Part shown: positions 1-64,000 of the stretch, one piece after another
How positions within the stretch are numbered: position 1 is the stretch's first letter
How the letters are laid out: every line of letters begins with the position of its first letter
IMG/VR virus record: IMGVR_UViG_3300044716_000090
Span: 40,813-104,812 of that record
Reading direction: 5' to 3' (one strand)
DNA length: 64,000 bases
Source of the DNA: a virus
Lineage: Duplodnaviria; Heunggongvirae; Uroviricota; Caudoviricetes; Crassvirales
Translations under genes and position numbers: made by a program
Notes under the pieces: generated by a model
Seen by the model: only the letters and a program-made list of their open reading frames with translations
Database searches by the model: none
Told to the model about the DNA's origin: nothing

Positions 1-3000
1 TCATGATATTCTGTACCTCTCTGAGCTCCTTTAAAGAACTTAGCCACACCATTCTCAAACGCTCCCCATGCTTTCTCTGTATCATTGATGCTAATAACAT
101 TCTCTAATATCTCATAAGGGATATTGCTAGCGTTCTTAGCATGCCATTCTTTGAACAATGCGATCTCAGAATCATTGATTCTAGCTACATCTGTTCTACC
201 CACTCTTCTGTATTCAGGACCACCAATGTTAATGTTCTTAGGTTGATCTAAAGACTCTGTAGAAGTAACCACTGCAGGTCCAGCTTCTGTACCATAAGGA
301 GTTGTTTGTGTAACTGTAGCAGCTGTTGTAGGAGCAGCTTTTCTTTCACTTAACAACTTAGCTGTGATGAACTCAGCAGCAAACTTAGCAGCAGTTTCAA
401 TAGGCTCATCTAACTCATCAAACTTACCTAGGTCTTTAAGTTGTTGTGTAGCCATAGCTAATAACTCTGGGCTATCAGCAATCTTTTTAATGTTTGGATT
501 TTCACCAACCAACTCTACAACAAAGTCACCTTTACTGTCTGTAGTAACTGTATATGTAACATCACCTACATTAGACTTATAAGTCTTAACATCAGATTCT
601 GCAGGTTTAGCCACAGACTGTGTAGGAAGCTCTAAGCCATTTAGGATGATGTATTTTTGTTTGTGTGTGTAAGGAACAGCCTCTGTAGCCTTAACTACAT
701 TAGTAGTTAATGGAGCTGTACGTGCAGATCCATCAGGATTCTTGCTAGCTAATAAATAAGATTGATAGTTCTTCCAGAATCTTTGTGCAAGCACACCATC
801 AGAACCTACGTACATTTCTACAAATGGCTCACCCAATCCTAAGTTAACTGTAAAGCTATTTACGTTATGGAATATCCCTTGTAGGTTACTCATCATACGC
901 TCTTCTGACTTTTCTAGATTAGCAAAGTCATATGTATTCTCTCCAATATGTAATATAGAACCTTCTATATAAATACGATTATTACTACCTTCACCAACAC
1001 CTTTAGCTACAGCTTCTGCGTTTGTGTAGAATGTAATACCCTGTAAAAATCTTTTGTGTATCTCTCTAAACTTAACTGGCTTCTTAGCAGCAATTTGTAG
1101 CTTAGCATCAGCAGACATAGCTTTGAGTACATTGTATACTGCTGCAGCTTGGTCTTTAGTTAATGGAGAATTGTTTAAGAACTCTAATGTATCTTGACTT
1201 TGGAATACAGGTCTGCCATTAGGGAAGGTATAAGATACACCATCTACATGGTCAATTGCTCCTTGTGTAACAACCTTTATAACTTGTTGTGTAGCAATTT
1301 GATTCTCAGGAATAAGGATATCACCTACAGCTTTTTTAACATCATCTGTAACAGCAATACCTTTAGATGGAGTGAAGTCAAACACTTGATAGCTATCTGC
1401 AGAAGCACTCATCAATTGATCACGATACGCTTGGTATCCAGCTAACTCTGCATTAGCTTGTTCTTCTTGACCAGCTCTATATCTAGGCTCACCTTTACTA
1501 TTAGTTAACTTAGCAGCAGGCATGCTTGTAAACACCACCTTGTTTAAATCAACTTGCTCACCCACCTTACCAATAGGATTACCATTCTTATCTATGAATT
1601 GTCTTTCACCTTTCTTATCTTCTACAAACACAAGACCAATGAATCCTTCAATAGGATCATTCAATAGGTCTGTATCAAAGTTACCTTCTCTAAAAGATAA
1701 TGCACCTAAGCCAGATAGTCCTAGGGCAGCTTCTTGTTTCTGAGAGACAATAATAGCTTTGATGTTCTTCCTATTCTTGAAGTCTTTTACTTTGTTTATG
1801 AATTCATTGTAACGTGTAACGTTAGGGGCTAATGTTTTACTCCAATCTATAGAAGCAGAAGAAGAGCTTGTAAATAATATACTTGCATCTTTCTTAGGAG
1901 TTTCTTTAGAAGAAGGAGTGTTCATTAGATCCTCATCATTCATGCCCGTAGGCACAACTCCAGATGTAGCAGCTAAGTCAGTTTGAGCAGACTTAATCTT
2001 ATCTGCTGCAGCACTCATCTTATTTCTATTAGCTTGAAGATCAGCTTGTTGCTTTAAATAATCTTCTGCACGCACACTAAACTCTGCTTCAATAGCATCA
2101 ATTAATGCTGCATTGTTTAATGAGTTAATATAGTTTAATTTATCTTCTTCCTCAGGAACAACAATACCGGCAAACTCTGGTTTAGATAAAACGTTATCAA
2201 TAGTAGAGTCCATGATATCTCTTAACTCTGGAGATTCTGCACCTTCTTCAGCTAAGTTTAAATTCTTAAATTGTTCAGGACTTAAGAAAGTTATATTACC
2301 CGTAGGCATTTGTACCTCAAGTTCACCACCAAGTGTTTGTGATAACACTTTAATCTTAGGTGATAGAGTGAGTGTATTATCTTCTTTTGTAACAGGTTGT
2401 TTTAAATAATAATCTTTACCAATCTCTAGCTTTCTTTCTTTTGTACCAGGGAACAATTCTATTTGCTCACCTGGTTCAGCAGCAACAGGTTCTTCTCCTT
2501 GCTCCACTGTAACAGGCACTTCTTCTGTAGCACCAAACTCTACAATAGACTTACGTTGGAAGTCTTCAGGTTTATTTTTAATAGCATCGTATTCATCAAT
2601 GAATAACTTTCTACGTAAAGACATTTCTATTACATCAGACAAGTTAGTCTTTAATTCATCCTTAATATCAGAAGTTACATCAAGCTCATTGATTTGCTCA
2701 ATAGCTTTATCTGTAGCTTCTTTGTTTGGTTTAAAGTCCTTAAGGATAGATTGTAATATATCATAAGTATTAACACCAACAGCTGTTAAGGTGTTGTTCA
2801 CTTGAGGGATACGTAAGTCATAGTTTGCCACTTTAGCAGAGGCATATACTAATTTATCAATTACATCAGAAGAATACTTCTTAGTACCATCTTCATTCTG
2901 TACACCAGAATATCTTAAGTCAAGTGCTTTATACAGTTCATTTGTATAGTTTGCCACCTTTTCAAATGTAGCAAGTCTTGCCTGGAAGGATTCTTTTGTG

Positions 3001-4847
3001 TCATTGATGTTAGCAATTCCTTGCTCTTTCAATGCACTAAGTCCTTCTTCAGTCAAAGATTCCATCTGTAGGTCATTGATATCATCTTTGACCATATCAA
3101 ATCTACCATACTTAACACGTGTAGCTAAATAGTTGTGCATTAAATCAGCATCAATATCTTTAGCTTCTAACTTATCTCCTTGAATTACAGCATCTTGTTG
3201 TTGCTGTTGTAAAATGTTAGCTCTGTTTACAGAGTTCATTCTGTCAACAAATGCTTGTTTGAAACCAGGAGTTGAGTTTAACTGATTTAAAAAAGCAGTA
3301 GTGTTATTTTTTAATTGTTTTGCTTGTTGGATATTAGCTTTAGTCTGCATTAGTCCTCCAGTGATACCACCAAGAGCAATGCTCTCCATACCCTCTTTAG
3401 AAACTAAAGCACCAACACCTTCACCATACTTATCTGTTCCAAATAAGCCATATAAGAATCCATCAACTAATACATCAGCATTATCTGATTGGAATGCTTT
3501 GTTATAATAGTTTTGTGTACCAACTTGTAATGCGTATTGTAATCCTTCTTGAGCTGCCTCTTTAGGATCAAATACATATCTACTCACACCTTTAACTCTA
3601 TCAGCAACTTTACCAAACTTAGTTGTAGCTTCTTTAGCTACATATTTACCATCTTTTAATACAACATCATCTGTTCTACCTAACAAACTATTTGCAGCTT
3701 GTTTACTAGATGAATAGTTAGAACCTAATAACTTAGGAAGTTGTACATATTCTGTAGCAGATAGAAGAGCTAAGTTACCAAAGAAAGAGGCTTTACCAAT
3801 CTTATCAGCTTTAGCATCAATATCTCTTAATGTATCAGCATCTGGTTGAGTACCAGTTTTGTCTATATGTTCTTCAATTAATCTATCTCTATATTCTTTG
3901 GCTGTACCTAAAGCTTCAAAAGAAGCCTCACCTGCAGAAGAGTAGGCAGCAACAGCTGTACGTCTTGCTGTGTTACCAAAGTTAGCAAATTGATTTGTAG
4001 TTTTTGCAAGGTCTCCAAGTTTAGAGGTTCTTGCAGTTAAATCAGCAATAGAAGAAATCTCTTTCTCCAACACTGCTGCAGCCTCAATATTCTTAGCATT
4101 ACTAAAAGCTCTTGCTGTGTTTCTTAATAATGGAGTGAATAATTTAAATGCTTGAGAAGACTCAGCAGCTGTAGCACCAGCCATAGCAGCTTTACCCAAA
4201 CCTTGACCTGCTTTTAACAAACCTGTATTTGCAATATTACCTGTTACCATAGCACCAACAGCAAACCCAGAGTTCTTAATTAACTTATCAAATAAGAAGT
4301 TAGCTTTGAACCAGTTGTCCGTAGAATACCAAGCAGCATTCTTTTCAGCATCTGTATAATAGTTAGGAAGATATTCTTGGTCCACTTTATTGTTCCAAGC
4401 ATCTAATCCTCTAGTAGCCTCATTATCCCATATATCAGCAAGTCTTCCAGTGAATGGAGATTTAACAGCACCATATAACATACCAAAGCTACCAGCAATA
4501 GTAGTACCTGCTAAGTTTAATCCTTTCAATAAACCATTGGCAGCTTTATCAGATACAGATTGTCCATAGGCTGCAAAGTCTTCATAGTTAGGAATAGTGG
4601 GATTGAATTCTCTATAACGCTTGTTTGCATCTAATTCTGCATTAGTTACATATACACCTTTTTCAACAGGATTAGAAGCAGCAGAAGCTTTCTTTAATCT
4701 ATCCATCACTCCTTCTGTACCACTAAAATCTTGGTTAGATATTTGTGAAGCAGTTTGAGGAACACTAATGCTACGCTGAGTCATATCAATTGACTTAGGC
4801 GCATTAGGAATTATTTTTGGTGTAAGGTCTTTATTAAAATCAGGCAT
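1..4847 (-). CDS. Giant virion/ejection protein, partial; N-terminus at 4847, C-terminus beyond the left window edge (more than 1600 aa)
   Basis: Hand translation of the reverse strand from ATG at 4847-4845 gives MPDFNKDLTPKIIPNA and stays open. Plus-strand ORFs in 1-4850 are all under 90 aa. It lies directly downstream of the 857-aa gene on the same strand. Confidence 0.55.
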   Translation of the reverse strand, partial: MPDFNKDLTPKIIPNAPKSIDMTQRSISVPQTASQISNQDFSGTEGVMDRLKKASAASNPVEKGVYVTNAELDANKRYREFNPTIPNYEDFAAYGQSVSDKAANGLLKGLNLAGTTIAGSFGMLYGAVKSPFTGRLADIWDNEATRGLDAWNNKVDQEYLPNYYTDAEKNAAWYSTDNWFKANFLFDKLIKNSGFAVGAMVTGNIANTGLLKAGQGLGKAAMAGATAAESSQAFKLFTPLLRNTARAFSNAKNIEAAAVLEKEISSIADLTARTSKLGDLAKTTNQFANFGNTARRTAVAAYSSAGEASFEALGTAKEYRDRLIEEHIDKTGTQPDADTLRDIDAKADKIGKASFFGNLALLSATEYVQLPKLLGSNYSSSKQAANSLLGRTDDVVLKDGKYVAKEATTKFGKVADRVKGVSRYVFDPKEAAQEGLQYALQVGTQNYYNKAFQSDNADVLVDGFLYGLFGTDKYGEGVGALVSKEGMESIALGGITGGLMQTKANIQQAKQLKNNTTAFLNQLNSTPGFKQAFVDRMNSVNRANILQQQQQDAVIQGDKLEAKDIDADLMHNYLATRVKYGRFDMVKDDINDLQMESLTEEGLSALKEQGIANINDTKESFQARLATFEKVANYTNELYKALDLRYSGVQNEDGTKKYSSDVIDKLVYASAKVANYDLRIPQVNNTLTAVGVNTYDILQSILKDFKPNKEATDKAIEQINELDVTSDIKDELKTNLSDVIEMSLRRKLFIDEYDAIKNKPEDFQRKSIVEFGATEEVPVTVEQGEEPVAAEPGEQIELFPGTKERKLEIGKDYYLKQPVTKEDNTLTLSPKIKVLSQTLGGELEVQMPTGNITFLSPEQFKNLNLAEEGAESPELRDIMDSTIDNVLSKPEFAGIVVPEEEDKLNYINSLNNAALIDAIEAEFSVRAEDYLKQQADLQANRNKMSAAADKIKSAQTDLAATSGVVPTGMNDEDLMNTPSSKETPKKDASILFTSSSSASIDWSKTLAPNVTRYNEFINKVKDFKNRKNIKAIIVSQKQEAALGLSGLGALSFREGNFDTDLLNDPIEGFIGLVFVEDKKGERQFIDKNGNPIGKVGEQVDLNKVVFTSMPAAKLTNSKGEPRYRAGQEEQANAELAGYQAYRDQLMSASADSYQVFDFTPSKGIAVTDDVKKAVGDILIPENQIATQQVIKVVTQGAIDHVDGVSYTFPNGRPVFQSQDTLEFLNNSPLTKDQAAAVYNVLKAMSADAKLQIAAKKPVKFREIHKRFLQGITFYTNAEAVAKGVGEGSNNRIYIEGSILHIGENTYDFANLEKSEERMMSNLQGIFHNVNSFTVNLGLGEPFVEMYVGSDGVLAQRFWKNYQSYLLASKNPDGSARTAPLTTNVVKATEAVPYTHKQKYIILNGLELPTQSVAKPAESDVKTYKSNVGDVTYTVTTDSKGDFVVELVGENPNIKKIADSPELLAMATQQLKDLGKFDELDEPIETAAKFAAEFITAKLLSERKAAPTTAATVTQTTPYGTEAGPAVVTSTESLDQPKNINIGGPEYRRVGRTDVARINDSEIALFKEWHAKNASNIPYEILENVISINDTEKAWGAFENGVAKFFKGAQRGTEYH

Positions 4848-4855
4848 TACTATAA

Positions 4856-7429
4856 TTATTGGTAGGTTCTTCTAATTTCATCTTTCAAAGACTGAGGCAC
4901 TCTATCACTTTGCAAAAAGATATTTAATATATCGTTATCTGTAAATTTGGATATCTCAGCTTGAGCATTTTTAATATCTAGAGGTATATCATCTAACTGT
5001 AAATTCTTCCAACCAGAAGGTAACTTTAAGTTTAAGTTTAGATAGTTTAGTGCACTCATTTGATCCTTCTGTAGATCCCCTGTAACAGAAACTCTTTTTG
5101 TGTTAGAGAATGCTCTAGGCTGGAAGTATGACTTTCTAGGATCATTTGATGGGTTGGTGTTACCATCAAAGTGTTGTTGCACTTCTCTGATATTTTCTTC
5201 CTCATATGTTAAGTCTGTATTAGACTTAGGTAATTGACTAATCAATGTTGGTATTAAAGGAATAACTATTTCTTCACTACCCTTCTGCATTACTAAAAAC
5301 TTCTTATCTCCTTGAGTGAGTTTAGAATACATGATGCTTCCTTTATCTTTACCAATCAACCAGTTTTTAGCAGAGGCTGCTTGGTCTGTGCTTAATTCAG
5401 CAGCACCTCCAGGTTGAGAACCTGCCACACCTGTATAAGTGTTAAGGGCCATGTTAGCAAGAGTTTCTAATCTTTCTCTAGACTGAGCACCATCTTTACC
5501 TGAAACAATGATAGCCTGCATCTTAGGAATGTACTTACCAGTCTTTTCTAACAGTGAGTTTCTGAAAGTATCATCAAAAGTCTTTTTGCTATTTTCAAAC
5601 TGTTGAAGAATAGGTCTGTGTCTAGTGATGAGAGCATTTATTGTACGAGCAGCTTCTGGATTCTTAGAGCTGTTTTCTAATATATTATAGATTTCTTTCT
5701 CTTTACCATTTAAAGTTTTAGGATCTATATAATCCATTTGAGCTCCTTTGAACTTAAGGTCTTCCGCAGACTTTCCTGTAACTCTCTTAACTTTAGCAAC
5801 AAAGTCAGCAATCTCTTTATTTGTAAAGCTAACAACATTACCACTTGATGTTCTTATATTAGCACCTGGTAATTGAGCAACTGCTCTATTGTAAGCTTCT
5901 CTAGAAGCCATCACCTTTGGATCGTTGCTAACTTCTTTTTCAGTTTTAGTTAATAATGCATCAAGTCTATCAGCTTGTAACAAGTTTTCAACAGCCATGT
6001 CAGCCTTACCCCTATAGTCTACATTGATTTTATTTTTATCACCATTTTGATAGGCTGTTAATTTGTTCTGTGCTTCAGACAAACTAATTCCTAACTTATT
6101 TGCATAACTTTTAACAAAGTCATTATATTGAGACTTATATTCATCTCTGTCTTGTTGAATAGCAATAACAGGATCTTTTACTTGTGTAGATGTTCCAAGA
6201 TAGGTTTCAATACCACCAACATCACCATACACACTCTTTATCTGAAGATCAAGTTTTTGTTTTTCAATAGTGAGGTTTTGAGTATCCATAAACTTATCCC
6301 AAGAGAACTTTTGTTCAGATAAAGCTTGACTTCTCTTCCTTAGATTAAGATCTTCCACCTTAAACTTATAGTCTTGGTATGGATTATCTAAGATTTGTTT
6401 CTTTCTTTTCTCCCAAGAAAAGGCTTCAGCAAATGAATTAATAAACCCATTCTTGTAAATTTCAGCCTTAGCTTCATCAGGATTCTCAGTAACATATTTT
6501 AGCTCTCTAGCTAATTGTTCTGGTAAAGCAGATTTCTTATCTTTTAACTCTTGGATTGCATCTAATGTTTTATTATATTCTTCAGTGTCAGACTTACTAG
6601 CATTAGCATGTCCTTCCAACTTAGTAATCATTTCATTATATGAATCTTCTGTATTTTTGAATCTATCTTTAGCCACTCTACTTAAATCTTCAGGAGTAGC
6701 ATTTCTAAACTGATACCTACCTGATATAGCCAATTGATTAAGATCTGTAGGAGTCAAAGATGTGTTGATAGCATTTTGGATTTGGGTTGCTGTTACAGCC
6801 TCACCACTTATCCTAGTCATTACAGCTGCAATCTTTCCAACATTAACTGTACCATCAGCATTCATCTCCCAAGGAATATCTTCCTCTCTAACATTAGGAT
6901 TAATCTTACCAATCACATCTGTCATAATCTTCTTTCTAACATCAGTGTAAGGAGTGTATCTACCTCTAAATACTTGACCAGCTTTATCAGAAGATAACCA
7001 AGAATTAGCTTGTTTGTTAAAATCTTCAATGTTCTCTACAGAAGATTTACCATCTGCAATTGCTTTCTCCATCTCAGTTAGTTGTTTTCTATACCAAGCT
7101 GTAGAAGAAACAGCATTTTGAACATTTCGATCTTTGACAATTTGAGTAGCCATACCTCCAACAGAATTAACCAATTGTTGATTGGAGAAGTCACCAGCTG
7201 CTACTGTCTTCAAATTATTACCCAGTTGATTTAACTTTGATTGTAGATATTTTTTATCTGCATCATTAGCAACATCCATTCCAGCTATGTTGTCTATATA
7301 GCCTTGGATCTTTTGTACACCTTGGTCATATTGGGCTTGCTTTTGCATGCCAACTTGAACCATTGCCTCAATAGGCAATTGTTGTACGTAGGGGTTAAAT
7401 TGTGATATTTGGTCGGTAAATGAAGCCAT
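4856..7429 (-). CDS. Large virion protein (857 aa), coiled-coil rich, function unknown
   Basis: Long ORF in the six-frame track within a co-directional structural gene run. Lys/Glu/Gln-rich heptad-like composition. Confidence 0.7.
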   Translation of the reverse strand: MASFTDQISQFNPYVQQLPIEAMVQVGMQKQAQYDQGVQKIQGYIDNIAGMDVANDADKKYLQSKLNQLGNNLKTVAAGDFSNQQLVNSVGGMATQIVKDRNVQNAVSSTAWYRKQLTEMEKAIADGKSSVENIEDFNKQANSWLSSDKAGQVFRGRYTPYTDVRKKIMTDVIGKINPNVREEDIPWEMNADGTVNVGKIAAVMTRISGEAVTATQIQNAINTSLTPTDLNQLAISGRYQFRNATPEDLSRVAKDRFKNTEDSYNEMITKLEGHANASKSDTEEYNKTLDAIQELKDKKSALPEQLARELKYVTENPDEAKAEIYKNGFINSFAEAFSWEKRKKQILDNPYQDYKFKVEDLNLRKRSQALSEQKFSWDKFMDTQNLTIEKQKLDLQIKSVYGDVGGIETYLGTSTQVKDPVIAIQQDRDEYKSQYNDFVKSYANKLGISLSEAQNKLTAYQNGDKNKINVDYRGKADMAVENLLQADRLDALLTKTEKEVSNDPKVMASREAYNRAVAQLPGANIRTSSGNVVSFTNKEIADFVAKVKRVTGKSAEDLKFKGAQMDYIDPKTLNGKEKEIYNILENSSKNPEAARTINALITRHRPILQQFENSKKTFDDTFRNSLLEKTGKYIPKMQAIIVSGKDGAQSRERLETLANMALNTYTGVAGSQPGGAAELSTDQAASAKNWLIGKDKGSIMYSKLTQGDKKFLVMQKGSEEIVIPLIPTLISQLPKSNTDLTYEEENIREVQQHFDGNTNPSNDPRKSYFQPRAFSNTKRVSVTGDLQKDQMSALNYLNLNLKLPSGWKNLQLDDIPLDIKNAQAEISKFTDNDILNIFLQSDRVPQSLKDEIRRTYQ

Positions 7430-7515
7430 GATATTTGGATTAGCAAATGTAATTTAAATTATTATATGTACCAAGAACTATAACGATTTTTGGTAATCTG
7501 CTATAATTGAATTAG

Positions 7516-10500
7516 TTAGAGATTTTTAATAGCTTTGACAATATTGCCGTTTCTTTTAACTGTAGTAGAGCCAGTTTTTTCCTTACTTCCTGTAATGTTA
7601 CCAGTCTTATCTCTACTTACAATTTTCTCATAGTAGTCTTTTATTCTGGTCTTTTCGTTTTCTGTTAAATCGTCCACACTACCAACGTCTGGTATATTAA
7701 AACGTTGTAAAGGGTTTACATTAATAGCTCTTCCTCTATTGTCATATCTATAGTTGTATAGATTTTCATATACACCTGCTGTTCTGTTTTCTAGTCTATT
7801 CCTGCTGTATTTATCAGAAATAGAGTTAAGAGCAGCTTGTGTTTGAGCTTTGGTATTAGATAGGGCTTGTGATTGTCTAACCATTTGTTGGTCATAGATG
7901 CCTATGTTCTTAAGTTGAGCATCATTTAATATGTTCCTATTAGCCTCATAAACACGAGCTCTTTCAGCTTGGTTTAATCTGGTTTGTTGTCCTAGGACAG
8001 CAGAGTTGGCTGCATATTTTTGAGCGTTCAATTGAGACAAGGCAGCTGGATTATATCCTACCATTCTTTGAGTGGCATTGTAATCTGCCTGATTAGCATT
8101 TAATTGATCCTGTAGAGAGATATCAAATGGGGTGCTTAACATAGGTTTATAGCTCTGAGCAAACACTGGTTCCACCTGATTAGCAGACAATGCAAACATT
8201 TCTCCAGATAGTTGTGTAGGGTCTAACTCAAGCTGGTTGCTAGGTCTTACATAAGGAAGAACAGTATTGTATATATCTTGCCAGCTATATTTTTTAGGAA
8301 CATCACCTTTCTCTTCTGTACCTGTTGTTATTGGAACAATAGGAGAAATGACATCTGTAATAGATGGTTCTGTAACAGGAGGTTTGGTTTCAGTTTTTTT
8401 AGGAGTAAGTTTATCAATAATATTATTCATTATATCATGATAAACACCTACTCTTGAATCTGTAGCTAAATACTTAGCTCGTTTAACCTTTTCTTCAAAT
8501 GTTTTAGCCTTTGCTAATTCCTTTTTAGCTGCTTCAGCACCTTCTCCTGTATAGTTTTCTATACTCTTGATAATTTCTTTAGCGGAAGTTGGATCAGAAA
8601 AAGCTTCCTCAACTTTAGGTTTCCATTCTGTTTCATATCTTCCAGCAGTGAAAATAGGATTTTCAGTTTGACCTAATGGACTATAATCAAGTGGATATTT
8701 TCCTGAACCTTTGATTTTAAACTTACCTCCCTTCTGAGCTGATTGTTTATCAGGCTGAGAGTTTCCAATTTGAACCCTATTAGCTTTAACATCCTTATTA
8801 AACTTAGCCACATCAGAATATCCAAACTCCTCAGAAGCATCATGGATGGCTTGTTGTAATGTACCAAGTTTTTGTGTTTCAACAGCAATATCTTTTAACT
8901 TCATATTGCCACCAAGAATTTGTGCTTGTAATGAATTCATTTCTAAGTTGTCAAATGGTGTAAGCACTTCTAAGTCGTTTAACTTATCTGTAGCTTTCTC
9001 AACCATCTTATTTTGTTTAGTTGTATTTTTAGTTAGTTCTGTACCATAGGTTTTAAACTTCTTACCCTTAGCGTTCTTATTAAGATCAGCTAAAGCGTAG
9101 TTAGGTATATCAAGAGCACCAAGTACCATTAGGTTCTTTTCCCCTGTACCACCATCTTCAAGTTTAACCATAGGCTCACCTCTTTCCACTTCTACAGGAT
9201 TATCACCAAACGTAATACCAATACCTGTATTACCCTTACCATCACTTTGAGAATGATAGTTTCCTCTAGGCATGTATGTTATACCACCGTCTGGTAAATA
9301 AGGATTCTCAGAAACAGGTTCTGTATATCCACCCCAATGAGTTTGAAGCTCACCACCCATTTGGAAGTCAGGTCTTTCTGTAGACATAGCTGCAGCACTA
9401 GGAGGAGTGTATTCTTTTAAATGACCACCAGCACGTAACATCTCTGCATCATGAGGAGGTTTTAATAAGTCTTTTAACTTGTGCTCACCAAAGGTAGCAA
9501 TCACTTGTGGCTGCCAATCATGACTTACCCATCCACCCTCTTCCATGAATCCACTGTTCTGATTCTGAATTTGCTGAGCTCCTTGTTGTAAAGCAGACAT
9601 TCCTAGATTTTGAAAACCTTGTTCATTTCTTTTTCTAGTTCCAGCATTCATTATTGCAGTGGTTAAATCTGTTGCAATGTTTACACCTGCCATTATAGGG
9701 TTGTTAAATGTATCTGCAAATCCACCAGCTTGGAACTGTTTAATGTTAGTGTTACGTAGTGGAGTGTATTCAAGATCTGTGTAGATTGAGTTTGGAGCAT
9801 AAGTGTTCTGAATCTCAGTAGGGTTGCCACCAATCATAGCACCATCCTCAGCTAGATAGTTTGTACCTTCTCCTCTAGGTCTGTTCATTTGATTTTGATC
9901 AAATCTCATATCCTCAGGTCTAACATATCTACGCTTGCTGATTTCTCCTCTTGTACCAGCAGCTTCTTTTGTAAGTCCACTTACACCTACAAATTGATTT
10001 GATTGTTGTCTAGCTCTGATTGCACCTTGTATCTTTTGAAAGTTACCAACTAGCTGTTCAGCACCTGGAGCATAACTAGCTACAGTGTTTAACAACTCAT
10101 TACCACCTGCACCACCTTGCCCACCTGGACTATATGCAAATCCTTGTTGTATTTGAGGATTGCTAGGATTACCACCTGGTTGTATTGGATACATACCAGC
10201 ACTAGGATTAGCAGGACTACCAGGTACACCAGTAGGACCACCCCCCATAAGAGGTTGATTAGGTCCCCATTGTAACTTAGGTACATTACCACCCTTTCTC
10301 ATAGCCATCATTGCCACGTTAGCTATCTTACCTATGTTTTCTATATCTTTATTACCACCACCCTTATTATTAGAATTAGCAGCCATCTGTTGCTGAGCTT
10401 CAGTGGCAGCTCTTTCATTTCTCATATCATTGGTCATACCTGTGGTCTGATAATCAAGATTATCATAGATGTCAGCAAAAGCAACACCATCAGTAACATC

Positions 10501-10713
10501 TTGTTCACCACCCATGTATGTACCCACCTGAGCTTGAGGAGGATTAGCAAAGTCAGTCAATTGTGTCAACTGTCTTTTTACCATAGCTTTACCCATAGCA
10601 GCTTTCTTCAAAGATTTACCATGCTTAGCCATAAATGCTTCTTCTGTAGGAAACTTCTTGTAGAATTCCTTTTCAGATTTAACTCCTGCGATCTTAAGGA
10701 TTTGATCTTTCAT
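7516..10713 (-). CDS. Large internal virion/ejection-like protein (1065 aa) with a Gly/Asn/Gln/Pro-rich low-complexity segment
   Basis: Long ORF. Residues about 115-235 are low complexity (NSNNKGGGNKD ... GGQGGAGGN). Sits among tail and giant-protein genes. Confidence 0.7.
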   Translation of the reverse strand: MKDQILKIAGVKSEKEFYKKFPTEEAFMAKHGKSLKKAAMGKAMVKRQLTQLTDFANPPQAQVGTYMGGEQDVTDGVAFADIYDNLDYQTTGMTNDMRNERAATEAQQQMAANSNNKGGGNKDIENIGKIANVAMMAMRKGGNVPKLQWGPNQPLMGGGPTGVPGSPANPSAGMYPIQPGGNPSNPQIQQGFAYSPGGQGGAGGNELLNTVASYAPGAEQLVGNFQKIQGAIRARQQSNQFVGVSGLTKEAAGTRGEISKRRYVRPEDMRFDQNQMNRPRGEGTNYLAEDGAMIGGNPTEIQNTYAPNSIYTDLEYTPLRNTNIKQFQAGGFADTFNNPIMAGVNIATDLTTAIMNAGTRKRNEQGFQNLGMSALQQGAQQIQNQNSGFMEEGGWVSHDWQPQVIATFGEHKLKDLLKPPHDAEMLRAGGHLKEYTPPSAAAMSTERPDFQMGGELQTHWGGYTEPVSENPYLPDGGITYMPRGNYHSQSDGKGNTGIGITFGDNPVEVERGEPMVKLEDGGTGEKNLMVLGALDIPNYALADLNKNAKGKKFKTYGTELTKNTTKQNKMVEKATDKLNDLEVLTPFDNLEMNSLQAQILGGNMKLKDIAVETQKLGTLQQAIHDASEEFGYSDVAKFNKDVKANRVQIGNSQPDKQSAQKGGKFKIKGSGKYPLDYSPLGQTENPIFTAGRYETEWKPKVEEAFSDPTSAKEIIKSIENYTGEGAEAAKKELAKAKTFEEKVKRAKYLATDSRVGVYHDIMNNIIDKLTPKKTETKPPVTEPSITDVISPIVPITTGTEEKGDVPKKYSWQDIYNTVLPYVRPSNQLELDPTQLSGEMFALSANQVEPVFAQSYKPMLSTPFDISLQDQLNANQADYNATQRMVGYNPAALSQLNAQKYAANSAVLGQQTRLNQAERARVYEANRNILNDAQLKNIGIYDQQMVRQSQALSNTKAQTQAALNSISDKYSRNRLENRTAGVYENLYNYRYDNRGRAINVNPLQRFNIPDVGSVDDLTENEKTRIKDYYEKIVSRDKTGNITGSKEKTGSTTVKRNGNIVKAIKNL

Positions 10714-10731
10714 ATTGAACGTTTGTGTGTT

Positions 10732-12162
10732 TTATTTATATTTGTTTAGCCAGCCACCGTTTTCTTTTTCAGGAACTACATCTTGAAAATCATCAGCATA
10801 ACTAACACCCTTACCAATTTTTAATGCTTTATTACTAGACTTATCTAATTTTGATAATCTACCTTTTTTAAATGGTACAAGATCTAATACAGCTTCACCA
10901 AAATCAATACCTGCATTTTTCCATTGACCATCAATAGCATATCTTAAGGATGTAGTAGCATCTGCTATAGAATTAAGAGCACCAATTCCTCTATTAACTG
11001 CAAACCCAATAGGGGTTCCTGCAAAAGGAATAGTTGCTAAATCTGCTGCAGATAATGTAGCTTTTATATTTTTTACAGCATCTGATGGTTCGTATCTTTT
11101 TTCTGGAATCTGACTAATTTCTTTTAGTGTAGGTTTTTTTAATTGCCCACCACCTTGATATTTATTTAACCATCCACCCTTTTTCATCATTGGGTATTCT
11201 GTAACATATTCACCATCAAAATCATAGTCTTCTCCAGGGTACATCATTTGTTGATCCCCTGTATCAGATATTCCTAGTACGGGATAATCTACCCCTTCCA
11301 TTGTTATGTCTGTAGATGGTATGATAGTTACTTCTCCTGGGTGTGCCCATTGTCCCATTGGGTCTACAATAGCTTCACCATCCTGAGCAATACTGTTAGG
11401 TTTGAAATCTAAACCTTCTTGGTAGAATTTCATCTCCTTACCATTCTGTGCAGAAGCTTTTGTCTTCTTTGCATACTTACCGTTACTAGGAGCTGAACCA
11501 GCTACACGTGCGTACGTAAATCCTACAGCACCTGGCATACTTCCACCCATAGCAAACTTAAGATAATCATATGTTTTCATAGGAGAAGGAAGTGGTTTAC
11601 CTTGCTCTACATATTTATGTCTTCTGTCAGCAAAATCTTGAGCAGACTGAATTGTTTTAAATGGACCACCTAATAATTCTCCTGTGTTGCGAAATTCTTT
11701 TTCTGGATCAGAAAAAAGTTTTCTATGTTTAAAACCAGGAACCAAATAGTATTCTCCATCTTTTCCTACTGTAGTAGAATATTCTGTTGAATATCCTTTC
11801 TCTTTTGGGTTCCATCCTACAGGTAACTTTGGATCATTTGGCTGTAAAAATGTTTTACCTAATATACCACCATCCTGAAACTGTCCACCCCATGCAGGAG
11901 AATAGTTTCTACCTTTGGTATTATATCCAAGACCTACAAAGTCAGGACCTACAGATGCTTGTACATCATTAGGATTAGGCTTCTTACCATAGTTATCAGT
12001 CTTTTGTTTTAATACCATTCCTCCTTGATCAAACTTATTTAACCAACCTCCATCTTCCATAGTGTTATCCTTTCCACATATGTGGCATACGTGCATGTCT
12101 TTCTTACTAGAATCTGATTTATTCCAGGAATGTCCACATGTGCATTTGATATCTTTAGCCAT
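10732..12162 (-). CDS. Virion protein (476 aa) with an N-terminal Cys/His zinc-ribbon-like motif and three GGWLNK[FY] repeats
   Basis: N-terminus CTCGH...HVCHICGK. Repeats DGGWLNKFDQGG, KGGWLNKYQGGG and ENGGWLNKYK. Its stop and start overlap neighbouring genes. Confidence 0.65.
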   Translation of the reverse strand: MAKDIKCTCGHSWNKSDSSKKDMHVCHICGKDNTMEDGGWLNKFDQGGMVLKQKTDNYGKKPNPNDVQASVGPDFVGLGYNTKGRNYSPAWGGQFQDGGILGKTFLQPNDPKLPVGWNPKEKGYSTEYSTTVGKDGEYYLVPGFKHRKLFSDPEKEFRNTGELLGGPFKTIQSAQDFADRRHKYVEQGKPLPSPMKTYDYLKFAMGGSMPGAVGFTYARVAGSAPSNGKYAKKTKASAQNGKEMKFYQEGLDFKPNSIAQDGEAIVDPMGQWAHPGEVTIIPSTDITMEGVDYPVLGISDTGDQQMMYPGEDYDFDGEYVTEYPMMKKGGWLNKYQGGGQLKKPTLKEISQIPEKRYEPSDAVKNIKATLSAADLATIPFAGTPIGFAVNRGIGALNSIADATTSLRYAIDGQWKNAGIDFGEAVLDLVPFKKGRLSKLDKSSNKALKIGKGVSYADDFQDVVPEKENGGWLNKYK

Positions 12163-13028
12163 TACTTGTAAGAGATTTGAGCAGGTGTGATAATGAATTG
12201 ACTTATTAAATGGGCATCTGATCTATCATCAAGGATGTGTCTCACCTTTAAATCCTTCGCACGTAGGGGTTCCTTTTTAAATGAACGTTTGCCATAATCC
12301 ATATTAGGTTGATTTACAATCTTATCTACAGATAATGAGTCACAACCAGTCACAAACAAAGGTACGGATTTATCTTTAACCAATGACCAGAATGTATTAT
12401 ATTGATAAAAATTATCTGATTTGGTAAACGTAATTGTCTTACTCTCAGCGTTATATACAGGATACTTCATGTATTCCTTGAGGTTGTTAATTGGCTTAGG
12501 AGCTAGTTCTAATATACCAGAAGACTGTTGTCCATTGTATAGAACAGCTTTATTGAAATAAACTGTGTTTGTTTCTATCTTAGCGTTATCATTAAACACA
12601 CCATCAGGGATAGGTAGGTATTTATATGCCTTAGTGTAATCCTTTACATTCTGTAAGATTTCATCAAAATACTCATAAGCAAATGGATACTCAATAACAT
12701 ATGGTTCTGTGTTTCCGTAGAACGTGTTGTAAATCATTGTATTAGTTAAATGTCTCCACAATGATGGGGTGTTTGTAGGAATAAACTCAATAGCTGCTAT
12801 ATCCGCAATACATAGTTCCTCTATAGGCATTTGTAATCTTGTCTTACATTTTCCTATAGATTCAATAATAATAACAGTAACATCATCACTCACCGAATAT
12901 GTAATTCCAGAAATAACTTGGCTCCTAGGAATGTTAGTTCCTAAGACATTTCCGTAATTATCAGAAATCTTAAACGGTCCAGTTCTAACACCAGCCTTTG
13001 TTAATTTTATTGTTATTACTTTAGACAT
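12162..13028 (-). CDS. Hypothetical structural protein (288 aa)
   Basis: ORF in track, co-directional, start overlaps the next gene. Confidence 0.6.
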   Translation of the reverse strand: MSKVITIKLTKAGVRTGPFKISDNYGNVLGTNIPRSQVISGITYSVSDDVTVIIIESIGKCKTRLQMPIEELCIADIAAIEFIPTNTPSLWRHLTNTMIYNTFYGNTEPYVIEYPFAYEYFDEILQNVKDYTKAYKYLPIPDGVFNDNAKIETNTVYFNKAVLYNGQQSSGILELAPKPINNLKEYMKYPVYNAESKTITFTKSDNFYQYNTFWSLVKDKSVPLFVTGCDSLSVDKIVNQPNMDYGKRSFKKEPLRAKDLKVRHILDDRSDAHLISQFIITPAQISYK

Positions 13029-13039
13029 ATATTAATTAA

Positions 13040-16000
13040 TTACGAAAGACATTGTTCTACAGCTGTTCCACCAGATAAAGTACAATCTGGTGCAGATGTT
13101 GTTGTTGTTGTTGTGGTTGGTGGTACAGTAGTTGTGGTTGTAGTAGTTGGAGGTATAGTTGTAGTAGTAGTAGTAGTTGGACTTGGACAGTTAGTAAATC
13201 CTGTTGCTGTAATTGCATACAATGTACCACCTGGATCTGTTGTTATAGATCCTGTAACTACCCACGTAATACCTGGAGAAGTTACCCTATCATTAATTGC
13301 AAATGTTCCAAATGGATACTCTTGAGAGTATGATATAGAGCTATTTGCACAGTTTGTTATTTGGTACCACACAGACAATGCGGTAGTAGTGGTAGTTGTT
13401 GTAGGAGTAGCTCCACAAGCTGTTGTACAATCAGCGTTTGATGGAGCTCCATCTAAATCAACATCATATGTTGGTCCAGATACTACAGTTTGAATTTGGT
13501 ATGTAAATGAGCCCACCTTATAATATAAGCCATCAATTGTTGATAATGAAGTACTTGATCTACCCACTACATCAGGTAATACACGATTACAGTTATCATT
13601 ACAATCAAATTTTCTGAGCGAATAGTAATAATACGTTATTGCAGTAGTGGTAGTAGTTGTTGTTGGTACAGGTGGGATTGTAGTAGTAGTGGTTGTTGTA
13701 CTGCTACTAGAACTTGTAGTTGTTGTAGTGGTTGGTGAAACAGTTGTGGTAGTAGTAGTTGTACTAGAACTAGTTGTTGTAGTTGTAGTGGTTGGACACT
13801 GTTCTACAGCTGTACCAAATACACAACAAGGATCAATTGCTGTACCCTCTAATGTACAATCTACACATAAGTCAACTGCTGTACCCACTAATCTACAATC
13901 TATTGTTGTTGATGTGGTTGTTGTGGTTGTGCAATTAGGAAGCTCAGAGAAAGCAATTGCTTCTAGGTCACATCCACCATTCAATCCAGAATAGAAGAAG
14001 TTATTCTCAGCAATGTAGAAGTTAGGAATGTAGCTATGGAAGCTTATCCAACTCTTTGTATTCATGCTGAATGATAGAGTCCATGACTTATTACAGAAGT
14101 ATTCTTGGTCATAAACACTAACGGTTGTCTTCAATGTGCTACCACCTAGCACTCTTTCTACATAGAATTCCTTAGTTGTAGCATCGTATTTGATGTTCTT
14201 ACTATTAGGAATATAATCTAGTTTAGATATAATAACCCTGTCATACTTACTATCAAACACTCCATGTAAGCCAATACCATTGTAATGGTTATCTACATTT
14301 ACATTAGGGAAGTGACGTAAGATTTCAAATGCTAAATGGTCTGTAAAGAACTTATTAAGTCCTGAACCAAATGCTGACAAATCTGTAGCTTGGTTACCTG
14401 CAATTAAGAACACTTGTCCTCTCTTAGCATCTACAGTGATTTGTCCTTGAGGAATCTTTAACAACATCTTATTCTGACTTCCTACATATCCAAGGTCTGT
14501 TTCTGCAAAGTCAATTGGAGGAGCACTCTTGAATAATGTATCGTTTCCTAGGTAGGCAGCTTGTGGATTGCTAGTTTGAACTGTAAGCATTGTATTGTAT
14601 AACAATGACTTGTTCTCAAATCTAGCTAACACAGCTTTGTTCTGAATACCATCTAATGATACAAGATTACCAAAGTTTTGAGGGAAATCAAAGAATGATG
14701 TAGCTCTGTAGATTAACCAGCTATTCACTCTGTTATCAGCATACACATCCTGAGGATCTGAATAAACAGCTCTGAATGGATACTTAGTGTAACAAAGTTG
14801 TTCTGCCCAATCTGCAGGAAGATGTGTAAATGTATTCTCTTTGTTTTGTTTAGAATACGTTACATTATAATAATATGTATTATCAAAAGCAATAGGCACC
14901 ACTGATTCCTGTAACCAGTTATCAGGAATACCAGAGCTCACGTGTGGGAAGAAGTCACCTTCTAAACTATTAAATGCTTGACGTAAGTCTACATTTATAG
15001 AAGATTCACAATAGAAAGAAGGAATACCATAAGCAAATAGATACATCTTTCCATCATAGAAAGTTCTATTAGGATTTACTATAGCAGGTCTAAAAGGAGT
15101 TGCTCTACGTGGTTCAGGATTTTGGTTATTAGGACAGTCAAAGTTATGAGCCTTATAAGAAATCATATTCTTTAACACCTCACCAGTACTTAATGTATAA
15201 TCTTGTAACACTGATCTAGCTGAGTGCCAGTATTGTGGATAACCCACATTACCCACCTCATCATAGAATATATCACTATCATCAGGAGCATTCACCCTAT
15301 CATCAAAGAAGAAAGGTAATTTGGTCTTAAATGCAAACCTACTAATAAATGTATCTCCACCAAACATAGTGGCTGATTTAGGGGTAGAGAACATTAAATT
15401 GTTAATGTCAATACTTTCCTGGAATCCTGTATCAATTGTATCATAAGAGTATATCTGACCCCATTGGTTAACAAATATATTCTTTAATGATCCATAGTAA
15501 GAAACTACATTGATAGATTCATTCTTACTAGGTACAGAACAGTTGTTCTTTTGTGATATTGTAAATCTTGATGTATCAGAGATACCACTTACACCACCAA
15601 CTAATAAACTATTAGTTTGATTAGGGAATGGTAAAGGTATTACAGATGAACCATCTCTAGTGCCAATTGTTTTTAGGTATACAGATGATTCTCTATTATA
15701 GTTATTAAAATCATGTAAATCAGCTACAGACTGCACACCTGGTATAACGTATTGATACTTATCTAGTTGTCTTTGTTTGATTCCTAGATTGTTATCAATA
15801 GCTCCACTGTAATCATAACTAGCTATTGAGTTAAATGAATAAGCATAGTTTCTTCTGGTGATTCCATTTATGTAAATTGTTAGGTATGCCTGATATGCAG
15901 CAAACATAGCTGATGCACTAAATGGTGTTGTTATACGACCAATACCCTCACTAGATTGAAGAGCATCACGCTGAGCCTCTGCTGTAAGAAGCTTATACAT

Positions 16001-18367
16001 TGCGTTCTTCTTAACTTCTACAAAGTGAGCTATACCAGCACCAAACATTACATTCTCTAACTTAAGAATAGATCCTAAGAAAGGTTGTCCAAAAGAAGTT
16101 TCAGGTGAGTTAAATACCATTCTGTACTTAGACTCATCTGTAGCAAACGCATCTAATTTATCAGGATGGCAAAGTGAGTTCTTTGTTGCATTTATAGTGA
16201 TACTATAACTAGCTGTTCCAGATAAGTAGATAGGATTGGATACTGAGTTAACTTGTTGTAATCCATTACCAGTAACTGTAATTTGTCTAAATACAGTTGT
16301 TAATGGATCTTGGTATTGAAACACTGTACTATTAGCACTAGTAAGGTTATAAGTATTATAATTAACTACAGAGATTGTAGCTGCTCCACTTACAATTACA
16401 GGAGTGCTTAATGAACATATTTTATTTGTAGTTCCAAAAATTAACGTTTCAGTTTTTGTTGCATTTGAAAAACAATCTGTATATTGTACTACAGTTGCTG
16501 TAGTGGTAATTATATTATATGTAATACACTGATCAAGATAGCCATTATTATTCTCAAGAATAAACTCATCCTTATTAAGATCGTTATATGGATAGTTAGG
16601 GAAATAGAATTCTGTTTCTTCTCTTTTGTATTTACCTACGTTTCTAAGGATACCCTTAGCCACAATAGATTTGTTTGTACCTCTATCTCCTCTTACAATC
16701 TTAAATCCTGCAATGCTTTCTTTCTGTGCTTGTGTAAGATTAGATGAATACACCAAGTATGAAACTTGTTGAACATCAATCTTTACACCCATTGGAAATA
16801 CAGCATCACTTTGCATCACTGGAGAAAATCCTGACCCTAGTGTGTATGTAGGACTTTCAAATATAGGACTTACTAATACATCAGGAAACTTGTGATGTCT
16901 AATAGGTTGACCAGCAAGATTTCCCCATACATCTATGTTACATGGATAGGTGTCTGTTGATTCCCAATAAGCAAACTCACCATATTGGTAAGGTCCTTTG
17001 TATGATTGATCTGTTGTGTATCCAGGAGAAAACGATGTTACTGAACCTGTGTTATAAATCTTCCAATAAGGAGCACTTGTTCCTTCTCCAATAAAATCAG
17101 GATTAGTACTAGGAACATCTGGTTGAGAACCTTCGTTAGCACTAATCATTCTACCTGGAATGTGGAAACCATCTGTTTGCTTACCATTACTTAATAGAAA
17201 CACTATCTCAAAAGCATACACTTCATCTCTTAGATAACCTCTAAGGTTTGTAGCATTTAGCTCATCAGCATAAGTTTCTGTACTAGGGATTCTATATGTT
17301 TCCCATTTAAGATCAATTTGGCTAGCAATCTGTTGATAGTTAATTCTATCAATAGAAGTTAAGTTATCCCAGATAAGGATATCTTGTGCAGTGGTTAAGT
17401 CTTGAGCTACCTCATAGTAAGGATATTTCTCAAATATGTCAGCAATTGTAAGACGAATCTGTGTAACATTCTGTCCTGTATAAGTTATCTCTCTAGTGTT
17501 ATCTTCTATAAAATATGTTCCAATCAACTCTACAGAAGATATACTGTTTACTGTTTTAATTACAGCAATATTAAAATAATCAAATTTTCCAGTGGTATCT
17601 AAATTAGCAACACTAACTATAATAGATTTACCCACTTGATAGTTAAAATCTAGTGTGGTAACTTGTGTGTCAGCAATAGGTGTAGGGTTGGTAATAGAAT
17701 AGTAAGATGTAAATGGATTACCAGCAGCATCACAATATTGGATGGCAAACTGATATGTACCAGCAGTGAGGTCACCACCATTTCTAACATCAGTTACATC
17801 TAATGAAGGAATGCTAAAATTAGGCTGAACGTTTAATTGATTGCAATCAAGTTCAGTGGTGTAAATAGGATTACACAAATCAGCATTAGGAGCTAGTTTA
17901 TATGGAACATTATTTAGGTCTATATATCTTCTAGGATTAAGACCATCTGTCCAATACACCTCTGTAGTGCAGTTTGTAATCTTGTGAACAGCTTTAAGAA
18001 TAGGATAGTTTATATCAAAGTTTAAACAAGGTGCACTAACCAATATACGGTAGATGCAATCATTGTTATCCATATATCCAATGTGGCTATCTCCCGTTTC
18101 AGGATTAACTAGAAAGAATATGTGTTTGTTCTTTTCAACAATGAAATGAGTTCCTATTAAATGGAAGTTTGTAGGAAAGTTTAGACATAGCTCGTTCCCT
18201 GGCTCATTCTGATAGTTTACAGAATCTGAGTCAAAGTTCTCAACAGATGCATTTAATGCATAAGTTAGCTTACCTTTAGGAACCTGATTTACAGATTGAT
18301 CTAAATTTAAGCCAGCAGTAGCATTGTTATACTCTTGTTTAATATTAGTTGTTTCTTCTCCAGCCAT
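13040..18367 (-). CDS. Giant tail fibre/adhesin-like protein (1775 aa) with a C-terminal region of poly-Thr/Ser linkers and repeated Cys-bracketed CxLxGTA[VI]xxC motifs
   Basis: ORF in track. The C-terminal 330 aa contain several T7-T10 tracts and the motifs DCRLVGTAVDLC, DCTLEGTAIDPC, CVFGTAVEQC and DCTLSGGTAVEQC. The DNA repeat gttctacagctgt occurs near 13048 and 13805. Confidence 0.75.
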   Translation of the reverse strand: MAGEETTNIKQEYNNATAGLNLDQSVNQVPKGKLTYALNASVENFDSDSVNYQNEPGNELCLNFPTNFHLIGTHFIVEKNKHIFFLVNPETGDSHIGYMDNNDCIYRILVSAPCLNFDINYPILKAVHKITNCTTEVYWTDGLNPRRYIDLNNVPYKLAPNADLCNPIYTTELDCNQLNVQPNFSIPSLDVTDVRNGGDLTAGTYQFAIQYCDAAGNPFTSYYSITNPTPIADTQVTTLDFNYQVGKSIIVSVANLDTTGKFDYFNIAVIKTVNSISSVELIGTYFIEDNTREITYTGQNVTQIRLTIADIFEKYPYYEVAQDLTTAQDILIWDNLTSIDRINYQQIASQIDLKWETYRIPSTETYADELNATNLRGYLRDEVYAFEIVFLLSNGKQTDGFHIPGRMISANEGSQPDVPSTNPDFIGEGTSAPYWKIYNTGSVTSFSPGYTTDQSYKGPYQYGEFAYWESTDTYPCNIDVWGNLAGQPIRHHKFPDVLVSPIFESPTYTLGSGFSPVMQSDAVFPMGVKIDVQQVSYLVYSSNLTQAQKESIAGFKIVRGDRGTNKSIVAKGILRNVGKYKREETEFYFPNYPYNDLNKDEFILENNNGYLDQCITYNIITTTATVVQYTDCFSNATKTETLIFGTTNKICSLSTPVIVSGAATISVVNYNTYNLTSANSTVFQYQDPLTTVFRQITVTGNGLQQVNSVSNPIYLSGTASYSITINATKNSLCHPDKLDAFATDESKYRMVFNSPETSFGQPFLGSILKLENVMFGAGIAHFVEVKKNAMYKLLTAEAQRDALQSSEGIGRITTPFSASAMFAAYQAYLTIYINGITRRNYAYSFNSIASYDYSGAIDNNLGIKQRQLDKYQYVIPGVQSVADLHDFNNYNRESSVYLKTIGTRDGSSVIPLPFPNQTNSLLVGGVSGISDTSRFTISQKNNCSVPSKNESINVVSYYGSLKNIFVNQWGQIYSYDTIDTGFQESIDINNLMFSTPKSATMFGGDTFISRFAFKTKLPFFFDDRVNAPDDSDIFYDEVGNVGYPQYWHSARSVLQDYTLSTGEVLKNMISYKAHNFDCPNNQNPEPRRATPFRPAIVNPNRTFYDGKMYLFAYGIPSFYCESSINVDLRQAFNSLEGDFFPHVSSGIPDNWLQESVVPIAFDNTYYYNVTYSKQNKENTFTHLPADWAEQLCYTKYPFRAVYSDPQDVYADNRVNSWLIYRATSFFDFPQNFGNLVSLDGIQNKAVLARFENKSLLYNTMLTVQTSNPQAAYLGNDTLFKSAPPIDFAETDLGYVGSQNKMLLKIPQGQITVDAKRGQVFLIAGNQATDLSAFGSGLNKFFTDHLAFEILRHFPNVNVDNHYNGIGLHGVFDSKYDRVIISKLDYIPNSKNIKYDATTKEFYVERVLGGSTLKTTVSVYDQEYFCNKSWTLSFSMNTKSWISFHSYIPNFYIAENNFFYSGLNGGCDLEAIAFSELPNCTTTTTTSTTIDCRLVGTAVDLCVDCTLEGTAIDPCCVFGTAVEQCPTTTTTTTSSSTTTTTTTVSPTTTTTTSSSSSTTTTTTTIPPVPTTTTTTTAITYYYYSLRKFDCNDNCNRVLPDVVGRSSTSLSTIDGLYYKVGSFTYQIQTVVSGPTYDVDLDGAPSNADCTTACGATPTTTTTTTALSVWYQITNCANSSISYSQEYPFGTFAINDRVTSPGITWVVTGSITTDPGGTLYAITATGFTNCPSPTTTTTTTIPPTTTTTTTVPPTTTTTTTSAPDCTLSGGTAVEQCLS

Positions 18368-19268
18368 ATCTGTAGCTTCTATTTGGTAATTCGTATCTGT
18401 TAAATCTATTCAAATCCTGTATTATTCTTCGTTGCTTAGTCCAAGCATCTTGCTTCTTCACCTCAATATCAGCCATGATAAATGCTTCATCAGCCATCTG
18501 TTTATAGTTCATCATCTTTCTTTCTAGCTGATTATATGTTTCATCGTTAGTTTGATTAGTAAGAGTTTCCATCATTTTGTATTTGATGAAAGCCTCAACA
18601 AACTCTCTAATACGATAGTTATCTGGAATCAATTCATTACCCACTCCATCATAAGCTGTAGAATAGAACACTAAGTGAACTACACCATTTCTAAAATTAG
18701 TAACAAACTTGTTATCTCTAATGTCAAATGAGTCAGCAGCAGAGCTACCAAAGTTTGCACACTGTAAATCACAATGTGCTTTAACAGATATGTTACCTGG
18801 CTTTAATAGGTATTGTCTGTGGTATTCTACAGCCACTTGTTGATTGGTCTTATATACAGCTTGAATAAGCTCAGGCATGCACGTAGGACAACCTGTTGTA
18901 CATTCTAGATTGGTACAAGGAGCTCCTCCAGAAATAACAGGACTCACCTGTATTGTTGTCTGTGAAGCAGCTTGAGAATAGAATGAGTTAGCTGTTTGAT
19001 AAGGATAACCAGGAATTGATGTACATAACCAAGCTTCTCTTACAGCAAAGAAGTTATCAGGAAGCCTAGCTTCAAAGTCCTCAATATATAGAAGCTGTTC
19101 GCTAATAACATAAGAAGACCTTCCTAGTTTCCTAAGACATTTATCCAGGTATGTAGGGAATAACAAATCATCTACAGCACCTGTATCGAAGTAGCTTTTA
19201 AACTCTTCTTTCACAGTCGCATAGACAGGCTCAGGGGAGATGAAGTTATACTTGTAGTAATATGACAT
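18345..19268 (-). CDS. Hypothetical virion protein (307 aa), Cys-rich segment
   Basis: ORF in track. Contains GGAPCTNLECTTGCPTCMPE. Confidence 0.6.
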   Translation of the reverse strand: MSYYYKYNFISPEPVYATVKEEFKSYFDTGAVDDLLFPTYLDKCLRKLGRSSYVISEQLLYIEDFEARLPDNFFAVREAWLCTSIPGYPYQTANSFYSQAASQTTIQVSPVISGGAPCTNLECTTGCPTCMPELIQAVYKTNQQVAVEYHRQYLLKPGNISVKAHCDLQCANFGSSAADSFDIRDNKFVTNFRNGVVHLVFYSTAYDGVGNELIPDNYRIREFVEAFIKYKMMETLTNQTNDETYNQLERKMMNYKQMADEAFIMADIEVKKQDAWTKQRRIIQDLNRFNRYELPNRSYRYGWRRNN

Positions 19269-19273
19269 TTATT

Positions 19274-19750
19274 TTATTTTTTCCACTCTCTATAAATATG
19301 TTGATATTGATCGTTGGTTTTTAGGTAGTGAGATAACAACCTTGAGGTTGTACGAGAAGGTTTAAAGTACCAGAGTTTCATGTTCTTGAATCTGGCAGAC
19401 TCTCTAAACCACATCCATCCGAAGAAATATCCTTCAGTGTGGTAATTAAAATTGTAGATGATTTTACCCTTCTCTTTAGACTTCTTCCAATCTACTGGTA
19501 AGTTAACAAACTCCTTACCATCGATGGTTTTCATCTTTTTTCTTTTCTTCTTATTAATAGAGAACTCACCAAAACCAAAAGGAAGTCTAGCTTTCTCTCC
19601 TGTTTCTAGGATGTAGTTCTTAAAACTCTCATTGTACAAATAGATTATATTTCTCCATTGGTCAAATGAGATTTTTATAGAAGGGTTCTTTTTACAGAAA
19701 TTATTGTAGTTTTCTTTACTGGAGCTTCTCCAATCAACTTTTGTTCGCAT
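19274..19750 (-). CDS. Hypothetical basic protein (158 aa)
   Basis: ORF in track. Lys/Arg/Trp-rich. Its start is adjacent to the upstream gene's stop at 19750. Confidence 0.5.
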   Translation of the reverse strand: MRTKVDWRSSSKENYNNFCKKNPSIKISFDQWRNIIYLYNESFKNYILETGEKARLPFGFGEFSINKKKRKKMKTIDGKEFVNLPVDWKKSKEKGKIIYNFNYHTEGYFFGWMWFRESARFKNMKLWYFKPSRTTSRLLSHYLKTNDQYQHIYREWKK

Positions 19751-20475
19751 TAGTTAGCATTAGTTGTGTTTGGTGCTTGACCATCCACCCCATCTTGCGT
19801 TTGATCTGTCTTCAGTCTGAAGTACGTAGATAATAGCTTTTGAGATGTAAGTTCTAGCACTTGCTTTTCTAAATATCCAGGGCAGCCATATTCTTTATCT
19901 AGAGGATTTTTACAATAGTCTTCTAGATTAATATTATCACTGCAGCAGCACTCAGCAAACATGATCTCATTAGGAACATCTTCTTCAAAGAAAGCAGCAA
20001 TTCTAATAGCTTGTAACAAAGGGTTATTTACGTATAAGTAACCATTTGAAATCCAATAGTATTGTTCGTTCTTGATGATTGGAAGTTTTAAGAGATTGAT
20101 ATATCTATTGATAGTAATCTCTTTCAACTTTTTGCCTTGTCCACTCATTGCGTTTATTGAATAAACACCTTGAATGATATATTGGTAATTACCCTCGCAT
20201 ATACGAGGAAGTTTAAATTTTGTTCTAGCAACTGTGCAAGGATCCACATAATCACAACATTCAGAAATAGGAACTTCTACCAATTCCAAACAAGGAATGG
20301 TAGTAAACAAAGTATCAGTAGCCCAAAGCTTTCTGAGATTTGTTTCACGTTTTACTAATAAAAGTGTGTTGTTCTTAATCTCAGATGCCACCACTCTATC
20401 AGTGATGAGGTTATCTGTTGATAACAATTTGTGCATTGCACGCACATCTGAAACTAATTTCCTTAAAGTTGCCAT
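19750..20475 (-). CDS. Hypothetical protein (241 aa)
   Basis: ORF in track. Shares start/stop junctions with both neighbours. Confidence 0.55.
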   Translation of the reverse strand: MATLRKLVSDVRAMHKLLSTDNLITDRVVASEIKNNTLLLVKRETNLRKLWATDTLFTTIPCLELVEVPISECCDYVDPCTVARTKFKLPRICEGNYQYIIQGVYSINAMSGQGKKLKEITINRYINLLKLPIIKNEQYYWISNGYLYVNNPLLQAIRIAAFFEEDVPNEIMFAECCCSDNINLEDYCKNPLDKEYGCPGYLEKQVLELTSQKLLSTYFRLKTDQTQDGVDGQAPNTTNAN

Positions 20476-21725
20476 TATAAATACTGTTTGAATATATTTG
20501 TCATTCCCTCAGCTTGATCGATTAAGAATGCTGTCACCTCACCTTTAGACATCGTGTGACCCATCTTATCATCCCAAAGGCTCTTAGCATTTGAGAAAGC
20601 TGGAATTTGGTAAAATTTAATACCGTTAAAGTCATGACTCACTTCGTGATGTTTATCTCCTGTGAATATATAGAAGTTATGGTGGAATGACCATTGGTCT
20701 CTATATTCTATTGGGAATAGTGCTGCAAGTTTAGCTGGCTTAATCGCATCCCCATGATTGAACATTAATGCTGAATTGCCGTAACTTACATACTTTCTAT
20801 ATTTAGGAGAATCATCAATTGTAAGTCTGTCTGTATTTCTAAAATATGTTTGTAACCAATTAACCATATGCCATCCTACAAACTCATCATGATTACCAGC
20901 TACATACACCACATTAACATGTTTAGCATGCTGTAATAACATTGTAATCATTAACACCTCATGGTTACATATATACTCAAATGAAGTGTGGTATGTATGT
21001 GTATTCTGTTGAGGGGTTCCTTTTGTAGTTGCATTAGTGTATTCACTATTAAACTCATCAGAGCCAATAATGTATGTAATCTCTTCTAGGTTGTTTGAAA
21101 GTTGAGCCTGTGTAGCTATCACATCCACCTTATACATAATCTTAGCCATTCTACTTGTTACATCATTATCACCATCTACATCCCATTTGTTTAAATGAGA
21201 GTCTTGTTTGTTGATAATTAACATACCGTTTGGTCTCTCTGGAAAGAACTTAGGACTCATAACTTCCTGACTAACAGGCTGATATGAAGCTAAAAAGTCT
21301 ACGAAGCTATCTTGAAATACTTGCTCTGTAGACTTCTTTCCTAACCATGCTTTAACTTGCCAATGGGGATTAGTTCCATTCCCCCAGAAGTTCTGTACAT
21401 ATTTAGTTATTTCCCACTTATCTGTGTCTATGTGACACTTCTCAATTAGTTCATCTAAGCTTTTAACTTCTTCGCTAAAGTTAGCTACTACCTCTCCTGT
21501 ACCCTTGCTTATATCCTCTGTAAACTTGATGATTACATTCTCTAGTTCAGCAATGTAGTTTCCAACCTCAGCATCTTCCTCACTCTTCTCTTGATTTCTT
21601 AACTCATTTAATAACTCATCCACCTCTAGTTCTGTAATTCCAAGCTTATCAGCATAGAACTTTTTACTCTTTTTCCAATGTAGGATCTCTTCTAGCTGTT
21701 GCAGCAAGGATTGATTTTCAGGCAT
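20475..21725 (-). CDS. Calcineurin-like metallophosphoesterase (416 aa)
   Basis: Contains VVYVAGNHDEF, the GNH[DE] signature of the metallophosphatase fold. An upstream His/Asp-rich stretch is consistent with metal-binding motifs. First gene after an intrinsic terminator and an AT-rich gap. Confidence 0.65.
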   Translation of the reverse strand: MPENQSLLQQLEEILHWKKSKKFYADKLGITELEVDELLNELRNQEKSEEDAEVGNYIAELENVIIKFTEDISKGTGEVVANFSEEVKSLDELIEKCHIDTDKWEITKYVQNFWGNGTNPHWQVKAWLGKKSTEQVFQDSFVDFLASYQPVSQEVMSPKFFPERPNGMLIINKQDSHLNKWDVDGDNDVTSRMAKIMYKVDVIATQAQLSNNLEEITYIIGSDEFNSEYTNATTKGTPQQNTHTYHTSFEYICNHEVLMITMLLQHAKHVNVVYVAGNHDEFVGWHMVNWLQTYFRNTDRLTIDDSPKYRKYVSYGNSALMFNHGDAIKPAKLAALFPIEYRDQWSFHHNFYIFTGDKHHEVSHDFNGIKFYQIPAFSNAKSLWDDKMGHTMSKGEVTAFLIDQAEGMTNIFKQYL

Positions 21726-21844
21726 ATATAGTTTAATTTAGTTAAAATTAGTGTAAAGGTACGAACTAATTTTCATATTTACAAAATTTTATTAACCAAA
21801 TTAATTATATAGATTAATCAATTTGATTAGAGTTTAAACAAAAA

Positions 21845-21868
21845 CCCCCAGCCTAGAAAGGCCAGGGG
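21845..21868 (-). terminator. Rho-independent terminator for leftward transcription
   Basis: Reverse strand reads CCCCUGGCCUUUCUAGGCUGGGGG followed by UUUUUGUUU. A GC hairpin in an AT-rich 190-bp gap downstream of gene 21920..22531. Confidence 0.6.
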
Positions 21869-21919
21869 ATACCTTGTAAAACCAACAAAACAAGGTTTTT
21901 GATTATTTATTTAACAAAA

Positions 21920-22531
21920 TTATGATGTATACTCTAATAATACAATGTCGCTTGTAGTAAAGGTTTTGTTGTTAAATGTATATGTACCACTTGCAGTTAC
22001 TGAAATTTGTTCATTTAATATACCATTGATATATAATGATAAAGTTGACGCAAGTGTGTAATTTGATATATCAACAATTACTGGTTCAGTTGTTAAACTT
22101 GCAAGTCCTGCAACCACTGCCTGACCCGTTGTAACAGGGAAAGAACCTGAGTTTATGAAATAAAATGATGCACCACCCGTAGTATAAACATTATCTATTT
22201 GTCCACTACCTGCTGGATTGCTTATTGTAAAGCTACCAACACCAGTTGTTGTTGTTGTGGTTGTAGTAGGAGGAGGAGTTGCAGTGGTTGTTGTAGTAGT
22301 TGTTGTAGGACATGGTACCACAGATAAATCTGTATAGTTTGTACAGGCTCCTGTAGACATAACACGAACGATTGTTGTACCATTAGGAACTAATGTAGAT
22401 GTGTATCCAGCCAATAGACTAGATCTTGACACACCTGTTTCAAAAGGAACAGAGTATGAGTCTACATTTGAATATAGACTGAATGGTCCTGTTGAAGAAC
22501 CTGCTGTTGTTAATGTAATTAATACTGTCAT
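21920..22531 (-). CDS. Fibre/adhesin-like protein (203 aa) with poly-Thr linker
   Basis: ORF in track. Contains CPTTTTTTTTATPPPTTTTTTTTG. Thr/Ser/Gly-rich beta-like composition. Confidence 0.6.
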   Translation of the reverse strand: MTVLITLTTAGSSTGPFSLYSNVDSYSVPFETGVSRSSLLAGYTSTLVPNGTTIVRVMSTGACTNYTDLSVVPCPTTTTTTTTATPPPTTTTTTTTGVGSFTISNPAGSGQIDNVYTTGGASFYFINSGSFPVTTGQAVVAGLASLTTEPVIVDISNYTLASTLSLYINGILNEQISVTASGTYTFNNKTFTTSDIVLLEYTS

Positions 22532-22553
22532 ATTATAGGTTTATAAAAAAATT

Positions 22554-23567
22554 TTAACAAGTTAAGTTTTTAACTGAAATCAAACAGTTGATGTCTGTAT
22601 TAACCAATTGATTAATAAAGATTAAAGTTCCGCTGCTACTTACTATATTTTGACAAGTAGTAGTGACATAGGTGCTATCAGTTAAGCTTATTCTCTGTCC
22701 AGGAGTTAGTGCATTACTATAATCTACTTCGATCGTAAGTGTTCCTACTTGAGACGTTGATAATTGACTAGCACTGCCAGCAGGACATGGTAAAGGGTTT
22801 GGTCCAACTGGTACAGCTGCTACACCATTTACTCTTACAGCATCAATACTTATATTTGGTGATGGATCAAAATCATATGTATTTGCTATATCTATAAAAG
22901 CATTAGGTACTGCAGTTGTTGTTGTTGTTGTTGTTGGTTCACAAATTCCTGACGCAGTTATACTAACACTACCAATTCCAGTAACAGTTCTAAAACAATA
23001 AGTTGAATTGACAGGTCCTGTAAGTGGTATTGTAAAAGGATCACCATTGCAATCTGTACCAAAAATTGTTGCACTTCCTTCACTAGGAACTATAATTGTG
23101 TATTCTACACATAATGGTGCTTCAGTGGTGGTGGTAGTCGTTGTTGGAGTAATAGTTGTTGTGGTAGTTGTTGTTGTTGGAGTAACAGTGGTTGTAGTGG
23201 TAGTTGTTGGAGTTAGTGTAGTTGTAGTGGTAGTGGTAGGTGTTACTGTTGTTGTAGTTGTTGTAATGGGGCTATAGATACAAGAGTTTACCAATGTACA
23301 GAACATCACCTTTAAAGATGGGTTCTGATTAATTACAGTGATAAGGGTTTGTACTAGTTCTATAGGTTCAAGTGCATTATCCAATTTCTGCATGGCTATA
23401 TTCATACCATCCCCTGTATCAACTCCTGAGTTAGGAAGATTGGGACCGTTGTATTGAATAGATGATGTAGGAATAGGATAACCAGCAAACCACCCATTAT
23501 TACATTGCTGTGGATAATAGGCATTTGATGTATTCTCAAAGCAAGGGGTACCAGGTACGCAAGCCAT
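22554..23567 (-). CDS. Fibre/adhesin-like protein (337 aa) with five tandem 10-aa Thr-rich repeats
   Basis: Residues 101-151 are ITTTTTTVTP, TTTTTTTLTP, TTTTTTTVTP, TTTTTTTTITP and TTTTTTTEAP, encoded by a 30-bp tandem DNA repeat. Confidence 0.65.
   Translation of the reverse strand: MACVPGTPCFENTSNAYYPQQCNNGWFAGYPIPTSSIQYNGPNLPNSGVDTGDGMNIAMQKLDNALEPIELVQTLITVINQNPSLKVMFCTLVNSCIYSPITTTTTTVTPTTTTTTTLTPTTTTTTTVTPTTTTTTTTITPTTTTTTTEAPLCVEYTIIVPSEGSATIFGTDCNGDPFTIPLTGPVNSTYCFRTVTGIGSVSITASGICEPTTTTTTTAVPNAFIDIANTYDFDPSPNISIDAVRVNGVAAVPVGPNPLPCPAGSASQLSTSQVGTLTIEVDYSNALTPGQRISLTDSTYVTTTCQNIVSSSGTLIFINQLVNTDINCLISVKNLTC
23115..23267 (-). repeat. Tandem 30-bp coding repeat (5 copies) encoding the Thr7-[VLI]-TP linker
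   Basis: Direct reading of repeated GTNGTNGTNGTNGTNGG-type units on the + strand at 23115..23267. Confidence 0.7.
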
Positions 23568-23586
23568 TATAGTTTAGTTTAATCGA

Positions 23587-24699
23587 TTAAGGAATGTACA
23601 TGATGTAGTAGCACGCACGTACAGGCTGGATGTTAGCATGACCTAATCCACCGCCTGTATTACCAATGGTTACATTTATACCTGTAGTGGCACTTGTTGT
23701 ATACTCAGGACCAGTTAATGCTGGACCAGGATTAGTTAATTGTGTAGCTACACATTGAGTTCCACCAGAGTCATCTGTAGTTCTGTTACCTCTAAAGATA
23801 GATGTACCAGGAGCATGTAAGTGACCTGGGTCAGTAACTGTTACAGGATGTGAGTGTGCAGGGATTTGTGTAGTGTTTAATATAACTTGGTTAGCACCAC
23901 CACCATCTCCTAGAGCATAGTTAGGGTTACCAACAAAGATAGGATCTACAGCAGGATCTAGAGCTCCACCACCTACACCAATAATAGCACCCACTGGAAC
24001 ACGTCCTCTTTTATCTGGAGTTCCATTTAAGCCATTACATAGGTAGATTTTATCAAACCCATTTGCAGGATTACCTGCCCCAGTGATATCAAAGTTACCC
24101 AATGAACCGTAGTATTCTACAGCTGTATAAGGAACCATTTTTGTGTAATACTGATTAGAAGGAGTGATGCTATCTAAGTAAGCTTGGATTAATGTGTTTA
24201 AGTCAGCAAGCTTTACGTAGTTAGTATCTAAGTCTAAAGCTAATGCATTTAGATCTACACCTAGTTGACAAAGCTTTGTAATAACAGCCTGAACCACAGC
24301 ATGTGTGTCAGAAGATGATGTTACACCTGAAAGGCAGCCTACATTATAATCTGCATTCAATACAGCAATGTCAGCTTCTACAGCATCAACCTGTACCTGT
24401 AAATTACAAGCAGCTTTTACTAAAGCTGTAAATAAGTCTAAAGCAGAAGGGTCCCCACATTCTGGGAAACAAGGAGGAAGATATTGTGTAACTAGGTTAC
24501 AATAAGCTTCTGAATCTATTGTGATAGAGATTCCTGTTCCATCTAGGAAACTAACCACTTTATCAATAAGAGATTGTTCTACAACAAGAAGGTTATCACC
24601 AGTCTCTATTTCTAGAGCAGGAACAGAGTTCCCTGTATATCTAACACATTTATCAGAAACAATCTCTACACAACCGTTATAGCAATTTGTACAAGACAT
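23587..24699 (-). CDS. Tail fibre protein with C-terminal phage tail-collar-like domain (370 aa)
   Basis: C-terminal part contains GTPDKRGRVPVG ... QIPAHSHPV, resembling the tail-collar domain motif (LPDLRGR ... HtH) known from T4 gp12-type fibres. Assigned by motif recall, not by search. Confidence 0.6.
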   Translation of the reverse strand: MSCTNCYNGCVEIVSDKCVRYTGNSVPALEIETGDNLLVVEQSLIDKVVSFLDGTGISITIDSEAYCNLVTQYLPPCFPECGDPSALDLFTALVKAACNLQVQVDAVEADIAVLNADYNVGCLSGVTSSSDTHAVVQAVITKLCQLGVDLNALALDLDTNYVKLADLNTLIQAYLDSITPSNQYYTKMVPYTAVEYYGSLGNFDITGAGNPANGFDKIYLCNGLNGTPDKRGRVPVGAIIGVGGGALDPAVDPIFVGNPNYALGDGGGANQVILNTTQIPAHSHPVTVTDPGHLHAPGTSIFRGNRTTDDSGGTQCVATQLTNPGPALTGPEYTTSATTGINVTIGNTGGGLGHANIQPVRACYYIMYIP

Positions 24700-24707
24700 T
24701 TTATAAA

Positions 24708-24974
24708 TTATTTATGAATTAAGAGTTTTACTTTACTAGCTATCATCTGTACAGTAAAGTGACTAGCGTAGTCAGGGTTACAGAACTTGTAAGCCAAGAT
24801 CCTTTTATAATTTAGTAAGTCACCAATTACAACCCCTGGTACAGGATAGTTTAAAGAGAACACAATATTGTTATATTGATTATTTGCCAAGTCTGTTAAC
24901 TTGCAATCAATATCAGCTAAGAGTACAGGTATAGTTGTACAATCAACACAGTTTGTAAGCCTTGGTGATAACAT
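24708..24974 (-). CDS. Hypothetical small protein (88 aa)
   Basis: ORF in track, tight spacing. Confidence 0.45.
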   Translation of the reverse strand: MLSPRLTNCVDCTTIPVLLADIDCKLTDLANNQYNNIVFSLNYPVPGVVIGDLLNYKRILAYKFCNPDYASHFTVQMIASKVKLLIHK

Positions 24975-25087
24975 TTTTTATTCTTTGAGTTGCTTGCTTC
25001 AGCTTGTAATTACATGCTGAACATAAGCCATTAATTAATTGACAACCACAGCCTACCTTTAGGCCGCATTCTCTACAGTTTGCCATG

Positions 25088-25645
25088 TTAATGAAAATTG
25101 ATTATGTAGTTATTTCCTGAACAACCACAATTGGTTTTAATAAAATTATTAAGCATTCTATTTGCTTGTATATATAACTTATTAGAAGTGTCTACAGCAC
25201 AGTTATTAGCTGCAGCAATAGAACCCTGAATCATGTAATATACACTATTTAAATCCACCTTAGCTTGTGTCTTGATAGCAAGATCACATTCCATCATATC
25301 AAGCTTCATGAAAGCATTGTCAAATTTCTCTTGTAATTGTTCAACACGAATGATGGTTTTGGTAACAAAGTTCTCGTATGCAGGAGCAACAGAATATGTT
25401 ATTGTATAGATTCCATCAGGAAGAGGAATCAATGGAGATCCTACAACACTAAGTCCTAAAGAAGCAGAGTTAAATATATTAAAGTCATTAACGTTAAATG
25501 GTAGAGATACAGGTGCAAATCCAGGCATTGTTATTTCAATGGTTGGAGAAGTAACAACAGGAGGATCTGTATCATAAATTGATGCATCTGCCACACCTAA
25601 TGTTAATGTGTTATAAGTTGGTATTACCAGTATATCTAAGGTCAT
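25088..25645 (-). CDS. Hypothetical structural protein (185 aa)
   Basis: ORF in track. Confidence 0.55.
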   Translation of the reverse strand: MTLDILVIPTYNTLTLGVADASIYDTDPPVVTSPTIEITMPGFAPVSLPFNVNDFNIFNSASLGLSVVGSPLIPLPDGIYTITYSVAPAYENFVTKTIIRVEQLQEKFDNAFMKLDMMECDLAIKTQAKVDLNSVYYMIQGSIAAANNCAVDTSNKLYIQANRMLNNFIKTNCGCSGNNYIINFH

Positions 25646-25728
25646 GTCTTTAAAATAAATATGCCAGAGGATTTGAGAAATATCCTCTCACCCTCTGGCA
25701 TAGGTTATATGATTCTACTTGTATTCTC

Positions 25729-26871
25729 TTAAGGAATCAAAGTAGTTGTTGTTGAAGTACTAGGCCAAATAGTAGTTGTAGTAGAAGTAGTACTTGTGAT
25801 AGGACCACTATCATCAGTTACAGGACCTAAACCAGCTACTAGGATTGCTTCGATTGCAGCAGTTGCACCACTAGGAATAGCAAGAATTACAGTGCTATCT
25901 TCGATGATGTAATCACCCCACTTGTAAGCAGATTTGTCATACTCATTGAACTTAATGTAATAAGTGTCATAAGTAGTACCGTCAGATACCCAAGACTCAA
26001 AGTTCTCGTTGTAACCAACCATTCTGTACAAATGCTTAAGGTAACCAGCTTGGTAGCTATAGAAGTTTTTCTCTAATTGCTTAATCTCATCTGAAGTACC
26101 AGATACATAAGAAGCACGTTGAGTAACTAAAGCCTCAGCAACGATGTTACAATTGTCAGCAACGATGAAGTCAGCAGTAGTTGCAGGACCAGAATACACG
26201 AATGTACGGAAGTACATACGATCGTATTCCCAAGGGAATGCAGCCACATCACATGGTTGACCATACTTAGTTAATGGTTTACCAGAGATAACTAACTTAG
26301 CGTTTTGATCGTTACCAACTCTTTGGAATTGATAGAAAGTGTTGAAGCTAATGTTGTCAGGGTTGTTACCTGGAGCTTGTTGTTCAAACTTTAAGATAGC
26401 TTGATCAATGAAAGCAGGAACGTCAACATCTGCACAAGGATCGCCACCACACTCTAAACAAGGAGCAACAACTGTAATAGAACGGGTAAAACCGTTGAAA
26501 TACAATGTGTCAATGTAAGAAGAATGAGCACGTAATGTGAATGTTACAACCTCACCAGCTTTAACGTTGAAGTTACCAACTTCAGTTACTTGGTTAGCAG
26601 CAACTGGGTTACCAGTCACTTTATACCACTCACTAACTTGGCTAGAAGCAATCTTATCAGAACGCTTAGAACCTTGTAAATAAGTGTTAACTCTACCTTG
26701 AGCTAAATAGAAATACGGTTTGAGAGCAATGTTACCTGCAGTAGCTACAGAGTAATCGCTTCTAAACACACCAAACTGACCTGCGGTCAAGTTTTGCGTA
26801 GAAGTACCAGGGCTAGGTAGAGTGTTTCCTACTGGCACTACGAAGAGCGTAGTTAATGAAAAATCAGCCAT
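25729..26871 (-). CDS. Structural protein (380 aa) with C-terminal Ser/Thr-rich tail; possibly a major tail or head-decoration component
   Basis: ORF in track. C-terminus TSTTSTTTTIWPSTSTTTTLIP. Confidence 0.6.
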   Translation of the reverse strand: MADFSLTTLFVVPVGNTLPSPGTSTQNLTAGQFGVFRSDYSVATAGNIALKPYFYLAQGRVNTYLQGSKRSDKIASSQVSEWYKVTGNPVAANQVTEVGNFNVKAGEVVTFTLRAHSSYIDTLYFNGFTRSITVVAPCLECGGDPCADVDVPAFIDQAILKFEQQAPGNNPDNISFNTFYQFQRVGNDQNAKLVISGKPLTKYGQPCDVAAFPWEYDRMYFRTFVYSGPATTADFIVADNCNIVAEALVTQRASYVSGTSDEIKQLEKNFYSYQAGYLKHLYRMVGYNENFESWVSDGTTYDTYYIKFNEYDKSAYKWGDYIIEDSTVILAIPSGATAAIEAILVAGLGPVTDDSGPITSTTSTTTTIWPSTSTTTTLIP

Positions 26872-26898
26872 TTTGTTTTATTTAAATTGTGAAAATAA

Positions 26899-27630
26899 CT
26901 ATTCGTTTGTCTGAATTCTAAGTTGAGCACTTTGAACAGCAGATTGGTTCTCTGTGTACATTGCTAGATTCTGAACTGTTAAGTCTAACAACTCATCTTC
27001 CAGGTATGTCTCAAGTTCACAATCAGCATCGTATGAGTCTTGTCCATCTAACATTACATATCCAGTCTTGTTAATGTACACTGGGTATCTCATGTAAGAT
27101 ATGTATATTTTCTTAGGGGTAAATGTACCGTCAGTAAATATAGAGATCTCATCAGAAGATAGGGAGTTGAAAGTTTCTTGATATTCAAATGATGGTTTAT
27201 AATGAGTGTTAGTTAAACAAAATTGCAAATCGCCATGTTTAGACAAATCTCTATTAATCCATATCTTTCTATCTTTACACAAACCTTTATCCGCAATTAC
27301 ATAACTATCTATATAGAACATGTACTTTGGAGTGAGTTGGTGTATTCCAGCTGCCCATTGATTTAATTCAGCATTCTTGACAGTTAAGTCAAGGGGTTGA
27401 TGGTTATAAGTTACCACCAAACTTTGTAGGTCCTCGTAACGCTTCTTGAAAGCATCTAGACCTAGACCAGAAATTGTGTTTTGACCATCAACCTTTTGTT
27501 TGATCAATTTGATCTGAGCCTCATTCAAGGCTAAAATCTTATCTTCTAATTGAATCTGTTGGTGTTCGTTCGTTGATAGTTTATTTAGTTTCTGGTCGAT
27601 TTTATATAATAAACTATCTACGGGTATCAT
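26899..27630 (-). CDS. Hypothetical structural protein (243 aa)
   Basis: ORF in track. Start overlaps the upstream gene (27627/27630). Confidence 0.55.
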   Translation of the reverse strand: MIPVDSLLYKIDQKLNKLSTNEHQQIQLEDKILALNEAQIKLIKQKVDGQNTISGLGLDAFKKRYEDLQSLVVTYNHQPLDLTVKNAELNQWAAGIHQLTPKYMFYIDSYVIADKGLCKDRKIWINRDLSKHGDLQFCLTNTHYKPSFEYQETFNSLSSDEISIFTDGTFTPKKIYISYMRYPVYINKTGYVMLDGQDSYDADCELETYLEDELLDLTVQNLAMYTENQSAVQSAQLRIQTNE

Positions 27631-28595
27631 ACAGAAGCTATTTTCTTAGTTTTTAATTTTCCTTCCAAGGTTAATAATTCGTCTTGGTTATCATCATCAG
27701 CAAGGAATTTAACTAAATCATCTTCATCCTTAGCAATCTCAAATTCACCTTCGTACACCTTACCATTAGGTTTTAAACGATATACTGAGTGAGCGATAGC
27801 CTGTTTAACCAAGTCTTTAATATGGAGTAAGTTTTCCTTCATGTCTGCAAATCTGCTGAACACCTCTACAGGGTTTAAACCAGCATGTTTACCATTCTTG
27901 AATTCTGTTTGTTTTAATAGGTTGTCTACCTGGTTGTATACAGATTCTTCTTTAGTGTCCTCTGTAACAGGTAATCCTAACAATCTTGCAACTTTGCGTT
28001 TCTTCTCTGGAGTCATTGCATCAAACTTGACAATAGCCTTGTTGATCAATTGTTTCTTCTTGAATATCACTGCATTCTCAATTTCATCATCAGCAACGTA
28101 AAATTGTGTATCTGCAGGAACTTCACCACGCTCCCAAGCTTGATAGCTAGAAGCAATTGTTGGATGAACTCTTAACCATGCGAAAGCTAATTCTTGAAAA
28201 GGATTAGAGAAATCAAAGTAGTTATCACCATCCATTAACTTAACAGCTTGTACATGTAATGTATCATCTGTAGATGTAGATAATCCATAGTTCCAGAAAC
28301 TAGAACGAGGACCTAAATCAACATCACCTAGAGCAGCTTCAAGTTTTTCTTTAAGTGCTGTAACTCTTTCAACTTCCATTTCTCTTTCAAGACTATCACC
28401 CATCCTACGGATGTATGAAGCTTTTGGATCTAAACCAGTTCTGTACTGTCCATCAAGTTCCTTGTAAGGATACTTAAATACACCTGTTCCAGGGATCCTA
28501 GTCAAGCCTTTCTGTGCAAGACCACCTTGCATAGTTTGTAACTGAGAGTTGTTGTAATCTTTCTTTAACGTAGAGATTTTTCCTATCTTACCCAT
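27627..28595 (-). CDS. Hypothetical head-associated protein (322 aa)
   Basis: ORF in track. First gene downstream of the capsid gene and its hairpin. Confidence 0.55.
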   Translation of the reverse strand: MGKIGKISTLKKDYNNSQLQTMQGGLAQKGLTRIPGTGVFKYPYKELDGQYRTGLDPKASYIRRMGDSLEREMEVERVTALKEKLEAALGDVDLGPRSSFWNYGLSTSTDDTLHVQAVKLMDGDNYFDFSNPFQELAFAWLRVHPTIASSYQAWERGEVPADTQFYVADDEIENAVIFKKKQLINKAIVKFDAMTPEKKRKVARLLGLPVTEDTKEESVYNQVDNLLKQTEFKNGKHAGLNPVEVFSRFADMKENLLHIKDLVKQAIAHSVYRLKPNGKVYEGEFEIAKDEDDLVKFLADDDNQDELLTLEGKLKTKKIASV

Positions 28596-28697
28596 ATGTA
28601 GTTGTTTTTGTTTGGTTTATTTTTGCAGATGGGTTCTCAGCGAAGAGAGTGCCATACAGACATGTAATCTGTATCCATCCATCTGTGTGAGAAGACT

Positions 28698-28721
28698 CCC
28701 CCACTTGGAGCAGTGGGGGGG
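28698..28721 (-). terminator. GC-rich hairpin downstream of the capsid gene; attenuator or partial terminator
   Basis: CCCCCACT-TGGAGC-AGTGGGGGGG is a perfect 8-bp G/C stem in an AT-rich genome, 35 nt past the capsid stop. The following run is only weakly U-rich. Confidence 0.45.
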
Positions 28722-28755
28722 AATTCTTCTCGGTAGGTTATTTCTAATCCTTAGA

Positions 28756-30309
28756 TTAGAATTGTGGTATTTCTTCGATTAATACTGTACGTGATAAATC
28801 TTCAATGAATACATCACAACGGTCTTTCATCCAAATCTCATAACCAGGGAATTTGTTTGCAGAACTCATACCTTGAGACTTAGCAAAACCTAAGTGGTGA
28901 CGAGTACCATCGATATAACCCCAAGTCATTGAAGGAGCACCCTTCATACGTACTTCACGGATGTTGTTTACCATTGAACCATCGCTCATTGGAGATACAT
29001 CAAACACCATGAATACAGGAGTAGATTTTTTGTTCTGACCGAATTCTAAGTTAGTTTGAGGAAGGTCTAATTCTTTTAAGTGAATTAGTTCAACACGACC
29101 TGTTTCACGTGTAACCATTGCATCGAATGCAAAGTTGTAAGTGATGTGTTGACCTTCTCCTTGCATGTAGCGATTACCAGAATCAGCCATGAAAGTTAAA
29201 CCAGAATTAAGTGCATCATTTTTAAGAGCTTGTTGGAACACATCAAAGCCAGCTTCGTTTGTGTACATTTTAACTCTACGATCCTTAACATCAACACGTC
29301 TGTAGAATAAGTCACCAAACACTGAACGAATCAAGTTTGCAGTGAACTCACCACGGTTGTATTGTACTAAGTTACCGTTATTACGCATTCTGTGGTAAAC
29401 ACCAGCAGATGTACGCTTTAATTCTTGCTTAGAACCATTAGTCTTCACGGTACCAGGCTTAGCCCAGATCATACGCTTAACTTTTAATTCTAACATAGAC
29501 TTACGCATCCAGAACTCAATAAATGGTTCCCATTTAACATCGTTACGAGTTAAAGGTAATTGGTTACGTCTTTGTGGAGCATATACTAAGATGTCAAGAG
29601 GCTTACCAGAAGCATCACGCATCATTTTATCATCAGCCCACTCAGTGATTTTGTGCTCATAACCATATGCAGAACCTAAAGATTCAAACATAGTGATTTG
29701 CTCACCTAAACGAGGAAGACCTAATAAGTCTTGATCGAATTCACCGATAGCAGCATCAACTAATTCTAGTTCGATACCAGTTTGTAAGAAAGTAGCACTT
29801 ACGTAATCTACTTGAGGGTTGTCAGTCACAAGAGTGAATGTGTACAAGAAACCAGCGTTCCAAGGTTGAGGATCCTTGATAACGTAGAAACGAGGACCAT
29901 ACTGACGAGTACCTACAGAAACAATAGCGTTCTTAGAAAACTCATTTGTGTCAATTACAAGAGAAAATTCTTGACCATCGATACCTGGCTTATCTAAAGC
30001 TAGAGTGGTATCAGGGATGTCAATGATTTTTGGAAACTTGTAAGGAACTTGTACTTGCCACTTCCAAGCATCACTGTTATTATCGATATAGTAAGGAGTA
30101 GACTTGTTGATCATGTCTAGGAAATCATTACTGTAAAGAGAACTCTGAGTATACAAACTGATAATTTTCTTATCATAATCTGCTGGCTCAGTTGAGTGAA
30201 AACTCTCCAAGTGGTTAGAATCTGTTAACTTACCTACTGCACGCTTGTCCATAGAAGCAACACGAGCATACGTAAATCCAGTTAAACCTGGGATTGTTTG
30301 AATTGCCAT
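28756..30309 (-). CDS. Major capsid protein, putative (517 aa)
   Basis: Assigned by position (terminase, portal, scaffold, then this gene) and size. Followed by a strong hairpin. No motif proof available by eye. Confidence 0.55.
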   Translation of the reverse strand: MAIQTIPGLTGFTYARVASMDKRAVGKLTDSNHLESFHSTEPADYDKKIISLYTQSSLYSNDFLDMINKSTPYYIDNNSDAWKWQVQVPYKFPKIIDIPDTTLALDKPGIDGQEFSLVIDTNEFSKNAIVSVGTRQYGPRFYVIKDPQPWNAGFLYTFTLVTDNPQVDYVSATFLQTGIELELVDAAIGEFDQDLLGLPRLGEQITMFESLGSAYGYEHKITEWADDKMMRDASGKPLDILVYAPQRRNQLPLTRNDVKWEPFIEFWMRKSMLELKVKRMIWAKPGTVKTNGSKQELKRTSAGVYHRMRNNGNLVQYNRGEFTANLIRSVFGDLFYRRVDVKDRRVKMYTNEAGFDVFQQALKNDALNSGLTFMADSGNRYMQGEGQHITYNFAFDAMVTRETGRVELIHLKELDLPQTNLEFGQNKKSTPVFMVFDVSPMSDGSMVNNIREVRMKGAPSMTWGYIDGTRHHLGFAKSQGMSSANKFPGYEIWMKDRCDVFIEDLSRTVLIEEIPQF

Positions 30310-30343
30310 TTTGTTATTTTTTTAATTAATGTTTATAAATTGT

Positions 30344-31609
30344 TTATTGAAACCATGAAGTTGTAGGCTTAGGCTTATTTCCTGTTTTTGTAGAACTTTT
30401 GCTAACTTGTCTAGCAACTTCACCAAACAATTCATTTGACTTTTTGGTGATACCAGTCTTTTGTATTGTAGATAGAGTAGGGTCCTTTTCTAAAATCTTT
30501 AATAAAAGTCCAAGCTTAACCTTTGTTGCATGGTTTTCTGGACGCTTAAGTTCTAGAATAGTCTTGTCAAAATCTGTGAGAGTCTCACCAGATGCTGTCT
30601 TATACTTATCTACTAACAGGAAATCTTGTAGTTCACCAGCCAATTTAGGGTTCAGAGGAATACCGTCAAACTCTTTTGCTTTTAGTTTTTCTTGTAATAC
30701 TGACTGAACGTTCTGAACATATTGTTGTTTAACAGCAGCTTGCTGTTGTAACCTTTTTTCGTTTTCTTGCTCCATTTGTTGGAGCTTTGCTGCTTCCTTC
30801 TTAACCAACACTTTGTGGTGTTTAGTGGCAACAGTTTCCAAATCACCGTAATTTTTAAGTCTTTCAACTTCTGTTGTAACATCCTCAGGATCAAATCCTT
30901 GATCAGCTAAAGCTTGTTTAATTACTGCAACTTGGTTAGATTCGTCTGCTAAGTCCATCTCAGCAAAACTCTTTATATTATTATAAGTACCGAAGTACTC
31001 TTTAGGATCTACTCCTTTTACAAATATGGCATCAAATGCTTGTTGATAGTCTTCACCAAACTGACCAATGAAGTTGTTTACCACCTCGATAGCTCCTTTC
31101 TTCTTCTCAGCGTTAAAACGCTCTAGGAATTCTTCAGGAGTTGAAATAGCAACATCTTCTTCATCTTCATCATTGGTAAATACACCAAGTTTGAAAAGAT
31201 CTTTAGATAGAGATGTAAATGGACTAGTTGGCTCATCACCATCTTCTTCATTGTCATCATCTGTATCTTCAGGAGCTTTTGCTTTAGGAGCTGGAGCAGG
31301 AGAATCATTTTCTTCATCTTCTTCTTCCTCATCATCTCCACCTAGTAAAAAGTCCTGTAAAGACTTTGTCTTATCTTCTTTATCCTCATCATTTTCTTCT
31401 GTAACTGTAGCAGCAGGAGATTGTGTCTTCTTAGCAGGTTTAGCCGCAGGAGCAGGTTCATCTTTAATATCTTGGATATCATCAGGATTGGTAGTAGAAG
31501 TCTCAGGAGCAAATAAGTCACTTAAAAGCTCTTGGTTTCCCATGCCCATATCCATAGTATCTTGAATACTAAAGTTTCCCATTGACGGGTTGTCTAGATT
31601 TTCAGCCAT
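30344..31609 (-). CDS. Scaffolding protein, putative (421 aa); acidic disordered N-terminal half, helical C-terminal half
   Basis: Long D/E/P/A-rich tracts (DDEEEEDEENDSPAPAPKAKAPEDTDDDNEEDGDE), then a K/E/Q-rich coiled-coil-like C-terminus. Sits directly upstream of the capsid gene. Confidence 0.55.
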   Translation of the reverse strand: MAENLDNPSMGNFSIQDTMDMGMGNQELLSDLFAPETSTTNPDDIQDIKDEPAPAAKPAKKTQSPAATVTEENDEDKEDKTKSLQDFLLGGDDEEEEDEENDSPAPAPKAKAPEDTDDDNEEDGDEPTSPFTSLSKDLFKLGVFTNDEDEEDVAISTPEEFLERFNAEKKKGAIEVVNNFIGQFGEDYQQAFDAIFVKGVDPKEYFGTYNNIKSFAEMDLADESNQVAVIKQALADQGFDPEDVTTEVERLKNYGDLETVATKHHKVLVKKEAAKLQQMEQENEKRLQQQAAVKQQYVQNVQSVLQEKLKAKEFDGIPLNPKLAGELQDFLLVDKYKTASGETLTDFDKTILELKRPENHATKVKLGLLLKILEKDPTLSTIQKTGITKKSNELFGEVARQVSKSSTKTGNKPKPTTSWFQ

Positions 31610-31730
31610 ATGTAGTTTATTTTATTATTGGTTTTCAGGTGTAAAAGTATATTATTATAAGTTAATACCAAAGAGATACAACACTATATGAACCATTATT
31701 CACGATAATATAGCATTAATGTAAATCACT

Positions 31731-32261
31731 CTAATCAAGATTGTTTGTAATCGTGTCATTTATCAACCTAAAACTCTTGATTGGAGCTAGGTCAGTAAGT
31801 GTAACTTGTTGAATCTCAACCCCCCACTTCCTTGCTTCCACTCTAACTTTCTTTGTCAGGGTGTTATCAAGTTCCGAATCTGTACATTCTTCCAGGGACA
31901 TAGACATGATTACGTTTTTTATGACACTTTGTGACATGTCAGCTATTGCATCTTGGGCATCAAATACTTCTAATAAGAATGTTTTCACATCTGATATCTT
32001 GTATTTGATTACACCCTTGACAACAATGTTCTGTCTATCACTAGTATACAAAGATTGTGCTGGAAGGCTTAATGTTGTAATAACGACATGTTGATCAATC
32101 ACCTCATCTACAAATGGTATCTTTGGATGGAATCCAGGTTTTAACACTTTTTTAAATTTACCAAATCTTAGAAGTACAGCTTCCTCATAATCCCTGATAA
32201 TAATACCAGGGAGTACGTCTGAGCCAAATTGTAACACAACATCAATCAGCCTATCTAACAT
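31731..32261 (-). CDS. SPFH/band-7 (stomatin/prohibitin-like) domain protein (176 aa)
   Basis: IIRDYEEAVLLRFGKFKKVLKPGFHPKIPFVDEVIDQHVVITTLSLPAQSLYTSDRQNIVVKGVIKYKISD matches the band-7 core (E.AVV.RFGK, L.PGLHF.IPFID.V, T.D.N.V.VD.VV.YRI.D). Lies between portal and scaffold. Confidence 0.7.
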   Translation of the reverse strand: MLDRLIDVVLQFGSDVLPGIIIRDYEEAVLLRFGKFKKVLKPGFHPKIPFVDEVIDQHVVITTLSLPAQSLYTSDRQNIVVKGVIKYKISDVKTFLLEVFDAQDAIADMSQSVIKNVIMSMSLEECTDSELDNTLTKKVRVEARKWGVEIQQVTLTDLAPIKSFRLINDTITNNLD

Positions 32262-32263
32262 AA

Positions 32264-34849
32264 TTACTTAGTTTTCTTACTCGCTCTATTCTTAGCATTC
32301 TCTTTAGCAATAGCTAAATCATTTGCTTGGTTCTCTCTAGCCACCTTTAGTTTCTCTTTTTCTATTTCTAGTTTCTGAGCAGCTAGGTTATTCTTAGATT
32401 GAATATCACTCATCTTTGTCTCATATTCTTTAACAGCTTTTGATTGTTCAAATGCTAACTTATTGATTTCCAATACATCAGGAGCTCCAGACATATCTAA
32501 ATCTGATAAAGGACCACTTTTTGATTCAGCAGCAATGAGAGCAATCTCCTTCTTATTGATCCTATCAAGTTCAGCTTGGTAATCATCATGAGCCAATTGT
32601 TTCTCTTGAGCTTCTTGAGCTTGTTGGATTTGAGCCATGGTATTTTGCTGTTGAACTTCCATTTGTTGCTGTTGCATATCCAACTGTTGTTGTTGCATAG
32701 CATCTTGCTTATCCTTAAGAGTCTTGAACACTTTCTTCATCTTACGTACAGAATCAGTGCTGTAAAGTTCAATGATGTCATGTAATGAACCACCATTTTG
32801 TATAACAGCTTGAGACAATCCACGTAATTCGTTAAACATCTTCTGATCCTCAGGACGATTAGTTAAGAACACCTTGAGGTCACGGAATCTAAGGTCAGAT
32901 CCATTCACCTGTACAAACGCTGATTCTCCATCAGAAGTAATGTATGATAGGGTGGATTGCGGTTTACTAGATTCTACATATAAAGCAGCATCAATGATAG
33001 CTTGGTACAATTGACCAAGAACATACTCGTGAGCTACGAATAAAGGTTCTGTTTGAGAATAAGATTGTGTAAGAGCTGCATTTGTACCTGTAGCAGATTC
33101 ACTAGCAGATATAGATCCCATTCTTTGTCTAGACATACCCACTAGTTCCCAACATTCAGTTTTTAACTGCATGGCTAATGTGTAACGAGATTGAATCTCC
33201 TGCGTACGTGTAAGGTCAATATCTCTAAACTGATTAAAGCTAGAAGGACTCTTTAAGTTCTCAGGACTATCATCAATAAAGACAACCCCTCTGTTACGAG
33301 CTTCTAGTTCCCATATGTCTAATGCATCTTGAGCATCACCATCCTTAGGAACAGGAATGTGTCTAATAGATGTTAAATACACCTTACCTACTTCCTTCTC
33401 AAGAAGTGTGTAAAGCTGATTCATACATACATTATATAACACTTGGAAAGGTTTCATAAGATCTACTAGAGACTTAGCCTCTGTATTCTTAACCTCGTGT
33501 ACCAATCCAATGATAGGACAATAACTTAATAATTTGTATGGTTTGATATGGTAGATGTCTGGACCAATCTTGATACCTTGGTACCATTGGTTAATCCAAC
33601 CCCATTCTAGAGAAACTTCTGTAGGAATAGTCTTGCTCTTATAGTTCTCATCTACAAGCATAGATTGTTCGTTACCCATTTCATCTAAATAGATAAGTTT
33701 ACCAATCTTCTTCTTAGAGATCCAATAGGCTCTAACAACTACATACTTATAACCAAATGAGCTAACGTTAGATGTTAATCCCAAGAAGTCTTTAAGTCCA
33801 TCATCGTTCTCTTTCATTTCTGATTCAATAATCATTCTTGTTTGTAGAACAAGAGGATCGTATGTATCGTATTGTACTGAATCAGTACCAGGTATTGCAT
33901 CTGGATTACCAAGATTAGATTCACGTACATTGATAAGACCATAGTCTTGTAGTGAACTTCTTAGGTGATCAATCTCGTCTTTGGTTAAATCAGGAATAGC
34001 TTCAATGATTTCTGATAGTTCCATAACCTGTACAATACCAGCAGCATATGCTCCTTGTGCTCTACCTGTAGGATCAGAAACATATTTTCTATCTGGTGTA
34101 GTGAGGAACCAAGTGTTCTTAGGGTTAGCCACCTCAATGTTAAATCCAAGCTTAGAGTTGTCCTCATAGATATGATAGAACTCTCTAGCTGAAATTAACA
34201 TATCTCTGAAGGCATCTTCTGATTTCTCTTTAAGATTGAACTCAGCTTTCTGACATGTAAGAATATGGTTAGCCCATTTCTCAGCAACAGATGTGTAGCT
34301 ATCTAGCTCATCTTTCACCTGATCCATTGTCATTTGCTCAAGCTCTTCTTCCTCTAGTTCAGCCCCTTGTAATTCAGCCTTTTGTAATATCTTTTGCTTA
34401 GCTTGGCTAATAACATATTCCTGTAGAATACCAGTCTTGAATTCCAATTCTTCAGATTGACTATCAGCATCAAATGCCTTTACACGGAAAGCATCTGGTC
34501 TTTTAGAGATTTCTCCAACCAACTCGTTAAGAGGTGTGGTGATGATAGAATACATCTTTACATATGAAGGAAGATTTAAGTTAGCTTCAAGAGTTTGTGT
34601 AAAGCTACTTACAACAGGCTCTTGGTAAAAATCCTCCATACGCAAAATACCCTTGACAAGATCATAGTTCTTAACAAAGGTGTCTCTATTCTTCACATAC
34701 TCAGCGTATGACTTATTAGCAAAATAGTCCATTGTGTTTTTAATCCAACTCTCATCTTGCTTTTCCTTCTCAGTTTTAAACTGATCTGGAAATATATTTA
34801 AATATGCATACCTAATCGTAGCATCTTTTGTATACCGTATAATTGCCAT
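32264..34849 (-). CDS. Portal protein, putative (861 aa)
   Basis: Immediately downstream of the large terminase, sharing its stop/start position at 34849. Size fits large podovirus portals. C-terminal Q/E/K-rich tail. Confidence 0.55.
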   Translation of the reverse strand: MAIIRYTKDATIRYAYLNIFPDQFKTEKEKQDESWIKNTMDYFANKSYAEYVKNRDTFVKNYDLVKGILRMEDFYQEPVVSSFTQTLEANLNLPSYVKMYSIITTPLNELVGEISKRPDAFRVKAFDADSQSEELEFKTGILQEYVISQAKQKILQKAELQGAELEEEELEQMTMDQVKDELDSYTSVAEKWANHILTCQKAEFNLKEKSEDAFRDMLISAREFYHIYEDNSKLGFNIEVANPKNTWFLTTPDRKYVSDPTGRAQGAYAAGIVQVMELSEIIEAIPDLTKDEIDHLRSSLQDYGLINVRESNLGNPDAIPGTDSVQYDTYDPLVLQTRMIIESEMKENDDGLKDFLGLTSNVSSFGYKYVVVRAYWISKKKIGKLIYLDEMGNEQSMLVDENYKSKTIPTEVSLEWGWINQWYQGIKIGPDIYHIKPYKLLSYCPIIGLVHEVKNTEAKSLVDLMKPFQVLYNVCMNQLYTLLEKEVGKVYLTSIRHIPVPKDGDAQDALDIWELEARNRGVVFIDDSPENLKSPSSFNQFRDIDLTRTQEIQSRYTLAMQLKTECWELVGMSRQRMGSISASESATGTNAALTQSYSQTEPLFVAHEYVLGQLYQAIIDAALYVESSKPQSTLSYITSDGESAFVQVNGSDLRFRDLKVFLTNRPEDQKMFNELRGLSQAVIQNGGSLHDIIELYSTDSVRKMKKVFKTLKDKQDAMQQQQLDMQQQQMEVQQQNTMAQIQQAQEAQEKQLAHDDYQAELDRINKKEIALIAAESKSGPLSDLDMSGAPDVLEINKLAFEQSKAVKEYETKMSDIQSKNNLAAQKLEIEKEKLKVARENQANDLAIAKENAKNRASKKTK

Positions 34850-36876
34850 TATGTAAAAAGTTTACGTTTTCTTTTATTAAATATTCCTCTTGATGTAGAA
34901 AATAAAGGATTCTTTGGTCCTCCTGAATACATTGCTTTCACTCTATCATCACTAGACCCACCAATCTTTCCAAAGATAGGATCCATCTTAAGTGCTTGAG
35001 CGATAGCTAGTTCTGCAGCAATGATACGGTCAAAGTTACCTGAATCATTATACTGAATAACTTCTTCAAGTAGCACAGGATCAAATATCTTACTCACACC
35101 CAACACTTCTCTTATAGTTTCACCAGCTTCATTAGTCTCCTTATATATCGTTCCTTCTAGATACTTCTTCAAGCAGTTGTGAAGATAGTCAATTATCTTC
35201 TGACTTGAACGATGTATTCCATACTCACGTTTAACAGTGGTATTTGGTACAATCTCCATAAGCCACTGAGGTTGCTTCTCTAGATAGTGAGCATCCCCTT
35301 TGGCTTTCATATATTCTATAAACGATATATCATCATTCTCACACAAGGTTCTAGCATTGTAATACTTGATAAGTAGACGAGCTTGTTCTTCCCAAGTTTC
35401 CTTCTTATCAGGTCTAGCACAATACGAAGCTACGAACATATCTTGATATTTCTCACCTGTAAGCTCATGCATTCTTTTATAAATGTAAACAGATCCTAAT
35501 GAGCTTGAATACGCAGATTGTCCTTGTCTGTAAGGATCGACTCCTGCTACATATAATCCATATGGAGGATTATCAATAGGGAATTCGTATATGACTACAG
35601 GAGCATTCTTTTGATCACTATTCTTTAGAGGGAAGTTTGATATAGGAAGTTTATCCGTAAACTCATGACTTATCTTCTCTCCATCATTGAATAATATAAT
35701 AGGTGTACCTGTTCTTTCTTGTTGTAATAGTTTACTCTTCTGTCTTTTAGCAGCTTCAATGTCAAAGATGTTTGTATCCTCATTAAGGAATATATCATCC
35801 ACCTCTTGTGGGTAGTACATCTTTTCTTTTAGATAGGCAACTCTATCACCAGCCTTCTTAAGTCTTTCTAAGTTTTGGACAGTGATTTGATCAGCCTTCT
35901 CTTGGTCACTTACCAACATCTCAATCTTATGTAAGTCGGATGTGTAAGGTTCATTTAAGAAAGCTCCAAGTGTACTTTTATCTTTGGCCTCCATTCTATA
36001 TTTATTAGAAATAAAGAGTCCATGTGTACGAGCTGTGTCTTTCTCATTATTATATGTAAGGAAGTTGAAGTTGTCTACATCAAACATTAAGCTCTTTGCA
36101 TCCATAAATTTCTTCATGTCACCACCAGTCCCAGTAAGAATAGGGCTACATCCCCACCCATATGGTGTAGTGAAACCAGGAATAGCCGCCTGTAAACCTC
36201 TAAGAAAATTTCCTTTACCGATCTCATCTATAATTAGTTTACGTGGTTTTGTACCTGCGATAGCTTCCTCATTATTACCTTCATCAAGGTTACGAATTAG
36301 GATGGAAGAAAAAGGGATACGTTCTCCAGACTTAGTCTTGATACCAAGTGTAACTTGGTTTTTCCAGTTATCCTCAATTCTCTGCCATCTCCAATATTCT
36401 GGAATGAAGTTAAGCCCCTTATCAATCTTATCTGTGATAAGCTTAATATCTGGAGCGTTCAAACCAGCAATAATGTTTTGTGAGTTTTCATCAAATGTTG
36501 CACCCCATGCAATATAAGATGCCTCAATAACGGACTTAGCAAAACGTCTAATACCTAGAATGACTAATCCCTTTCTTTCTTTTTGGGCTCTGTCAATTTC
36601 GTTTGTTACTAGCCACTCGTTATCACGTAATAAAGGATTAGCATATTTCTGTGCAATCCTTCCATACTCATCAATAATATCCACCTCTGTATGCCAGATG
36701 TTTAGGTGCCAATATAAAAAGGGGTTGATATATACACCCCCCATCATAGCACCATTTAAACATAGGTCTTTATGAAAATCATAGAATAGTTTATACTCCT
36801 CAGATGCTCTGTCAGGCAGGCGCTTCTGATTGATAAACCAGTCTTTGTAATCTATACTCTGTACGTGTACACTCAT
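34849..36876 (-). CDS. Terminase large subunit, putative (675 aa)
   Basis: Deviant Walker A LVILGIRRFAKS (GxRRxxKS type, as in TerL ATPases). Size and position immediately before the portal gene. Confidence 0.65.
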   Translation of the reverse strand: MSVHVQSIDYKDWFINQKRLPDRASEEYKLFYDFHKDLCLNGAMMGGVYINPFLYWHLNIWHTEVDIIDEYGRIAQKYANPLLRDNEWLVTNEIDRAQKERKGLVILGIRRFAKSVIEASYIAWGATFDENSQNIIAGLNAPDIKLITDKIDKGLNFIPEYWRWQRIEDNWKNQVTLGIKTKSGERIPFSSILIRNLDEGNNEEAIAGTKPRKLIIDEIGKGNFLRGLQAAIPGFTTPYGWGCSPILTGTGGDMKKFMDAKSLMFDVDNFNFLTYNNEKDTARTHGLFISNKYRMEAKDKSTLGAFLNEPYTSDLHKIEMLVSDQEKADQITVQNLERLKKAGDRVAYLKEKMYYPQEVDDIFLNEDTNIFDIEAAKRQKSKLLQQERTGTPIILFNDGEKISHEFTDKLPISNFPLKNSDQKNAPVVIYEFPIDNPPYGLYVAGVDPYRQGQSAYSSSLGSVYIYKRMHELTGEKYQDMFVASYCARPDKKETWEEQARLLIKYYNARTLCENDDISFIEYMKAKGDAHYLEKQPQWLMEIVPNTTVKREYGIHRSSQKIIDYLHNCLKKYLEGTIYKETNEAGETIREVLGVSKIFDPVLLEEVIQYNDSGNFDRIIAAELAIAQALKMDPIFGKIGGSSDDRVKAMYSGGPKNPLFSTSRGIFNKRKRKLFT

Positions 36877-37211
36877 TATTTTCTATTCTTAAGAAACTCT
36901 TCTGCAGCACCAGATAGTTCTCCTTTACCCCTCACTTCAACCTTTGCCTCTTCTACACTTCTTAACTTGTCTACCACCTCAATAAGGGCTAGATAGTTTT
37001 TCATTGTCTCTTGTACAAACTTTCCCTGTGCTTCAATAGATGCAATCACCATAGGTAACATGCCTCCTTTAGCTGTAGGTTTCCACTCAATTCTGTCTTT
37101 CAGTTCGTGGAGAGGGTTTGCATCTACATATTGTTTCCATGAAACAAGTTGTGACTCAGCCCATTCAAGCTCTGTATTTATAAATGTAGTTTTCTTAATA
37201 GTTGTCGCCAT
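36876..37211 (-). CDS. Small protein upstream of terminase (111 aa); small terminase subunit possible
   Basis: ORF in track. Stop overlaps the terminase start. Confidence 0.4.
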   Translation of the reverse strand: MATTIKKTTFINTELEWAESQLVSWKQYVDANPLHELKDRIEWKPTAKGGMLPMVIASIEAQGKFVQETMKNYLALIEVVDKLRSVEEAKVEVRGKGELSGAAEEFLKNRK

Positions 37212-37485
37212 AATCTTCGTCTTCTTCTTTTAGAATATTATCAAGATCCATTCCCTCTTTGATGATTTTGTCTAATTCAGACTCATCTGTGTGAGGGACA
37301 TCCATCTCTAATTTGGTTTTATATTTATCCATGACAAACGCAAGTTCTTTGTCTGTCATTCCCCATATATCTCCATATTCATCAAGAGCTGTGGCTATGT
37401 GCCTTCCCATGTTATACTCTGGGAATTCCTTATGTAGTTCTTGAAGCGTATGAATTATACTATTGTAATAATTCTTCTTACTCAC
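37195..37485 (-). CDS. Hypothetical acidic small protein (96 aa)
   Basis: ORF in track. Confidence 0.45.
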   Translation of the reverse strand: MSKKNYYNSIIHTLQELHKEFPEYNMGRHIATALDEYGDIWGMTDKELAFVMDKYKTKLEMDVPHTDESELDKIIKEGMDLDNILKEEDEDYGDNY

Positions 37486-37489
37486 GGTG

Positions 37490-37738
37490 TTATATTAGTT
37501 GGTTTAGGTCCTCATCGGACAGTTTTATATTTATTTGTGATTCGTCTGGATCCAAGTTTGTATCTTCCTCAGGAGACATGTATGATGAGTTGAAAGCAAT
37601 ACCTATCTTGTCTTGCTCTTCACCATTAACACCAAGGATGTCAACGTAATCCACCCCAGAGTTGTATATCTCTGTTAAATGGTCTAATAGAATTCCTAAA
37701 GGAATCTTTCTTAATATGACATCATGGTTATTCTCCAT
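37490..37738 (-). CDS. Hypothetical acidic small protein (82 aa)
   Basis: ORF in track. Confidence 0.45.
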   Translation of the reverse strand: MENNHDVILRKIPLGILLDHLTEIYNSGVDYVDILGVNGEEQDKIGIAFNSSYMSPEEDTNLDPDESQINIKLSDEDLNQLI

Positions 37739-38018
37739 CGATAGCTTGTTTTATTTCATCATACTGATCGTCTGTCATCATTCCCTTCCACTTATCAATG
37801 GGACAAGAACAAGAAAGACATTTTGTTTTGGCTGAAAGCGTACATCCACAATCTATACAATGTACATCTGGTCTAATGGACCTATGCTTTGTAGATATAT
37901 TCTCACAGGCATTACATATTACCATTCGTTCCTCACTAACTCTCTTAATGAGGTCTTTCATATCAGCTGGAGGAAACAGCTTGTTTCTCCATCCTTCATA
38001 CACATTACTTAGGTTCAT
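37728..38018 (-). CDS. Cys-rich zinc-finger small protein (96 aa)
   Basis: CNACEN ... HCIDCGC ... CLSCSCP, with multiple CxxC pairs. Confidence 0.5.
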   Translation of the reverse strand: MNLSNVYEGWRNKLFPPADMKDLIKRVSEERMVICNACENISTKHRSIRPDVHCIDCGCTLSAKTKCLSCSCPIDKWKGMMTDDQYDEIKQAIDGE

Positions 38019-38361
38019 AGCTTAGCTTGGTTTTTATTTGGCTAATTGTAATATGTGTGTTGGCGAGGGTGACCGTGGCTGCATTTCGTCTTTGATCTGA
38101 AATACCATCGTCTGCTAATATCTTCTCCATGGCTTTCACCTTGGCATCTAGGGCTTCTAGCTTCTTTGTAGCTTTCTTGGTGTTGAACATGAGTTTACCA
38201 AACCCACTGATTTCTACACTATTGTTTCCCTCAAGGGCTTCGTTAGCGGATTGGAACTGATGGTTGATGACAGCTTCAATGGTCTTCTCACTTGTAAGAA
38301 TCTTAACAGCTAATGTCCTAACTAGGTAGTCCTTGACGGACATGCTTATTGGCTTATCCAT
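38005..38361 (-). CDS. HU/IHF-like histone-like DNA-binding protein (118 aa)
   Basis: MSVKDYLVRTLAVKILTSEKTIEAVINHQF ... VEISGFGKLMFNTKKATKK matches the bacterial DNA-binding (HU) fold signature, including the GFGKF beta-arm region. Confidence 0.6.
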   Translation of the reverse strand: MDKPISMSVKDYLVRTLAVKILTSEKTIEAVINHQFQSANEALEGNNSVEISGFGKLMFNTKKATKKLEALDAKVKAMEKILADDGISDQRRNAATVTLANTHITISQIKTKLSYEPK

Positions 38362-38716
38362 GACTAAGGGTTATCTGTAAGACTATATCGTTCTCGAAGT
38401 TGAGGATAATCATTGGGTTCACCTTCACCTTTGTCCCATCCTTTACAAACACCCCTAGCTTCTTAAGCTTACTAATGATGTTATTTATTGTAGGAGCTGT
38501 ACTGTCGTATTTCTCACAGAACTCTGTTCTGATGTTGGCATAGGAGATGTTACCCTTTATGGCTGTAAATGCCACGAGCTGTATTTCTCTCTGTGTAAGC
38601 TTCAACCCATTCAATGCAGACAACAAAGCATAATACTTTTCAGCTGTAGCAAACTGATCCTCTACAGGCTTCTTAAGCTTCTGAACTGTTATCTTCTTGT
38701 TTGTTGGTTGTTCCAT
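38354..38716 (-). CDS. Hypothetical protein (120 aa), possible DNA-binding regulator
   Basis: ORF in track. First sizeable gene of the leftward block. Confidence 0.45.
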   Translation of the reverse strand: MEQPTNKKITVQKLKKPVEDQFATAEKYYALLSALNGLKLTQREIQLVAFTAIKGNISYANIRTEFCEKYDSTAPTINNIISKLKKLGVFVKDGTKVKVNPMIILNFENDIVLQITLSHG

Positions 38717-38795
38717 ATATAATTAACGCAAAGGTAGTTGAATTTCAATCATCTACAAATAACTTAAATAGTTATTTATAACACCTAATGCTATA

Positions 38796-39065
38796 TTATG
38801 CATCATTTTCTTCATTCTCAATCCAAAACACAATACATACATTAATGAAAAAGAAACCTAGACGTAATTCTCTCTCTATGTTACCGTCATCTAATGTGAA
38901 TTCTGTATAGGATAAACCTATAAGGAAATAAGGACTCCTGAATAAGTTAATCTCCAATGCAAAATCTATCGAGTTATATCTGGAGAAACCATGTACTAGG
39001 GATGTGACAATCAGTAATGTCAGTATTATATATATCATGCTATTAGTTTTTAACCCACCCTCCAC
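38796..39065 (-). CDS. Small hydrophobic (membrane) protein, tentative (89 aa)
   Basis: MIYIILTLLIVTSLVHGF N-terminal TM-like segment and a second hydrophobic stretch. Lies in the control region. Confidence 0.3.
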   Translation of the reverse strand: MEGGLKTNSMIYIILTLLIVTSLVHGFSRYNSIDFALEINLFRSPYFLIGLSYTEFTLDDGNIERELRLGFFFINVCIVFWIENEENDA

Positions 39066-39320
39066 CCCAAAGGTAAGGGGAGGGAATTCATATTAACAAA
39101 TTTATTTTCAAATTGTGGATAACTTATTATATGCCTATAAATATAATGTGTCATAAAAGGGACATATTATATGCAAGGACATTCCTTATAAGACACATTA
39201 TGTAAAGCAATAGCTTGACAAAACGTAAGGCTAGGTAAAGCTATACCTTGACAATCTAGGAAGTGAAAGGCTGCCAAACCTGGAAGTGTTTGAACCATCT
39301 GGAAATTCCAGAGAGTTCAA

Positions 39321-39539
39321 CTATATCATCTCTATATCATCCCCCTTACCATTCATGGGATTGTCATACACCCTAATATCATCAGAATAGAAATGTTTGA
39401 TGATGCCTCCAGGTAGCCTAACTAACCAGACGGTATTAACATTTAACCCATAGTCCATAATGAACAGAGCTTCCCCTTCTCCATGTGCTTTGCACCAAAC
39501 AGGAATTGTGGGATTGAGCTGTAACATCATTCCATACAT
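39321..39539 (-). CDS. Hypothetical small protein (72 aa)
   Basis: ORF in track with protein-like composition. Confidence 0.35.
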   Translation of the reverse strand: MYGMMLQLNPTIPVWCKAHGEGEALFIMDYGLNVNTVWLVRLPGGIIKHFYSDDIRVYDNPMNGKGDDIEMI

Positions 39540-39721
39540 ATATTACATTTTTATTTAATACAAATATACGACATTCTTTTGGAAGAAAAAAATTTTTCTA
39601 AAACTAGAGGTCTGTCATATGCATGGGGGAAGAGTCCTCTCCATATTGCAACCCCCAGTACAGATTGGGGAGTTGACACAGTCCCCCTATTAATCATTTC
39701 ATAATCAAAAAAACAAAACAG

Positions 39722-40105
39722 ATGACAAAGAATTACGTTATCAACAATGGCAGTTTTACTGCAAATGGCAATTTCAGTGGTTACACAGCATTGGGCGAAA
39801 GAGTCCACATTTTTGGCAGACAAATGGAAGCATTAGGTTGGAAGGGCAACGCTGATGTTAGTTTCCCATTCTATGCAATTGGTCAGATGAAACAGATTAA
39901 CCAATTGAACGAGAAGGGTGAGACTATTGGAACAGCTGATAGACTTACAGCTTTGAGTGCATTCAAGACACGCGAAGAGATTAAGCAAGCTCATGCAGAC
40001 AGCTCATTGCTTGACATTGAGATTCAGCAAGAGATTAAAGCACAAGCAAGCAGCGCAGGCTTAACAGAATCTGCAATCAATAGCTTGTTACAAGCTTCAT
40101 TCTAA
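39722..40105 (+). CDS. First rightward gene, hypothetical (127 aa)
   Basis: ORF in track. Followed by a hairpin terminator candidate. Preferred over the overlapping Cys-rich minus ORF 39551..39823. Confidence 0.5.
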   Translation: MTKNYVINNGSFTANGNFSGYTALGERVHIFGRQMEALGWKGNADVSFPFYAIGQMKQINQLNEKGETIGTADRLTALSAFKTREEIKQAHADSSLLDIEIQQEIKAQASSAGLTESAINSLLQASF

Positions 40106-40117
40106 TTCATAATAGGG

Positions 40118-40150
40118 AGTGACGTTCTAATTAATAGAACGTTGCTCTCT
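40118..40150 (+). terminator. Hairpin terminator candidate
   Basis: ACGTTCTA-ATTAA-TAGAACGT is a perfect 8-bp stem at 40121..40141, followed by U-rich TTGCTCTCTTATTAT. Confidence 0.4.
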
Positions 40151-40336
40151 TATTATATGTATGGGTGGGCAATTATTGCATTAGGGTTGGGGATATTACG
40201 AGATAACTCATTGATTTACAATATATTCTGTGTGAATATATGAGTTGCTGTGTAACCTCTCATGGATAAATACACCTTTTTTGATAACAGCTACATGTAA
40301 AACATAATACAATACATATAGCATTAAATAACAATT

Positions 40337-40531
40337 ATGCCACAATTAGCAATTAGAACAGATGATGATCATGAACTATGGGTAGATAGAGATATTATTC
40401 ATATACCTAGACTAGGAGATAATATACATCTTCCTTATGCTGGTTATAAGATATATAGAGTGATAGAAGTTACTTGGCTATATGGTGAGAGTAACAATTA
40501 TTCTATTATGGTTATAGTCAAGACATTATAA
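40337..40531 (+). CDS. Hypothetical small protein (64 aa)
   Basis: ORF in track. Confidence 0.4.
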   Translation: MPQLAIRTDDDHELWVDRDIIHIPRLGDNIHLPYAGYKIYRVIEVTWLYGESNNYSIMVIVKTL

Positions 40532-40742
40532 TGTACCATTTCAGCTTCCCAAGGGCTGACAGATGTAATCAGTGGGAGTCATGACCCAACCATCTACCTC
40601 ATTAGGGTTTAATAAACCTAGGTCTATAAGAAGGATGTATTACATTTGAGTACAGAGGGATATTTGTTGCACATGGAATACATTAGAATATATATGCTGA
40701 GGCAACATTAGGCTATATATTCGCTTTATAAACACATATAAC

Positions 40743-40940
40743 ATGAGAAAGATTACATTATTCCTTCTTATAACCACTATTGTTGGTTGCACCATTAGTT
40801 CTCGTCCTTCTACTAATGGATATCAGATGACAGTTGATGCTGATTCTATTTACATCTTTGATGGAGATAGATATGTTGGTTCATTAGCTTGTTCAGCTGT
40901 TCCTGCATTAGATAGTCTTATTATAGAGGACAATAGATAA
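40743..40940 (+). CDS. Small lipoprotein (65 aa)
   Basis: MRKITLFLLITTIVGC-T is a signal peptide with a lipobox (IVGC). Confidence 0.6.
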   Translation: MRKITLFLLITTIVGCTISSRPSTNGYQMTVDADSIYIFDGDRYVGSLACSAVPALDSLIIEDNR

Positions 40941-40973
40941 TAACACACATTACTAACCATTTAAACACATTCA

Positions 40974-41105
40974 CATGAAGATTTTATTTAAAGGCTTTAT
41001 ATTTGTAATAGCATTAACATCATTATTCACCGCTTGCAGTGGTCCAAACAAGTTAAAATGTCCTAGTGACACATCTTGGGAGACATCACGAAAGCACAAC
41101 CTTAG
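40974..41105 (+). CDS. Second small lipoprotein (43 aa), not in the ORF track
   Basis: Hand translation gives MKILFKGFIFVIALTSLFTAC-SGPNKLKCPSDTSWETSRKHNP. Signal peptide plus lipobox (FTAC). Confidence 0.5.
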
Positions 41106-41112
41106 ATAAATT

Positions 41113-41652
41113 ATGTTTATAGATTGCAAGCTCGTACTTAAATCATATGTACCTGAGAAATTAGAGAAGGGCATGTGGTTCGTAAGAGTTAAAACAGAAG
41201 TGATATATGGAGATAAAACAGAATATCTCTCCGTACATGAACTAGCATTAGTTCCTAGGGATATGGAAACATATCTCACATACAATGGCTATCCTGTTAA
41301 GCCATATTTAGTATATCCAATGATTAATCCTGATGATACAGAGGTTATTGCAGCCTATCCAGAGGAAATAGGTTGGTGGGATGAAGGTGATCATGTGGAT
41401 GAATTGAGGGATATAACAGTGAAAGATATCAACAATATATTGGAATGGGACAATTCAATGGTACAAATAGAGGTGCTTGATGATGAGGAAGATGAAGATG
41501 GTACACCAATTCCAGTGTTATACAATGATAAGGTGACTCTCAGAGATGTACATACAATAGATCATGATGATGATGAAGATTGGGATGATGAAGACTATTT
41601 AGATGATGGAGATGATGATGTATGGGATCCTGAGGACCACAATACAGAATAA
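41113..41652 (+). CDS. Strongly acidic protein (179 aa); DNA-mimic/anti-restriction candidate
   Basis: C-terminal half is EVLDDEEDEDG ... DHDDDEDWDDEDYLDDGDDDVWDPEDH. Confidence 0.6.
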   Translation: MFIDCKLVLKSYVPEKLEKGMWFVRVKTEVIYGDKTEYLSVHELALVPRDMETYLTYNGYPVKPYLVYPMINPDDTEVIAAYPEEIGWWDEGDHVDELRDITVKDINNILEWDNSMVQIEVLDDEEDEDGTPIPVLYNDKVTLRDVHTIDHDDDEDWDDEDYLDDGDDDVWDPEDHNTE

Positions 41653-41677
41653 TATTTATTAACCAACACACACAAAC

Positions 41678-41851
41678 ATGCAAGAATTACTAAACTTATT
41701 ATCACAGGTGGTTAAAAACCAAGAACAGCCACCTAAGATTGAAATCAAATTTAAAACAGTGGAACCAGACACCAGACCACAATTTGAAGAATGGTGTCAG
41801 GAATACAATGTTGGAATGCTTTGGGATCGCTCTGCGGTCCATCTTGGTTAG
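41678..41851 (+). CDS. Small ORF (57 aa), not in track
   Basis: Hand translation gives MQELLNLLSQVVKNQEQPPKIEIKFKTVEPDTRPQFEEWCQEYNVGMLWDRSAVHLG. Fills a gap. Confidence 0.35.
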   Translation: MQELLNLLSQVVKNQEQPPKIEIKFKTVEPDTRPQFEEWCQEYNVGMLWDRSAVHLG

Positions 41852-41930
41852 TGTTATGTGGTGGATAAGAGAGCTCTCAATTAAGTTTGGGAGCTCTTTT
41901 TATTTGTACATTAATTAAATTCAAATCAAA

Positions 41931-42467
41931 ATGACAAAAGTAACATACACAGATGCAGCTAAGAAACATGCTGTAAGAGAGTTCTTATTCTCATATTTTA
42001 AGTTCAATGCTATTGTAGGGCTAGCAGGTCCTAATATCAATGAATACATACAATGGTGTAAATCAAAGGGTTATAAAGATATAGAAGTGTGGGAGAATAC
42101 ACCTGATGTACTAATGAATCAGCTATTAACCTTACAACATCCAATTAAGATGAAGTTTGGTAATATATTAGATGCTGAAGATGCTAAACCTAATACAGTT
42201 TATGACCTTGATTATTGTTCCACTGTATATACATTGGAAGACCATATAACCAAGTTCAAGAACAATTTTATTATGACATTCTCATTGAGAGCTGGTATTC
42301 AGTTCACTATCAAGGAGTTCTTTAAGACCAGAAAAGAGAAAATAATAAAATCTATTGTTAAAAACAGTCCAATTAACCACACAATATTTACTACAAATCA
42401 AGGTAAATATATTTTTACACCTTATTGTGATACATCAGCGATGTGTTGCATAGCTAAAATCAAATAA
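41931..42467 (+). CDS. Hypothetical protein (178 aa)
   Basis: ORF in track. Faint motif-I-like IVGLAGPN, but see rejected list. Confidence 0.55.
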   Translation: MTKVTYTDAAKKHAVREFLFSYFKFNAIVGLAGPNINEYIQWCKSKGYKDIEVWENTPDVLMNQLLTLQHPIKMKFGNILDAEDAKPNTVYDLDYCSTVYTLEDHITKFKNNFIMTFSLRAGIQFTIKEFFKTRKEKIIKSIVKNSPINHTIFTTNQGKYIFTPYCDTSAMCCIAKIK

Positions 42468-42468
42468 C

Positions 42469-42780
42469 ATGGCAAAGAGAACAATTATCTTCTGGACTAC
42501 ACCAGAATTGCAAAAAGCAAAGAAATTCTTAACAAAGAATAATAACAACGTAGCTGCAACAGCTAGGGAGTTATCAAGGGTTATAAATAGAACTGAACAG
42601 AGTATTGCATTTAAATTACATGAGATTAAGAATGTAGCTAATCCTGTAGCTATTAGAAAGGAAAGAGTAACAGGAGTTGTTAAGACAAAGAATGCATTAC
42701 AACTTCCAAAAGGCTTTTCATTTGATTTTACTCCAAAGAGAGCTGAAATGCTTAAAGATCATGTAAGACTTTATTTCTAG
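42469..42780 (+). CDS. Putative helix-turn-helix regulator (103 aa)
   Basis: VAATARELSRVINRTEQSIAFKLHEI is an HTH-like segment. Basic protein. Confidence 0.45.
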   Translation: MAKRTIIFWTTPELQKAKKFLTKNNNNVAATARELSRVINRTEQSIAFKLHEIKNVANPVAIRKERVTGVVKTKNALQLPKGFSFDFTPKRAEMLKDHVRLYF

Positions 42781-42800
42781 TCACCAAAAAATCCACACAT

Positions 42801-43004
42801 ATGCCAAACGCTACATTAGTCTATTCATCAAGACTACATCCAAGAAATCACATTACAGTGTATTATGCCAATAGTACAAACTGGAATGCTACAAAGCTTA
42901 TTGATGCTATTATAGCTGCATCAAAACAACGTAGAGTTGTTCCTAAGAATAATACATTTGTATTTATGGGTAAGGTTGTACGCAAAAAAAATGTTGGGCA
43001 GTAA
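42801..43004 (+). CDS. Hypothetical small protein (67 aa)
   Basis: ORF in track. Followed by a strong hairpin. Confidence 0.45.
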   Translation: MPNATLVYSSRLHPRNHITVYYANSTNWNATKLIDAIIAASKQRRVVPKNNTFVFMGKVVRKKNVGQ

Positions 43005-43015
43005 GTAAAACAATG

Positions 43016-43055
43016 AGCCCTGTGTACTATCTTTGTACATGGGGCTTATTTTTAA
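43016..43055 (+). terminator. Rho-independent terminator
   Basis: AGCCCTGTGTAC-TATCTTT-GTACATGGGGCT is a 12-bp stem with two G-U pairs, followed by TATTTTTAA. Confidence 0.6.
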
Positions 43056-43071
43056 CATTAAATAAACTAAT

Positions 43072-43383
43072 ATGAGCGTAGAATGCGTATGTATCAATGA
43101 TGGTGGTAGACCAAAAGAAATACCAGCAAACAAATGGGTTAAGAAGGGTAACACATACACAGTGATATTTACTGTCACTGTATTACCACAGAAGGAATTA
43201 GGTGTACAGCTAGCTGAAATAGAGCTAACAGACAGAGAATTACCATATGAATACTTCTTAGCCAATAGATTTGCATTTACAGAGGAAGCATTAAAGAAAC
43301 TAATTGAATTAATTAAAGACTGTTCTGATATAACGTTCTCAATGGATGAGCTCTTGAAACAAACAGAGCTTGTTGAAGCATAA
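43072..43383 (+). CDS. Hypothetical protein (103 aa)
   Basis: ORF in track. Confidence 0.5.
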   Translation: MSVECVCINDGGRPKEIPANKWVKKGNTYTVIFTVTVLPQKELGVQLAEIELTDRELPYEYFLANRFAFTEEALKKLIELIKDCSDITFSMDELLKQTELVEA

Positions 43384-43394
43384 ACAAATAACCT

Positions 43395-43631
43395 ATGAAA
43401 CTATATACAGAAGAACAAGTAAGATTATTACTTGATTTGTCTAAATTAAAAGTTAATGGTGAAATGTATTCTAAAGATGTTTTATTAGAACAAGTAGCAC
43501 CAATAGAACTACCAAGTGATGAGGATATAAGTATACAAGCAAGTAATAGACATTATGGAACTAATTTTAAACATGTATTTGCATCAGGTGCTAAATGGAT
43601 GAAAGAACAAATACTTAACCAAAACAAATAA
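43395..43631 (+). CDS. Small early protein (78 aa), C-terminus NQNK
   Basis: ORF in track, preceded by AAACAAATAACCTATG. Confidence 0.5.
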   Translation: MKLYTEEQVRLLLDLSKLKVNGEMYSKDVLLEQVAPIELPSDEDISIQASNRHYGTNFKHVFASGAKWMKEQILNQNK

Positions 43632-43634
43632 CCT

Positions 43635-43844
43635 ATGCAAACAGTATTACAAGAATTGATTAGTGAATTAAAAAGCATTGAATCATATGACTCTATTGTG
43701 CAGGGTATAATAAAAAGAGCAGAATCTAAACTTGAAAAAGAAAAACAGCAGATAATAGATGCTTGTTGGTATGGACATGATATAAAACATGAATATTTTA
43801 ATCCAATACATTACATTGATAAAACATACCCTCAAAACAAATAA
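43635..43844 (+). CDS. Small early protein (69 aa), C-terminus PQNK
   Basis: ORF in track, preceded by the same junction motif. Confidence 0.5.
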   Translation: MQTVLQELISELKSIESYDSIVQGIIKRAESKLEKEKQQIIDACWYGHDIKHEYFNPIHYIDKTYPQNK

Positions 43845-43846
43845 CC

Positions 43847-44035
43847 ATGGAAGGTAAAATACTAATAAACGTTACAGACACCAAGGTGACCCTTGATGTT
43901 GAAGGAGAAAACACAGCATTAATAGCAGGCTTAGCTTCTGTATTACTATCTGAAGAGGGTGGTGAGTTTAGAGACCTACTCATATCAGCATTTGAATTAG
44001 CAGACAGTGAAGTTGAGAAAATAAAAAAACAATAG
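43847..44035 (+). CDS. Small early protein (62 aa)
   Basis: ORF in track, same junction motif. Confidence 0.5.
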   Translation: MEGKILINVTDTKVTLDVEGENTALIAGLASVLLSEEGGEFRDLLISAFELADSEVEKIKKQ

Positions 44036-44037
44036 CC

Positions 44038-44226
44038 ATGGATCCACTATATGACTATCTGTTCCATTTTAATCATTACCAAGGATTATGGAATGCAATA
44101 CCAAGAGCAAAATATTTAGACTATTGGACTAATGATAATATAGAAGGTGTATTAAAAGCAAAAGAAATACATGTTCTAATTGATTTGATTAGTCGTGGTC
44201 AAGAGTTTATTGACACTATTAACTAA
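44038..44226 (+). CDS. Small early protein (62 aa)
   Basis: ORF in track. Confidence 0.45.
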   Translation: MDPLYDYLFHFNHYQGLWNAIPRAKYLDYWTNDNIEGVLKAKEIHVLIDLISRGQEFIDTIN

Positions 44227-44233
44227 TTTAGTT

Positions 44234-44440
44234 ATGACAGTTATAGGTAAAATAATTAAGCAACGATCCATAATGAATCAAAATGATTTCGATACATGGA
44301 TATTAGAGAACTTAGATATATTATTTGAAGAAGAGAAACAAATGTTAACAGATGCTATGATGTACGCTTTTGATGAAGATGGACACACAGGCACATGGAA
44401 ACATGATGTAATTAATAAATATTATAATAAAATTAAATAA
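44234..44440 (+). CDS. Small early protein (about 68 aa; internal Met start of the 44195 ORF preferred)
   Basis: Track ORF 44195..44440 overlaps the previous gene by 30 nt. ATG at 44234 avoids the overlap. Confidence 0.4.
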   Translation: MTVIGKIIKQRSIMNQNDFDTWILENLDILFEEEKQMLTDAMMYAFDEDGHTGTWKHDVINKYYNKIK

Positions 44441-44441
44441 G

Positions 44442-44651
44442 ATGCCTCCAAAAAAAGCTAAAGCTAAAGAAAAACAATATGTTTTAATGTATGATAATAC
44501 AGAAGCATGGGTAGTAGGTACAAAAAAGGATATTATTGATGATTTCAATGAAAATCCTGATGTATATTTAGATGCTAAACATAAGATTAAAATTTATGAG
44601 TTAGGTGAACCTATACCATTCAGTTTTATTACACCACAAATAAGCTTTTAA
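44442..44651 (+). CDS. Small protein (69 aa)
   Basis: ORF in track. Confidence 0.45.
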   Translation: MPPKKAKAKEKQYVLMYDNTEAWVVGTKKDIIDDFNENPDVYLDAKHKIKIYELGEPIPFSFITPQISF

Positions 44652-44653
44652 TT

Positions 44654-46606
44654 ATGAAGATACTCATCTATGACATAGAAACCATGCAGGAGCTGTTTCT
44701 AATAGGTATATACAATCCTGATACACAGCAGTGGTATGAATTTCAGGTGAGTAGAAACATTAACCAATTAGATGCATTCCAAAGGTTTACAGAGGAACAT
44801 GCTGATTACTATTGGGTTGGGTATAACAATCTACGCTTCGATAGTCAGGTGGTTGAGTGGGTGTTACGTAATCATAATGATTGGTATGATCTAAGTGCAT
44901 TAGAAGTGTGTGCTAAAATAGCACAGAAAGCTGCTGATGTGATACATGATGCTAATTATGATGTATTTCCTGAGTATAGGGAAGAATGGCTCACCCTCAA
45001 ACAAATAGACCTATTCAGAGTGAATCACTATGACAATAAGAATCGTAGGGTTAGCTTGAAGAGGTTAGAGTTTGAGATGGATCTTCCAAACATTGAAGAG
45101 ATGCCTATTCATCATACTAAAACTGATATGACAGATGAGGAGATACAGCTCACTATTGACTATTGTCGTAATGATATATATGCCACATATGAATTCTATT
45201 TAGTAACCATTGGTCAAACAGACCATCCTTTGTACAAGGGTAATAACCAAATAGAGCTCAGACAGGATATATACAACGAGTTTGGTATTCCTTGCTTAAA
45301 CTATTCTGACAGTAAGATAGGTGATGAGATGATTAAGAAGTATTACTGTCAAGAGAAGGGTATGTCTTACAGTGATTTACCAAAGAAGGGATATTTCAGA
45401 AAGCAAGTGAGAGCCAAAGATTGCATTGCTCACTATGTGGATTTCCAGACACCAGAGCTAAAAGACTTCCTGAAGCATGTAAAGAAGCAGATATTCACAC
45501 TCACTGATGAATTTAAAGAGTCATTAGAGTTTTATGGCAACACTTACACATTTGCAAAAGGTGGGCTACACACAGAAAACAAGCCCAAGATATTTGAGGC
45601 TGATGAAGATAACATCATAGTTGACTGGGATGTTAGTTCATACTATCCAGCTATCATCATTAACAATGGTAAATATCCACAGCATTTGGGTAAAGAGTTT
45701 CTTAGAGGATACAAACAGATGTTTGATAAACGATTGGAACTCAAACCATTAGCTAAAAAGGATAAGAAGATTAAAGGTATTGTTGGTGCATTGAAGCTTG
45801 CAGTTAACTCTGTGTATGGTAAGAGTTCTGATATGCAGTCGTGGATCTATGATAGACAACTAACTATGTTTACCACTATTACGGGTGAGCTGAGCTTACT
45901 TATGCTTATTGAGGCATATGAATTAGCTGGCATACGTGTAATATCTGCTAATACAGATGGAGTGACAATACTTGTAAAAAATACAAGTTTTGATACTATG
46001 ACTGCTATTAATAAGTGGTGGATGGATGTTACACAATATGAGCTAGAACGCACTGATTATCAAAAGATTATATTCTCAACAGTAAATGACTATTTAGCAA
46101 TTAAAACCGATGGAGAAATTAAGAAGAAGGGTGACTTCCTCACTGATTTTGAGTTACACAAGAATAAGTCAGCTAGGATTGTACCTATTGCTCTCGAGCA
46201 TTATTTTGTTAATGGTGTCCCTGTGGCTGATACCATTCATAATTGTACAAACATATATGACTTTTGTCTCAGGCAGAAAGCAAGCAAGGACTTCCATTAT
46301 GAAGGAGTAAGCAATGGTAAGAAAACAGTGTACAATAAGCTAATCAGGTATTATGTGTCTAATAAGGGTGAGAAGCTGTTAAAGGTTAAGAACCCTGAAT
46401 GTCAATCTAATGCTGCAGATGTATCTCAAGTGGAAGCAGGTGATTGGGTGATGCATGTATGTAATCATCTACCACCAGACCATCCTCTGGATAACATCAA
46501 TTATGCTTATTACATAGAACGTGCTGAACGTATTATCAGCAAAATACAGTTAGAAGGTAAAAAGAGAAAGATAACAATCAATCCTAATCAATTAAGTTTA
46601 TTCTAA
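44654..46606 (+). CDS. Family-B DNA polymerase with 3'-5' exonuclease (650 aa)
   Basis: Exo I is YDIET. Exo II is YNNLRFDSQV. Exo III is YCRNDIYATYEFY. Motif A is DVSSYYPAII. Motif B is KLAVNSVYGKSS. Motif C region is ISANTDGVTILV. Confidence 0.85.
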   Translation: MKILIYDIETMQELFLIGIYNPDTQQWYEFQVSRNINQLDAFQRFTEEHADYYWVGYNNLRFDSQVVEWVLRNHNDWYDLSALEVCAKIAQKAADVIHDANYDVFPEYREEWLTLKQIDLFRVNHYDNKNRRVSLKRLEFEMDLPNIEEMPIHHTKTDMTDEEIQLTIDYCRNDIYATYEFYLVTIGQTDHPLYKGNNQIELRQDIYNEFGIPCLNYSDSKIGDEMIKKYYCQEKGMSYSDLPKKGYFRKQVRAKDCIAHYVDFQTPELKDFLKHVKKQIFTLTDEFKESLEFYGNTYTFAKGGLHTENKPKIFEADEDNIIVDWDVSSYYPAIIINNGKYPQHLGKEFLRGYKQMFDKRLELKPLAKKDKKIKGIVGALKLAVNSVYGKSSDMQSWIYDRQLTMFTTITGELSLLMLIEAYELAGIRVISANTDGVTILVKNTSFDTMTAINKWWMDVTQYELERTDYQKIIFSTVNDYLAIKTDGEIKKKGDFLTDFELHKNKSARIVPIALEHYFVNGVPVADTIHNCTNIYDFCLRQKASKDFHYEGVSNGKKTVYNKLIRYYVSNKGEKLLKVKNPECQSNAADVSQVEAGDWVMHVCNHLPPDHPLDNINYAYYIERAERIISKIQLEGKKRKITINPNQLSLF

Positions 46607-46782
46607 TGGGAAAATCACAATTTAAAATTGCAGCAGACCTAGTAGTAGAAGATTGTAAAGAGAATGGATACATATATCCTACAGCATCAGATTACTATTG
46701 GGCTTATAAGAAGTTCTTTGAAGCTGCAGAAGTGAACTTTGATATAGATAAGTTCAATGATTACATAATAAAAAGAATGTAA
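46606..46782 (+). CDS. Small ORF (58 aa), not in track
   Basis: Hand translation gives MGKSQFKIAADLVVEDCKENGYIYPTASDYYWAYKKFFEAAEVNFDIDKFNDYIIKRM. Fills the gap and shows TAATG-type overlap coupling. Confidence 0.35.
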   Translation: MGKSQFKIAADLVVEDCKENGYIYPTASDYYWAYKKFFEAAEVNFDIDKFNDYIIKRM

Positions 46783-47033
46783 TGAAAGTTAATAGAGAAA
46801 ACATAGCTGACCACTTGATAGACTACCAATTAGGAATGATTGGTAAGTCTACTCAAGAGGCATATATGACAAAAGAATGGTACAATAAGTGGACCATGAC
46901 ACAAGAGCAACACGATCAGTTCAAAGCTTACGCTATCCCTCTTATTAAGAAGGTATTTAAATGCAGAAAAGCAAGAGCTGAAGATACATTCAATTGGTTT
47001 GATTTACAATTTGGATTACGTATTAAAAATTAA
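46782..47033 (+). CDS. Hypothetical (83 aa)
   Basis: ORF in track. Confidence 0.45.
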   Translation: MKVNRENIADHLIDYQLGMIGKSTQEAYMTKEWYNKWTMTQEQHDQFKAYAIPLIKKVFKCRKARAEDTFNWFDLQFGLRIKN

Positions 47034-47037
47034 AATT

Positions 47038-47592
47038 ATGGGAGCAAGTTGGTTTCAACAAACGGGATATGGTAAAACATTAGATGATGCATACAAAATT
47101 GCTTGTGAAGAAGCAGAAGATGAGTATGGTCATCAAGAAGGATATAATGGTACAATAAGCACCACACATGGTGTTAGAGACATTACAGAGGAGTATAAGA
47201 GAAGTAAACTGGACCTAGAACCATTTGTACGTTCTAAGGTGGAAATGTTAAACAAAAGAGACTGTTGTTCGATTTGCTTACAAGAGCCTGTTGGAAATAC
47301 GAACAAAGTTAAATCTCAAGTTGCTGATATAGTAACAAAAGGTACAAAGAAATGGGTTTTAAAATATACAGTATCTTTACAAAGAGATGATTCACCTCTT
47401 GGTTCATATGATACAAAAGGTGAAGCTGTTGCCAAAGCTAGAGCATATACAGAAGCAACACAGCAAGCTACTGAAGTTTATATGGAAAAAACACTTGAGA
47501 AAGTTACACCTATTGTAGCTAGAATTACATACAAGAAAGCACCAACAGAAAAACCAGGTAAATGGATGTTCTTTGGTTGGGCTGCAGAATAA
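47038..47592 (+). CDS. Hypothetical protein (about 184 aa; internal Met start)
   Basis: Track ORF 46999..47592. ATG at 47038 (MGASWFQQ) avoids overlap with the previous gene. Confidence 0.5.
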   Translation: MGASWFQQTGYGKTLDDAYKIACEEAEDEYGHQEGYNGTISTTHGVRDITEEYKRSKLDLEPFVRSKVEMLNKRDCCSICLQEPVGNTNKVKSQVADIVTKGTKKWVLKYTVSLQRDDSPLGSYDTKGEAVAKARAYTEATQQATEVYMEKTLEKVTPIVARITYKKAPTEKPGKWMFFGWAAE

Positions 47593-47602
47593 AACTAAAT
47601 AT

Positions 47603-47827
47603 ATGCCAGATATAACAATGTGCAAAGGTGGTCATTGTATGCTAAGACTTAGCTGCCACAGATATACAGCAAAAGCTGATGAATTAGCTCAATCATACTT
47701 TACTGAACCTCCATATAAGGTGAACATGATGTTAGACAATAATGAGAAATCATTAGGTGTCGTAACATTAAGTTGTGCTTATTTTTGGAACAATGTAGAA
47801 GAAAGAGATGAAAAAGCTAAAGATTAA
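47603..47827 (+). CDS. Small Cys/His-containing protein (about 74 aa)
   Basis: Track ORF 47573..47827. ATG at 47603 (MPDITMCKGGHCMLRLSCHRY) follows the previous stop. Confidence 0.45.
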   Translation: MPDITMCKGGHCMLRLSCHRYTAKADELAQSYFTEPPYKVNMMLDNNEKSLGVVTLSCAYFWNNVEERDEKAKD

Positions 47828-48008
47828 AGAAGATTTTGAAAGAGAATTTCTTAAAGATTACGTATATTTGCAAGAGGAGAGCCATGAGCTTGATAAACAA
47901 ATACAAGAGGAGATAAACAAGTTTAGAAAGCCTGCAGCTATATTTATTGTAGATACAGATAAAATCTTAGAAAGAGATGAAGTTAGACATAACGTACTTC
48001 CATTTTGA
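47808..48008 (+). CDS. Small protein (66 aa)
   Basis: ORF in track. Confidence 0.35.
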   Translation: MKKLKIKEDFEREFLKDYVYLQEESHELDKQIQEEINKFRKPAAIFIVDTDKILERDEVRHNVLPF

Positions 48009-48600
48009 GGAACTACTCAAGAAAGGATACAGCCTAGATGTTGTATTCCTATTAAAGCTTATAGAGGAGAATTATGATGTTCGTGCGTTACGAACTGATA
48101 ACATTAAGATAGAAGCTCTTTATCAGACGTTAGTTAGGAAAGGATTGATAACAGAAAAGGGACTAACGCTCACAGGTAAAGAGCTTCTAAAATTTATCAA
48201 CATCAAAGAACCAACTGTCAGAATACAGAAGAAGGTTGACATCACATCAGAGTTTGAAGAGTGGTGGAAAGCTTTTCCAGGTACAGATAACTTTACACAC
48301 AAAGGGAAGAAGTTCTCAGGTGATAGAACGCTTAGAAAGACCAAGGAAGACTGTCAGTTGAAATTTGATAAGATATTAGAGGAAGGAGAATATACAGCAA
48401 AAGACCTGATAGATTCATTGAATCTAGATGTGTTACAAAAGAAAGAGAATTCTGTAAAGACAGGGACTAACAAGCTAACATACATGCAAAACAGTCTCAC
48501 TTATTTAAACCAGCGTTCTTTTGAACCCTTTATAGAGCTCTTAAAAGAAGGCTATACTGTGGAAGATAAAGCACCTACAAATGGAGGTACAGATATATGA
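47977..48600 (+). CDS. Hypothetical protein (207 aa); candidate helicase loader/replication initiator
   Basis: Stop overlaps the start of the DnaB-like helicase gene (ATGA junction). Assigned by position only. Confidence 0.5.
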   Translation: MKLDITYFHFEELLKKGYSLDVVFLLKLIEENYDVRALRTDNIKIEALYQTLVRKGLITEKGLTLTGKELLKFINIKEPTVRIQKKVDITSEFEEWWKAFPGTDNFTHKGKKFSGDRTLRKTKEDCQLKFDKILEEGEYTAKDLIDSLNLDVLQKKENSVKTGTNKLTYMQNSLTYLNQRSFEPFIELLKEGYTVEDKAPTNGGTDI

Positions 48601-49661
48601 GTTTTGAAGACTTAAAAAAACAGGTACAGGCAGGCTTAGAGGGTAGGAATGGTGGTATACCTATGGGTTTTGATAGACTTAATAGATATATTGGTATTAG
48701 AAAGTCCATATATACGCTTATAGGTGGTCTCACTGGTTCTGGTAAGACTAGCTTTATTGATGATGCATATGTGCTTAATCCATTTGATTGGTATATAAGC
48801 AAAGCAAATAAGACAAACATCAAGCTAAGGATTATATATAGATCCATGGAGAGAAGTAGAACTTATAAGATGGCTAAATGGGTAGGTAGAAGAATATTCA
48901 TCGATCATGGTGTAACTATCACAGTTAACAAGTTATTGGGCTGGAATGATAAAATGACCAAGGATGAACATGATCTATTTCTAATGTATGAAGACTATAT
49001 AGGAGAGATGAGCGAAGTGATTACAATCATTGATGGTCCAGAGAATGCTGTAGGTATTGCTAAAGAACTAAAGGCACATGCTTTACAGAATGGAACTATT
49101 GAGCAGTTGGATGAATACAATAAGAAGTATGTTCCCACAAATGAGAATGAAATCACTATGGTTGTTATCGATCATATAGGCTTATTAAAAACTACACAAG
49201 CCCAGCCTACAAAGAAAGATGCTATTGATAAGATGAGTGATGAGCTCAGATATGCTAGAGACTTCTATGGATATAGTCCTGTTGTTGTTAGTCAGTTCAA
49301 TAGGAGCATTTCTAACATGGCAAGATTAAAGAGTGGTGATGTAGAACCACAACTAGAAGACTTTGCAGAGAGTTCAAGCACGCAGAATGATGCTGATGTT
49401 GTACTAGGATTGTTTGACCCAATGAGATATAAAGTGGCTGATCCATCAGGCTATGAATTAGATAAGTTAAAAGATAACTTTGGTGCCAAGTATTTTAGAT
49501 CTCTCAGGCTAATTAAGAATAGCTATGGTGAAGATGATGTTAGAATAGGCTTAGGCTTCTTAGGAAGCATTGGTATGTTCAAAGAACTGCCTAGAGTGAA
49601 GGACATTACAGAGGCGGATTACACAGCAGTGGTGAATAAATCATTTTTCCTAAACAAATAA
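48597..49661 (+). CDS. DnaB-family replicative helicase, RecA-like C-terminal domain type (354 aa)
   Basis: Walker A is GGLTGSGKTSF. Walker B is VVIDHIGLL. H3/arginine-finger region VSQFNRSIS resembles DnaB SQLNRS. Confidence 0.7.
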   Translation: MSFEDLKKQVQAGLEGRNGGIPMGFDRLNRYIGIRKSIYTLIGGLTGSGKTSFIDDAYVLNPFDWYISKANKTNIKLRIIYRSMERSRTYKMAKWVGRRIFIDHGVTITVNKLLGWNDKMTKDEHDLFLMYEDYIGEMSEVITIIDGPENAVGIAKELKAHALQNGTIEQLDEYNKKYVPTNENEITMVVIDHIGLLKTTQAQPTKKDAIDKMSDELRYARDFYGYSPVVVSQFNRSISNMARLKSGDVEPQLEDFAESSSTQNDADVVLGLFDPMRYKVADPSGYELDKLKDNFGAKYFRSLRLIKNSYGEDDVRIGLGFLGSIGMFKELPRVKDITEADYTAVVNKSFFLNK

Positions 49662-49832
49662 ACATGAGTATAAAAACAAACGTATATAACACGCTACCAA
49701 GTAAAAAAGACCATTGGTGGCAGATTGTAGTATTGCCTACAGTTAGTATTATGAACAACATACAAAAATATGATCCATACGTGGCTGTCAATTTTGAATG
49801 GTTATTTTGGTCATTTACTACAATTATAAGCT

Positions 49833-50921
49833 ATGGCAAAAAAGGAAATCTCTTTACGAGATAAGAGGCAACAGGAGTTTGCTGAGGTGTTCCTAAAACA
49901 TGGAGAGTTTGGTATTCTAAACTTATGTCCTAGATTTGGGAAGATCTATACAACTATCAACATATTAGAGAAACTAGACAAAGATATCAACATCCTGATA
50001 GCCTATCCAGATCTTAAGATTAAGGATGCTTGGGAAGCTGATTTCAAGACTAGAAAATACAAGAATCCCCATATAACGTACACTACGCATCTATCTATTA
50101 AAAAGCACACAGGGGGTGTATTTGACCTAGTAATACTAGATGAGATACATTTGCTGTCAGAAGCACAAATAGAGGCTGTAAAGGAGCTAAAATGCATAAG
50201 TGTGCTTGGTCTTACAGGTACATTATCTAGCTTTACAGAAAGGACCCTTGCTGAAGAGCTTGGACTGAATGTATTAGCTACCTATCCAATAGAACAAGCT
50301 ATTGCAGAAGGAGTTATTACAGACTATGAAATCACTGTAATAAAGGTTCCTTTGGATGATAAGCGTATTAACGATTATAAAGGGAAGAAGCGTACAGAGA
50401 AGAAACAATTTGATAGCTATGCCTGGGTGATTGATCAACTGGAAAGACAAGGAAAAGCAACAATGTTCCTACGTCTAGCTAGAATGAGAATCATACAGAA
50501 TAGCATATCTAAAATGGAGAAGACAAGAGAAATCTTAGCTAAATACAAGCAAGATAGAATCTTGGTATTTTGTGGTGTTACTAAAATAGCTGACACACTT
50601 GGTATTCCTTCATATCACAGTAAATCTACAGAGAAAGAAATCTTTACAGATTTTGCTGCAGGTAAGGGAAATCATTTGGCTGTTGTTAAGATAGGTAACA
50701 CAGGTGTAACTTACAAACCACTTAACAAGGTGATTATCAATTACTTCGATAGTAATGCAGAAAACCTTGCTCAGAAGATTAATAGATGTATGGCTATGGA
50801 ATACAACACTCCAGACAAGAAAGCCCATATATACATCATATCTTCTAATGAGGAAGTGGAATTAAAATGGCTCAAGAAAGCTCTTGAGTTCTTTGACAAA
50901 TCAAAAATTAAATACTTATGA
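49833..50921 (+). CDS. SF2 DExH-box helicase (362 aa)
   Basis: Motif I-like CPRFGKIYTT. Motif II LVILDEIHLL. Motif III LGLTGTLS. Confidence 0.6.
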   Translation: MAKKEISLRDKRQQEFAEVFLKHGEFGILNLCPRFGKIYTTINILEKLDKDINILIAYPDLKIKDAWEADFKTRKYKNPHITYTTHLSIKKHTGGVFDLVILDEIHLLSEAQIEAVKELKCISVLGLTGTLSSFTERTLAEELGLNVLATYPIEQAIAEGVITDYEITVIKVPLDDKRINDYKGKKRTEKKQFDSYAWVIDQLERQGKATMFLRLARMRIIQNSISKMEKTREILAKYKQDRILVFCGVTKIADTLGIPSYHSKSTEKEIFTDFAAGKGNHLAVVKIGNTGVTYKPLNKVIINYFDSNAENLAQKINRCMAMEYNTPDKKAHIYIISSNEEVELKWLKKALEFFDKSKIKYL

Positions 50922-51130
50922 TCTTAGAATTATTAGAAGAAACTAATCCAGGAAATGGTACAATGTATGCAGTGAGAGCAGATGGTTTTTCTGTTAAATG
51001 GTTTGCTCATAAAGCTGATGCAGAAAAGTTTTATAGTGAAATTCTTGCTAATCCAGACCTCCTAAAACCTCAAAAAAATATTTTGAAATCTCAGGAAATT
51101 ACCTTATCTTTGGAGGAAACAAATAACTAA
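50918..51130 (+). CDS. Small protein (70 aa)
   Basis: ORF in track, ATGA overlap with the helicase gene. Confidence 0.4.
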   Translation: MILELLEETNPGNGTMYAVRADGFSVKWFAHKADAEKFYSEILANPDLLKPQKNILKSQEITLSLEETNN

Positions 51131-51139
51131 ATATTAAAC

Positions 51140-51811
51140 ATGGCAAGCAAATTAATTGGTATTGTTGGTCCAACTGGTACAGGTAAATCAACGTCTATCA
51201 AACACTTAGACCCAAAGGAAACGTACATCATCAATGTTGCTAAAAAGGAACTACCTTTCAAAGGAGCAGAGAAGTTGTACAATTCAGAAAACAAGAATTA
51301 CAAAGAGGTAGATGATGCAATTGAAATCACTCGATTACTCAGAACTATCTCAGAGAAAGCACCTCACATTAAAAACATCATCATTGAAGACTCTAATTAC
51401 ATTATGGGTTTCAATATGATAGCAAAAGCTACAGAAGTTGGTTATACCAAGTTCACTCTAATGGCTAGAGATATGGTAGAATTGTTTAGAGAAGCAAGAC
51501 GCTTGCGTGATGATTTAAAAGTGTTCTATTTCACACACCCTGAAACTATTGAAGATGGTGGTGAGATTGTAGGATACAAAATCAAAACTGCAGGTAAATT
51601 GATTGATAATCAGATTGTCCTTGAAGGTTTACTAACTGTGTGTTTATATACACATGTAGAAGATAACAAGGATGGTTCTGCTAATTATCAGTTCTTAACA
51701 AATCGCTTTAGAAAGTATCCAGCTAAGAGCCCAGATGGTATGTTTGCGGAAGTTAAAATCCCAAACAACTTACAGCTTGTAGTAGACACAATTGACGAAT
51801 ATTATAAATAA
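51140..51811 (+). CDS. P-loop NTPase (223 aa); Sak4-like RecA-core recombination ATPase candidate
   Basis: N-terminal Walker A GIVGPTGTGKSTS. Size and position upstream of a possible SSB resemble Sak4-type proteins. Inference only. Confidence 0.45.
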   Translation: MASKLIGIVGPTGTGKSTSIKHLDPKETYIINVAKKELPFKGAEKLYNSENKNYKEVDDAIEITRLLRTISEKAPHIKNIIIEDSNYIMGFNMIAKATEVGYTKFTLMARDMVELFREARRLRDDLKVFYFTHPETIEDGGEIVGYKIKTAGKLIDNQIVLEGLLTVCLYTHVEDNKDGSANYQFLTNRFRKYPAKSPDGMFAEVKIPNNLQLVVDTIDEYYK

Positions 51812-51830
51812 CAATTAAAACTAGAAAAAC

Positions 51831-52703
51831 ATGTCAGGAATCGGTGGAAACAAAAGACAGCAATCAGGTGGAGAATCTACATTCTCAAAGAAGGTAGGAT
51901 TATTTGAAGCTAATGTGATTGCAATTAACCCAACAATTGAAGAGTTCAAAGACAAATTAGGTATTGAACTTAAAGAAGACAGCAAGGCGGTTGATTACTT
52001 AGGAATGAGTCAAGATGGTAACAAAACACTACGTGTAGACATCTGGCTTGAAGAAGTTAAGAGTAAGGATAAGTTTAAGGCTGTATTCTTCCTTGAGAAC
52101 AAAGAAAGAGAAAACAAAGATGGCAGCAAGAAGCAATATATCAACTCTGTTGGTAGTTGTTCTTGGGCTGATGATGAAAACAATCTTCCTAAATGGTTTA
52201 CAGAGCGTGAAGTTCGTGTAGCTAATGTAGGTGAAGAAGATCTTTATAATTTCATGCGTACATGGTTAGGTAATTTAGATTATCGTGATGCTGAAACCAC
52301 TCTACAATTAGACTGGAGCAAGCTTATGAAAGGTAATGTTAAAGACCTAAGAGACCAAATCAACGGTGAATGGTGTACAAATGTCGTTGCTTTAGCTACA
52401 GTGAAGACTGTTGAGAAAGATGGTGATATTAAGGAGTATCAAGGTGTATATAATAAGGGATTCCTACCTGCTTATACATTGAAGCAATTTAGATTGGTAG
52501 ATTTCAGTAGCTCTACAATCCTTAAGGGATTACGTGAGAAGAAGTCTAAAGATCTAAAACCTCATGAGCGTTTTGTATTAAACGTTACAGGTGAGTATGG
52601 ATGTAAAGAGTTCTATACATTCAAAGACTTAGCAGAGTATAACGCAGATGATAATCTTGTAGCCTCGGATAGAGTGCTAGAAGAAGATGATAGCGACTTT
52701 TAA
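51831..52703 (+). CDS. Hypothetical protein (290 aa); possible ssDNA-binding protein
   Basis: ORF in track. Acidic C-terminal tail (LEEDDSDF), as in phage SSBs. Assigned by position only. Confidence 0.4.
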   Translation: MSGIGGNKRQQSGGESTFSKKVGLFEANVIAINPTIEEFKDKLGIELKEDSKAVDYLGMSQDGNKTLRVDIWLEEVKSKDKFKAVFFLENKERENKDGSKKQYINSVGSCSWADDENNLPKWFTEREVRVANVGEEDLYNFMRTWLGNLDYRDAETTLQLDWSKLMKGNVKDLRDQINGEWCTNVVALATVKTVEKDGDIKEYQGVYNKGFLPAYTLKQFRLVDFSSSTILKGLREKKSKDLKPHERFVLNVTGEYGCKEFYTFKDLAEYNADDNLVASDRVLEEDDSDF

Positions 52704-52704
52704 T

Positions 52705-52760
52705 TTTGTCCCCTCCCCCTATAAAAAGCCCCTCATCTGTAAAAAGGTGGGGGGTTTTAA
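52705..52760 (+). terminator. GC-rich structured element followed by a T-run; terminator candidate
   Basis: GTCCCCTCCCCCTATAAAAAGCCCCTCATCTGTAAAAAGGTGGGGGGTTTT. C-runs and a G-run can pair. Lies between the 51831 gene and the primase. Confidence 0.4.
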
Positions 52761-52770
52761 CTTTATATAT

Positions 52771-53769
52771 ATGATAAACGGAAAAAGAAAAACAAAGCTT
52801 ACACCAGAGTCCGTACTAGACAAGATAACTGATTATGATATATTTAGATTCTATATGCCTGATAAGAGTTGGAAGCTTAACCAAGTGACCTATTCTCCAT
52901 TTAGGAATGAGAACAATCCTTCCTTTGTAATAGGGAATAAAAGGGGCTTTATATCATTTATTGACTTTGCTGATACCAGTAAGAGAGGTGATTGTTTTGA
53001 GTTTGTTAAGCTCCTTCACAATCTATCTAGTATGAATGATGTGTTAAAGATTATAGACAGAGATTTTGGATTAGGTATAGTTACCAAGGGTACAGAAGAA
53101 TACAAGAAAATAACAGCTGAATACAAACAACCAGATGCTGTTAAGAGGTATTCTCTCATCCAGGTGGTAACAAAGAAGTTTACACAAGAGGAGTTAGCCT
53201 ATTGGAATCAATATCATATAGATATAGAGGATCTAAAGAGTAACAACGTCTATTCTATCAAAAAGGTGTATTTGAACAAGAGTTTGTTCTACACTAGTGG
53301 TCAGGAAATGAGGTTTGGTTATTTCTATGATGGACATTGGAAGATTTATACACCGTTTGGAGATAAGAAAAACAAATGGTTACCTAATAATGTTCCTATC
53401 ACCGCTATGGATGGTAAAGAGGACATAGTTAATTGCAAGGTGGCATTCATCAATAAGAGTAAGAAGGACTATATGGTTATGAAGAAGATATTTCCATGTA
53501 GCTGTGCTGTACAGAATGAAGGTGTTGGATGTTTCTCTCCAGAGAACCTAGAATATCTTAAAGCTAATTCTGACAGACAAATCCTCAGCTTTGATAGCGA
53601 TGTTACAGGTGTAACTAACTCACAACAGATTACCAAGCTATTTGATTTTGATTATGCTAATGTTCCCCGTAAGTATCTAACAGAGGGTATAAAGGACTGG
53701 GCTGATTTAGCAAAAGCTCATGGTATGGGAGCAATAGAATCTTATTTAAAACAAAAACACATTTTATAA
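52771..53769 (+). CDS. DnaG-like primase with a degenerate (Cys-less) zinc-binding-domain homologue and TOPRIM-like DxD (about 332 aa)
   Basis: YSPFRNENNPSFVIGNKRGFISFIDFADTSKRGDCFEFVKLL aligns with the DnaG zinc-ribbon [36 protein letters not shown], with the metal ligands replaced. Downstream LSFDSDVTG is a DxD TOPRIM motif. The track ORF starts at 52687, but the first 84 nt overlie the terminator-like element, so Met at 52771 is preferred. Confidence 0.55.
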   Translation: MINGKRKTKLTPESVLDKITDYDIFRFYMPDKSWKLNQVTYSPFRNENNPSFVIGNKRGFISFIDFADTSKRGDCFEFVKLLHNLSSMNDVLKIIDRDFGLGIVTKGTEEYKKITAEYKQPDAVKRYSLIQVVTKKFTQEELAYWNQYHIDIEDLKSNNVYSIKKVYLNKSLFYTSGQEMRFGYFYDGHWKIYTPFGDKKNKWLPNNVPITAMDGKEDIVNCKVAFINKSKKDYMVMKKIFPCSCAVQNEGVGCFSPENLEYLKANSDRQILSFDSDVTGVTNSQQITKLFDFDYANVPRKYLTEGIKDWADLAKAHGMGAIESYLKQKHIL

Positions 53770-54539
53770 TGACTACTGAAAACTACAACACAACAAAAGA
53801 ATTGATTCTTGCAACAGATATTCCTGCACAGACAAGAACTTACAAACCAGTTAGCCACGGTCAATTGATTGATCTTACAATGGAAGGCATTCAAAAAGCT
53901 GGATTTGTATTAGACAAAGAAACATACACAGCTAGTACAAATGGTCAGATTGCTAATGGTAGATTTACTATCAAGAACGTAATGGATAGTGAGATGCAAT
54001 TAGAGATTGGCTGGCAGAATAGCTACAACAAGCAACTTACATTAAAGTTTGCCCTAGGTACACGCATTATGATTTGTCAGAATGGTTGTGTATCAGGTGA
54101 TTATGGTGCATTTAAGAAGAAACACGTAGGTGAAATACAATCATTTACACCAAATGCTATTAGTGAATACATCAAGGCTGCAGGAGAAAGCTTTAGAACT
54201 ATTCAGTTCCAGAGAGATCAAATGAAGCAAGTGGAAGTTACTAAGCGTACCAAAGCTGAATTGATTGGTAGAATGATGATTGAAGAGCAGTTTATTACAT
54301 CTACACAATTAAACATCATTACCAGAGAATTAACTAGCCCTACACATGATTATGGTGCACCTGATAGCTTATGGGAGTTGTACAACTATACAACATTTGC
54401 TATGAAGGAAACACATCCTGCAAACTGGATGAGTAGTCACATTAAAGCACATTCATTCTTTGTAGATGCTTCAGGACTTCATACAGCAGTTGATGAGATG
54501 CCTATGATTATGCAATTAGAACAATTAGAATTATTTTAA
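53769..54539 (+). CDS. Hypothetical protein (256 aa)
   Basis: ORF in track, ATGA overlap with the primase gene. Confidence 0.5.
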   Translation: MTTENYNTTKELILATDIPAQTRTYKPVSHGQLIDLTMEGIQKAGFVLDKETYTASTNGQIANGRFTIKNVMDSEMQLEIGWQNSYNKQLTLKFALGTRIMICQNGCVSGDYGAFKKKHVGEIQSFTPNAISEYIKAAGESFRTIQFQRDQMKQVEVTKRTKAELIGRMMIEEQFITSTQLNIITRELTSPTHDYGAPDSLWELYNYTTFAMKETHPANWMSSHIKAHSFFVDASGLHTAVDEMPMIMQLEQLELF

Positions 54540-54540
54540 T

Positions 54541-55257
54541 ATGAATTGGGATAAATTTAAAGATCAGTTTCATCCATCATGGCATAGGTTAATACAACCT
54601 TTCATTGAAAGTGAAGCTTGTGATAACATCTATAAATTTATAAAATCAGAGAGTCAGAGGGGCAAGAAAATTGCTCCTCTTTCTCCTAATGTTTATAGAT
54701 GCTTTTTAGAGACCTCACTAGATGACCTAAAGATGGTTATGGTGGGTATGTGTCCCTACCACACATTAAAGAATGGTAGTCCTATAGCAGATGGTTTGTT
54801 AATGAGCTGTTCTACAACAGGTATATTGCAGCCATCTCTAACAAAGTTCTATGATGGAATAGAAAAAGAGTTGTATCAAGGATTAAACCTCACTATACTA
54901 AAGAATCCAGATGTTACCTATTTGGCTAAACAAGGAGTGCTTATGTATAATGCAGCTTTAACCACTGAAATCAACAAAGCAGGTTCACATATTGATATCT
55001 GGGAACCTTTTACTAAGTATCTATTTGAAGAAGTGCTATCCTATACAGGAGTGCCTATTCTGTTCTTAGGAAAAGATGCTTCCAAGTATGAGAGATATGT
55101 ACCACCGTTTAGTTGGTCATTCACTGTAAGTCATCCAGCCAGTGCTTCTTACAAGCAAACTGATTGGGATACAGAAGGTGTATTTACCAAGCTAAACAAG
55201 ATACTAAAAGAAAACAATAATACAGAAATCGATTGGCTAGAAAAAGTGCCATTCTAA
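54541..55257 (+). CDS. Uracil-DNA glycosylase family-1 homologue with a non-canonical catalytic motif (238 aa)
   Basis: MVGMCPYHTLKNGSPIADGLLMSCS aligns with UNG GQDPYHGPNQAHGLAFSV, with Asp to Cys at the water-activating position. VSHPASASYKQ aligns with the HPSPLSA motif. Confidence 0.65.
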   Translation: MNWDKFKDQFHPSWHRLIQPFIESEACDNIYKFIKSESQRGKKIAPLSPNVYRCFLETSLDDLKMVMVGMCPYHTLKNGSPIADGLLMSCSTTGILQPSLTKFYDGIEKELYQGLNLTILKNPDVTYLAKQGVLMYNAALTTEINKAGSHIDIWEPFTKYLFEEVLSYTGVPILFLGKDASKYERYVPPFSWSFTVSHPASASYKQTDWDTEGVFTKLNKILKENNNTEIDWLEKVPF

Positions 55258-55270
55258 AAACACAAACACT

Positions 55271-55636
55271 ATGTACAACGTTAGATTTGGAGAAAGAATT
55301 GAAAAGGGAGACCTCATTGCTGTTGCTAATGGTAATGATTTCTCATTGGGTATTTATTATGGAAGAGGAATAGGAGGAACTGTTCAGTATTACATGCCTT
55401 CTGGTGTTAAACATGCTATGCAGTATTTTAACGATACTATGGCACAATTAGCTGCTCAAGGAAAACCTACAGAACCTCTTAAGTTAAATAGATTTTGGAA
55501 GTGTTACATTAACACACCAAGAGACACACGAATAATGAAATTAAACAGAGAAAACATTACAAGTCCAAAAGACATAGAAGAAGTTATGATAGCAAAAGAA
55601 GCACTAAAAAACTTTAACATCGACGTAAAATACTAA
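55271..55636 (+). CDS. Hypothetical (121 aa)
   Basis: ORF in track. Confidence 0.5.
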   Translation: MYNVRFGERIEKGDLIAVANGNDFSLGIYYGRGIGGTVQYYMPSGVKHAMQYFNDTMAQLAAQGKPTEPLKLNRFWKCYINTPRDTRIMKLNRENITSPKDIEEVMIAKEALKNFNIDVKY

Positions 55637-55638
55637 TC

Positions 55639-57954
55639 ATGATACTAGAAAAACAGACAGAAGCAACTATCCTACAAGAAGGAGAATCACAAGAATCAAT
55701 TGGAATGTCATTAGACCTGGACTCAGCTCAGGTGTTAATGCAAATGTTAAGTAAGAACTTATATTCAGATGCAATAGGTTCCACCATTCGTGAGTGTGCC
55801 TCTAATGCATTAGACAGTCACAGAAGAGCAGGCATTGATAAACCAATTATCGTTAGCCTCAATAGGAATAACCATGATAACTATGAATTCTCTGTAGAGG
55901 ATTTTGGTATTGGTTTAGATGCAGATGATGTAGTTAATATCATCAGCAAATATGGTAAAAGTACAAAGCGTAATAGCAACACAGAATTAGGCATGATGGG
56001 TCTTGGTTTTAAGGCCCCACTAGCATACACATCTACCTTCTATTTTACTGCAAGGAAAAATGGAATGGAAAGAAAATACATGATGTATGAGGGAGAAGAA
56101 GTGAATTCAATTGATTTACTTCATGAGACTCCCACAGATCAGCCAAACGGTGTTAAGGTGACTATACCAGTTAACTATTACGACAGACATGATTTTGTAC
56201 GTAAGACTAAAGAGCAACTAGCTTATTTTGAGAACGTGTATTTCAATGTACTAGATGGTGAGGTGGGCAATGATTTCACTATCCATAGATCTGAACACTA
56301 TCAAGCTTCTAGCTTATCCAGAGATAGTTGGTTACACATTTGTTTAGATAACGTGTATTATCCATTGGATTTCACTAGATTAGGTATAGATAGAATAAGC
56401 GTTCCTGTAGGTTTAAGATTTAGTCTTACAGATGGTCTATTCCCTACACCAAACAGAGAATCCATCAGATATACCAAGGAAGCAAAGGATATCATCCTAG
56501 CTAAGATTGGTAAAATGGTTGATCATTTTATTACCAAATACAATGAAACTGTTGCTGATTCAGATGATTTCATGGCTGTACTAAGATACCATGCTACAAA
56601 CAGAAGATATGTTGATGTTCCTGGTAAGAATACTAACTTTGATTTAAGTGATTTAGTTAAACATGGTAGTGTTCTAATCGCTTCTCCTAAGGTGAGCAGC
56701 TTAAAGAAGCTTGACTTACAAAAACTTGTCAGAAACAAGGAATACATCCTTGGTGAGTATGATAAGAAGTTTGAGCTTTACAATGGTAGAATGTCTCAAT
56801 TAAAAACCTATTGGAGATCTGGTGTTGATGTTATAAACAGAAACGATGAACCACACTATTTCTATTCTGAGAAGATTAGTGGTGCTATGAAGGATTATAT
56901 TAAGAGTATAGCTCCAAAGAGCAGACATGCATATTTCATTAGAAAGGTGAAGACATTTAAACTGGGTGGTCTTACAAAAATGAATGATTATGACACTTAC
57001 ATGAAGCTTCTTGACTTACCAAATTATCCAAGAACTGAGTGGAGAGAGCTTATTACAGAGTTTCAAGCTGTGTTAGCTTCTCTTACAAAGACATTCATCA
57101 ACCTTGATGAGATGGTAATACCACAAGCTTTCCTAGATTCTAGGAAGAAGCAAAAGGGAATCACTGTTAATGTTGGTGGAACAAAGGTGAGACGTATTAA
57201 GTTGGAAGGTGAAGTGATTGGTAGGTATGCTGTGGACTTAGAGAGGTATGTAGATGGTAAGAATTCTAAACTGGTTAGCAAGATTTATAGTCTTGCTGAA
57301 ATGCATAAGTATAACAAGCTTGTTATCTATGGTTCCCAGGCAGATATCTCTACTATGGATAAACTATATGGAGCTATTAATAAGAATAAGGTAGAACTAG
57401 CTGTATTCTCTGAGAGAGAACTTAAGACGCTATCTACTATTGACGTACACAATCTAATCCCTTTAAGCAAGTTTATGGAAGGTAAAAACAAACCATTCAA
57501 GAGAATTGTAACAGCCTATCTAATCCAAAAGTTACACAACAGCTTCAGCAGGTCATTCATTAGAAGAGAGAAAATTGGTCTCATCTCTACAGATTTATGT
57601 GAAAAAATGAGAAGACTAAGTGATTACAAGATTGAGCATCACTGTGGTGGTAATGACACAATCTATAATTCTATGCTAGAGGTAGCACAAACACATAACT
57701 TATTTGATATGGAGATATATCATGAGTATGTGGAAGTGAAGAACCTTTTAGAAAGATTACCATTCATTGAAGCTATGGCAGATAAACTCCAGAGCTACGA
57801 TAATGATAACTCTCCAATAATCAGTGCATTCCGTGATTTATTCAAGTATCATGGACATAGAATTGACTGGAAACACTACAATATTCGTATTAATGAAGAG
57901 GTAGTGGAAGAGTTAACAGAGAATTCTGTTGAAGAGTTAGTAGAGAATATTTAA
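55639..57954 (+). CDS. GHKL-superfamily (Hsp90/MutL/MORC-type) ATPase with a 600-aa C-terminal region of unknown function (771 aa)
   Basis: N-box is IRECASNALDSH (ExxxNxxD). G1 is VEDFGIGLD (DxGxG). G2 is ELGMMGLGFKAP (GxxGxG), resembling Hsp90 IGQFGVGFYS. Motif spacing fits the Bergerat fold. No TOPRIM EGDSA motif seen. Confidence 0.7.
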   Translation: MILEKQTEATILQEGESQESIGMSLDLDSAQVLMQMLSKNLYSDAIGSTIRECASNALDSHRRAGIDKPIIVSLNRNNHDNYEFSVEDFGIGLDADDVVNIISKYGKSTKRNSNTELGMMGLGFKAPLAYTSTFYFTARKNGMERKYMMYEGEEVNSIDLLHETPTDQPNGVKVTIPVNYYDRHDFVRKTKEQLAYFENVYFNVLDGEVGNDFTIHRSEHYQASSLSRDSWLHICLDNVYYPLDFTRLGIDRISVPVGLRFSLTDGLFPTPNRESIRYTKEAKDIILAKIGKMVDHFITKYNETVADSDDFMAVLRYHATNRRYVDVPGKNTNFDLSDLVKHGSVLIASPKVSSLKKLDLQKLVRNKEYILGEYDKKFELYNGRMSQLKTYWRSGVDVINRNDEPHYFYSEKISGAMKDYIKSIAPKSRHAYFIRKVKTFKLGGLTKMNDYDTYMKLLDLPNYPRTEWRELITEFQAVLASLTKTFINLDEMVIPQAFLDSRKKQKGITVNVGGTKVRRIKLEGEVIGRYAVDLERYVDGKNSKLVSKIYSLAEMHKYNKLVIYGSQADISTMDKLYGAINKNKVELAVFSERELKTLSTIDVHNLIPLSKFMEGKNKPFKRIVTAYLIQKLHNSFSRSFIRREKIGLISTDLCEKMRRLSDYKIEHHCGGNDTIYNSMLEVAQTHNLFDMEIYHEYVEVKNLLERLPFIEAMADKLQSYDNDNSPIISAFRDLFKYHGHRIDWKHYNIRINEEVVEELTENSVEELVENI

Positions 57955-58114
57955 ACAAAGTGCAATAAATTACACATATATTTCTAATTGTTTAATCTTT
58001 TATGCATAATATGTATTAAACGTTAAACAATTAGAAATATATTGCACTTTTTGCATGAATTTTTCTGAAATTTCATGCAAGTCAACTATTTAATAAAACA
58101 AAAAACAAAACAAA
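57955..58114. promoter_or_regulatory. 160-bp AT-rich intergenic region with two separate inverted repeats
   Basis: IR1 is ATATTTCTAATTGTTTAA (57976..57993) paired with TTAAACAATTAGAAATAT (58022..58039), extended by GTGCAATA/TATTGCAC. IR2 is TGCATGAATTT-TTCTG-AAATTTCATGCA (about 58063..58090). Confidence 0.5.
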
Positions 58115-59689
58115 ATGGGACTATTCAGTTTAAGCTGGTTCAAAAGCCAGAAACAAAAGCAATTAGATGAATTACAACATGAGATTGAAGTTAAAAAATT
58201 AGAGAAGACACTAGAAAGACTAGATGAAAAAGAGAAACCTTCTACTTACACAATAGGGATTAGTAATCCATGGGTACCTACTACAACAAGTGTTGTTAAA
58301 CCTTATTCTAACATTAAGATTGTGAATGATGTGCTTACTGTGGTGCTTAATGATGGTTCTATCATTACTAAGTCTAAAGCTACACCAGAAGACTTCAATA
58401 ATGCCAGAGAATGTAAGACAGAAGCTTGTTTGTTGACCCTTGTAGGTTCTCCAGATATACTAAAAGAGAAGCAAGAAGCACAGGCTAAATATGAGAAAGC
58501 TAAGGCTATTCAGAAAGGTGCTGAGTATCTAGCTAAGTTTGATGATTTTGAGATGAAAGACGGTAGTCTTTATATCAAGGGAATCAATAGAAGCATTCCA
58601 CCTTTGATGGTAGATGAGTTCTTACGCATCATTGGTAATCACAGTTACAACTCTATGGAAAATGTAACAGATAGAGAAATTGATGAGGTGAATGAACTTA
58701 TACAAGAAGACGAAGAGTATCAATCTCTTAAGCGTTTCTTTATGTGGTGTTGCTTAAATCCTAGAGCTGAGGTGGCTGACAAGCTATACAACTTCCTAAA
58801 GAAGAATAGCTTCCGTATCACCAAGCAAGGATTCTTTGTAGCATTACGTAACGTTGTAACATTACATGGATCTACAGAGCTAGTACAGTTTATCAGCAAT
58901 GCTTACAACAAGACTAAAGCTGTATGGAAGAAGAACCCAGCTGATTATTTTGTATTCTTACAAGATGATGGTCAATACAAAATGGTTCACAGAGATGCTT
59001 TGTATAGGTCAGAAATGGTTGAGTGTTCTTATTGTGATGGTTATAAGTTTGTTCCAGATGAAGATAATGAGGAAGAAAACATAGAATGTCCAGAATGCGA
59101 TGGAACTGGTGAATATGAAGAAATGACATCTGTTGACTATGGTGAAAGAATTGGTAACTTAACAGACCTCTATCTTGATTTGCCTAATAGAGTAGAGAAT
59201 AGATTTACAGATGCTCACACAAAGACGTTTGACATCAGAATTGGTAGACCAGTGAACATGCCTATGGAGCAATGTAGATGGAATACTGATGATTGTGGTG
59301 CTGAAGGTCTTCACTTCACATCTGATGAGATTCATTATGTAGGTTGTGGTGATACATCTGTACTTGTACTTATCAATCCAATGAAGGTTGTAGGTATCGG
59401 TGAGTCTAAGGGTAGATGTTATGAGTATTTACCAATCATGACTGTTCCTCGTGAAGAAGCAACAGAAATCTTACATGATCTAGACTTTGATACAATGGAG
59501 CTTGATGAGAGCTATGCAATTCGCGAATTGGAAAATCTAGGTACAAAAGCTAGAGAAGGCTTTATTGCAGAAGCTAAGAAGTATGAGTTCAATCTCCCTG
59601 CTTTATCTGCTGTAGAAGTACTTAAAATCGTTAAGAACCTTGACGAAATAAGACAAGAAATCTCTAAGAGAATCGTAAATATTGACTAA
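58115..59689 (+). CDS. Protein with DnaJ-type CxxCxGxG zinc-finger repeats (524 aa)
   Basis: CSYCDGYKF ... CPECDGTGE are two CxxCxGxG units of the DnaJ cysteine-rich domain type. Remainder unknown. Confidence 0.6.
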   Translation: MGLFSLSWFKSQKQKQLDELQHEIEVKKLEKTLERLDEKEKPSTYTIGISNPWVPTTTSVVKPYSNIKIVNDVLTVVLNDGSIITKSKATPEDFNNARECKTEACLLTLVGSPDILKEKQEAQAKYEKAKAIQKGAEYLAKFDDFEMKDGSLYIKGINRSIPPLMVDEFLRIIGNHSYNSMENVTDREIDEVNELIQEDEEYQSLKRFFMWCCLNPRAEVADKLYNFLKKNSFRITKQGFFVALRNVVTLHGSTELVQFISNAYNKTKAVWKKNPADYFVFLQDDGQYKMVHRDALYRSEMVECSYCDGYKFVPDEDNEEENIECPECDGTGEYEEMTSVDYGERIGNLTDLYLDLPNRVENRFTDAHTKTFDIRIGRPVNMPMEQCRWNTDDCGAEGLHFTSDEIHYVGCGDTSVLVLINPMKVVGIGESKGRCYEYLPIMTVPREEATEILHDLDFDTMELDESYAIRELENLGTKAREGFIAEAKKYEFNLPALSAVEVLKIVKNLDEIRQEISKRIVNID

Positions 59690-59697
59690 CTTTGTAG

Positions 59698-59728
59698 GAC
59701 CAGGGGCTAAAATCCCTGGTCTTATATT
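59698..59728 (+). terminator. Rho-independent terminator
   Basis: GACCAGGG-GCTAAAAT-CCCTGGTC is a perfect 8-bp stem, followed by TTATATT. Confidence 0.6.
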
Positions 59729-59734
59729 AAGCTT

Positions 59735-60136
59735 ATGAAAAAGAACGCAACAAAGAGAAGAGCAAAAATACCTAGAGCTAAAAATCCAAAGGTGAGAAAC
59801 GCTGGTACTATGACAGAATCAGCTTTCTGGAGCTTCATTAGAAGTGCTTTGAGACAGAAATCTAGATGGTGGAAACCTATTACAGAATGCAAGATGAAAG
59901 CTCGTAGGGCATATAAAGGTCCCAGTAAGAGACAAAAATTTGAATATCAATGCAATAGCTGTAAAGAATGGTTTCCAGAGAAACAAATTAACGTGGATCA
60001 CATTAAGCCTGCAGGTAGTTTAAACTGTAAAGAAGACTTAGCAGGATTTGTAGAACGTCTGTTCTGTGAATTAGATAATCTACAGGTGCTGTGTGAGAAA
60101 TGCCATGATGTAAAAACTAAACTAGAGAAAAAATGA
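59735..60136 (+). CDS. HNH endonuclease (133 aa)
   Basis: CNSC ... VDHIKP ... NLQVLCEKCH is the canonical HNH arrangement. Confidence 0.7.
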   Translation: MKKNATKRRAKIPRAKNPKVRNAGTMTESAFWSFIRSALRQKSRWWKPITECKMKARRAYKGPSKRQKFEYQCNSCKEWFPEKQINVDHIKPAGSLNCKEDLAGFVERLFCELDNLQVLCEKCHDVKTKLEKK

Positions 60137-60402
60137 GTGATTTAGAAATAACAATCAACAAAGAGCCATCTTTTACAGAGATATGGCATGAGGGATACAT
60201 AACTTACAACTCACAAAAGCATTACTTCTGGTTAATCCACCCACGCAATGTAGATGATAAGGGAGATCCTTATGAACTAGAAGTGAGATGGTTCTTCCAG
60301 AGGGTGCCAAGAGAAGTGAGAGCTATGCATCCATATATTATAGAATCTTTTAAACAAACACTAAATGATACAGGGACCAAACAGAACAGAGGCAGCTTAT
60401 AG
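60133..60402 (+). CDS. Hypothetical (89 aa)
   Basis: ORF in track, ATGA overlap with the HNH gene. Confidence 0.45.
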   Translation: MSDLEITINKEPSFTEIWHEGYITYNSQKHYFWLIHPRNVDDKGDPYELEVRWFFQRVPREVRAMHPYIIESFKQTLNDTGTKQNRGSL

Positions 60403-61408
60403 AGCCATCCAGATGGATAGTTCTTCTAGCTTAAAAGAATTCTCTACAGACAGAAAGAAGTATTATAAGAAATACATTCTTAATGAGTCTGTGGAAGATA
60501 AAGATTCAATGGCAGCAACCATTGGTAGAGTGGTGGAGACATTGCTTATGGAACCTGAGTTATTTGATACCAGGTTTTATATGTCAACTGTTGTTAGTGC
60601 ACCAACAGGATTAATGTTAGAATTTGTAGAAGCATTGTATAAGCATACAGCCGCAGCTACAAATGCAGATGGTGTACTCACTAGAGAATTTGAAGACATT
60701 GCAAAAGATGCGCATGCTGATTCAGGATTCAAGATTACACTTGATGCTGTCCTTAAGAAGTTTGTAGGATCTGATGCAGAAATCTATTACAAAGAAATCC
60801 GTGAGGTGAGAAGCAAGGGCCTCACCGTTGTTACCACACAGGATGTAACCAATGCAGAAAAGGTTGTAGAAGAGCTTAAGGTTAATGATTTTACAGCTCC
60901 TGTTGTAAACCTAGTTAACAGCGCACGTTATAACGTGTATAACCAATTACAGATAGAAGGATATGTTGTATTTGGTCACATGTTTAAGAGCATGTTAGAT
61001 AAGGTGATTGTTGACCACCAAGAGAAAACCATCCAGGTGAGCGATCTTAAATGCACGTGGGCTGTAGAGAACTTCTATGATGAGTATTATCTCTATCGTA
61101 GAGCTTACATTCAAGGATACTTATACTATTATGCAGCAAAGCACATGTTTGATGAGCTTGTAGCTGTAGAATATGAAGTGTTACCTCCTCAGTTTATCGT
61201 TTGTGACAGCACTAACTATGCATGTCCGTTGATATTCAGAATGGATGATAACACATTCCAAGATGCAGAGCAAGGCTTTGAGTATAAAGGAAGGAAGTAT
61301 CCTGGTGTTAAGAGTCTTATTGAGGACCTCAAATGGGCTATCAAGAATGACAAATGGAACATTTCAAGAGAGAATTATTTAAATAACGGCATAGTAAAAT
61401 TAGGCTAA
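60365..61408 (+). CDS. PD-(D/E)xK-type nuclease candidate (347 aa), recombination exonuclease-like
   Basis: KVIVDHQEKTIQVSDLKCT gives the hVD ... (S)DLK pattern of the restriction-endonuclease-like fold. Assigned by motif only. Confidence 0.45.
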   Translation: MIQGPNRTEAAYRAIQMDSSSSLKEFSTDRKKYYKKYILNESVEDKDSMAATIGRVVETLLMEPELFDTRFYMSTVVSAPTGLMLEFVEALYKHTAAATNADGVLTREFEDIAKDAHADSGFKITLDAVLKKFVGSDAEIYYKEIREVRSKGLTVVTTQDVTNAEKVVEELKVNDFTAPVVNLVNSARYNVYNQLQIEGYVVFGHMFKSMLDKVIVDHQEKTIQVSDLKCTWAVENFYDEYYLYRRAYIQGYLYYYAAKHMFDELVAVEYEVLPPQFIVCDSTNYACPLIFRMDDNTFQDAEQGFEYKGRKYPGVKSLIEDLKWAIKNDKWNISRENYLNNGIVKLG

Positions 61409-61959
61409 TGGAGGCAGTAAAGACGATTACCACTATATTCATTGTTCCAATATTTAGTATTGACAAAGAAAAACTAAAAGCTAATGGGTTCGTCAATGGT
61501 TTTATAAAAGATAGCAGAAGAGATGTTCAATACAAGGATTCTGTCTATCTTTTATTTAAGCCTGAGGATCTAGATAAGTTCAAGGTATTTCTAGATGGTG
61601 AATATGAAAGAACAAAGTCTATTATAGATGATTATGATTATGAAGAGGGTTATGTTGTAGTAGTTTATCAAATCAGTCCAAGGTTATCTCCTGATATAGA
61701 GTTGGTAAAAAAGGGCAAATATTCCCAAACTTCTACCAAATTTCAGCAGATTTTCCCTAAAATTATCAAAATAAACAAACATGGCTTCCAAAAGGATGAA
61801 ATATCTCTTCAGCATAGAATCTTTAATAAGACTGAAGATTTGAAACAGTTTTGGGAAGACAAGTTAGGTGTTATATTTGATGATGACATGGAAGTTTGGC
61901 ATGGTTTTATAGAAGAAAAAGAGATTCTTGACCTAGATAAAATCAAAGAATATGTATAA
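61408..61959 (+). CDS. Hypothetical (183 aa)
   Basis: ORF in track. Confidence 0.5.
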   Translation: MEAVKTITTIFIVPIFSIDKEKLKANGFVNGFIKDSRRDVQYKDSVYLLFKPEDLDKFKVFLDGEYERTKSIIDDYDYEEGYVVVVYQISPRLSPDIELVKKGKYSQTSTKFQQIFPKIIKINKHGFQKDEISLQHRIFNKTEDLKQFWEDKLGVIFDDDMEVWHGFIEEKEILDLDKIKEYV

Positions 61960-62164
61960 CAAAGAAGTTCTAGAAGAACTAGTAAGTAAGTTTGGTATAG
62001 AAAGTACCATCCTATTCTGCAAAATGGAGGCTGTCAAAAATGCTATTCTATACGAGGATTGTATTAAGAACAATGAGAGTACAACCGATTGTATAGAGTT
62101 TGATTTTGAGAGAGACTGGTGGCAGAACAAATATGAAGAACTAAATAAAACAAAAGCCCTATGA
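61952..62164 (+). CDS. Hypothetical (70 aa)
   Basis: ORF in track. Confidence 0.4.
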   Translation: MYNKEVLEELVSKFGIESTILFCKMEAVKNAILYEDCIKNNESTTDCIEFDFERDWWQNKYEELNKTKAL

Positions 62165-62526
62165 CAGGATTAGAACTATTAGAAAAGTATGACAAGGCAG
62201 CAATTGTAGTCAAGCAATTCTACCTAAATGTTATGTTAGAATCTCTGAATGATGATAATCTTCCAGAGAGTTTCAAAGAGTATGCTCGTGAAGCAGGTAT
62301 TGATAACAATAAGATAGCTGCATTTATAGATGCTCAGCCTAGAGGATTGTTTGATGTATTTGATAACAACAAGGTTTATGTAGGAATTACCCCCAACTTC
62401 TTAGTTGGTGGTATGGAATTTAAATACACTATATCTAATGACATATCTGGTGAAGCTCCTACAAGAATGGAAGCTGAGAAGATAGCTGTTGAGAAAGCAT
62501 TTGAAATCTTAAACAATAAGTTATGA
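62161..62526 (+). CDS. Hypothetical (121 aa)
   Basis: ORF in track. Confidence 0.5.
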   Translation: MTGLELLEKYDKAAIVVKQFYLNVMLESLNDDNLPESFKEYAREAGIDNNKIAAFIDAQPRGLFDVFDNNKVYVGITPNFLVGGMEFKYTISNDISGEAPTRMEAEKIAVEKAFEILNNKL

Positions 62527-62792
62527 GTACAGACTTAATCGTAGAAGATAAAATAGTTATGAGTGTCTTGGCAAAATATGCTACACGTAGCAAGGTGGGT
62601 CAAGAAAAGTATGGCACCACTCTAGACAGTAATAACAAAGATAATTTTCTAAAGCATTTGCAGGAAGAATTGATGGATGCCACTCTCTATTTAGAGAAAA
62701 TAATGTATCTAAATCAAGAACTAACTAATTTAGTTAGAGACCATTCTAATGATGCAGAATTAGGAATGAAAATAAGAAATTTAGTTAGATAG
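62523..62792 (+). CDS. Hypothetical (89 aa)
   Basis: ORF in track. Followed by a terminator. Confidence 0.5.
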   Translation: MSTDLIVEDKIVMSVLAKYATRSKVGQEKYGTTLDSNNKDNFLKHLQEELMDATLYLEKIMYLNQELTNLVRDHSNDAELGMKIRNLVR

Positions 62793-62821
62793 AATTTTTG
62801 AAATGTCTTGGTTTATAAGAA

Positions 62822-62853
62822 GGGCGGTTGTACATTTGCAACCCCCTTTTTTT
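62822..62853 (+). terminator. Rho-independent terminator
   Basis: GGGCGGTTG-TACATTTG-CAACCCCC is a stem with one C-C mismatch, followed by TTTTTTT. Confidence 0.6.
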
Positions 62854-62878
62854 AACCAATTAAAAAACAAAACATAAC

Positions 62879-64000
62879 ATGGATTTAGGATTAGATGCGT
62901 TGAGTAAAATCACGATTTTTAGTAAGTATGCAAAGTATGTCCCAGAGAAGAAAAGAAGAGAAACCTGGGATGAAATAGTGGATAGGTATGAGACAATGAT
63001 GATCAAGAAATATCCTAATCTAAAAGATGCAATTGTAGAGAGTGCAAAGTTTATCAGAGATAAGAAGGTGTTACCCTCTATGAGAGCTTTACAATTTGCT
63101 GGTCCAGCGATGGAAGTGAATAACGCTAGAGGATACAACTGTGCTTATTTGCCAGTTGATAGCCTATATAGCTTCAGTGAGACTATGTTTCTCTTATTAG
63201 GAGGTTCTGGTGTAGGTTTTTCTGTACAGAAACACCACGTAGACCAATTACCAGCTATTAAGAAGCAACAAAGCTACAAGCAAAAGAACTATCTTATTGA
63301 GGATAGTATTATGGGATGGGCTGATGCTGTAAAGGTGTTAGTTAAGTTCTACTTTGAGGGTGGTTATAAGCCTAAGTTTGACTTTAGAGCTATCCGTGAG
63401 AAAGGAGCTAGACTGGTAACAGCTGGTGGTAAAGCACCTGGTCCAGAACCATTAAAGATTGCTTTAGCTCACATTGATGCTATTATGGAACGTAAGGAAG
63501 ATGGTAGTAAACTATCTCCTCTAGAATGCCATGATATTATGTGTCATATTGCTAATAGTGTTCTTGCAGGTGGTATTAGAAGAAGTGCTATGATTAGCCT
63601 ATTCAGCCATGATGATGAGGAAATGATTACATGTAAGTATGGCAACTGGTGGGAACTTAATGAACAACGTGGTAGAAGTAATAACTCAGCTGTCCTTAAA
63701 AGAGGTGAGGTGAGTGAAGAAGAATTTATGTCTCTATGGAAAAGAATTGAAGCATCAGGAAGTGGTGAACCAGGTATCTATTGGTCTAACGACTTAGATT
63801 GGGGAACTAATCCTTGTTGTGAAATAGGACTGCGTCCATTCCAATTCTGTAACCTATGTGAGGTAAATGTATCTGATATTAAGGATCAAGACGATCTTAA
63901 TGAAAGAGTGGCAATTGCTTCATTCTTTGGTACATTACAAGCAGGTTTCTTTGACTTTCATTACTTACGTCCTATCTGGCAAAAGACTACACAGAAAGAT
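62879..64000 (+). CDS. Ribonucleotide reductase catalytic subunit, N-terminal 374 aa; continues beyond the right window edge
   Basis: Hand translation from ATG 62879 is open to the window end. Contains GTNPCCEIGLRPFQFCNLCEVNV (RNR active-site NPC[GC]E ... CNL motif), GGIRRSAMISL and YNCAYLPV (the N-terminal Cys region). The CNLCEV variant suggests a class II-like enzyme. Confidence 0.65.
   Translation, partial: MDLGLDALSKITIFSKYAKYVPEKKRRETWDEIVDRYETMMIKKYPNLKDAIVESAKFIRDKKVLPSMRALQFAGPAMEVNNARGYNCAYLPVDSLYSFSETMFLLLGGSGVGFSVQKHHVDQLPAIKKQQSYKQKNYLIEDSIMGWADAVKVLVKFYFEGGYKPKFDFRAIREKGARLVTAGGKAPGPEPLKIALAHIDAIMERKEDGSKLSPLECHDIMCHIANSVLAGGIRRSAMISLFSHDDEEMITCKYGNWWELNEQRGRSNNSAVLKRGEVSEEEFMSLWKRIEASGSGEPGIYWSNDLDWGTNPCCEIGLRPFQFCNLCEVNVSDIKDQDDLNERVAIASFFGTLQAGFFDFHYLRPIWQKTTQKD

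What the first reader, a model, noticed from the sequence alone, without database searches (positions are those of the whole stretch)
40743..41652. Two tandem small lipoproteins followed by a hyper-acidic protein at the head of the rightward early operon
Both small ORFs have textbook lipoprotein signal peptides (MRKITLFLLITTIVGC and MKILFKGFIFVIALTSLFTAC); the second is under 60 aa and missed by the ORF track. Phage small lipoproteins such as T5 Llp block the receptor and give superinfection exclusion. The next gene encodes a protein whose C-terminal half is almost pure D/E (DHDDDEDWDDEDYLDDGDDDVWDPEDH), reminiscent of DNA-mimic anti-restriction proteins (Ocr/ArdA-like charge pattern) that are typically the first genes expressed.
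Basis: partly seen in the sequence, partly recalled or inferred. Interest (0 to 1): 0.65.

Follow-up and report, generated by a model that had tools for sequence, protein, structure and literature searches.

The report
Two small phage lipoproteins, one acidic protein
Three real but unrelated small genes of an uncultured crAss-like phage sit side by side: two swappable accessory lipoproteins that probably act on the infected cell's envelope, and a conserved, very acidic protein of unknown fold that is not a relative of the known DNA-mimic anti-restriction proteins.

Summary
The three ORFs exist at the stated coordinates and evolve under purifying selection (dN/dS 0.08-0.46). ORF1 (65 aa, IVG|C16) and ORF2 (44 aa, FTA|C21) are two of only three peptides in the 64-kb window that pass the PROSITE-type lipobox rule. 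The window is an uncultured crAss-like phage (CrAss tail-ring Pfam hits). The three genes are not one system. ORF1 and ORF2 are accessory cassettes, gained, lost and exchanged among close relatives. ORF3 is on every related contig long enough to judge, including those fished with ORF1 or ORF2 as bait. ORF2 is an in-frame deletion derivative of a ~100-aa protein (two TM helices + internal lipobox + short basic Cys-Pro tail) that also occurs as 2-TM-only, lipoprotein-only and split-gene forms. ORF3 (179 aa, pI 4.05) has a confident, beta-rich, acidic domain (residues 1-148, invariant IGWWDEG..DEL.D core) with no structural or sequence match in any available library, plus a disordered 33-aa tail (58% D/E, no K/R). 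It is not Ocr or ArdA, not an SSB, and is almost absent from cellular genomes. "Head of the early operon" is only partly right: two ORFs and a strong hairpin lie upstream. Superinfection exclusion and DNA mimicry remain plausible but untested.

The parts
40743..40940 (+). ORF1: 65-aa prolipoprotein. The signal peptide MRKITLFLLITTIVG is followed by Cys16 (codon 40788-40790). The mature 49 aa comprise a flexible linker, a small three-stranded beta-meander, and the nearly invariant C-terminus VPALDSLIIEDNR. Accessory cassette.
   Evidence: lipobox rule; 32 homologues, 25/28 aligned keep G-C, 3 have a Cys-less hydrophobic N-terminus; dN/dS 0.13-0.44; AF2 pLDDT 62: helix 2-18, strands 27-49. Absent from L005, L007, L009, L031, L033. 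Paired with a distant ORF3 clade in L027.
40975..41109 (+). ORF2: 44-aa prolipoprotein. The signal MKILFKGFIFVIALTSLFTA is followed by Cys21 (codon 41035-41037). The mature peptide is a 23-aa basic lipopeptide, SGPNKLKCPSDTSWETSRKHNLR, attached to the lipidated Cys; it has one nearly invariant free Cys-Pro. It is the lipoprotein-only state of a modular 2-TM + lipobox locus.
   Evidence: 15 and 23 (in-frame ~165-nt deletion relative to the 99-104-aa long form, same start context); 69 clusters, long form dominant; lipobox-like FTAC/LGSC and CP conserved; internal Met not conserved; 2-TM-only state; split genes in L020; same design with an unrelated tail in L027; dN/dS 0.10-0.46.
41113..41550 (+). 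ORF3 residues 1-146: acidic, beta-rich globular domain (net charge about -20). Invariant residues are P14, G59, P61, V62, I86, W88, D90, G92, D96, D100 (the IGWWDEG..DEL.D core). No recognisable fold relative.
   Evidence: 94 hits; 256 clusters at 50% identity; all unnamed, no Pfam; pLDDT about 90 for residues 1-148, pTM 0.70; no PDB or BFVD match; domain charge, median -20; dN/dS 0.08-0.23.
41551..41652 (+). ORF3 residues 147-179 plus stop: disordered polyacidic tail (19 D/E, 0 K/R, with interspersed W/Y/H). Tail length and sequence vary between relatives but the tail is always acidic. Some clades insert a DnaJ-like CxxCxGxG x2 zinc ribbon.
   Evidence: pLDDT below 50 for 149-170 and 176-179; 149 of 150 tails of at least 10 aa are net negative; 23 contain CxxCxGxG; about 16 members have no tail; the ...D(Y/H)xTE tip occurs only in a subclade.
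41678..41851 (+). 57-aa gene immediately downstream of ORF3. The motif F..W....VG.L..DRS is kept next to ORF3 even in relatives 40-47% identical. It is the last gene of the hairpin-bounded unit.
   Evidence: conserved neighbour; dN/dS 0.12-0.92, weaker constraint; no family hit.
40114..40150 (+). Terminator-like hairpin (16-bp stem) after the 127-aa first plus-strand gene. It marks the upstream boundary of the unit that holds ORF1-ORF3.
41867..41900 (+). Terminator-like hairpin (14-bp stem plus T-run) after the 57-aa gene. It marks the downstream boundary of the unit.
40337..40531 (+). 64-aa variable cassette gene upstream of ORF1 (weak hit to phrog_14677, unknown function). It has no DNA match in close relatives.
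40526..40742 (.). Non-coding spacer upstream of ORF1. Its ends (40526-40570 and 40660-40740) are conserved in relatives even where the flanking genes differ, so it is a candidate regulatory and recombination joint.

Best explanation
The finding is three independent genes that happen to be neighbours in a hairpin-bounded transcription unit. The unit lies just inside the replication-side (plus-strand) block of an uncultured crAss-like phage.

ORF1 and ORF2 are accessory envelope proteins. Each is made with an N-terminal signal peptide ending in a lipobox. By inference from the standard pathway, each is exported by Sec, diacylglycerol-modified on the Cys by Lgt, and cleaved by signal peptidase II. 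This would leave a 49-aa and a 23-aa lipopeptide tethered to a membrane and facing the periplasm; neither has acidic residues after the Cys, which is the surface-export signal in Bacteroidota. ORF2 is the lipoprotein half of a two-module locus (2-TM hairpin + internal lipobox + short basic Cys-Pro tail), and here the hairpin has been deleted. Both genes belong to a rapidly swapped set of small membrane-protein cassettes. I infer that they remodel the infected cell's envelope, most likely to stop a second phage from adsorbing or ejecting its DNA (superinfection exclusion in the broad sense).

ORF3 is different. It is a core, syntenic gene of this phage group. It encodes a folded, strongly acidic domain of unmatched fold with an invariant Trp/Asp-rich patch, followed by a floppy polyacidic tail. 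I infer that it works as a polyanionic decoy. The invariant patch would give specific docking, and the tail would occupy the basic nucleic-acid-binding surface of a conserved target. Because of its core distribution, a host-takeover target (RNA polymerase or a nucleoid protein) or a phage DNA-metabolism partner is more likely than a strain-variable restriction enzyme.

Shown: gene reality, lipobox rule, conservation patterns, modularity, charge, disorder, lack of homology. Inferred: lipidation, location, timing and all functions.
For: - Gene reality and selection.
- Lipobox rule: two of only three passes in the window, against about 0.9 per shuffled window.
- Lipobox retention in relatives.
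- The same n-region/h-region/[AS]C/short basic tail design recurs with four unrelated tails: types A and B, L020, L027.
- The ORF2 locus exists in four natural states: fused, lipoprotein-only, 2-TM-only and split.
- ORF1 and ORF2 are absent from L031, L033 and L010-18, and ORF1 from L005, L007 and L009, while ORF3 is present on every related contig long enough to judge, whichever gene was the bait.
- In L027, ORF1 (76% identical) is paired with an ORF3 that is only about 47% identical.
- Conserved spacers flank swapped cassettes.
- ORF3 family: 256 clusters, invariant residues, acidic in both domain and tail. The fold is confident but unmatched.
- The family is almost absent from 185,579 species genomes and from cultured phages.
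- The tail composition equals that of the disordered DNA-mimicking segment of SPO1 Gp44 (57% D/E, no basic residues).
- Hairpins bound the unit. crAss-type tail-ring Pfam hits place the phage.
Against: - No experiment or dedicated predictor (SignalP/LipoP) was available. ORF2's -3 residue is Phe, which PROSITE accepts but the strict lipobox consensus does not.
- Some ORF1 relatives have Glu at position -2 (MEGC) or no Cys at all, so lipidation may not be essential.
- ORF2's tail is more basic than its N-terminus. By the positive-inside rule it could instead be a C-in membrane anchor.
- Nothing links either lipoprotein to a receptor. They are far from the tail genes.
- For ORF3, no partner is identified, no coordinates were available for a surface-charge analysis, and afdb50 could not be searched.
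- About 16 family members have no tail, so the tail is not indispensable.
- The host is not settled: the polymerase is closest to a Maribacter phage, but the capsid's only cultured relative is a cyanophage.
Confidence: 0.5

Rival explanations
1. ORF1 and ORF2 are Llp/Cor-type lipoproteins that jam the phage's outer-membrane receptor. ORF3 is an Ocr/ArdA-type DNA mimic that blocks type I R-M or BREX and is among the first genes expressed.
For: Lipobox signals are present. ORF3 has a charge density of -39 over 179 aa and a polyacidic disordered tail. The genes lie near the start of the plus-strand block. Small periplasmic lipoproteins that jam TonB-dependent receptors are an established exclusion mechanism.
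Against: No sequence or fold relation to Llp, Cor, Ocr or ArdA. The Llp/Cor disulfide is not possible: each mature peptide has only one non-lipid Cys, and in ORF1 that Cys is not conserved. The genes are not adjacent to tail or receptor-binding genes. ORF3 is a core syntenic gene, not a patchy accessory one. It is the fifth plus-strand ORF, behind a strong hairpin. Early timing cannot be verified.
Confidence: 0.15
2. ORF2 and its long form are lysis proteins. The ~100-aa long form would be a class-I-like holin (three TM segments, basic C-terminal tail in the cytoplasm). The short lipoprotein form would be an o-spanin-like outer-membrane lipoprotein whose single free Cys forms intermolecular disulfides.
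For: The long form has three hydrophobic segments and a short, highly charged basic C-terminus. There is one nearly invariant free Cys in the tail. No other lysis genes were recognised among the window proteins scanned.
Against: No neighbouring endolysin, and no i-spanin-like partner with an N-terminal TM and a periplasmic coiled coil. The gene sits in the replication-side block among swappable accessory cassettes. It can be reduced to either module alone or lost altogether in close relatives, which is unexpected for an essential lysis gene. The conserved [AS]-C at the end of the hydrophobic segment, preceded by a basic n-region, is a signal-peptidase-II feature and not a holin feature. A 23-aa mature peptide is short for a spanin.
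Confidence: 0.1
3. ORF3 is an accessory factor of the phage's own replication or transcription machinery. Its acidic tail would be a docking element, as in the C-terminal tails of SSB, T7 gp2.5 or T4 gp32, and not a decoy against host proteins.
For: It has a core, syntenic position a few kb upstream of the DNA polymerase in all relatives. Selection is strongly purifying, with invariant residues. There is weak partial similarity to OB/Tudor-like small barrels. A subclade shares a C-terminal tip motif. Zinc-ribbon inserts suggest protein-protein contacts.
Confidence: 0.2
4. The small ORFs are chance open frames whose hydrophobic N-termini only resemble lipoprotein signals by accident, in AT-rich DNA.
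For: Shuffled windows give about one lipobox-rule hit per 64 kb. A third, clearly spurious hit exists at 39460. ORF2 is only 44 aa.
Against: Both ORFs are conserved as open frames across many contigs, with dN/dS of 0.10-0.46. The two hits are adjacent and on the coding strand. The lipobox Cys is retained across divergent relatives.
Confidence: 0.02

Closest known systems
T5 Llp and the Cor family (T1, phi80): small phage lipoproteins that give superinfection exclusion by jamming FhuA
   Same: Small phage-encoded proteins with a lipoprotein signal peptide. They are predicted to face the periplasm and are non-structural accessory genes. Action on the envelope of the infected cell is plausible.
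   Different: No sequence similarity. Mature peptides are 49 aa and 23 aa, against 61 aa for Llp. Each has only one non-lipid Cys, so the Llp/Cor intramolecular disulfide is impossible. The genes are not next to the receptor-binding protein gene. The receptor and phenotype are unknown. ORF2 derives from a 2-TM fusion protein, which has no counterpart in Llp or Cor.
SPO1 Gp44: host-takeover protein with a flexible polyacidic segment that mimics DNA and binds RNA polymerase
   Same: A folded N-terminal domain plus a disordered segment of about 57-58% D/E with no basic residues. Both are non-structural phage genes.
   Different: No homology. Gp44's folded domain is a basic/acidic DNA-binding helix-turn-helix-like module, whereas ORF3's domain is beta-rich and uniformly acidic. 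ORF3's tail is half as long (33 aa against 67 aa). The target is unknown.
Ocr (T7 gp0.3) and ArdA: structured DNA-mimic anti-restriction proteins
   Same: Very high negative charge density (ORF3 net -39 over 179 aa; pI 4.05).
SSB-type proteins with acidic C-terminal tails (E. coli SSB, T7 gp2.5, T4 gp32)
   Same: A globular domain followed by a disordered acidic C-terminal tail. There are weak partial OB-like structural hits. The gene lies in the replication-side block.
   Different: The domain is strongly acidic (about -20), so it cannot bind ssDNA. The fold match is not significant. There is no conserved hydrophobic tip like DDDIPF.
T4 Imm and Sp: small early membrane proteins that block DNA entry from superinfecting phage
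   Same: Small early-region membrane proteins. The 2-TM module of ORF2's long form recalls the two-TM Imm (from my own knowledge, not tested here). The phage also carries rIIA/rIIB.
   Different: No homology detected (PHROGs). The window copy lacks the 2-TM module altogether.

Membership tests
Bacterial/phage prolipoproteins (Lgt/LspA substrates; PROSITE PS51257 rule) | Lys or Arg within the first 7 residues, followed by an uncharged hydrophobic stretch | tested here: met
   ORF1 has R2 and K3, then ITLFLLITTIV. ORF2 has K2 and K6, then GFIFVIALTSLFT.
Bacterial/phage prolipoproteins (Lgt/LspA substrates; PROSITE PS51257 rule) | A lipobox ending in Cys at position 15-35, with a small residue at -1 | tested here: met
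   ORF1 has I-V-G-C16, which matches the strict consensus. ORF2 has F-T-A-C21, which PS51257 accepts although Phe at -3 is outside the strict L/V/I consensus. The Cys is retained in 25/28 ORF1 relatives and in both ORF2 tail subtypes.
Bacterial/phage prolipoproteins (Lgt/LspA substrates; PROSITE PS51257 rule) | Actual lipidation and signal-peptidase-II cleavage (globomycin sensitivity, lipid labelling); a call by SignalP or LipoP | not testable with these tools
   No dedicated predictor or experiment was available.
T5 Llp / Cor superinfection-exclusion lipoproteins | Sequence homology to Llp or Cor | tested here: not met
   No PHROG, Pfam or NCBIfam family, and no tblastn match for ORF1 in 50,697 phage records at E up to 1.
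T5 Llp / Cor superinfection-exclusion lipoproteins | Intramolecular disulfide in the mature peptide | tested here: not met
   Mature ORF1 and mature ORF2 each have a single non-lipid Cys. In ORF1 it is replaced by Ser in several relatives.
T5 Llp / Cor superinfection-exclusion lipoproteins | Gene adjacent to the receptor-binding protein gene | tested here: not met
   The neighbours are small ORFs and ORF3. The tail genes (CrAss ring proteins at 18345-27630) are on the other strand, more than 13 kb away.
T5 Llp / Cor superinfection-exclusion lipoproteins | Blocks adsorption or infection by binding the receptor | not testable with these tools
   Host and receptor are unknown.
Ocr (PF08684) / ArdA (PF07275) DNA-mimic anti-restriction proteins | Sequence match to the family model | tested here: not met
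   No Pfam hit for ORF3 at E up to 0.1. None of the 94 homologues carries a Pfam domain.
Ocr (PF08684) / ArdA (PF07275) DNA-mimic anti-restriction proteins | A fold that mimics B-form DNA (Ocr helical dimer; ArdA elongated three-domain dimer) | tested here: not met
Ocr (PF08684) / ArdA (PF07275) DNA-mimic anti-restriction proteins | High density of surface negative charge | tested here: met
   52 D/E against 13 K/R; pI 4.05. The family-wide domain median is -20.
Ocr (PF08684) / ArdA (PF07275) DNA-mimic anti-restriction proteins | Inhibits type I R-M or BREX | not testable with these tools
   Needs an in vivo or in vitro assay.
SSB-type OB-fold proteins with an acidic tail | An OB fold with a basic or aromatic ssDNA-binding surface | tested here: not met
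Flexible polyacidic DNA mimics (SPO1 Gp44 type) | A disordered segment of at least ~55% D/E with no basic residues | tested here: met
   Residues 147-179 have 19/33 D/E and 0 K/R, with pLDDT below 50.
Flexible polyacidic DNA mimics (SPO1 Gp44 type) | Homology to Gp44, or binding to RNA polymerase | tested here: not met
   Homology was tested: no tblastn match in the phage collection at E up to 0.01. Binding to RNA polymerase is not testable with these tools.
Spanins (o-spanin) / holins | Located in a lysis cassette with an endolysin and, for an o-spanin, an i-spanin partner | tested here: not met
   No lysin, holin or spanin family hit among the neighbours or the ORF2 forms. The locus is dispensable in relatives.
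Crassvirales (placement of the phage) | crAss-type tail-ring proteins, with divergent structural and replication blocks | tested here: met
   CrAss_Ring_1 (1.5e-10) and CrAss_Ring_2 (9e-18) are above the Pfam cutoff; Ring_3_4 is below it. P22-type portal in a relative. Divergent layout. However, the capsid's only cultured match is a cyanophage at 26% identity, and the virion RNA polymerase was not checked.

The most novel reading that the evidence does not exclude
Two things could be new.

(a) The ORF3 family (256 clusters, found only in phages) could be a previously unrecognised, structurally novel class of core polyanionic decoy proteins in environmental crAss-like phages. It would combine a specific Trp/Asp docking patch with a disordered DNA- or RNA-mimicking tail to neutralise a conserved host nucleic-acid-binding machine.

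(b) The ORF2 locus could represent a new way of making phage lipopeptides: a 2-TM hairpin protein carrying an internal signal-peptidase-II site that releases a 23-27-aa lipopeptide. The two halves could also work alone, as shown by the natural lipoprotein-only (this window), hairpin-only and split forms.
Probability: 0.2. Interest if true: 0.6.

Novelty: new member of a known kind. Interest (0 to 1): 0.35.

Why it matters
crAss-like phages are abundant but almost all of their small non-structural genes are uncharacterised. This analysis turns a vague 'lipoproteins plus acidic protein' note into three separate, testable objects:

1. A swappable set of envelope-targeted cassettes that could explain exclusion between co-occurring environmental crAss-like phages.
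2. A modular 2-TM/lipobox locus with four natural states, which amounts to a ready-made natural deletion series.
3. A sizeable, phage-only protein family with a confident but unmatched fold and an always-acidic tail. It is a good candidate for structure determination and partner hunting.

It also warns against labelling every acidic phage protein as Ocr/ArdA-like: here membership fails on every testable criterion.

Tried and rejected
- **Near-identity search.** Megablast of the region against GenBank phages found no match.
- **tblastn against phages.** ORF3, ORF1 and two divergent ORF3-family members (P0265, P0252) gave nothing meaningful.
- **Family libraries.** Pfam, PHROGs, NCBIfam and PADLOC scans of all three ORFs, their neighbours and the relatives' accessory membrane proteins gave only sub-threshold noise. 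The NCBIfam 'lipo-invert' hit to ORF2's long form (17 bits against a cutoff of 37) is below threshold, and no literature on it was found.
- **Promoters.** Sigma-70 and Bacteroidota -7 (TAnnTTTG) scans were at chance level. No shared repeat was found in the spacers.
- **RNA families.** Rfam gave only sub-threshold chance hits. No tRNAs were found.
- **Internal start for the lipoprotein.** Rejected as a general mechanism for the long form, because the internal Met is not conserved.
- **SSB-like ORF3.** Rejected on charge.
- **P0229.** This 517-aa 'fusion' looks like a chimeric gene call and was ignored.
- **C-terminal tip.** The ...TE motif proved to be restricted to a subclade.
- **Host assignment.** It remains unresolved between Bacteroidota and other diderms.
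Full report
**What is there.** The window is a low-GC (about 35%) tailed phage with two divergent blocks. Minus-strand structural genes (terminase 34849-36876, portal 32264-34849, major capsid protein 28756-30309) run up to 38716. Plus-strand replication-side genes start at 39722 and include the DNA polymerase (44654-46606), helicases and rIIA/rIIB. Three tail proteins match Pfam families built on crAss-like tail-ring proteins: Ring_1 at 1.5e-10, Ring_2 at 9e-18, and Ring_3_4 below cutoff. The phage is therefore crAss-like. It has no close cultured relative: megablast finds nothing, the polymerase is at most 32% identical with the best match in a Maribacter phage, and the capsid's only GenBank phage match is a Leptolyngbya cyanophage at 26%. 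The host is a diderm, probably Bacteroidota, but that is not settled.

**The observation.** ORF1 (40743-40940, 65 aa), ORF2 (40975-41109, 44 aa) and ORF3 (41113-41652, 179 aa) are exactly as quoted. I applied a PROSITE PS51257-type rule: K/R in the first 7 residues, six uncharged residues, a lipobox, and Cys at position 15-35. Only 3 of 673 ATG-started peptides of at least 30 aa in the window pass. Two of them are these adjacent ORFs, and the third (39460) is a poor, non-hydrophobic match. Shuffled windows give about 0.9 hits. All three genes are open and conserved in related metagenomic contigs. Pairwise dN/dS is 0.13-0.44 for the ORF1 C-domain, 0.10-0.46 for the ORF2 lipobox and tail, and 0.08-0.23 for the ORF3 domain. 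They are real genes.

Two parts of the description need correction. First, only the last 33 residues of ORF3 are hyper-acidic (19 D/E, no K/R). Residues 76-146 are 31% D/E and lie inside a folded domain. Second, the trio is not at the very head of the block. A 127-aa gene (39722-40105) comes first and is followed by a 16-bp-stem terminator-like hairpin (40114-40150). A 64-aa gene (40337-40531) comes next. A second strong hairpin (41867-41900) follows the 57-aa gene downstream of ORF3. The likely unit is therefore about 40151-41900. Promoter scans are at chance level. In the crAss-like phage phi14:2, early transcripts made by the injected virion RNA polymerase have no common upstream motif. 'Early' therefore cannot be checked from sequence.

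**ORF1.** The family is narrow: 32 clusters, all at least 66% identical, all unnamed. Of 28 aligned members, 25 keep a G-C lipobox (IVGC, IGGC, LIGC, MEGC). Three have a hydrophobic N-terminus without Cys. The C-terminal 38 residues (YQMxVDADSIxxYDGDRYVGSLACSAVPALDSLIIEDNR) are almost invariant. What is constant is the export or tethering of a tiny module. AF2 gives a signal helix, a low-confidence linker and a three-stranded meander at pLDDT about 75. ORF1 is missing from several close relatives (L005, L007, L009) and from distant ones (L031, L033, L010-18). In L027 a 76%-identical ORF1 sits beside an ORF3 of the distant zinc-ribbon clade, which is about 47% identical. ORF1 is thus a cassette that moves independently.

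**ORF2.** In most relatives the homologous ORF is 99-104 aa. It has two hydrophobic helices, a charged loop ending in a basic 'FWKxxK' stretch, a third hydrophobic segment ending in FTAC or LGSC, and a 23-27-aa basic tail with a nearly invariant Cys-Pro 7-8 residues after the first Cys. DNA alignment shows that the window's 44-aa form (also found in L006 and P0341) keeps the same start context and has lost about 165 nt in frame. This fuses MKILF to KGFIFV... and creates a canonical N-terminal lipoprotein signal.

Other natural states exist. The 2-TM module occurs alone, with the lipoprotein part gone (L035-L037). In L020 the two modules are separate genes, a 58-aa 2-TM protein and a 41-aa lipoprotein with an ATGA overlap. 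The same design, with a basic n-region, a hydrophobic segment, [AS]-C and a short basic tail carrying a second Cys, recurs with unrelated tails in L020 and L027. The internal Met is not conserved, so internal initiation is not the general route to the lipopeptide. If the long form is matured, cleavage at the internal lipobox is the likely way, but this is inference. There is no family match in any library. A sub-threshold NCBIfam 'lipo-invert C-terminal anchoring' hit (17 bits against a cutoff of 37) is noted but not relied on.

**ORF3.** This is a different kind of gene. It defines a sizeable family: 94 hits in the word-indexed search and 256 clusters at 50% identity in the exhaustive profile search. 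None of the 94 word-indexed hits has an informative name or a Pfam domain; the profile-search library carries no annotation. The family was not detected in cultured phages. Among 185,579 species genomes the only hit is one 3-kb MAG contig. It is present on every related contig long enough to judge, whichever gene was used as bait. Its position is fixed, a few kb upstream of the polymerase, and it is usually followed by a small gene with the motif F..W....VG.L..DRS.

Acidity is a family constant. The domain's median net charge is -20. Of the 150 tails of at least 10 aa, 149 are net negative. Tail length and sequence drift by D/E indels. 23 tails contain a DnaJ-like CxxCxGxG x2 zinc ribbon, and about 16 members have no tail. 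A ...D(Y/H)xTE tip occurs only in a subclade.

**How it most likely works.** ORF1 and ORF2 carry the standard features of Lgt/LspA substrates. They lack the acidic residues after the Cys that direct Bacteroidota lipoproteins to the cell surface; that rule comes from my own knowledge, and the inference from it is mine. They would therefore be periplasm-facing lipopeptides. They belong to a set of small membrane-protein cassettes separated by conserved non-coding spacers and exchanged between close relatives. This pattern is typical of genes involved in phage-phage or phage-host conflict at the envelope. Superinfection exclusion in the broad sense (jamming a receptor from the periplasmic side as Llp does, or blocking DNA entry) is my preferred reading, but it is unproven.

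ORF3's core distribution, invariant Trp/Asp patch and always-acidic disordered tail suggest a polyanionic decoy with a specific docking surface. Its tail composition matches the disordered DNA-mimicking segment of SPO1 Gp44, which is 57% D/E with no basic residues and binds RNA polymerase. Because ORF3 is conserved and syntenic, not patchy, a conserved target is more likely than a variable restriction system. Candidate targets are host RNA polymerase, a nucleoid protein, or the phage's own DNA-metabolism machinery.

**Comparison with known families.** The two small ORFs meet the sequence definition of prolipoproteins. They fail every testable Llp/Cor criterion: homology, disulfide and gene position. 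ORF3 fails Ocr/ArdA membership on sequence and fold and shares only the charge. It fails the SSB test on domain charge. It matches only the compositional criterion of Gp44-type flexible mimics. The spanin/holin reading of ORF2 lacks lysis-cassette context and conflicts with the dispensability of the locus.

**Verdict.** The lipoprotein call is well supported. The Llp-like and Ocr/ArdA-like labels are analogies without membership. Novelty is modest: new, uncharacterised members of known kinds (small phage lipoproteins; polyacidic phage proteins). Two features deserve follow-up: the modular 2-TM/lipobox locus with its natural deletion series, and a phage-only acidic family with a confident but unmatched fold.

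Noticed in passing
window 38717-39721: About 1 kb between the divergent gene blocks is conserved at 76-90% nucleotide identity in close relatives but holds only short ORFs (for example a 72-aa minus-strand ORF at 39321-39539). The crAss-like phage phi14:2 has long, highly transcribed non-coding intergenic regions, so this could be a non-coding RNA, an origin or a regulatory region. Rfam finds nothing.
   Followed up: partly
window 39722-40742: Mosaic structure. Non-coding spacers (40145-40335, 40526-40570, 40660-40740) are conserved in relatives, while the genes between them (39722-40105 and 40337-40531) have no DNA match. This suggests cassette exchange by recombination in shared regulatory spacers.
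   Followed up: partly
window 39722-40150: The true first plus-strand gene (127 aa) has protein-level homologues at the same head position in distant relatives (148 aa in L031, 139 aa in L027, 146 aa in L035). It is followed directly by a 16-bp-stem hairpin, so it looks like a stand-alone unit. Function unknown, no family hit.
   Followed up: no
window 18345-19268, 19750-20475, 26899-27630 (minus strand): Pfam CrAss_Ring_1, CrAss_Ring_2 and (below cutoff) CrAss_Ring_3_4 hits identify the phage as crAss-like. However, the capsid protein's only match among GenBank phages is Leptolyngbya cyanophage Lbo-JY46 at 26% identity. This may link an environmental crAss-like lineage with a cyanophage.
   Followed up: partly
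window 31731-32261 (minus strand): A 176-aa SPFH/Band 7 domain protein (E = 4.9e-27) lies between the portal gene and the gene upstream of the capsid gene. This is an unusual member of a head-morphogenesis module.
   Followed up: no
L011-L018, L027 (ORF3 homologues); P0050, P0058, P0133, P0194: One clade of the ORF3 family carries a DnaJ-like double CxxCxGxG zinc ribbon embedded in the acidic tail (23 of 166 members analysed).
   Followed up: partly
L001-L005, L007-L009, L027, L031, L035 (just upstream of ORF3): A 45-48-aa gene (MKxIQLTPxEF..F.....F.Y.IE......V.I.A....LE.LGY) immediately precedes ORF3 in most relatives. It is missing in the window, L006 and L019, where ORF2 abuts ORF3 with a 3-nt gap.
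   Followed up: no
window 55639-59689: rIIA-like (771 aa) and rIIB-like (524 aa) genes are present in this crAss-like phage. There is also a DUF932 protein (53769-54539) and a weak UDG-superfamily hit (54541-55257).
   Followed up: no
L001-L004, L005, L009 (about 1.0-1.6 kb upstream of ORF3): Relatives carry another acidic 170-180-aa protein (MYYIINRTTNQ..., with a DDYNDKINQEYDEQDYNEPE stretch) in the same variable region. It has no homologue in the window and no PHROG hit.
   Followed up: no

What the first reader, a model, noticed from the sequence alone, without database searches (positions are those of the whole stretch)
54541..55257. UDG homologue with Asp to Cys substitution in the catalytic GQDPYH motif (here GMCPYH)
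The second UNG motif (HPASAS against HPSPLS) and the overall alignment identify a family-1 fold. The general-base Asp that activates the nucleophilic water is replaced by Cys. This could mean a different chemistry, altered substrate range, or a catalytically impaired uracil-binding protein.
Basis: partly seen in the sequence, partly recalled or inferred. Interest (0 to 1): 0.5.

Follow-up and report, generated by a model that had tools for sequence, protein, structure and literature searches.

The report
Phage UDG homologue with Cys-for-Asp
A replication gene of a crAss-like phage encodes a look-alike of the repair enzyme uracil-DNA glycosylase in which the key catalytic aspartate is a conserved cysteine; this is one of many natural variants at that position in phage relatives, so the protein probably still grips uracil in DNA but removes it slowly, differently or not at all.

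Summary
ORF 54541-55257 (+, 238 aa) is a clear family-1-type UDG homologue (PDB hits to UNGs E 1.7e-17; model TM about 0.75 to human and E. coli UNG). It has GMCPYH where UNG has GQDPYH, and HPASAS where UNG has HPSPLS. The Cys is not an error. It is present in 118 of 121 close homologues and in all 59 readable IMG/VR loci, with both Cys codons used, and the gene has dN/dS about 0.1. No other Asp or Glu has moved into the site.

The gene sits in the replication module of a crAss-like phage. Orthologues in the same slot of sister phages carry Asp (CQDPYF). Across the wider phage UDG-like family the Asp position is labile: D 56, S 21, C 19, E 17 and other 23 of 136 cluster representatives. Cys/Ser forms keep the uracil pocket (Tyr, Asn) and the catalytic His almost as well as Asp forms. 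The Leu wedge is absent family-wide.

The best reading is a replisome-linked uracil-recognising protein whose chemistry no longer uses a carboxylate, that is, a slow SMUG1/MUG-like glycosylase. The main rival is a non-catalytic binder. It is a new variant of a known kind, of moderate interest, and biochemistry is needed.

The parts
54541..55257 (+). UDG-like gene (238 aa), family-1 (UNG) fold
   Evidence: ORF. PDB phmmer E 1.7e-17. NCBIfam Ung models E 1.4e-34 but 119.9 bits against a cut-off of 162. Foldseek TM 0.74-0.78 to UNGs. dN/dS about 0.1.
54745..54762 (+). Motif 1, the 'water-activating loop': GMCPYH (aa 69-74). Cys71 (TGT, 54751-54753) stands in place of the catalytic Asp. Met70 replaces Gln. 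Tyr73 and His74 are kept.
   Evidence: Sequence and HMMER alignments to UNG. Conserved in 118/121 homologues. Codons TGT 58 / TGC 5.
54787..54810 (+). Second-sphere strand ADGLLMSC (aa 83-90; UNG has AHGLxFSV). Asp84 and Cys90 are invariant. Met88 stands in place of the uracil-stacking Phe.
   Evidence: Alignments. UNG residues 153-159 contact the catalytic strand 144-148 (PMC2699497).
54823..54837 (+). ILQPS (aa 95-99), counterpart of the Pro-rich/Ser phosphate-pinch loop (xxPPS). Gln97, Pro98 and Ser99 are conserved.
54940..54951 (+). Uracil-specificity motif LMYN (aa 134-137; UNG has LLLN). Asn137 is invariant.
55132..55149 (+). Motif 2, HPASAS (aa 198-203; UNG has HPSPLS). The catalytic His198 is kept and the intercalating Leu is replaced by Ala202.
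52687..53769 (+). DNA primase, upstream in the same gene array
   Evidence: PHROG 12622, E 5e-32. Syntenic in relatives.
53769..54539 (+). DUF932 protein immediately upstream. Present in the close clade only, not in all relatives.
   Evidence: Pfam PF06067, E 4.6e-7. Synteny.
55271..55636 (+). 121-aa protein of unknown function immediately downstream; it varies among relatives
   Evidence: No family hit. Not found in relatives at 56-64% identity.
55639..57954 (+). RIIA-like GHKL ATPase, a conserved downstream neighbour
   Evidence: PHROG 612, E 8.9e-57. Pfam HATPase_c_3. Synteny.
58115..59689 (+). RIIB-like protein, a conserved neighbour
   Evidence: PHROG 609, E 1e-16. Synteny.
44654..46606 (+). 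Divergent DNA polymerase of the same replication module, and the presumed partner of the UDG-like protein
   Evidence: PHROG 1252, E 1.7e-147. No Pfam or PDB sequence hit.

Best explanation
The gene encodes the uracil-recognising UDG subunit of the replication module of a crAss-like phage. It is the orthologue of Asp-bearing phage UDGs, but its catalytic loop has been remodelled from Q-D-P-Y-P/F to M-C-P-Y-H-T.

Shown:
- It has the family-1 fold.
- The uracil pocket is kept (Tyr73, Asn137, and the backbone contacts of residues 70, 71 and 88).
- The leaving-group His198 is kept.
- The carboxylate is lost and no acid has been relocated.
- The Leu wedge is lost.
- The gene is under strong purifying selection and sits in a conserved position between primase and the RIIA/RIIB-like genes.

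Inferred:
- The protein still flips and binds uracil, most likely on single-stranded or unwound template DNA at the fork, where no wedge is needed.
- It cleaves the glycosidic bond by the dissociative route driven by His198 and substrate strain.
- The attacking water is merely positioned by the Cys71 thiol and His74, as Asn does in SMUG1 and MUG.
- It would therefore be a slow, attenuated glycosylase rather than a fast UNG.
For: - Fold and homology.
- Conservation of Cys71 together with Met70, Tyr73, His74, Asp84, Met88, Cys90, Asn137, His150, His198.
- Synonymous codon use at Cys71. Gene-wide dN/dS median 0.097.
- Orthology with Asp forms: the same gene order (p290, primase, UDG, RIIA, RIIB, HNH, exonuclease) with 43-65% identical neighbours in loci whose UDG reads CQDPYF.
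- Among 136 cluster representatives, Cys/Ser forms keep P72+Y73+N137+H198 in 34/40, against 53/56 for Asp forms and only 9/23 for clearly degenerate forms. Cys/Ser lineages therefore do not decay like dead enzymes.
- The differences between Cys/Ser and Asp forms are confined to a coordinated motif change at positions 70, 71, 74 and 75.
- Precedent for active UDGs without a carboxylate at this position: hSMUG1 has Asn85 in place of Asp145 (PMC6344882).
- In vaccinia D4 the uracil contacts of the Gln, Asp and Phe equivalents come from main-chain atoms (PMC3855713, Table 2). Side-chain changes at those positions need not abolish binding.
- A close relative encodes a dUTPase, so the phage invests in keeping uracil out of its DNA.
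- Phage and viral UDGs ride on the replisome and scan the single-stranded template (bioRxiv 10.1101/2025.03.26.645540).
Against: - There are no biochemical data for any member.
- In canonical UNG even Asp145Glu causes a dramatic loss of activity (PMC8730318), so residual activity may be negligible.
- Three further catalytic or recognition side chains are changed (Gln to Met, Phe to Met, Leu to Ala).
- A sublineage carries Ala at position 71 with everything else intact. This fits a dispensable side chain but equally fits a non-catalytic role.
- 58% of the nearest family representatives lack Asp, as expected if catalysis is not what is selected.
- The active-site loop region of the model has only moderate confidence (pLDDT about 58 for residues 71-90).
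Confidence: 0.42

Rival explanations
1. The protein is a non-catalytic replisome accessory. It has lost glycosylase chemistry and is kept as a DNA or uracil-binding module (processivity factor, template-strand guide or uracil sensor) attached to the phage DNA polymerase. The poxvirus D4/E4 scaffold function and the inactivated UDG domain of N4-like polymerases work this way.
For: - Asp and the Leu wedge are both absent.
- The Asp position is labile family-wide.
- The Cys-to-Ala sublineage is otherwise intact.
- The gene sits in a conserved replication-module slot next to primase.
- Precedents: N4-like PolA carries a UDG domain with unconserved catalytic residues, proposed to act as a processivity module (PMC10201439). 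Vaccinia D4 is a processivity factor (PMC10253040, listed). MHV68 UNG binds replication factors independently of its catalytic residues (bioRxiv 10.1101/2023.05.19.541466, listed).
Against: - His198, Asn137 and Tyr73 are invariant in 121 close homologues and are kept in 85% of Cys/Ser representatives. Clearly degenerate members lose them.
- A pure scaffold would not need the leaving-group His.
- The loop change is coordinated ([LM]-[CS]-P-Y-H-[TS]) rather than random.
Confidence: 0.33
2. The protein carries out new covalent chemistry. Cys71, activated by His74 (possibly backed by Asp84 on the adjacent second-sphere strand), attacks C1' after uracil leaves and forms a thioglycosyl enzyme-DNA intermediate. 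The outcome would be a self-crosslinking AP-site shield (like UdgX or HMCES) or a base-exchanging DNA transglycosylase.
For: - Cys and Ser, the classic nucleophile pair, interchange at this position.
- Cys co-occurs with His at +3 in 16/19 representatives, against 3/56 for Asp forms.
- UNG residues 153-159 contact the catalytic strand 144-148 (PMC2699497), so a Cys-His-Asp arrangement is geometrically conceivable.
- UdgX shows that a UDG-superfamily enzyme can crosslink to C1' (PMC10776899).
Against: - A sublineage has Ala at position 71 with the rest intact.
- The Cys/Ser-His association is not significant after phylogenetic control (5 against 2 contrasts, p 0.45).
- Asp84 is equally conserved in Asp forms.
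- No base-biosynthesis or modification genes were seen next to the gene or in the 64-kb window.
- No coordinates were available to check the geometry.
Confidence: 0.08
3. The protein has an altered substrate. The remodelled pocket (Met70, Met88, Cys71) would recognise a base other than uracil, for example a modified pyrimidine or an adducted base produced by a host defence, making this a counter-defence repair enzyme.
For: - Three of the six pocket-lining residues differ from UNG (the pocket definition is from PMC3855713).
- One Ser-type relative is fused to a NADAR domain. From my own knowledge, not checked here, that family removes ADP-ribose from bases.
Against: - The two residues that set specificity, Tyr73 (excludes 5-substituted pyrimidines) and Asn137 (reads the uracil edge), are invariant.
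- The changed residues contact uracil through their backbone.
- The NADAR fusion is a single cluster with no relatives in IMG/VR.
- A close relative encodes a dUTPase, which fits ordinary uracil avoidance.
Confidence: 0.07
4. The feature is an artefact or a decaying pseudogene. The Cys would be a sequencing or assembly error, or the gene would be drifting.
For: None found.
Against: - The exact protein is present in NCBI and JGI on contigs up to 111 kb, in a 135-member 90% cluster.
- Hundreds of independent metagenomic homologues carry Cys.
- dN/dS is about 0.1.
- The reading frame is intact in all loci.
Confidence: 0.01

Closest known systems
[quoted passage not shown]
   Same: - Same fold (TM 0.74-0.78).
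- Collinear alignment over the whole length at 23-28% identity.
- Retained residues: Tyr (thymine exclusion), Asn of LLLN, His of HPSPLS, Pro-Ser phosphate-pinch loop, and the His of GQDPYH.
   Different: - Catalytic Asp to Cys, Gln to Met, stacking Phe to Met, intercalating Leu to Ala.
- A 4-residue insertion after PYH.
- AHG becomes ADG.
- Scores fall below the curated cut-offs of all NCBIfam Ung equivalog models.
UDGs of cultured and reference crAss-like phages (Steigviridae: cr111_1, DAC15/17, cr106_1, cr108_1; annotated from phiCrAss001)
   Same: A standalone family-1-like UDG in the replication region of a crAss-like podophage. HPAxxxY-type motif 2 without Leu.
   Different: They carry GQDPYP with Asp. 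They are only 27-30% identical to the window protein. Their neighbours differ (ThiF/E1-like, metalloprotease).
Asp-type orthologues in sister uncultured phages (IMG/VR loci L157-L162, motif CQDPYF)
   Same: Same slot between primase and RIIA/RIIB-like genes. 43-51% identical. Same insertion after PY[HF]. Same HPASAAY motif.
   Different: They have Asp at the catalytic position, Phe instead of His at +3, and an A[ST]G...MDC second-sphere strand instead of ADG...MSC.
Poxvirus D4/E4 UDG (family-1-like, DNA polymerase processivity factor)
   Same: A divergent viral family-1 UDG with altered motifs (GIDPYP, IPWN, HPAARDR) and no Leu wedge, working inside the replisome (PMC3855713).
   Different: D4 keeps the catalytic Asp and Phe and is an active glycosylase. 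Its partner A20 has no counterpart identified here. Sequence similarity to the window protein is marginal (E about 0.002-0.02).
Inactivated UDG domain of N4-like family A DNA polymerases
   Same: A phage replisome UDG module that has lost canonical catalytic residues, proposed to act as a processivity or DNA-guiding module (PMC10201439).
   Different: That domain is family 4, is fused to the polymerase, and has lost several elements including a hairpin. The window protein is standalone, is family 1, and keeps His, Asn and Tyr.
SMUG1 (family 3) and MUG/TDG (family 2)
   Same: These are active UDG-superfamily glycosylases with an uncharged polar residue (Asn) where UNG has Asp. SMUG1 motif 1 is G-M-N-P-G (from my own knowledge), which resembles G-M-C-P-Y. 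The mechanism is thought to be SN1-like, with the water merely positioned (PMC6344882).
   Different: No detectable sequence membership: the PDB search returned only family-1 chains. These families have different motif 2 and specificity elements.
UdgX (family-4-like crosslinking UDG)
   Same: A UDG-superfamily protein in which a nucleophilic side chain captures C1' after uracil excision (PMC10776899). It is the model for the covalent rival.
   Different: In UdgX the nucleophile is a His on an extra loop of motif 3, and the enzyme belongs to family 4. There is no evidence here for crosslinking.

Membership tests
Family 1 UDG (UNG) | Alpha/beta UDG fold whose closest solved structures are UNGs | tested here: met
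   AF2 model pLDDT 80.9. The top 50 Foldseek PDB hits are all UNG-type, with TM 0.71-0.78 and E down to 2e-12.
Family 1 UDG (UNG) | Sequence match to curated Ung equivalog models above their cut-off | tested here: not met
   NF003592 scores 119.9 bits against a cut-off of 162. TIGR00628 scores 91.2 against 185.75. Pfam UDG scores 20.8 against 24.3. Homologous, but not an equivalog.
Family 1 UDG (UNG) | Water-activating loop GQDPYH with the catalytic Asp | tested here: not met
   GMCPYH, with Cys71 at the Asp position in the HMMER and MAFFT alignments. No relocated acid.
Family 1 UDG (UNG) | Tyr of the loop that excludes thymine and 5-substituted pyrimidines | tested here: met
   Tyr73 is invariant in 121/121 homologues.
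Family 1 UDG (UNG) | Phe that stacks on uracil | tested here: not met
   Met88 (120/121). Phe is present in about half of the more distant Cys/Ser relatives.
Family 1 UDG (UNG) | Uracil-specificity motif LLLN with Asn | tested here: met
   LMYN, with Asn137 invariant.
Family 1 UDG (UNG) | Motif 2 HPSPLS: catalytic His | tested here: met
   His198-Pro199 are invariant.
Family 1 UDG (UNG) | Motif 2 HPSPLS: minor-groove intercalating Leu | tested here: not met
   HPASAS, with Ala202 aligned to the Leu. The Leu is absent throughout the phage family.
Family 1 UDG (UNG) | Pro-rich / Ser phosphate-pinch loop (xxPPS) | tested here: inconclusive
   ILQPS, with Pro98-Ser99 conserved but only one Pro.
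Family 1 UDG (UNG) | Uracil excision from ss and ds DNA; inhibition by Ugi | not testable with these tools
   Needs purified protein.
Poxvirus D4-type processivity UDG | Physical complex with the viral DNA polymerase through a bridging subunit | not testable with these tools
   Only co-location with replication genes is shown.
N4-like inactive UDG domain | Family-4 UDG domain fused to the N-terminus of PolA | tested here: not met
   The window protein is a standalone 238-aa ORF. The polymerase gene lies 8 kb upstream. The affinity is to family 1, not family 4.
SMUG1 / MUG (families 3 and 2) | Sequence membership (motif 1 GMNPG / GINPG with Asn; family-specific motif 2) | tested here: not met
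   No SMUG, MUG or TDG chain among the 57 PDB hits at E<=1. The resemblance is limited to G-M-x-P and an uncharged residue at the Asp position.
crAss-like phage (Crassvirales-related) genome context | crAss-type tail ring proteins, portal, TerL and MCP, and divergent structural and replication modules | tested here: met
   Pfam CrAss_Ring_1, Ring_2 and Ring_3_4. PHROG portal, TerL, MCP and large virion protein. TerL is only 27-40% identical to any INPHARED phage.

The most novel reading that the evidence does not exclude
Cys71 and His74 (perhaps with Asp84 from the adjacent strand) would form a nucleophilic dyad or triad inside a UNG fold. After uracil departs, the enzyme would become covalently linked to C1' through a thioglycosidic bond. 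The protein would then be either a replisome-borne AP-site shield (functionally like UdgX or HMCES) or the first family-1-fold DNA transglycosylase able to exchange a base in phage DNA. The Ser-type relatives would use the same chemistry.
Probability: 0.08. Interest if true: 0.85.

Novelty: new variant of a known kind. Interest (0 to 1): 0.45.

Why it matters
Family-1 UDGs are the textbook case of an invariant catalytic Asp. Here a large, abundant group of uncultured crAss-like phages, with more than a thousand database homologues, keeps a UNG fold under strong purifying selection with Cys at that position. Its wider phage family toggles between Asp, Cys, Ser and Glu while preserving the uracil pocket and the catalytic His.

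This is a natural mutagenesis series that bears on three points:
- How much of UNG catalysis needs the carboxylate, which is the SN1 versus general-base debate.
- What viral replisomes use UDG modules for: repair, uracil sensing or processivity.
- How such genes should be annotated. Databases currently call all of them 'uracil-DNA glycosylase'.

If the Cys proved to be a nucleophile, it would add a new DNA-protein or base-exchange chemistry to the superfamily.

Tried and rejected
1. Close phage genomes. Megablast of 10 kb around the gene against INPHARED found nothing. The nearest cultured relatives by TerL are only 27-40% identical.

2. A relocated catalytic acid. A column-by-column comparison of Cys/Ser against Asp forms found none. 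Asp84 is conserved in both classes, so it is not compensatory.

3. A Cys-specific second Cys or metal site. Cys90 is family-wide, and Cys27 and Cys54 are clade-specific but not tied to Cys71. Rejected.

4. A Cys/Ser-His74 coupling as evidence for a dyad. The raw association is strong (Fisher 2e-10), but only 5 against 2 informative phylogenetically independent contrasts support it (p 0.45). Kept only as a lead.

5. A conserved partner gene. DUF932 upstream and the 121-aa gene downstream are not conserved beyond the close clade. The long 'fusions' are GIY-YIG homing endonuclease, DegV or NADAR, not DUF932.

6. DNA-modification genes that could explain a new substrate. None were found in the 64-kb window. 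Downstream in a close relative there are RecA, dUTPase, two GT2 glycosyltransferases and a hexapeptide transferase. No thymidylate-synthase-like or base-modifying enzyme was seen, but about 40 kb of the genome was not examined.

7. Diverse loci fetched with a family profile. This failed because no stretch was conserved enough. P0125 and P0137 have no relatives in IMG/VR.

8. The paper on the unconventional Nitratifractor family-1 UNG (PMC5716868) is not held.

9. Promoter and terminator scans around the gene showed no enrichment. There are no tRNAs in the window.
Full report
**Observation**

The window holds an ORF at 54541-55257 (+) of 238 aa. It starts 2 nt after the stop of the preceding gene. 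Reading the DNA confirms GMCPYH at aa 69-74 (nt 54745-54762), with Cys71 encoded by TGT at 54751-54753, and HPASAS at aa 198-203 (nt 55132-55149).

A phmmer search of all PDB sequences returns 57 chains at E<=1. All are family-1-type UDGs: cellular UNGs, and herpesvirus, mimivirus and poxvirus enzymes. The best hit has E 1.7e-17 and E. coli UNG has E 4.7e-15. The printed alignments put GMCPYH on GQDPYH and HPASAS on HPSPLS. NCBIfam Ung equivalog models match at E 1.4e-34 but well under their curated cut-offs (119.9 against 162 bits). Pfam's superfamily model also falls just below its cut-off. PHROGs files the protein in an unannotated family (phrog_12143, E 1e-31). An AlphaFold2 model built on 30 homologues (pLDDT 80.9, pTM 0.82) superposes on human, E. 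coli and other UNGs with TM 0.71-0.78.

**What the active site looks like**

The family-1 motifs and the six pocket residues are listed in PMC3855713. Against that list the protein compares as follows.

| UNG feature | State in the window protein |
|---|---|
| Tyr of the loop | kept (Tyr73) |
| Asn of LLLN | kept (LMYN, Asn137) |
| His of motif 2 | kept (His198) |
| Pro-Ser pinch | kept (Pro98-Ser99) |
| His of GQDPYH | kept (His74) |
| Gln | changed to Met70 |
| Catalytic Asp | changed to Cys71 |
| Stacking Phe | changed to Met88 |
| Intercalating Leu | changed to Ala202 |

There is also a 4-residue insertion after PYH. In the vaccinia D4-uracil complex the contacts made by the Gln, Asp and Phe equivalents are main-chain contacts (Table 2 of PMC3855713). 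These side-chain changes therefore need not abolish uracil binding (inference).

**Is the Cys real and selected?**

The large protein database holds 1299 homologues at E<=1e-5. Among the best 120 (70-95% identity), 117 read GMCPYH and 3 read GMAPYH. In 67 IMG/VR loci (56-97% identity, contigs of 101-118 kb), 58 read GMCPYH and 1 reads GICPYH; the rest are truncated. The exact protein is on record in NCBI and JGI on a 111-kb contig, in a 135-member cluster, and is named 'uracil-DNA glycosylase'.

In 63 coding sequences the Cys71 codon is TGT 58 times and TGC 5 times. Pairwise Nei-Gojobori dN/dS for the gene has a median of 0.097 over 737 unsaturated pairs. Within the clade Met70, Pro72, Tyr73, His74, Asp84, Met88, Cys90, Asn137, His150, His198 and Tyr204 are invariant or nearly so. 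The three Ala variants form one sublineage. They are 90-96% identical to each other and 83% identical to the nearest Cys form, and they keep every other conserved residue.

**Genomic setting**

The window is part of a crAss-like podophage.
- The minus-strand block carries TerL, portal, MCP, a 1775-aa virion protein and crAss tail ring proteins 1, 2 and 3/4.
- The plus-strand replication block carries DNA polymerase, DnaB-like helicase, SNF2 helicase, Sak4-like ATPase, primase, DUF932, the UDG-like gene, a 121-aa ORF, RIIA- and RIIB-like proteins, HNH, a PD-(D/E)XK-type exonuclease and ribonucleotide reductase.

No near-identical phage is in INPHARED. TerL is 40% identical to Leptolyngbya phage Lbo-JY46 and about 32% identical to Cellulophaga phages phi17:2 and phi4:1. 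A 97%-identical relative encodes RecA and a dUTPase a few kb downstream. Promoter and terminator scans show nothing special around the gene, which fits its position inside a tightly packed array.

**Evolutionary context, the main new result**

An exhaustive phmmer search of 1.84 billion 50%-identity cluster representatives gave 5786 hits at E<=1e-3. The 150 best hits (29-64% identity) form a phage-type family with its own signatures: ADGLAFSC instead of AHGLxFSV, and HPA[SA]A[AS][YR] without the Leu.

| Residue at the Asp position | Full-length representatives (of 136) |
|---|---|
| Asp | 56 |
| Ser | 21 |
| Cys | 19 |
| Glu | 17 |
| Gly | 6 |
| Ala | 5 |
| Asn | 4 |
| Lys, Pro, Thr or Val | 8 |

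The rest of the site (Pro72+Tyr73+Asn137+His198) is intact in 53/56 Asp forms, 34/40 Cys/Ser forms, 13/17 Glu forms and only 9/23 of the others. Cys/Ser lineages therefore do not decay the way clearly dead members do.

The positions that best separate Cys/Ser forms from Asp forms are all in the loop itself: 70 (Gln to Leu/Met), 71, 74 (Pro to His) and 75 (to Thr/Ser). No acidic residue is gained elsewhere near the site.

Cys co-occurs with His74 in 16/19 representatives, against 3/56 for Asp (Fisher 2e-10). On a rough NJ tree only 5 against 2 phylogenetically independent contrasts support the coupling (p 0.45), so I treat it as a lead only.

IMG/VR loci related to representative P0127 (43-51% identical to the window protein) carry CQDPYF with Asp. 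They sit in the same slot, with the order p290, primase, UDG, RIIA-like, RIIB-like, HNH, exonuclease and neighbours 43-65% identical to those of the window. The Cys and Asp proteins are thus orthologues doing the same job in the same replication module. The Steigviridae crAss-like phages have GQDPYP.

**Mechanism**

Shown:
- The protein has a UNG fold, with the uracil-reading residues and the catalytic His conserved.
- The carboxylate and the Leu wedge are absent.
- The gene is under purifying selection and has a replication-module context.

Established knowledge:
- UNG catalysis is largely dissociative. His stabilises the uracil anion and Asp (possibly assisted by His148) handles the water. 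Even Asp145Glu is severely impaired (PMC8730318; PMC6344882).
- SMUG1 works with Asn at that position.
- Viral and phage UDG modules ride on the polymerase and scan the single-stranded template (bioRxiv 10.1101/2025.03.26.645540).
- N4-like polymerases keep a UDG domain with unconserved catalytic residues, proposed as a processivity module (PMC10201439).

Inference: the protein most likely still captures uracil, probably on ssDNA at the fork where no wedge is needed, and hydrolyses it slowly with water positioned by Cys71/His74 (confidence 0.42). The chief rival is a purely non-catalytic binder or processivity module (0.33). This rival is favoured by the family-wide lability and by the Cys-to-Ala sublineage. 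It is disfavoured by the strict retention of His198, Asn137 and Tyr73. A covalent Cys-His chemistry (0.08) is attractive because Cys and Ser interchange and because UNG's second-sphere strand 153-159 (here ADGLLMS) contacts the catalytic strand (PMC2699497). The Ala sublineage and the lack of any modification genes argue against it. An altered substrate (0.07) is disfavoured by the conserved specificity residues. An artefact is excluded.

**Comparison and novelty**

The protein works like, and descends from, family-1 UDGs. It fails several defining features of that family: the Asp, Phe and Leu, and the equivalog score cut-offs. I found no paper describing a natural Asp-to-Cys/Ser family-1 UDG or discussing the crAss-like UDG active site. 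Crass-phage papers simply list 'UDG' among nucleotide-metabolism genes (PMC7886860). I rate it a new variant of a known kind with moderate interest (0.45). [quoted passage not shown] Even so, a large, selected Cys/Ser series inside the UNG fold is a ready-made test of the role of the carboxylate and of what phage replisomes use UDGs for.

Noticed in passing
window 54787-54810 (aa 83-90) and family alignment: In the phage UDG-like family an acidic residue swaps between two second-sphere positions. Asp84 pairs with Ser/Gly89 in 106 representatives, and Asn/Thr/Ser84 pairs with Asp89 in 22. Cellular UNGs have His at position 84. The role of this acid is unknown.
   Followed up: partly
protein P0137, not in the window: A Ser-type relative (GLSPYH) is fused to an N-terminal NADAR domain (Pfam E 1.3e-14). 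This could hint at base-adduct repair or counter-defence. No relatives were found in IMG/VR, so it may be rare or a gene-calling artefact. P0138 is a GIY-YIG plus Cys-type UDG run-on, and P0228 is a DegV plus half-UDG chimera.
   Followed up: partly
window 44654-46606 (+): The 650-aa DNA polymerase matches PHROG 1252 strongly (E 1.7e-147). It has no Pfam hit at E<=0.01 and no PDB sequence hit at E<=0.01. It is a very divergent replicase whose family (A or B) was not determined.
   Followed up: partly
window 55639-57954 and 58115-59689 (+): A RIIA-like GHKL ATPase and a RIIB-like protein sit inside the replication module directly after the UDG-like gene. They are syntenic across all relatives examined. 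Their role in a crAss-like replisome is unexplained.
   Followed up: no
L002 (Cellulophaga phage phi14:2) 345-6690; L001/L007 (Steigviridae): The phi14:2 'UDG' reads GKEPYR and lacks the HP motif (EDPIQ). It lies next to gamma-glutamyl cyclotransferase, ATP-grasp, GFAT-like amidotransferase and amidoligase genes. Steigviridae UDGs (GQDPYP) lie next to ThiF/E1-like and metalloprotease genes.
   Followed up: no
L082 12231-21871 (97%-identical relative, downstream of the RNR gene that starts at about window 62879): The region encodes RecA, dUTPase, two GT2 glycosyltransferases, a hexapeptide-repeat transferase, DUF6321 and DUF5856. The glycosyl and acyl transferases could modify host surface sugars or possibly DNA. 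This was not examined.
   Followed up: no
L157-L162 (Asp-type sister loci): The Asp-type orthologues have Cys instead of the otherwise near-invariant Gly at the first motif position (C-Q-D-P-Y-F). One of them (L160) has QPDSAIY instead of HPASAAY.
   Followed up: no
window 20475-21725 (-): An SbcD/Mre11-type 'DNA repair exonuclease' (PHROG 704, E 1.8e-45) lies inside the otherwise structural minus-strand block. A Band_7/SPFH-domain protein is also encoded somewhere among the window ORFs scanned (Pfam E 4.9e-27).
   Followed up: no

What the first reader, a model, noticed from the sequence alone, without database searches (positions are those of the whole stretch)
55639..60136. Module of GHKL (Hsp90/MutL-like) ATPase, DnaJ-type zinc-finger protein and HNH nuclease, separated by a palindrome-rich regulatory gap
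The 771-aa protein carries all Bergerat-fold motifs (N-box RECASNALD, G1 DFGIG, G2 GMMGLGF) but no recognisable TOPRIM. Its 600-aa C-terminal region is uncharacterised. It is followed, after a 160-bp gap with two inverted repeats, by a 524-aa protein with two CxxCxGxG (DnaJ cysteine-rich-domain-like) zinc-finger units, its own terminator, and then an HNH endonuclease. GHKL ATPases paired with nucleases recur in bacterial immune and anti-immune systems (MORC-like). This could be a phage-borne defence against co-infecting elements, an anti-defence module, or an unusual chaperone-like pair.
Basis: partly seen in the sequence, partly recalled or inferred. Interest (0 to 1): 0.7.

Follow-up and report, generated by a model that had tools for sequence, protein, structure and literature searches.

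The report
Phage rIIA–rIIB pair, plus neighbouring HNH
The two large genes are a divergent copy of the classic phage rIIA–rIIB pair (Benzer's rII locus, a counter-defence module found in thousands of phages), and the HNH nuclease next to it is only a neighbour, so the finding is real but ordinary.

Summary

The 771-aa protein is rIIA. It matches the RIIA profile phrog_612 over its full length (E 9e-57), matches rIIA genes in 2,567 phage records, and its model matches predicted RIIA structures end to end.

The 524-aa protein is rIIB. It matches phrog_609 (E 1e-16), and its family profile aligns with a T4-like RIIB at 99.1% hhalign probability (E 1e-18). The "DnaJ-type" zinc finger is a single CxxC…CxxC zinc ribbon. 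It scores below the Pfam cut-off and sits in an insertion found only in the closest relatives.

rIIA lies directly upstream of rIIB in every related locus with enough DNA except one (about 160 loci fetched). The HNH gene is missing downstream in 16 of the more distant loci, is separated from rIIB by a conserved terminator-like hairpin, and in N4-like phages lies among exonuclease genes. The palindromic gap is limited to close relatives; many others have a 10–12 nt junction, as T4-like phages do.

The phage is an uncultured, crAss-related phage of about 115 kb, probably with a Bacteroidota host. By analogy with T4 and N4, the likely role is counter-defence against abortive infection. Standard annotation already names both genes. 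Interest is low.

The parts
55639..57954 (+). rIIA homologue, 771 aa: an N-terminal GHKL ATPase plus a second GHL-type domain (about aa 43-300), then an RIIA-family C-terminal region
   Evidence: phrog_612 RIIA, E 8.9e-57, protein 1-722 against profile 1-711 of 725. tblastn finds 2,567 phage records, annotated rIIA. BLASTP against a T4-like rIIA gives E 7e-19 with aligned motifs. The AF2 model has pLDDT 78. BFVD matches to RIIA of KVP40, 44RR2.8t and RB43 span about 800 columns.
55771..56082 (+). Bergerat-fold ATP-binding core of rIIA (aa 45-148): N-box E52/N56, G1 D88-G92, G2 G118-G123
57955..58114 (.). 160-nt rIIA-rIIB spacer. It holds a long AT-rich hairpin (outer stem 57957-58050, followed by TTTTT), a second perfect-stem hairpin at 58051-58080, and an A-rich leader without a Shine-Dalgarno motif.
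   Evidence: z = -8.6. It is conserved only in close relatives (window, L006, L008-L015). The junction is 10-12 nt in many others and 11 nt in the T4-like locus L001. It is not a dispersed repeat.
58115..59689 (+). rIIB homologue, 524 aa, enlarged relative to the 312-aa T4 rIIB
   Evidence: phrog_609 1e-16, phrog_11221 4e-10 and phrog_36818 3e-7, all RIIB. BLASTP against a T4-like rIIB gives two collinear segments, E 6e-7 and 6e-5. The family profile A5 aligns with T4-like RIIB at hhalign probability 99.1%, E 1.2e-18. All 17 members of A5 hit phrog_609. The gene lies directly downstream of rIIA.
59024..59098 (+). Zinc-ribbon insert in rIIB (C304-x2-C307 ... C325-x2-C328), lying within an insertion of about 110 aa relative to T4 rIIB
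   Evidence: The four Cys are invariant in A3. The motif is present in only 2 of 103 full-length representatives of the wider family. Pfam DnaJ_CXXCXGXG is below its cut-off.
59189..59446 (+). Conserved rIIB core (aa 359-444: RFTDAHTKTFDIRIG...GLHF...INPMKVVGIG..KGRCYEY)
   Evidence: This is the stretch that matches all RIIB PHROGs and T4-like rIIB residues 217-301.
59693..59726 (+). Terminator-like hairpin immediately after the rIIB stop, followed by TTATATT
   Evidence: -21.6 kcal/mol, z = -4.5. A hairpin in the same place, with different stem sequences, is present in 43 of 50 distinct spacers in relatives.
59735..60136 (+). HNH endonuclease, 133 aa. It is a conserved neighbour within this phage clade and is not judged part of the rII unit.
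   Evidence: phrog_1985 2.6e-25; Pfam HNH 21.9 bits against a cut-off of 21.4. It shows 51-98% identity and sits directly downstream in the nearer relatives, apart from two loci with about 0.5 kb inserted. It is absent in 16 more distant rIIA-rIIB loci. Homologues in N4-like phages lie among exonuclease genes.

Best explanation
The locus is a divergent rIIA-rIIB gene pair in the early/replication gene block of an uncultured, crAss-related phage of about 115 kb, probably with a Bacteroidota host.

Shown here: the 771-aa protein is homologous to RIIA over its full length. It has an intact N-terminal GHKL ATP-binding site and a second GHL-type domain. The 524-aa protein is homologous to RIIB. Relative to T4 RIIB it has an N-terminal helix, an insertion of about 110 aa that carries one clade-specific zinc ribbon, and a helical C-terminal extension. 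The two genes are adjacent and co-oriented in all but one of the related loci that hold the DNA upstream of rIIB. Fused RIIA-RIIB proteins exist elsewhere. A conserved hairpin ends the unit before the HNH gene.

Inferred by analogy with T4, T6, N4 and others (PMC11879866, PMC10312443, PMC8594841): the two proteins act together early in infection as a conditionally needed counter-defence. They would keep the infected cell alive and energised against abortive-infection systems of the Rex type. rIIA would supply ATP-driven conformational switching of the kind other GHL ATPases perform, and rIIB would be the partner or effector. In some hosts rIIB is itself sensed by CARD-NLR/gasdermin-type systems.

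The 160-nt spacer is a lineage-specific insertion of hairpins. The first hairpin looks like a terminator or attenuator (stem followed by TTTTT). It probably lets rIIB be expressed separately from rIIA.

The HNH nuclease is a separate, strongly conserved gene of the neighbouring replication/recombination block.
For: rIIA identity: phrog_612, E 8.9e-57, full length. 2,567 phage records match, mostly annotated rIIA. Motif-for-motif alignment with a T4-like rIIA. Foldseek against BFVD finds RIIA of KVP40 (1e-26), 44RR2.8t and Marfa, the RB43 RIIA-RIIB fusion, and a crAss-like phage's 'protector from prophage-induced early lysis', over about 800 columns.

rIIB identity: three RIIB PHROGs match. All 17 of the diverse family members in A5 hit phrog_609. 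hhalign of the family profile against T4-like RIIB gives 99.1%, E 1.2e-18. The alignment is collinear with T4 rIIB.

Linkage: rIIA is immediately upstream of rIIB in L003-L087 and L102-L178 wherever DNA is available, except L145. The junction is 10-12 nt in many loci, the same as the 11 nt in T4-like L001. phrog_609 and RB43 Q56C47 are fused forms.

Function by analogy: divergent rII modules (<40% identity, five genera) are all needed against lambda RexAB and dispensable otherwise (PMC11879866). RIIB triggers the Lysobacter and Pedobacter CARD-NLR systems (PMC10312443).

Host and phage: the terminase is nearest to Cellulophaga, Flavobacterium, Bacteroides (crAss-like) and Leptolyngbya phages. 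40 of 41 genes lack an SD motif and have A-rich leaders. Relatives lie on contigs of about 113-120 kb.
Against: The function has not been tested in this phage or its host. Even in T4 the molecular mechanism of rII is unknown.

Identity to T4 rIIA is only 22% over the first ~350 aa (BLASTP), although the RIIA profile and the predicted RIIA structures match the whole length.

The AF2 model of rIIB is poor (pLDDT 55.5). The fold of rIIB, the zinc-ribbon geometry and any rIIA-rIIB interface are therefore unverified.

No transmembrane segment is present in either protein, so membrane association, known for T4, is only assumed.

No Rex homologue is known to me in Bacteroidota, so the actual target system is unknown.

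The HNH gene stays adjacent throughout the nearer clade and is more conserved than rIIA/B. A functional tie cannot be excluded by genomics alone.
Confidence: 0.85

Rival explanations
1. There is a three-gene GHKL ATPase / zinc-finger protein / HNH nuclease module, MORC-like or defence-like, in which the nuclease is the effector controlled by the ATPase.
For: rIIA-rIIB-HNH are contiguous in every nearer relative (L003-L087, down to about 51% rIIB identity), even where flanking genes such as p121 and p89 come and go. GHKL ATPases do pair with nucleases in some defence systems (my own knowledge).
Against: 16 more distant loci keep rIIA-rIIB but have no HNH downstream. A conserved terminator-like hairpin separates rIIB from HNH. 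HNH homologues in N4-like phages sit among exonuclease genes rather than beside rII. The genus distributions of the two families differ. T4-like rII has no such HNH. PADLOC gives no match apart from one marginal hit for the ATPase (TmtA, E 0.009). HNH evolves more slowly than rIIA/B, unlike an arms-race partner.
Confidence: 0.06
2. rIIB is a transcription factor that tunes phage transcription to host state, as suggested by Iyer et al. 2021 (PMC7824862), and rIIA is its ATP-dependent regulator. On this view the counter-defence phenotype is indirect.
For: PMC7824862 classes rIIB as a specific transcription factor. The clade-specific zinc ribbon and two weak hits of family members to anti-terminator Q-like PHROGs would fit nucleic-acid binding. 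rIIB is strongly acidic overall, but the ribbon is local.
Against: The net charge of rIIB is -28, which is unusual for a DNA-binding protein. No HTH or other DNA-binding Pfam domain was found. The zinc ribbon is absent from most of the family. Published experiments point to membrane-level and Abi-related effects (PMC10312443, PMC11879866).
Confidence: 0.07
3. The pair is an Hsp90-like chaperone (771 aa) with a DnaJ-like zinc-finger co-chaperone (524 aa).
Confidence: 0.02
4. The 771-aa protein is the ATPase subunit of a split type II topoisomerase.
For: Weak sequence hits of the ATP-binding core to topo VI-B (PDB E 0.0016; NCBIfam E 7e-9, but 34.7 bits against a cut-off of 274).
Against: There is no TOPRIM or cleavage partner in the protein or its neighbours. 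The only Toprim-like hit nearby is the DnaG-type primase at 52687-53769. The protein is homologous to RIIA over its full length. T4-like phages carry both a real topo II and rIIA as separate genes.
Confidence: 0.01

Closest known systems
Bacteriophage T4 rIIA / rIIB (the rII locus; compared here with Tequatrovirus teqdroes gp097/gp098, L001)
   Same: Same gene order and strand. rIIA has the same N-box, G1 and G2 GHKL motifs and similar length (771 against 725 aa). The rIIB core motifs are shared (…NP…LF.FL..N...IT..G.F.A… and …F D.H..TFD...G..V.MP…GLH…P..VV.IP…K.R.C.Y). The 10-12 nt junction seen in many relatives equals the T4-like 11 nt.
   Different: Identity is about 22% for rIIA (BLASTP, first ~350 aa) and about 25-33% for the two matching rIIB segments. 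rIIB is 524 aa against 312 aa: it has an added N-terminal helix with an invariant WFK motif, an insert of about 110 aa with a zinc ribbon, and a C-terminal extension of about 85 aa. This window has a 160-nt hairpin-rich spacer. The phage is crAss-related with a probable Bacteroidota host, not a T-even myovirus of Enterobacteria.
Divergent rII modules of N4, SUSP1, EdH4 and MM02 (Adler et al. 2025, PMC11879866) and the fused RIIA-RIIB of phage RB43 (Q56C47; phrog_609)
   Same: They show that rIIA+rIIB travel as a unit across unrelated phage families at <40% identity. The fusion supports physical cooperation. The window proteins match phrog_609 at both its GHKL end and its RIIB end.
   Different: Those modules were tested against lambda RexAB in E. 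coli. Nothing has been tested for this clade.
GHL-class GHKL ATPases (Hsp90/GRP94/TRAP1, ParE/GyrB, topo VI-B, MutL/PMS1, MORC2, SMCHD1)
   Different: No single subfamily stands out. There is no TOPRIM, no MutL endonuclease domain and no CW or coiled-coil MORC modules. The C-terminal ~450 aa has no match among solved structures and is RIIA-specific.
DnaJ cysteine-rich domain (Pfam PF00684)
   Same: One CxxCxGxG-type knuckle (CPECDGTG) and a second CxxC.
   Different: DnaJ has four CxxCxGxG repeats forming two zinc centres, together with a J domain. Here there are two CxxC knuckles (one zinc site) and no J domain. The match is 16.3 bits against a cut-off of 32.7, and the element is a clade-specific insert.
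Phage HNH endonuclease family phrog_1985
   Same: The 133-aa protein matches it at E 2.6e-25. Homologues occur in 825 phage records.
   Different: In this clade it sits next to rIIB. Elsewhere (N4-like StenR_269, DES1) it sits among exonuclease and replication genes.

Membership tests
RIIA (phage rIIA protein family) | Homology to RIIA over the whole protein, not only the ATPase core | tested here: met
   phrog_612 covers protein 1-722 and profile 1-711 of 725, E 8.9e-57. BFVD RIIA models align over about 800 columns, E 1e-26 to 1e-15.
RIIA (phage rIIA protein family) | N-terminal GHKL ATP-binding motifs (N-box, G1, G2) | tested here: met
   Pfam HATPase_c_3 and HATPase_c are above their cut-offs. 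The motifs align with T4-like rIIA. The motif residues are invariant in 43 homologues.
RIIA (phage rIIA protein family) | Encoded immediately upstream of rIIB on the same strand | tested here: met
   Window. About 160 related loci were fetched; every one that holds the upstream DNA shows this order, except L145.
RIIA/RIIB | Conditionally required against Rex-type abortive infection; membrane association | not testable with these tools
   Known for T4, N4 and others from the literature (PMC11879866, PMC8594841). There are no TM segments here. No experiment is possible with these tools.
RIIB (phage rIIB protein family) | Homology to RIIB profiles and to T4 RIIB | tested here: met
   phrog_609 1e-16, phrog_11221 4e-10, phrog_36818 3e-7. 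17 of 17 family members hit phrog_609. hhalign gives 99.1%, E 1.2e-18, covering T4-like RIIB residues 137-306 of 312.
RIIB (phage rIIB protein family) | Same fold as T4 RIIB | tested here: inconclusive
   The AF2 model of the window protein has pLDDT 55.5 and the RIIB core is below 50. No solved RIIB structure was found by sequence.
DnaJ cysteine-rich (zinc-finger) domain | Four CxxCxGxG repeats forming two zinc centres; score above the Pfam gathering threshold | tested here: not met
   There are two CxxC knuckles only. PF00684 scores 16.3 bits against 32.7, E 0.012.
Type II topoisomerase ATPase subunit (GyrB / ParE / topo VI-B) | TOPRIM domain or a cleavage-subunit partner; score above the family cut-offs | tested here: not met
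   NCBIfam topo VI-B scores 34.7 bits against a cut-off of 274. There is no TOPRIM in the protein. The nearby Toprim-like signal belongs to the DnaG-type primase.
MORC / Hsp90 / MutL subfamilies of GHKL | Subfamily-specific domains beyond the GHL core, and a clearly best structural match | tested here: not met
Known anti-phage defence systems (PADLOC models) | Match of any of the three proteins to a defence-system model | tested here: not met
   The only hit is a marginal 11.5-bit match to TmtA, E 0.009. There are none for rIIB or HNH.
HNH endonuclease | HNH motif and profile match | tested here: met
   Pfam HNH scores 21.9 bits against 21.4 (borderline). phrog_1985 gives 2.6e-25. The residues D88-H89…N115…H124 and the Cys pairs are invariant in four homologues.

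The most novel reading that the evidence does not exclude
In this large, uncultured phage clade (probably infecting Bacteroidota), the enlarged rIIB with its zinc ribbon and the invariably adjacent, slowly evolving HNH nuclease might form a clade-specific extension of the rII system: a three-part counter-defence unit. Alternatively, these rIIB proteins might be the natural triggers of Bacteroidota CARD-NLR/gasdermin-type systems, such as the Pedobacter system that responds to T6 RIIB.
Probability: 0.1. Interest if true: 0.5.

Novelty: new member of a known kind. Interest (0 to 1): 0.2.

Why it matters
It matters little as a discovery. rIIA/rIIB is among the oldest known phage loci, and a standard PHROGs annotation names both genes.

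It has modest value as a data point. The rII pair is abundant in a large clade of uncultured crAss-related phages: more than 2,300 rIIB homologues in metagenomes, all labelled 'hypothetical'. Its rIIB architecture is enlarged, with a clade-specific zinc ribbon. Because the molecular mechanism of rII is still unknown after 70 years, such divergent natural variants show which parts are dispensable (the zinc ribbon and the C-terminal extension) and which are invariant (the GHKL site and the RFTD…GLH…NP..VV core). They could also be used to test whether Bacteroidota CARD-NLR systems sense native rIIB proteins.

Tried and rejected
- A megablast of the 4.5-kb region against 50,697 phage records found no match, so there is no close cultured relative.
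- tblastn of the 524-aa protein against the phage collection found no match at E<=1e-5. Homology to rIIB needed profiles.
- The PDB sequence search found nothing for rIIB and only generic GHKL cores for rIIA.
- NCBIfam gave only sub-threshold topo VI-B and Hsp90 hits.
- PADLOC gave only a marginal TmtA hit, E 0.009.
- Rfam found nothing in 55000-60600 except a chance-level hit.
- The sigma-70 promoter scan found fewer sites than in shuffled sequence, and the terminator scan no more than expected by chance. Neither is informative for a probable Bacteroidota host.
- AlphaFold2 of rIIB with a 38-sequence, 65-95%-identity alignment gave pLDDT 55.5, too poor for a fold search, so none was run on it.
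- I tested whether the gap palindromes are a dispersed mobile repeat. Within the window they are unique. In IMG/VR, hairpin 1 occurs in 3 contigs and hairpin 2 in 7; those that could be matched to contigs already fetched are this same locus. The idea was rejected.
- I looked for rII in the cultured phage with the nearest terminase, Leptolyngbya phage Lbo-JY46. It has no rIIA, rIIB or HNH by tblastn or HMM.
- The split-topoisomerase and Hsp90/DnaJ chaperone readings were considered and rejected; see the rival explanations.

Full report
**Observation**

The three ORFs are exactly where the finding says: 55639-57954 (771 aa), 58115-59689 (524 aa) and 59735-60136 (133 aa), all on the + strand. Their key residues (E52, N56, D59, D88, G90, G92, G118, G121, G123) are invariant in 43 homologues. 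Pfam HATPase_c_3 and HATPase_c are just above their gathering cut-offs.

The 160-nt spacer holds two strong inverted repeats: 33-nt arms at 88% complementarity and 13-nt arms at 92%. It folds far better than shuffled sequence (-44.7 kcal/mol, z = -8.6). A hairpin follows the stop codon of the second gene (59693-59726, z = -4.5).

The two CxxC units are real and invariant (C304, C307, C325, C328). The Pfam DnaJ_CXXCXGXG match, however, is far below its cut-off (16.3 against 32.7 bits).

**What the two large genes are**

A PHROGs scan names them directly. The 771-aa protein matches RIIA family phrog_612 from end to end (protein 1-722, profile 1-711 of 725, E 8.9e-57), along with six other RIIA families. 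The 524-aa protein matches three RIIB families through residues 359-444 (phrog_609 at 1e-16).

tblastn with the first protein finds 2,567 phage records. Where the match is annotated, it is mostly 'rIIA' or 'protector from prophage-induced early lysis'. Against a T4-like phage (teqdroes, L001) the rIIA alignment places N-box, G1 and G2 on top of each other (E 7e-19).

The second protein gives two collinear segments with the 312-aa T4-like RIIB: window 189-247 with T4 159-217, and window 360-438 with T4 217-301. To strengthen this I built a diverse family profile (A5, 17 sequences, 25-40% identity to its first member). All 17 members hit phrog_609. hhalign of A5 against the T4-like RIIB gives 99.1% probability, E 1.2e-18, over T4 residues 137-306.

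An AlphaFold2 model of the rIIA homologue (pLDDT 78) matches predicted RIIA structures along about 800 columns. These include KVP40, 44RR2.8t, Marfa, a crAss-like phage, and the fused 'RIIA-RIIB membrane-associated' protein of RB43. The closest entry is an uncharacterised protein of Virus NIOZ-UU157, at 44% identity.

**How this rIIB differs from T4's**

An alignment of the window protein, 16 distant representatives and T4-like RIIB shows T4 RIIB aligned along its whole length. Relative to it, the metagenomic family adds three things:

- an N-terminal helix with an invariant W-F-K motif;
- an insert of about 110 aa between '…ALRNVV' and 'RFTD…';
- a helical C-terminal extension of about 85 aa.

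The zinc ribbon sits inside the insert. It is present in only 2 of 103 full-length 50%-identity cluster representatives of the family. It is therefore a clade-specific decoration, not the identity of the protein.

The AF2 model of rIIB was poor (pLDDT 55.5), so its fold was not analysed. Neither protein has a transmembrane segment. rIIB is strongly acidic, with net charge -28.

**Is it a three-gene module?**

The rIIB homologue has more than 2,300 relatives in metagenomes, all unnamed, on contigs of about 113-120 kb.

In 85 nearer loci (L003-L087; rIIB identity 51-93%) the order UDG – (p121) – rIIA – rIIB – HNH – (p89) – exonuclease is kept wherever DNA is available. That is general synteny of one phage clade and is not informative on its own.

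In 77 loci found with the distant profile (L102-L178), rIIA is still immediately upstream of rIIB in every locus that holds the upstream DNA, with one exception (L145). The HNH gene, however, is missing in 16 loci that have at least 1 kb of downstream sequence.

Four further observations separate HNH from rII:

- A hairpin directly after the rIIB stop is present in 43 of 50 distinct spacers, with different stem sequences. This is conservation of structure, and it looks like a terminator.
- HNH is more conserved (51-98%) than rIIA (35-96%) or rIIB (51-93%).
- Its family (phrog_1985) occurs in 825 phage records with a different genus distribution from rIIA.
- In N4-like phages it lies among exonuclease genes rather than next to rII.

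T4-like rII has no such neighbour. I conclude that rIIA-rIIB is the unit and HNH is a neighbour from the replication/recombination block. No PADLOC defence model matches any of the three proteins beyond one marginal hit (TmtA, E 0.009).

**The spacer**

The rIIA-rIIB junction takes several forms across relatives:

- 10-12 nt in many relatives, compared with 11 nt in the T4-like locus;
- about 50 nt with one GC-rich hairpin plus a T run in others;
- 120-285 nt in several lineages, either with AT-rich nested palindromes (window, L006, L008-L015) or with small inserted ORFs.

The window's hairpin 1 shows one compensatory change in L006. Hairpin 2 is exactly conserved in seven IMG/VR contigs; those that could be matched to contigs already fetched are this same locus. 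Neither hairpin is a dispersed repeat.

The outer stem of hairpin 1 (GTGCAAT…ATTGCAC) is followed by TTTTT, so it is a plausible terminator or attenuator. The spacer is real and locally conserved. It is a lineage-specific insertion at a junction that tolerates insertions, not a defining feature of the module.

**Phage and host**

The window carries terminase, portal, major head protein, DNA polymerase, helicases, primase, Sak4-like annealing protein, UDG-like protein and exonuclease genes.

The terminase is nearest to Leptolyngbya phage Lbo-JY46 (40%), Cellulophaga phages phi17:2 and phi4:1 (32%) and crAss-like phages (about 27%). Lbo-JY46 itself has no rII.

Forty of 41 genes lack an SD-like motif, and their leaders are 50% A. 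By my own knowledge this is the Bacteroidota pattern.

**Mechanism**

Shown here: homology, an intact ATP site, strict pairing, and the existence of fused forms.

From the literature:

- rIIA/rIIB are dispensable in the absence of Rex but required against lambda RexAB. This holds for divergent modules from five genera (PMC11879866; also 10.1101/2025.11.20.689424 and PMC8594841).
- RIIB alone triggers the Lysobacter and Pedobacter CARD-NLR/gasdermin systems (PMC10312443).
- Iyer et al. describe rIIA as a GHKL ATPase with a variable C-terminus in a 'poorly understood counter-defence system', and treat rIIB as a possible transcription factor (PMC7824862).

Inferred: the window pair acts early in infection as a two-protein, ATP-driven counter-defence against abortive-infection systems of its host. 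The target system and the biochemical step are unknown.

**Verdict**

This is a real feature, correctly described but misinterpreted in its parts. It is a new, divergent member of a very well known kind. A routine annotation would already call both genes, so interest is low (0.2). The residual novel reading is that the zinc-ribbon rIIB and the linked HNH form a clade-specific extension, or that these proteins are the native triggers of Bacteroidota CARD-NLR systems. It is not excluded, but it has little support (about 0.1).

Noticed in passing
rIIA-rIIB junction: window 57955-58114, and the same junction in L003-L087: The junction tolerates insertions across the clade. It is 10-12 nt in many loci (11 nt in T4-like L001) and about 50 nt with a GC-rich hairpin and T run in others. 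Elsewhere it is 120-285 nt, with nested AT-rich palindromes or small ORFs (a Cys-rich peptide in L073/L074/L087, a hydrophobic peptide in L050/L051/L085, others in L020 and L042).
   Followed up: partly
L145 (IMGVR_UViG_3300025682_000104), 4283-5951: A UDG-like gene is followed directly by rIIB, with no rIIA detected. This is the only related locus where the pair is broken.
   Followed up: no
window, 20 nt upstream of 41 ORFs: Only 1 of 41 genes has a Shine-Dalgarno-like motif. The leaders are 50% A and 8% G (for example AAAACAAAAAACAAAACAAA before rIIB). Together with the terminase relatives (Cellulophaga, Flavobacterium and Bacteroides phages), this points to a Bacteroidota host.
   Followed up: partly
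window 59735-60136 and its homologues in L003-L087: The HNH endonuclease is more conserved (51-98% identity) than the flanking rIIA/rIIB. This argues against a selfish homing endonuclease and for a core replication/recombination or packaging role. In N4-like phages (L088, L089) its homologues lie among exonuclease genes.
   Followed up: partly
window 59693-59726, and the rIIB-HNH spacers of relatives: A hairpin after the rIIB stop is present in 43 of 50 distinct spacers, with many different stem sequences. This is covariation-like conservation of a terminator-type structure.
   Followed up: partly
window 58115-58150 (rIIB aa 1-12): The N-terminus of this rIIB family carries an invariant W8-F9-K10 motif ahead of a long helix, and it is also recognisable in distant relatives. 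It may be an amphipathic membrane-targeting segment, since neither rIIA nor rIIB has a TM helix.
   Followed up: no
window 55271-55636 (+, 121 aa): A small gene ends 2 nt before the rIIA start. It has no family match in Pfam, PHROGs or NCBIfam. It is present upstream of rIIA in many but not all relatives.
   Followed up: no
L099-L101 (Leptolyngbya phage Lbo-JY46, PP438436.1): The cultured phage with the most similar terminase (40%) infects a cyanobacterium. It lacks detectable rIIA, rIIB, the HNH, the UDG-like gene and the exonuclease of this window, so the replication module is not shared with it.
   Followed up: partly
BFVD entry A0A7S9SU81 (Virus NIOZ-UU157): This is the closest named relative of the rIIA homologue (44% identity, E 6e-72), and it is itself labelled 'uncharacterized protein'. 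The whole clade's rII genes are unannotated in public records.
   Followed up: no
window 13040-18367 (-, 1775 aa), 7516-10713 (-, 1065 aa), 4856-7429 (-, 857 aa): These are very large structural-module ORFs. The 1775-aa protein matches virion structural protein PHROGs, while the other two have no PHROG match.
   Followed up: no
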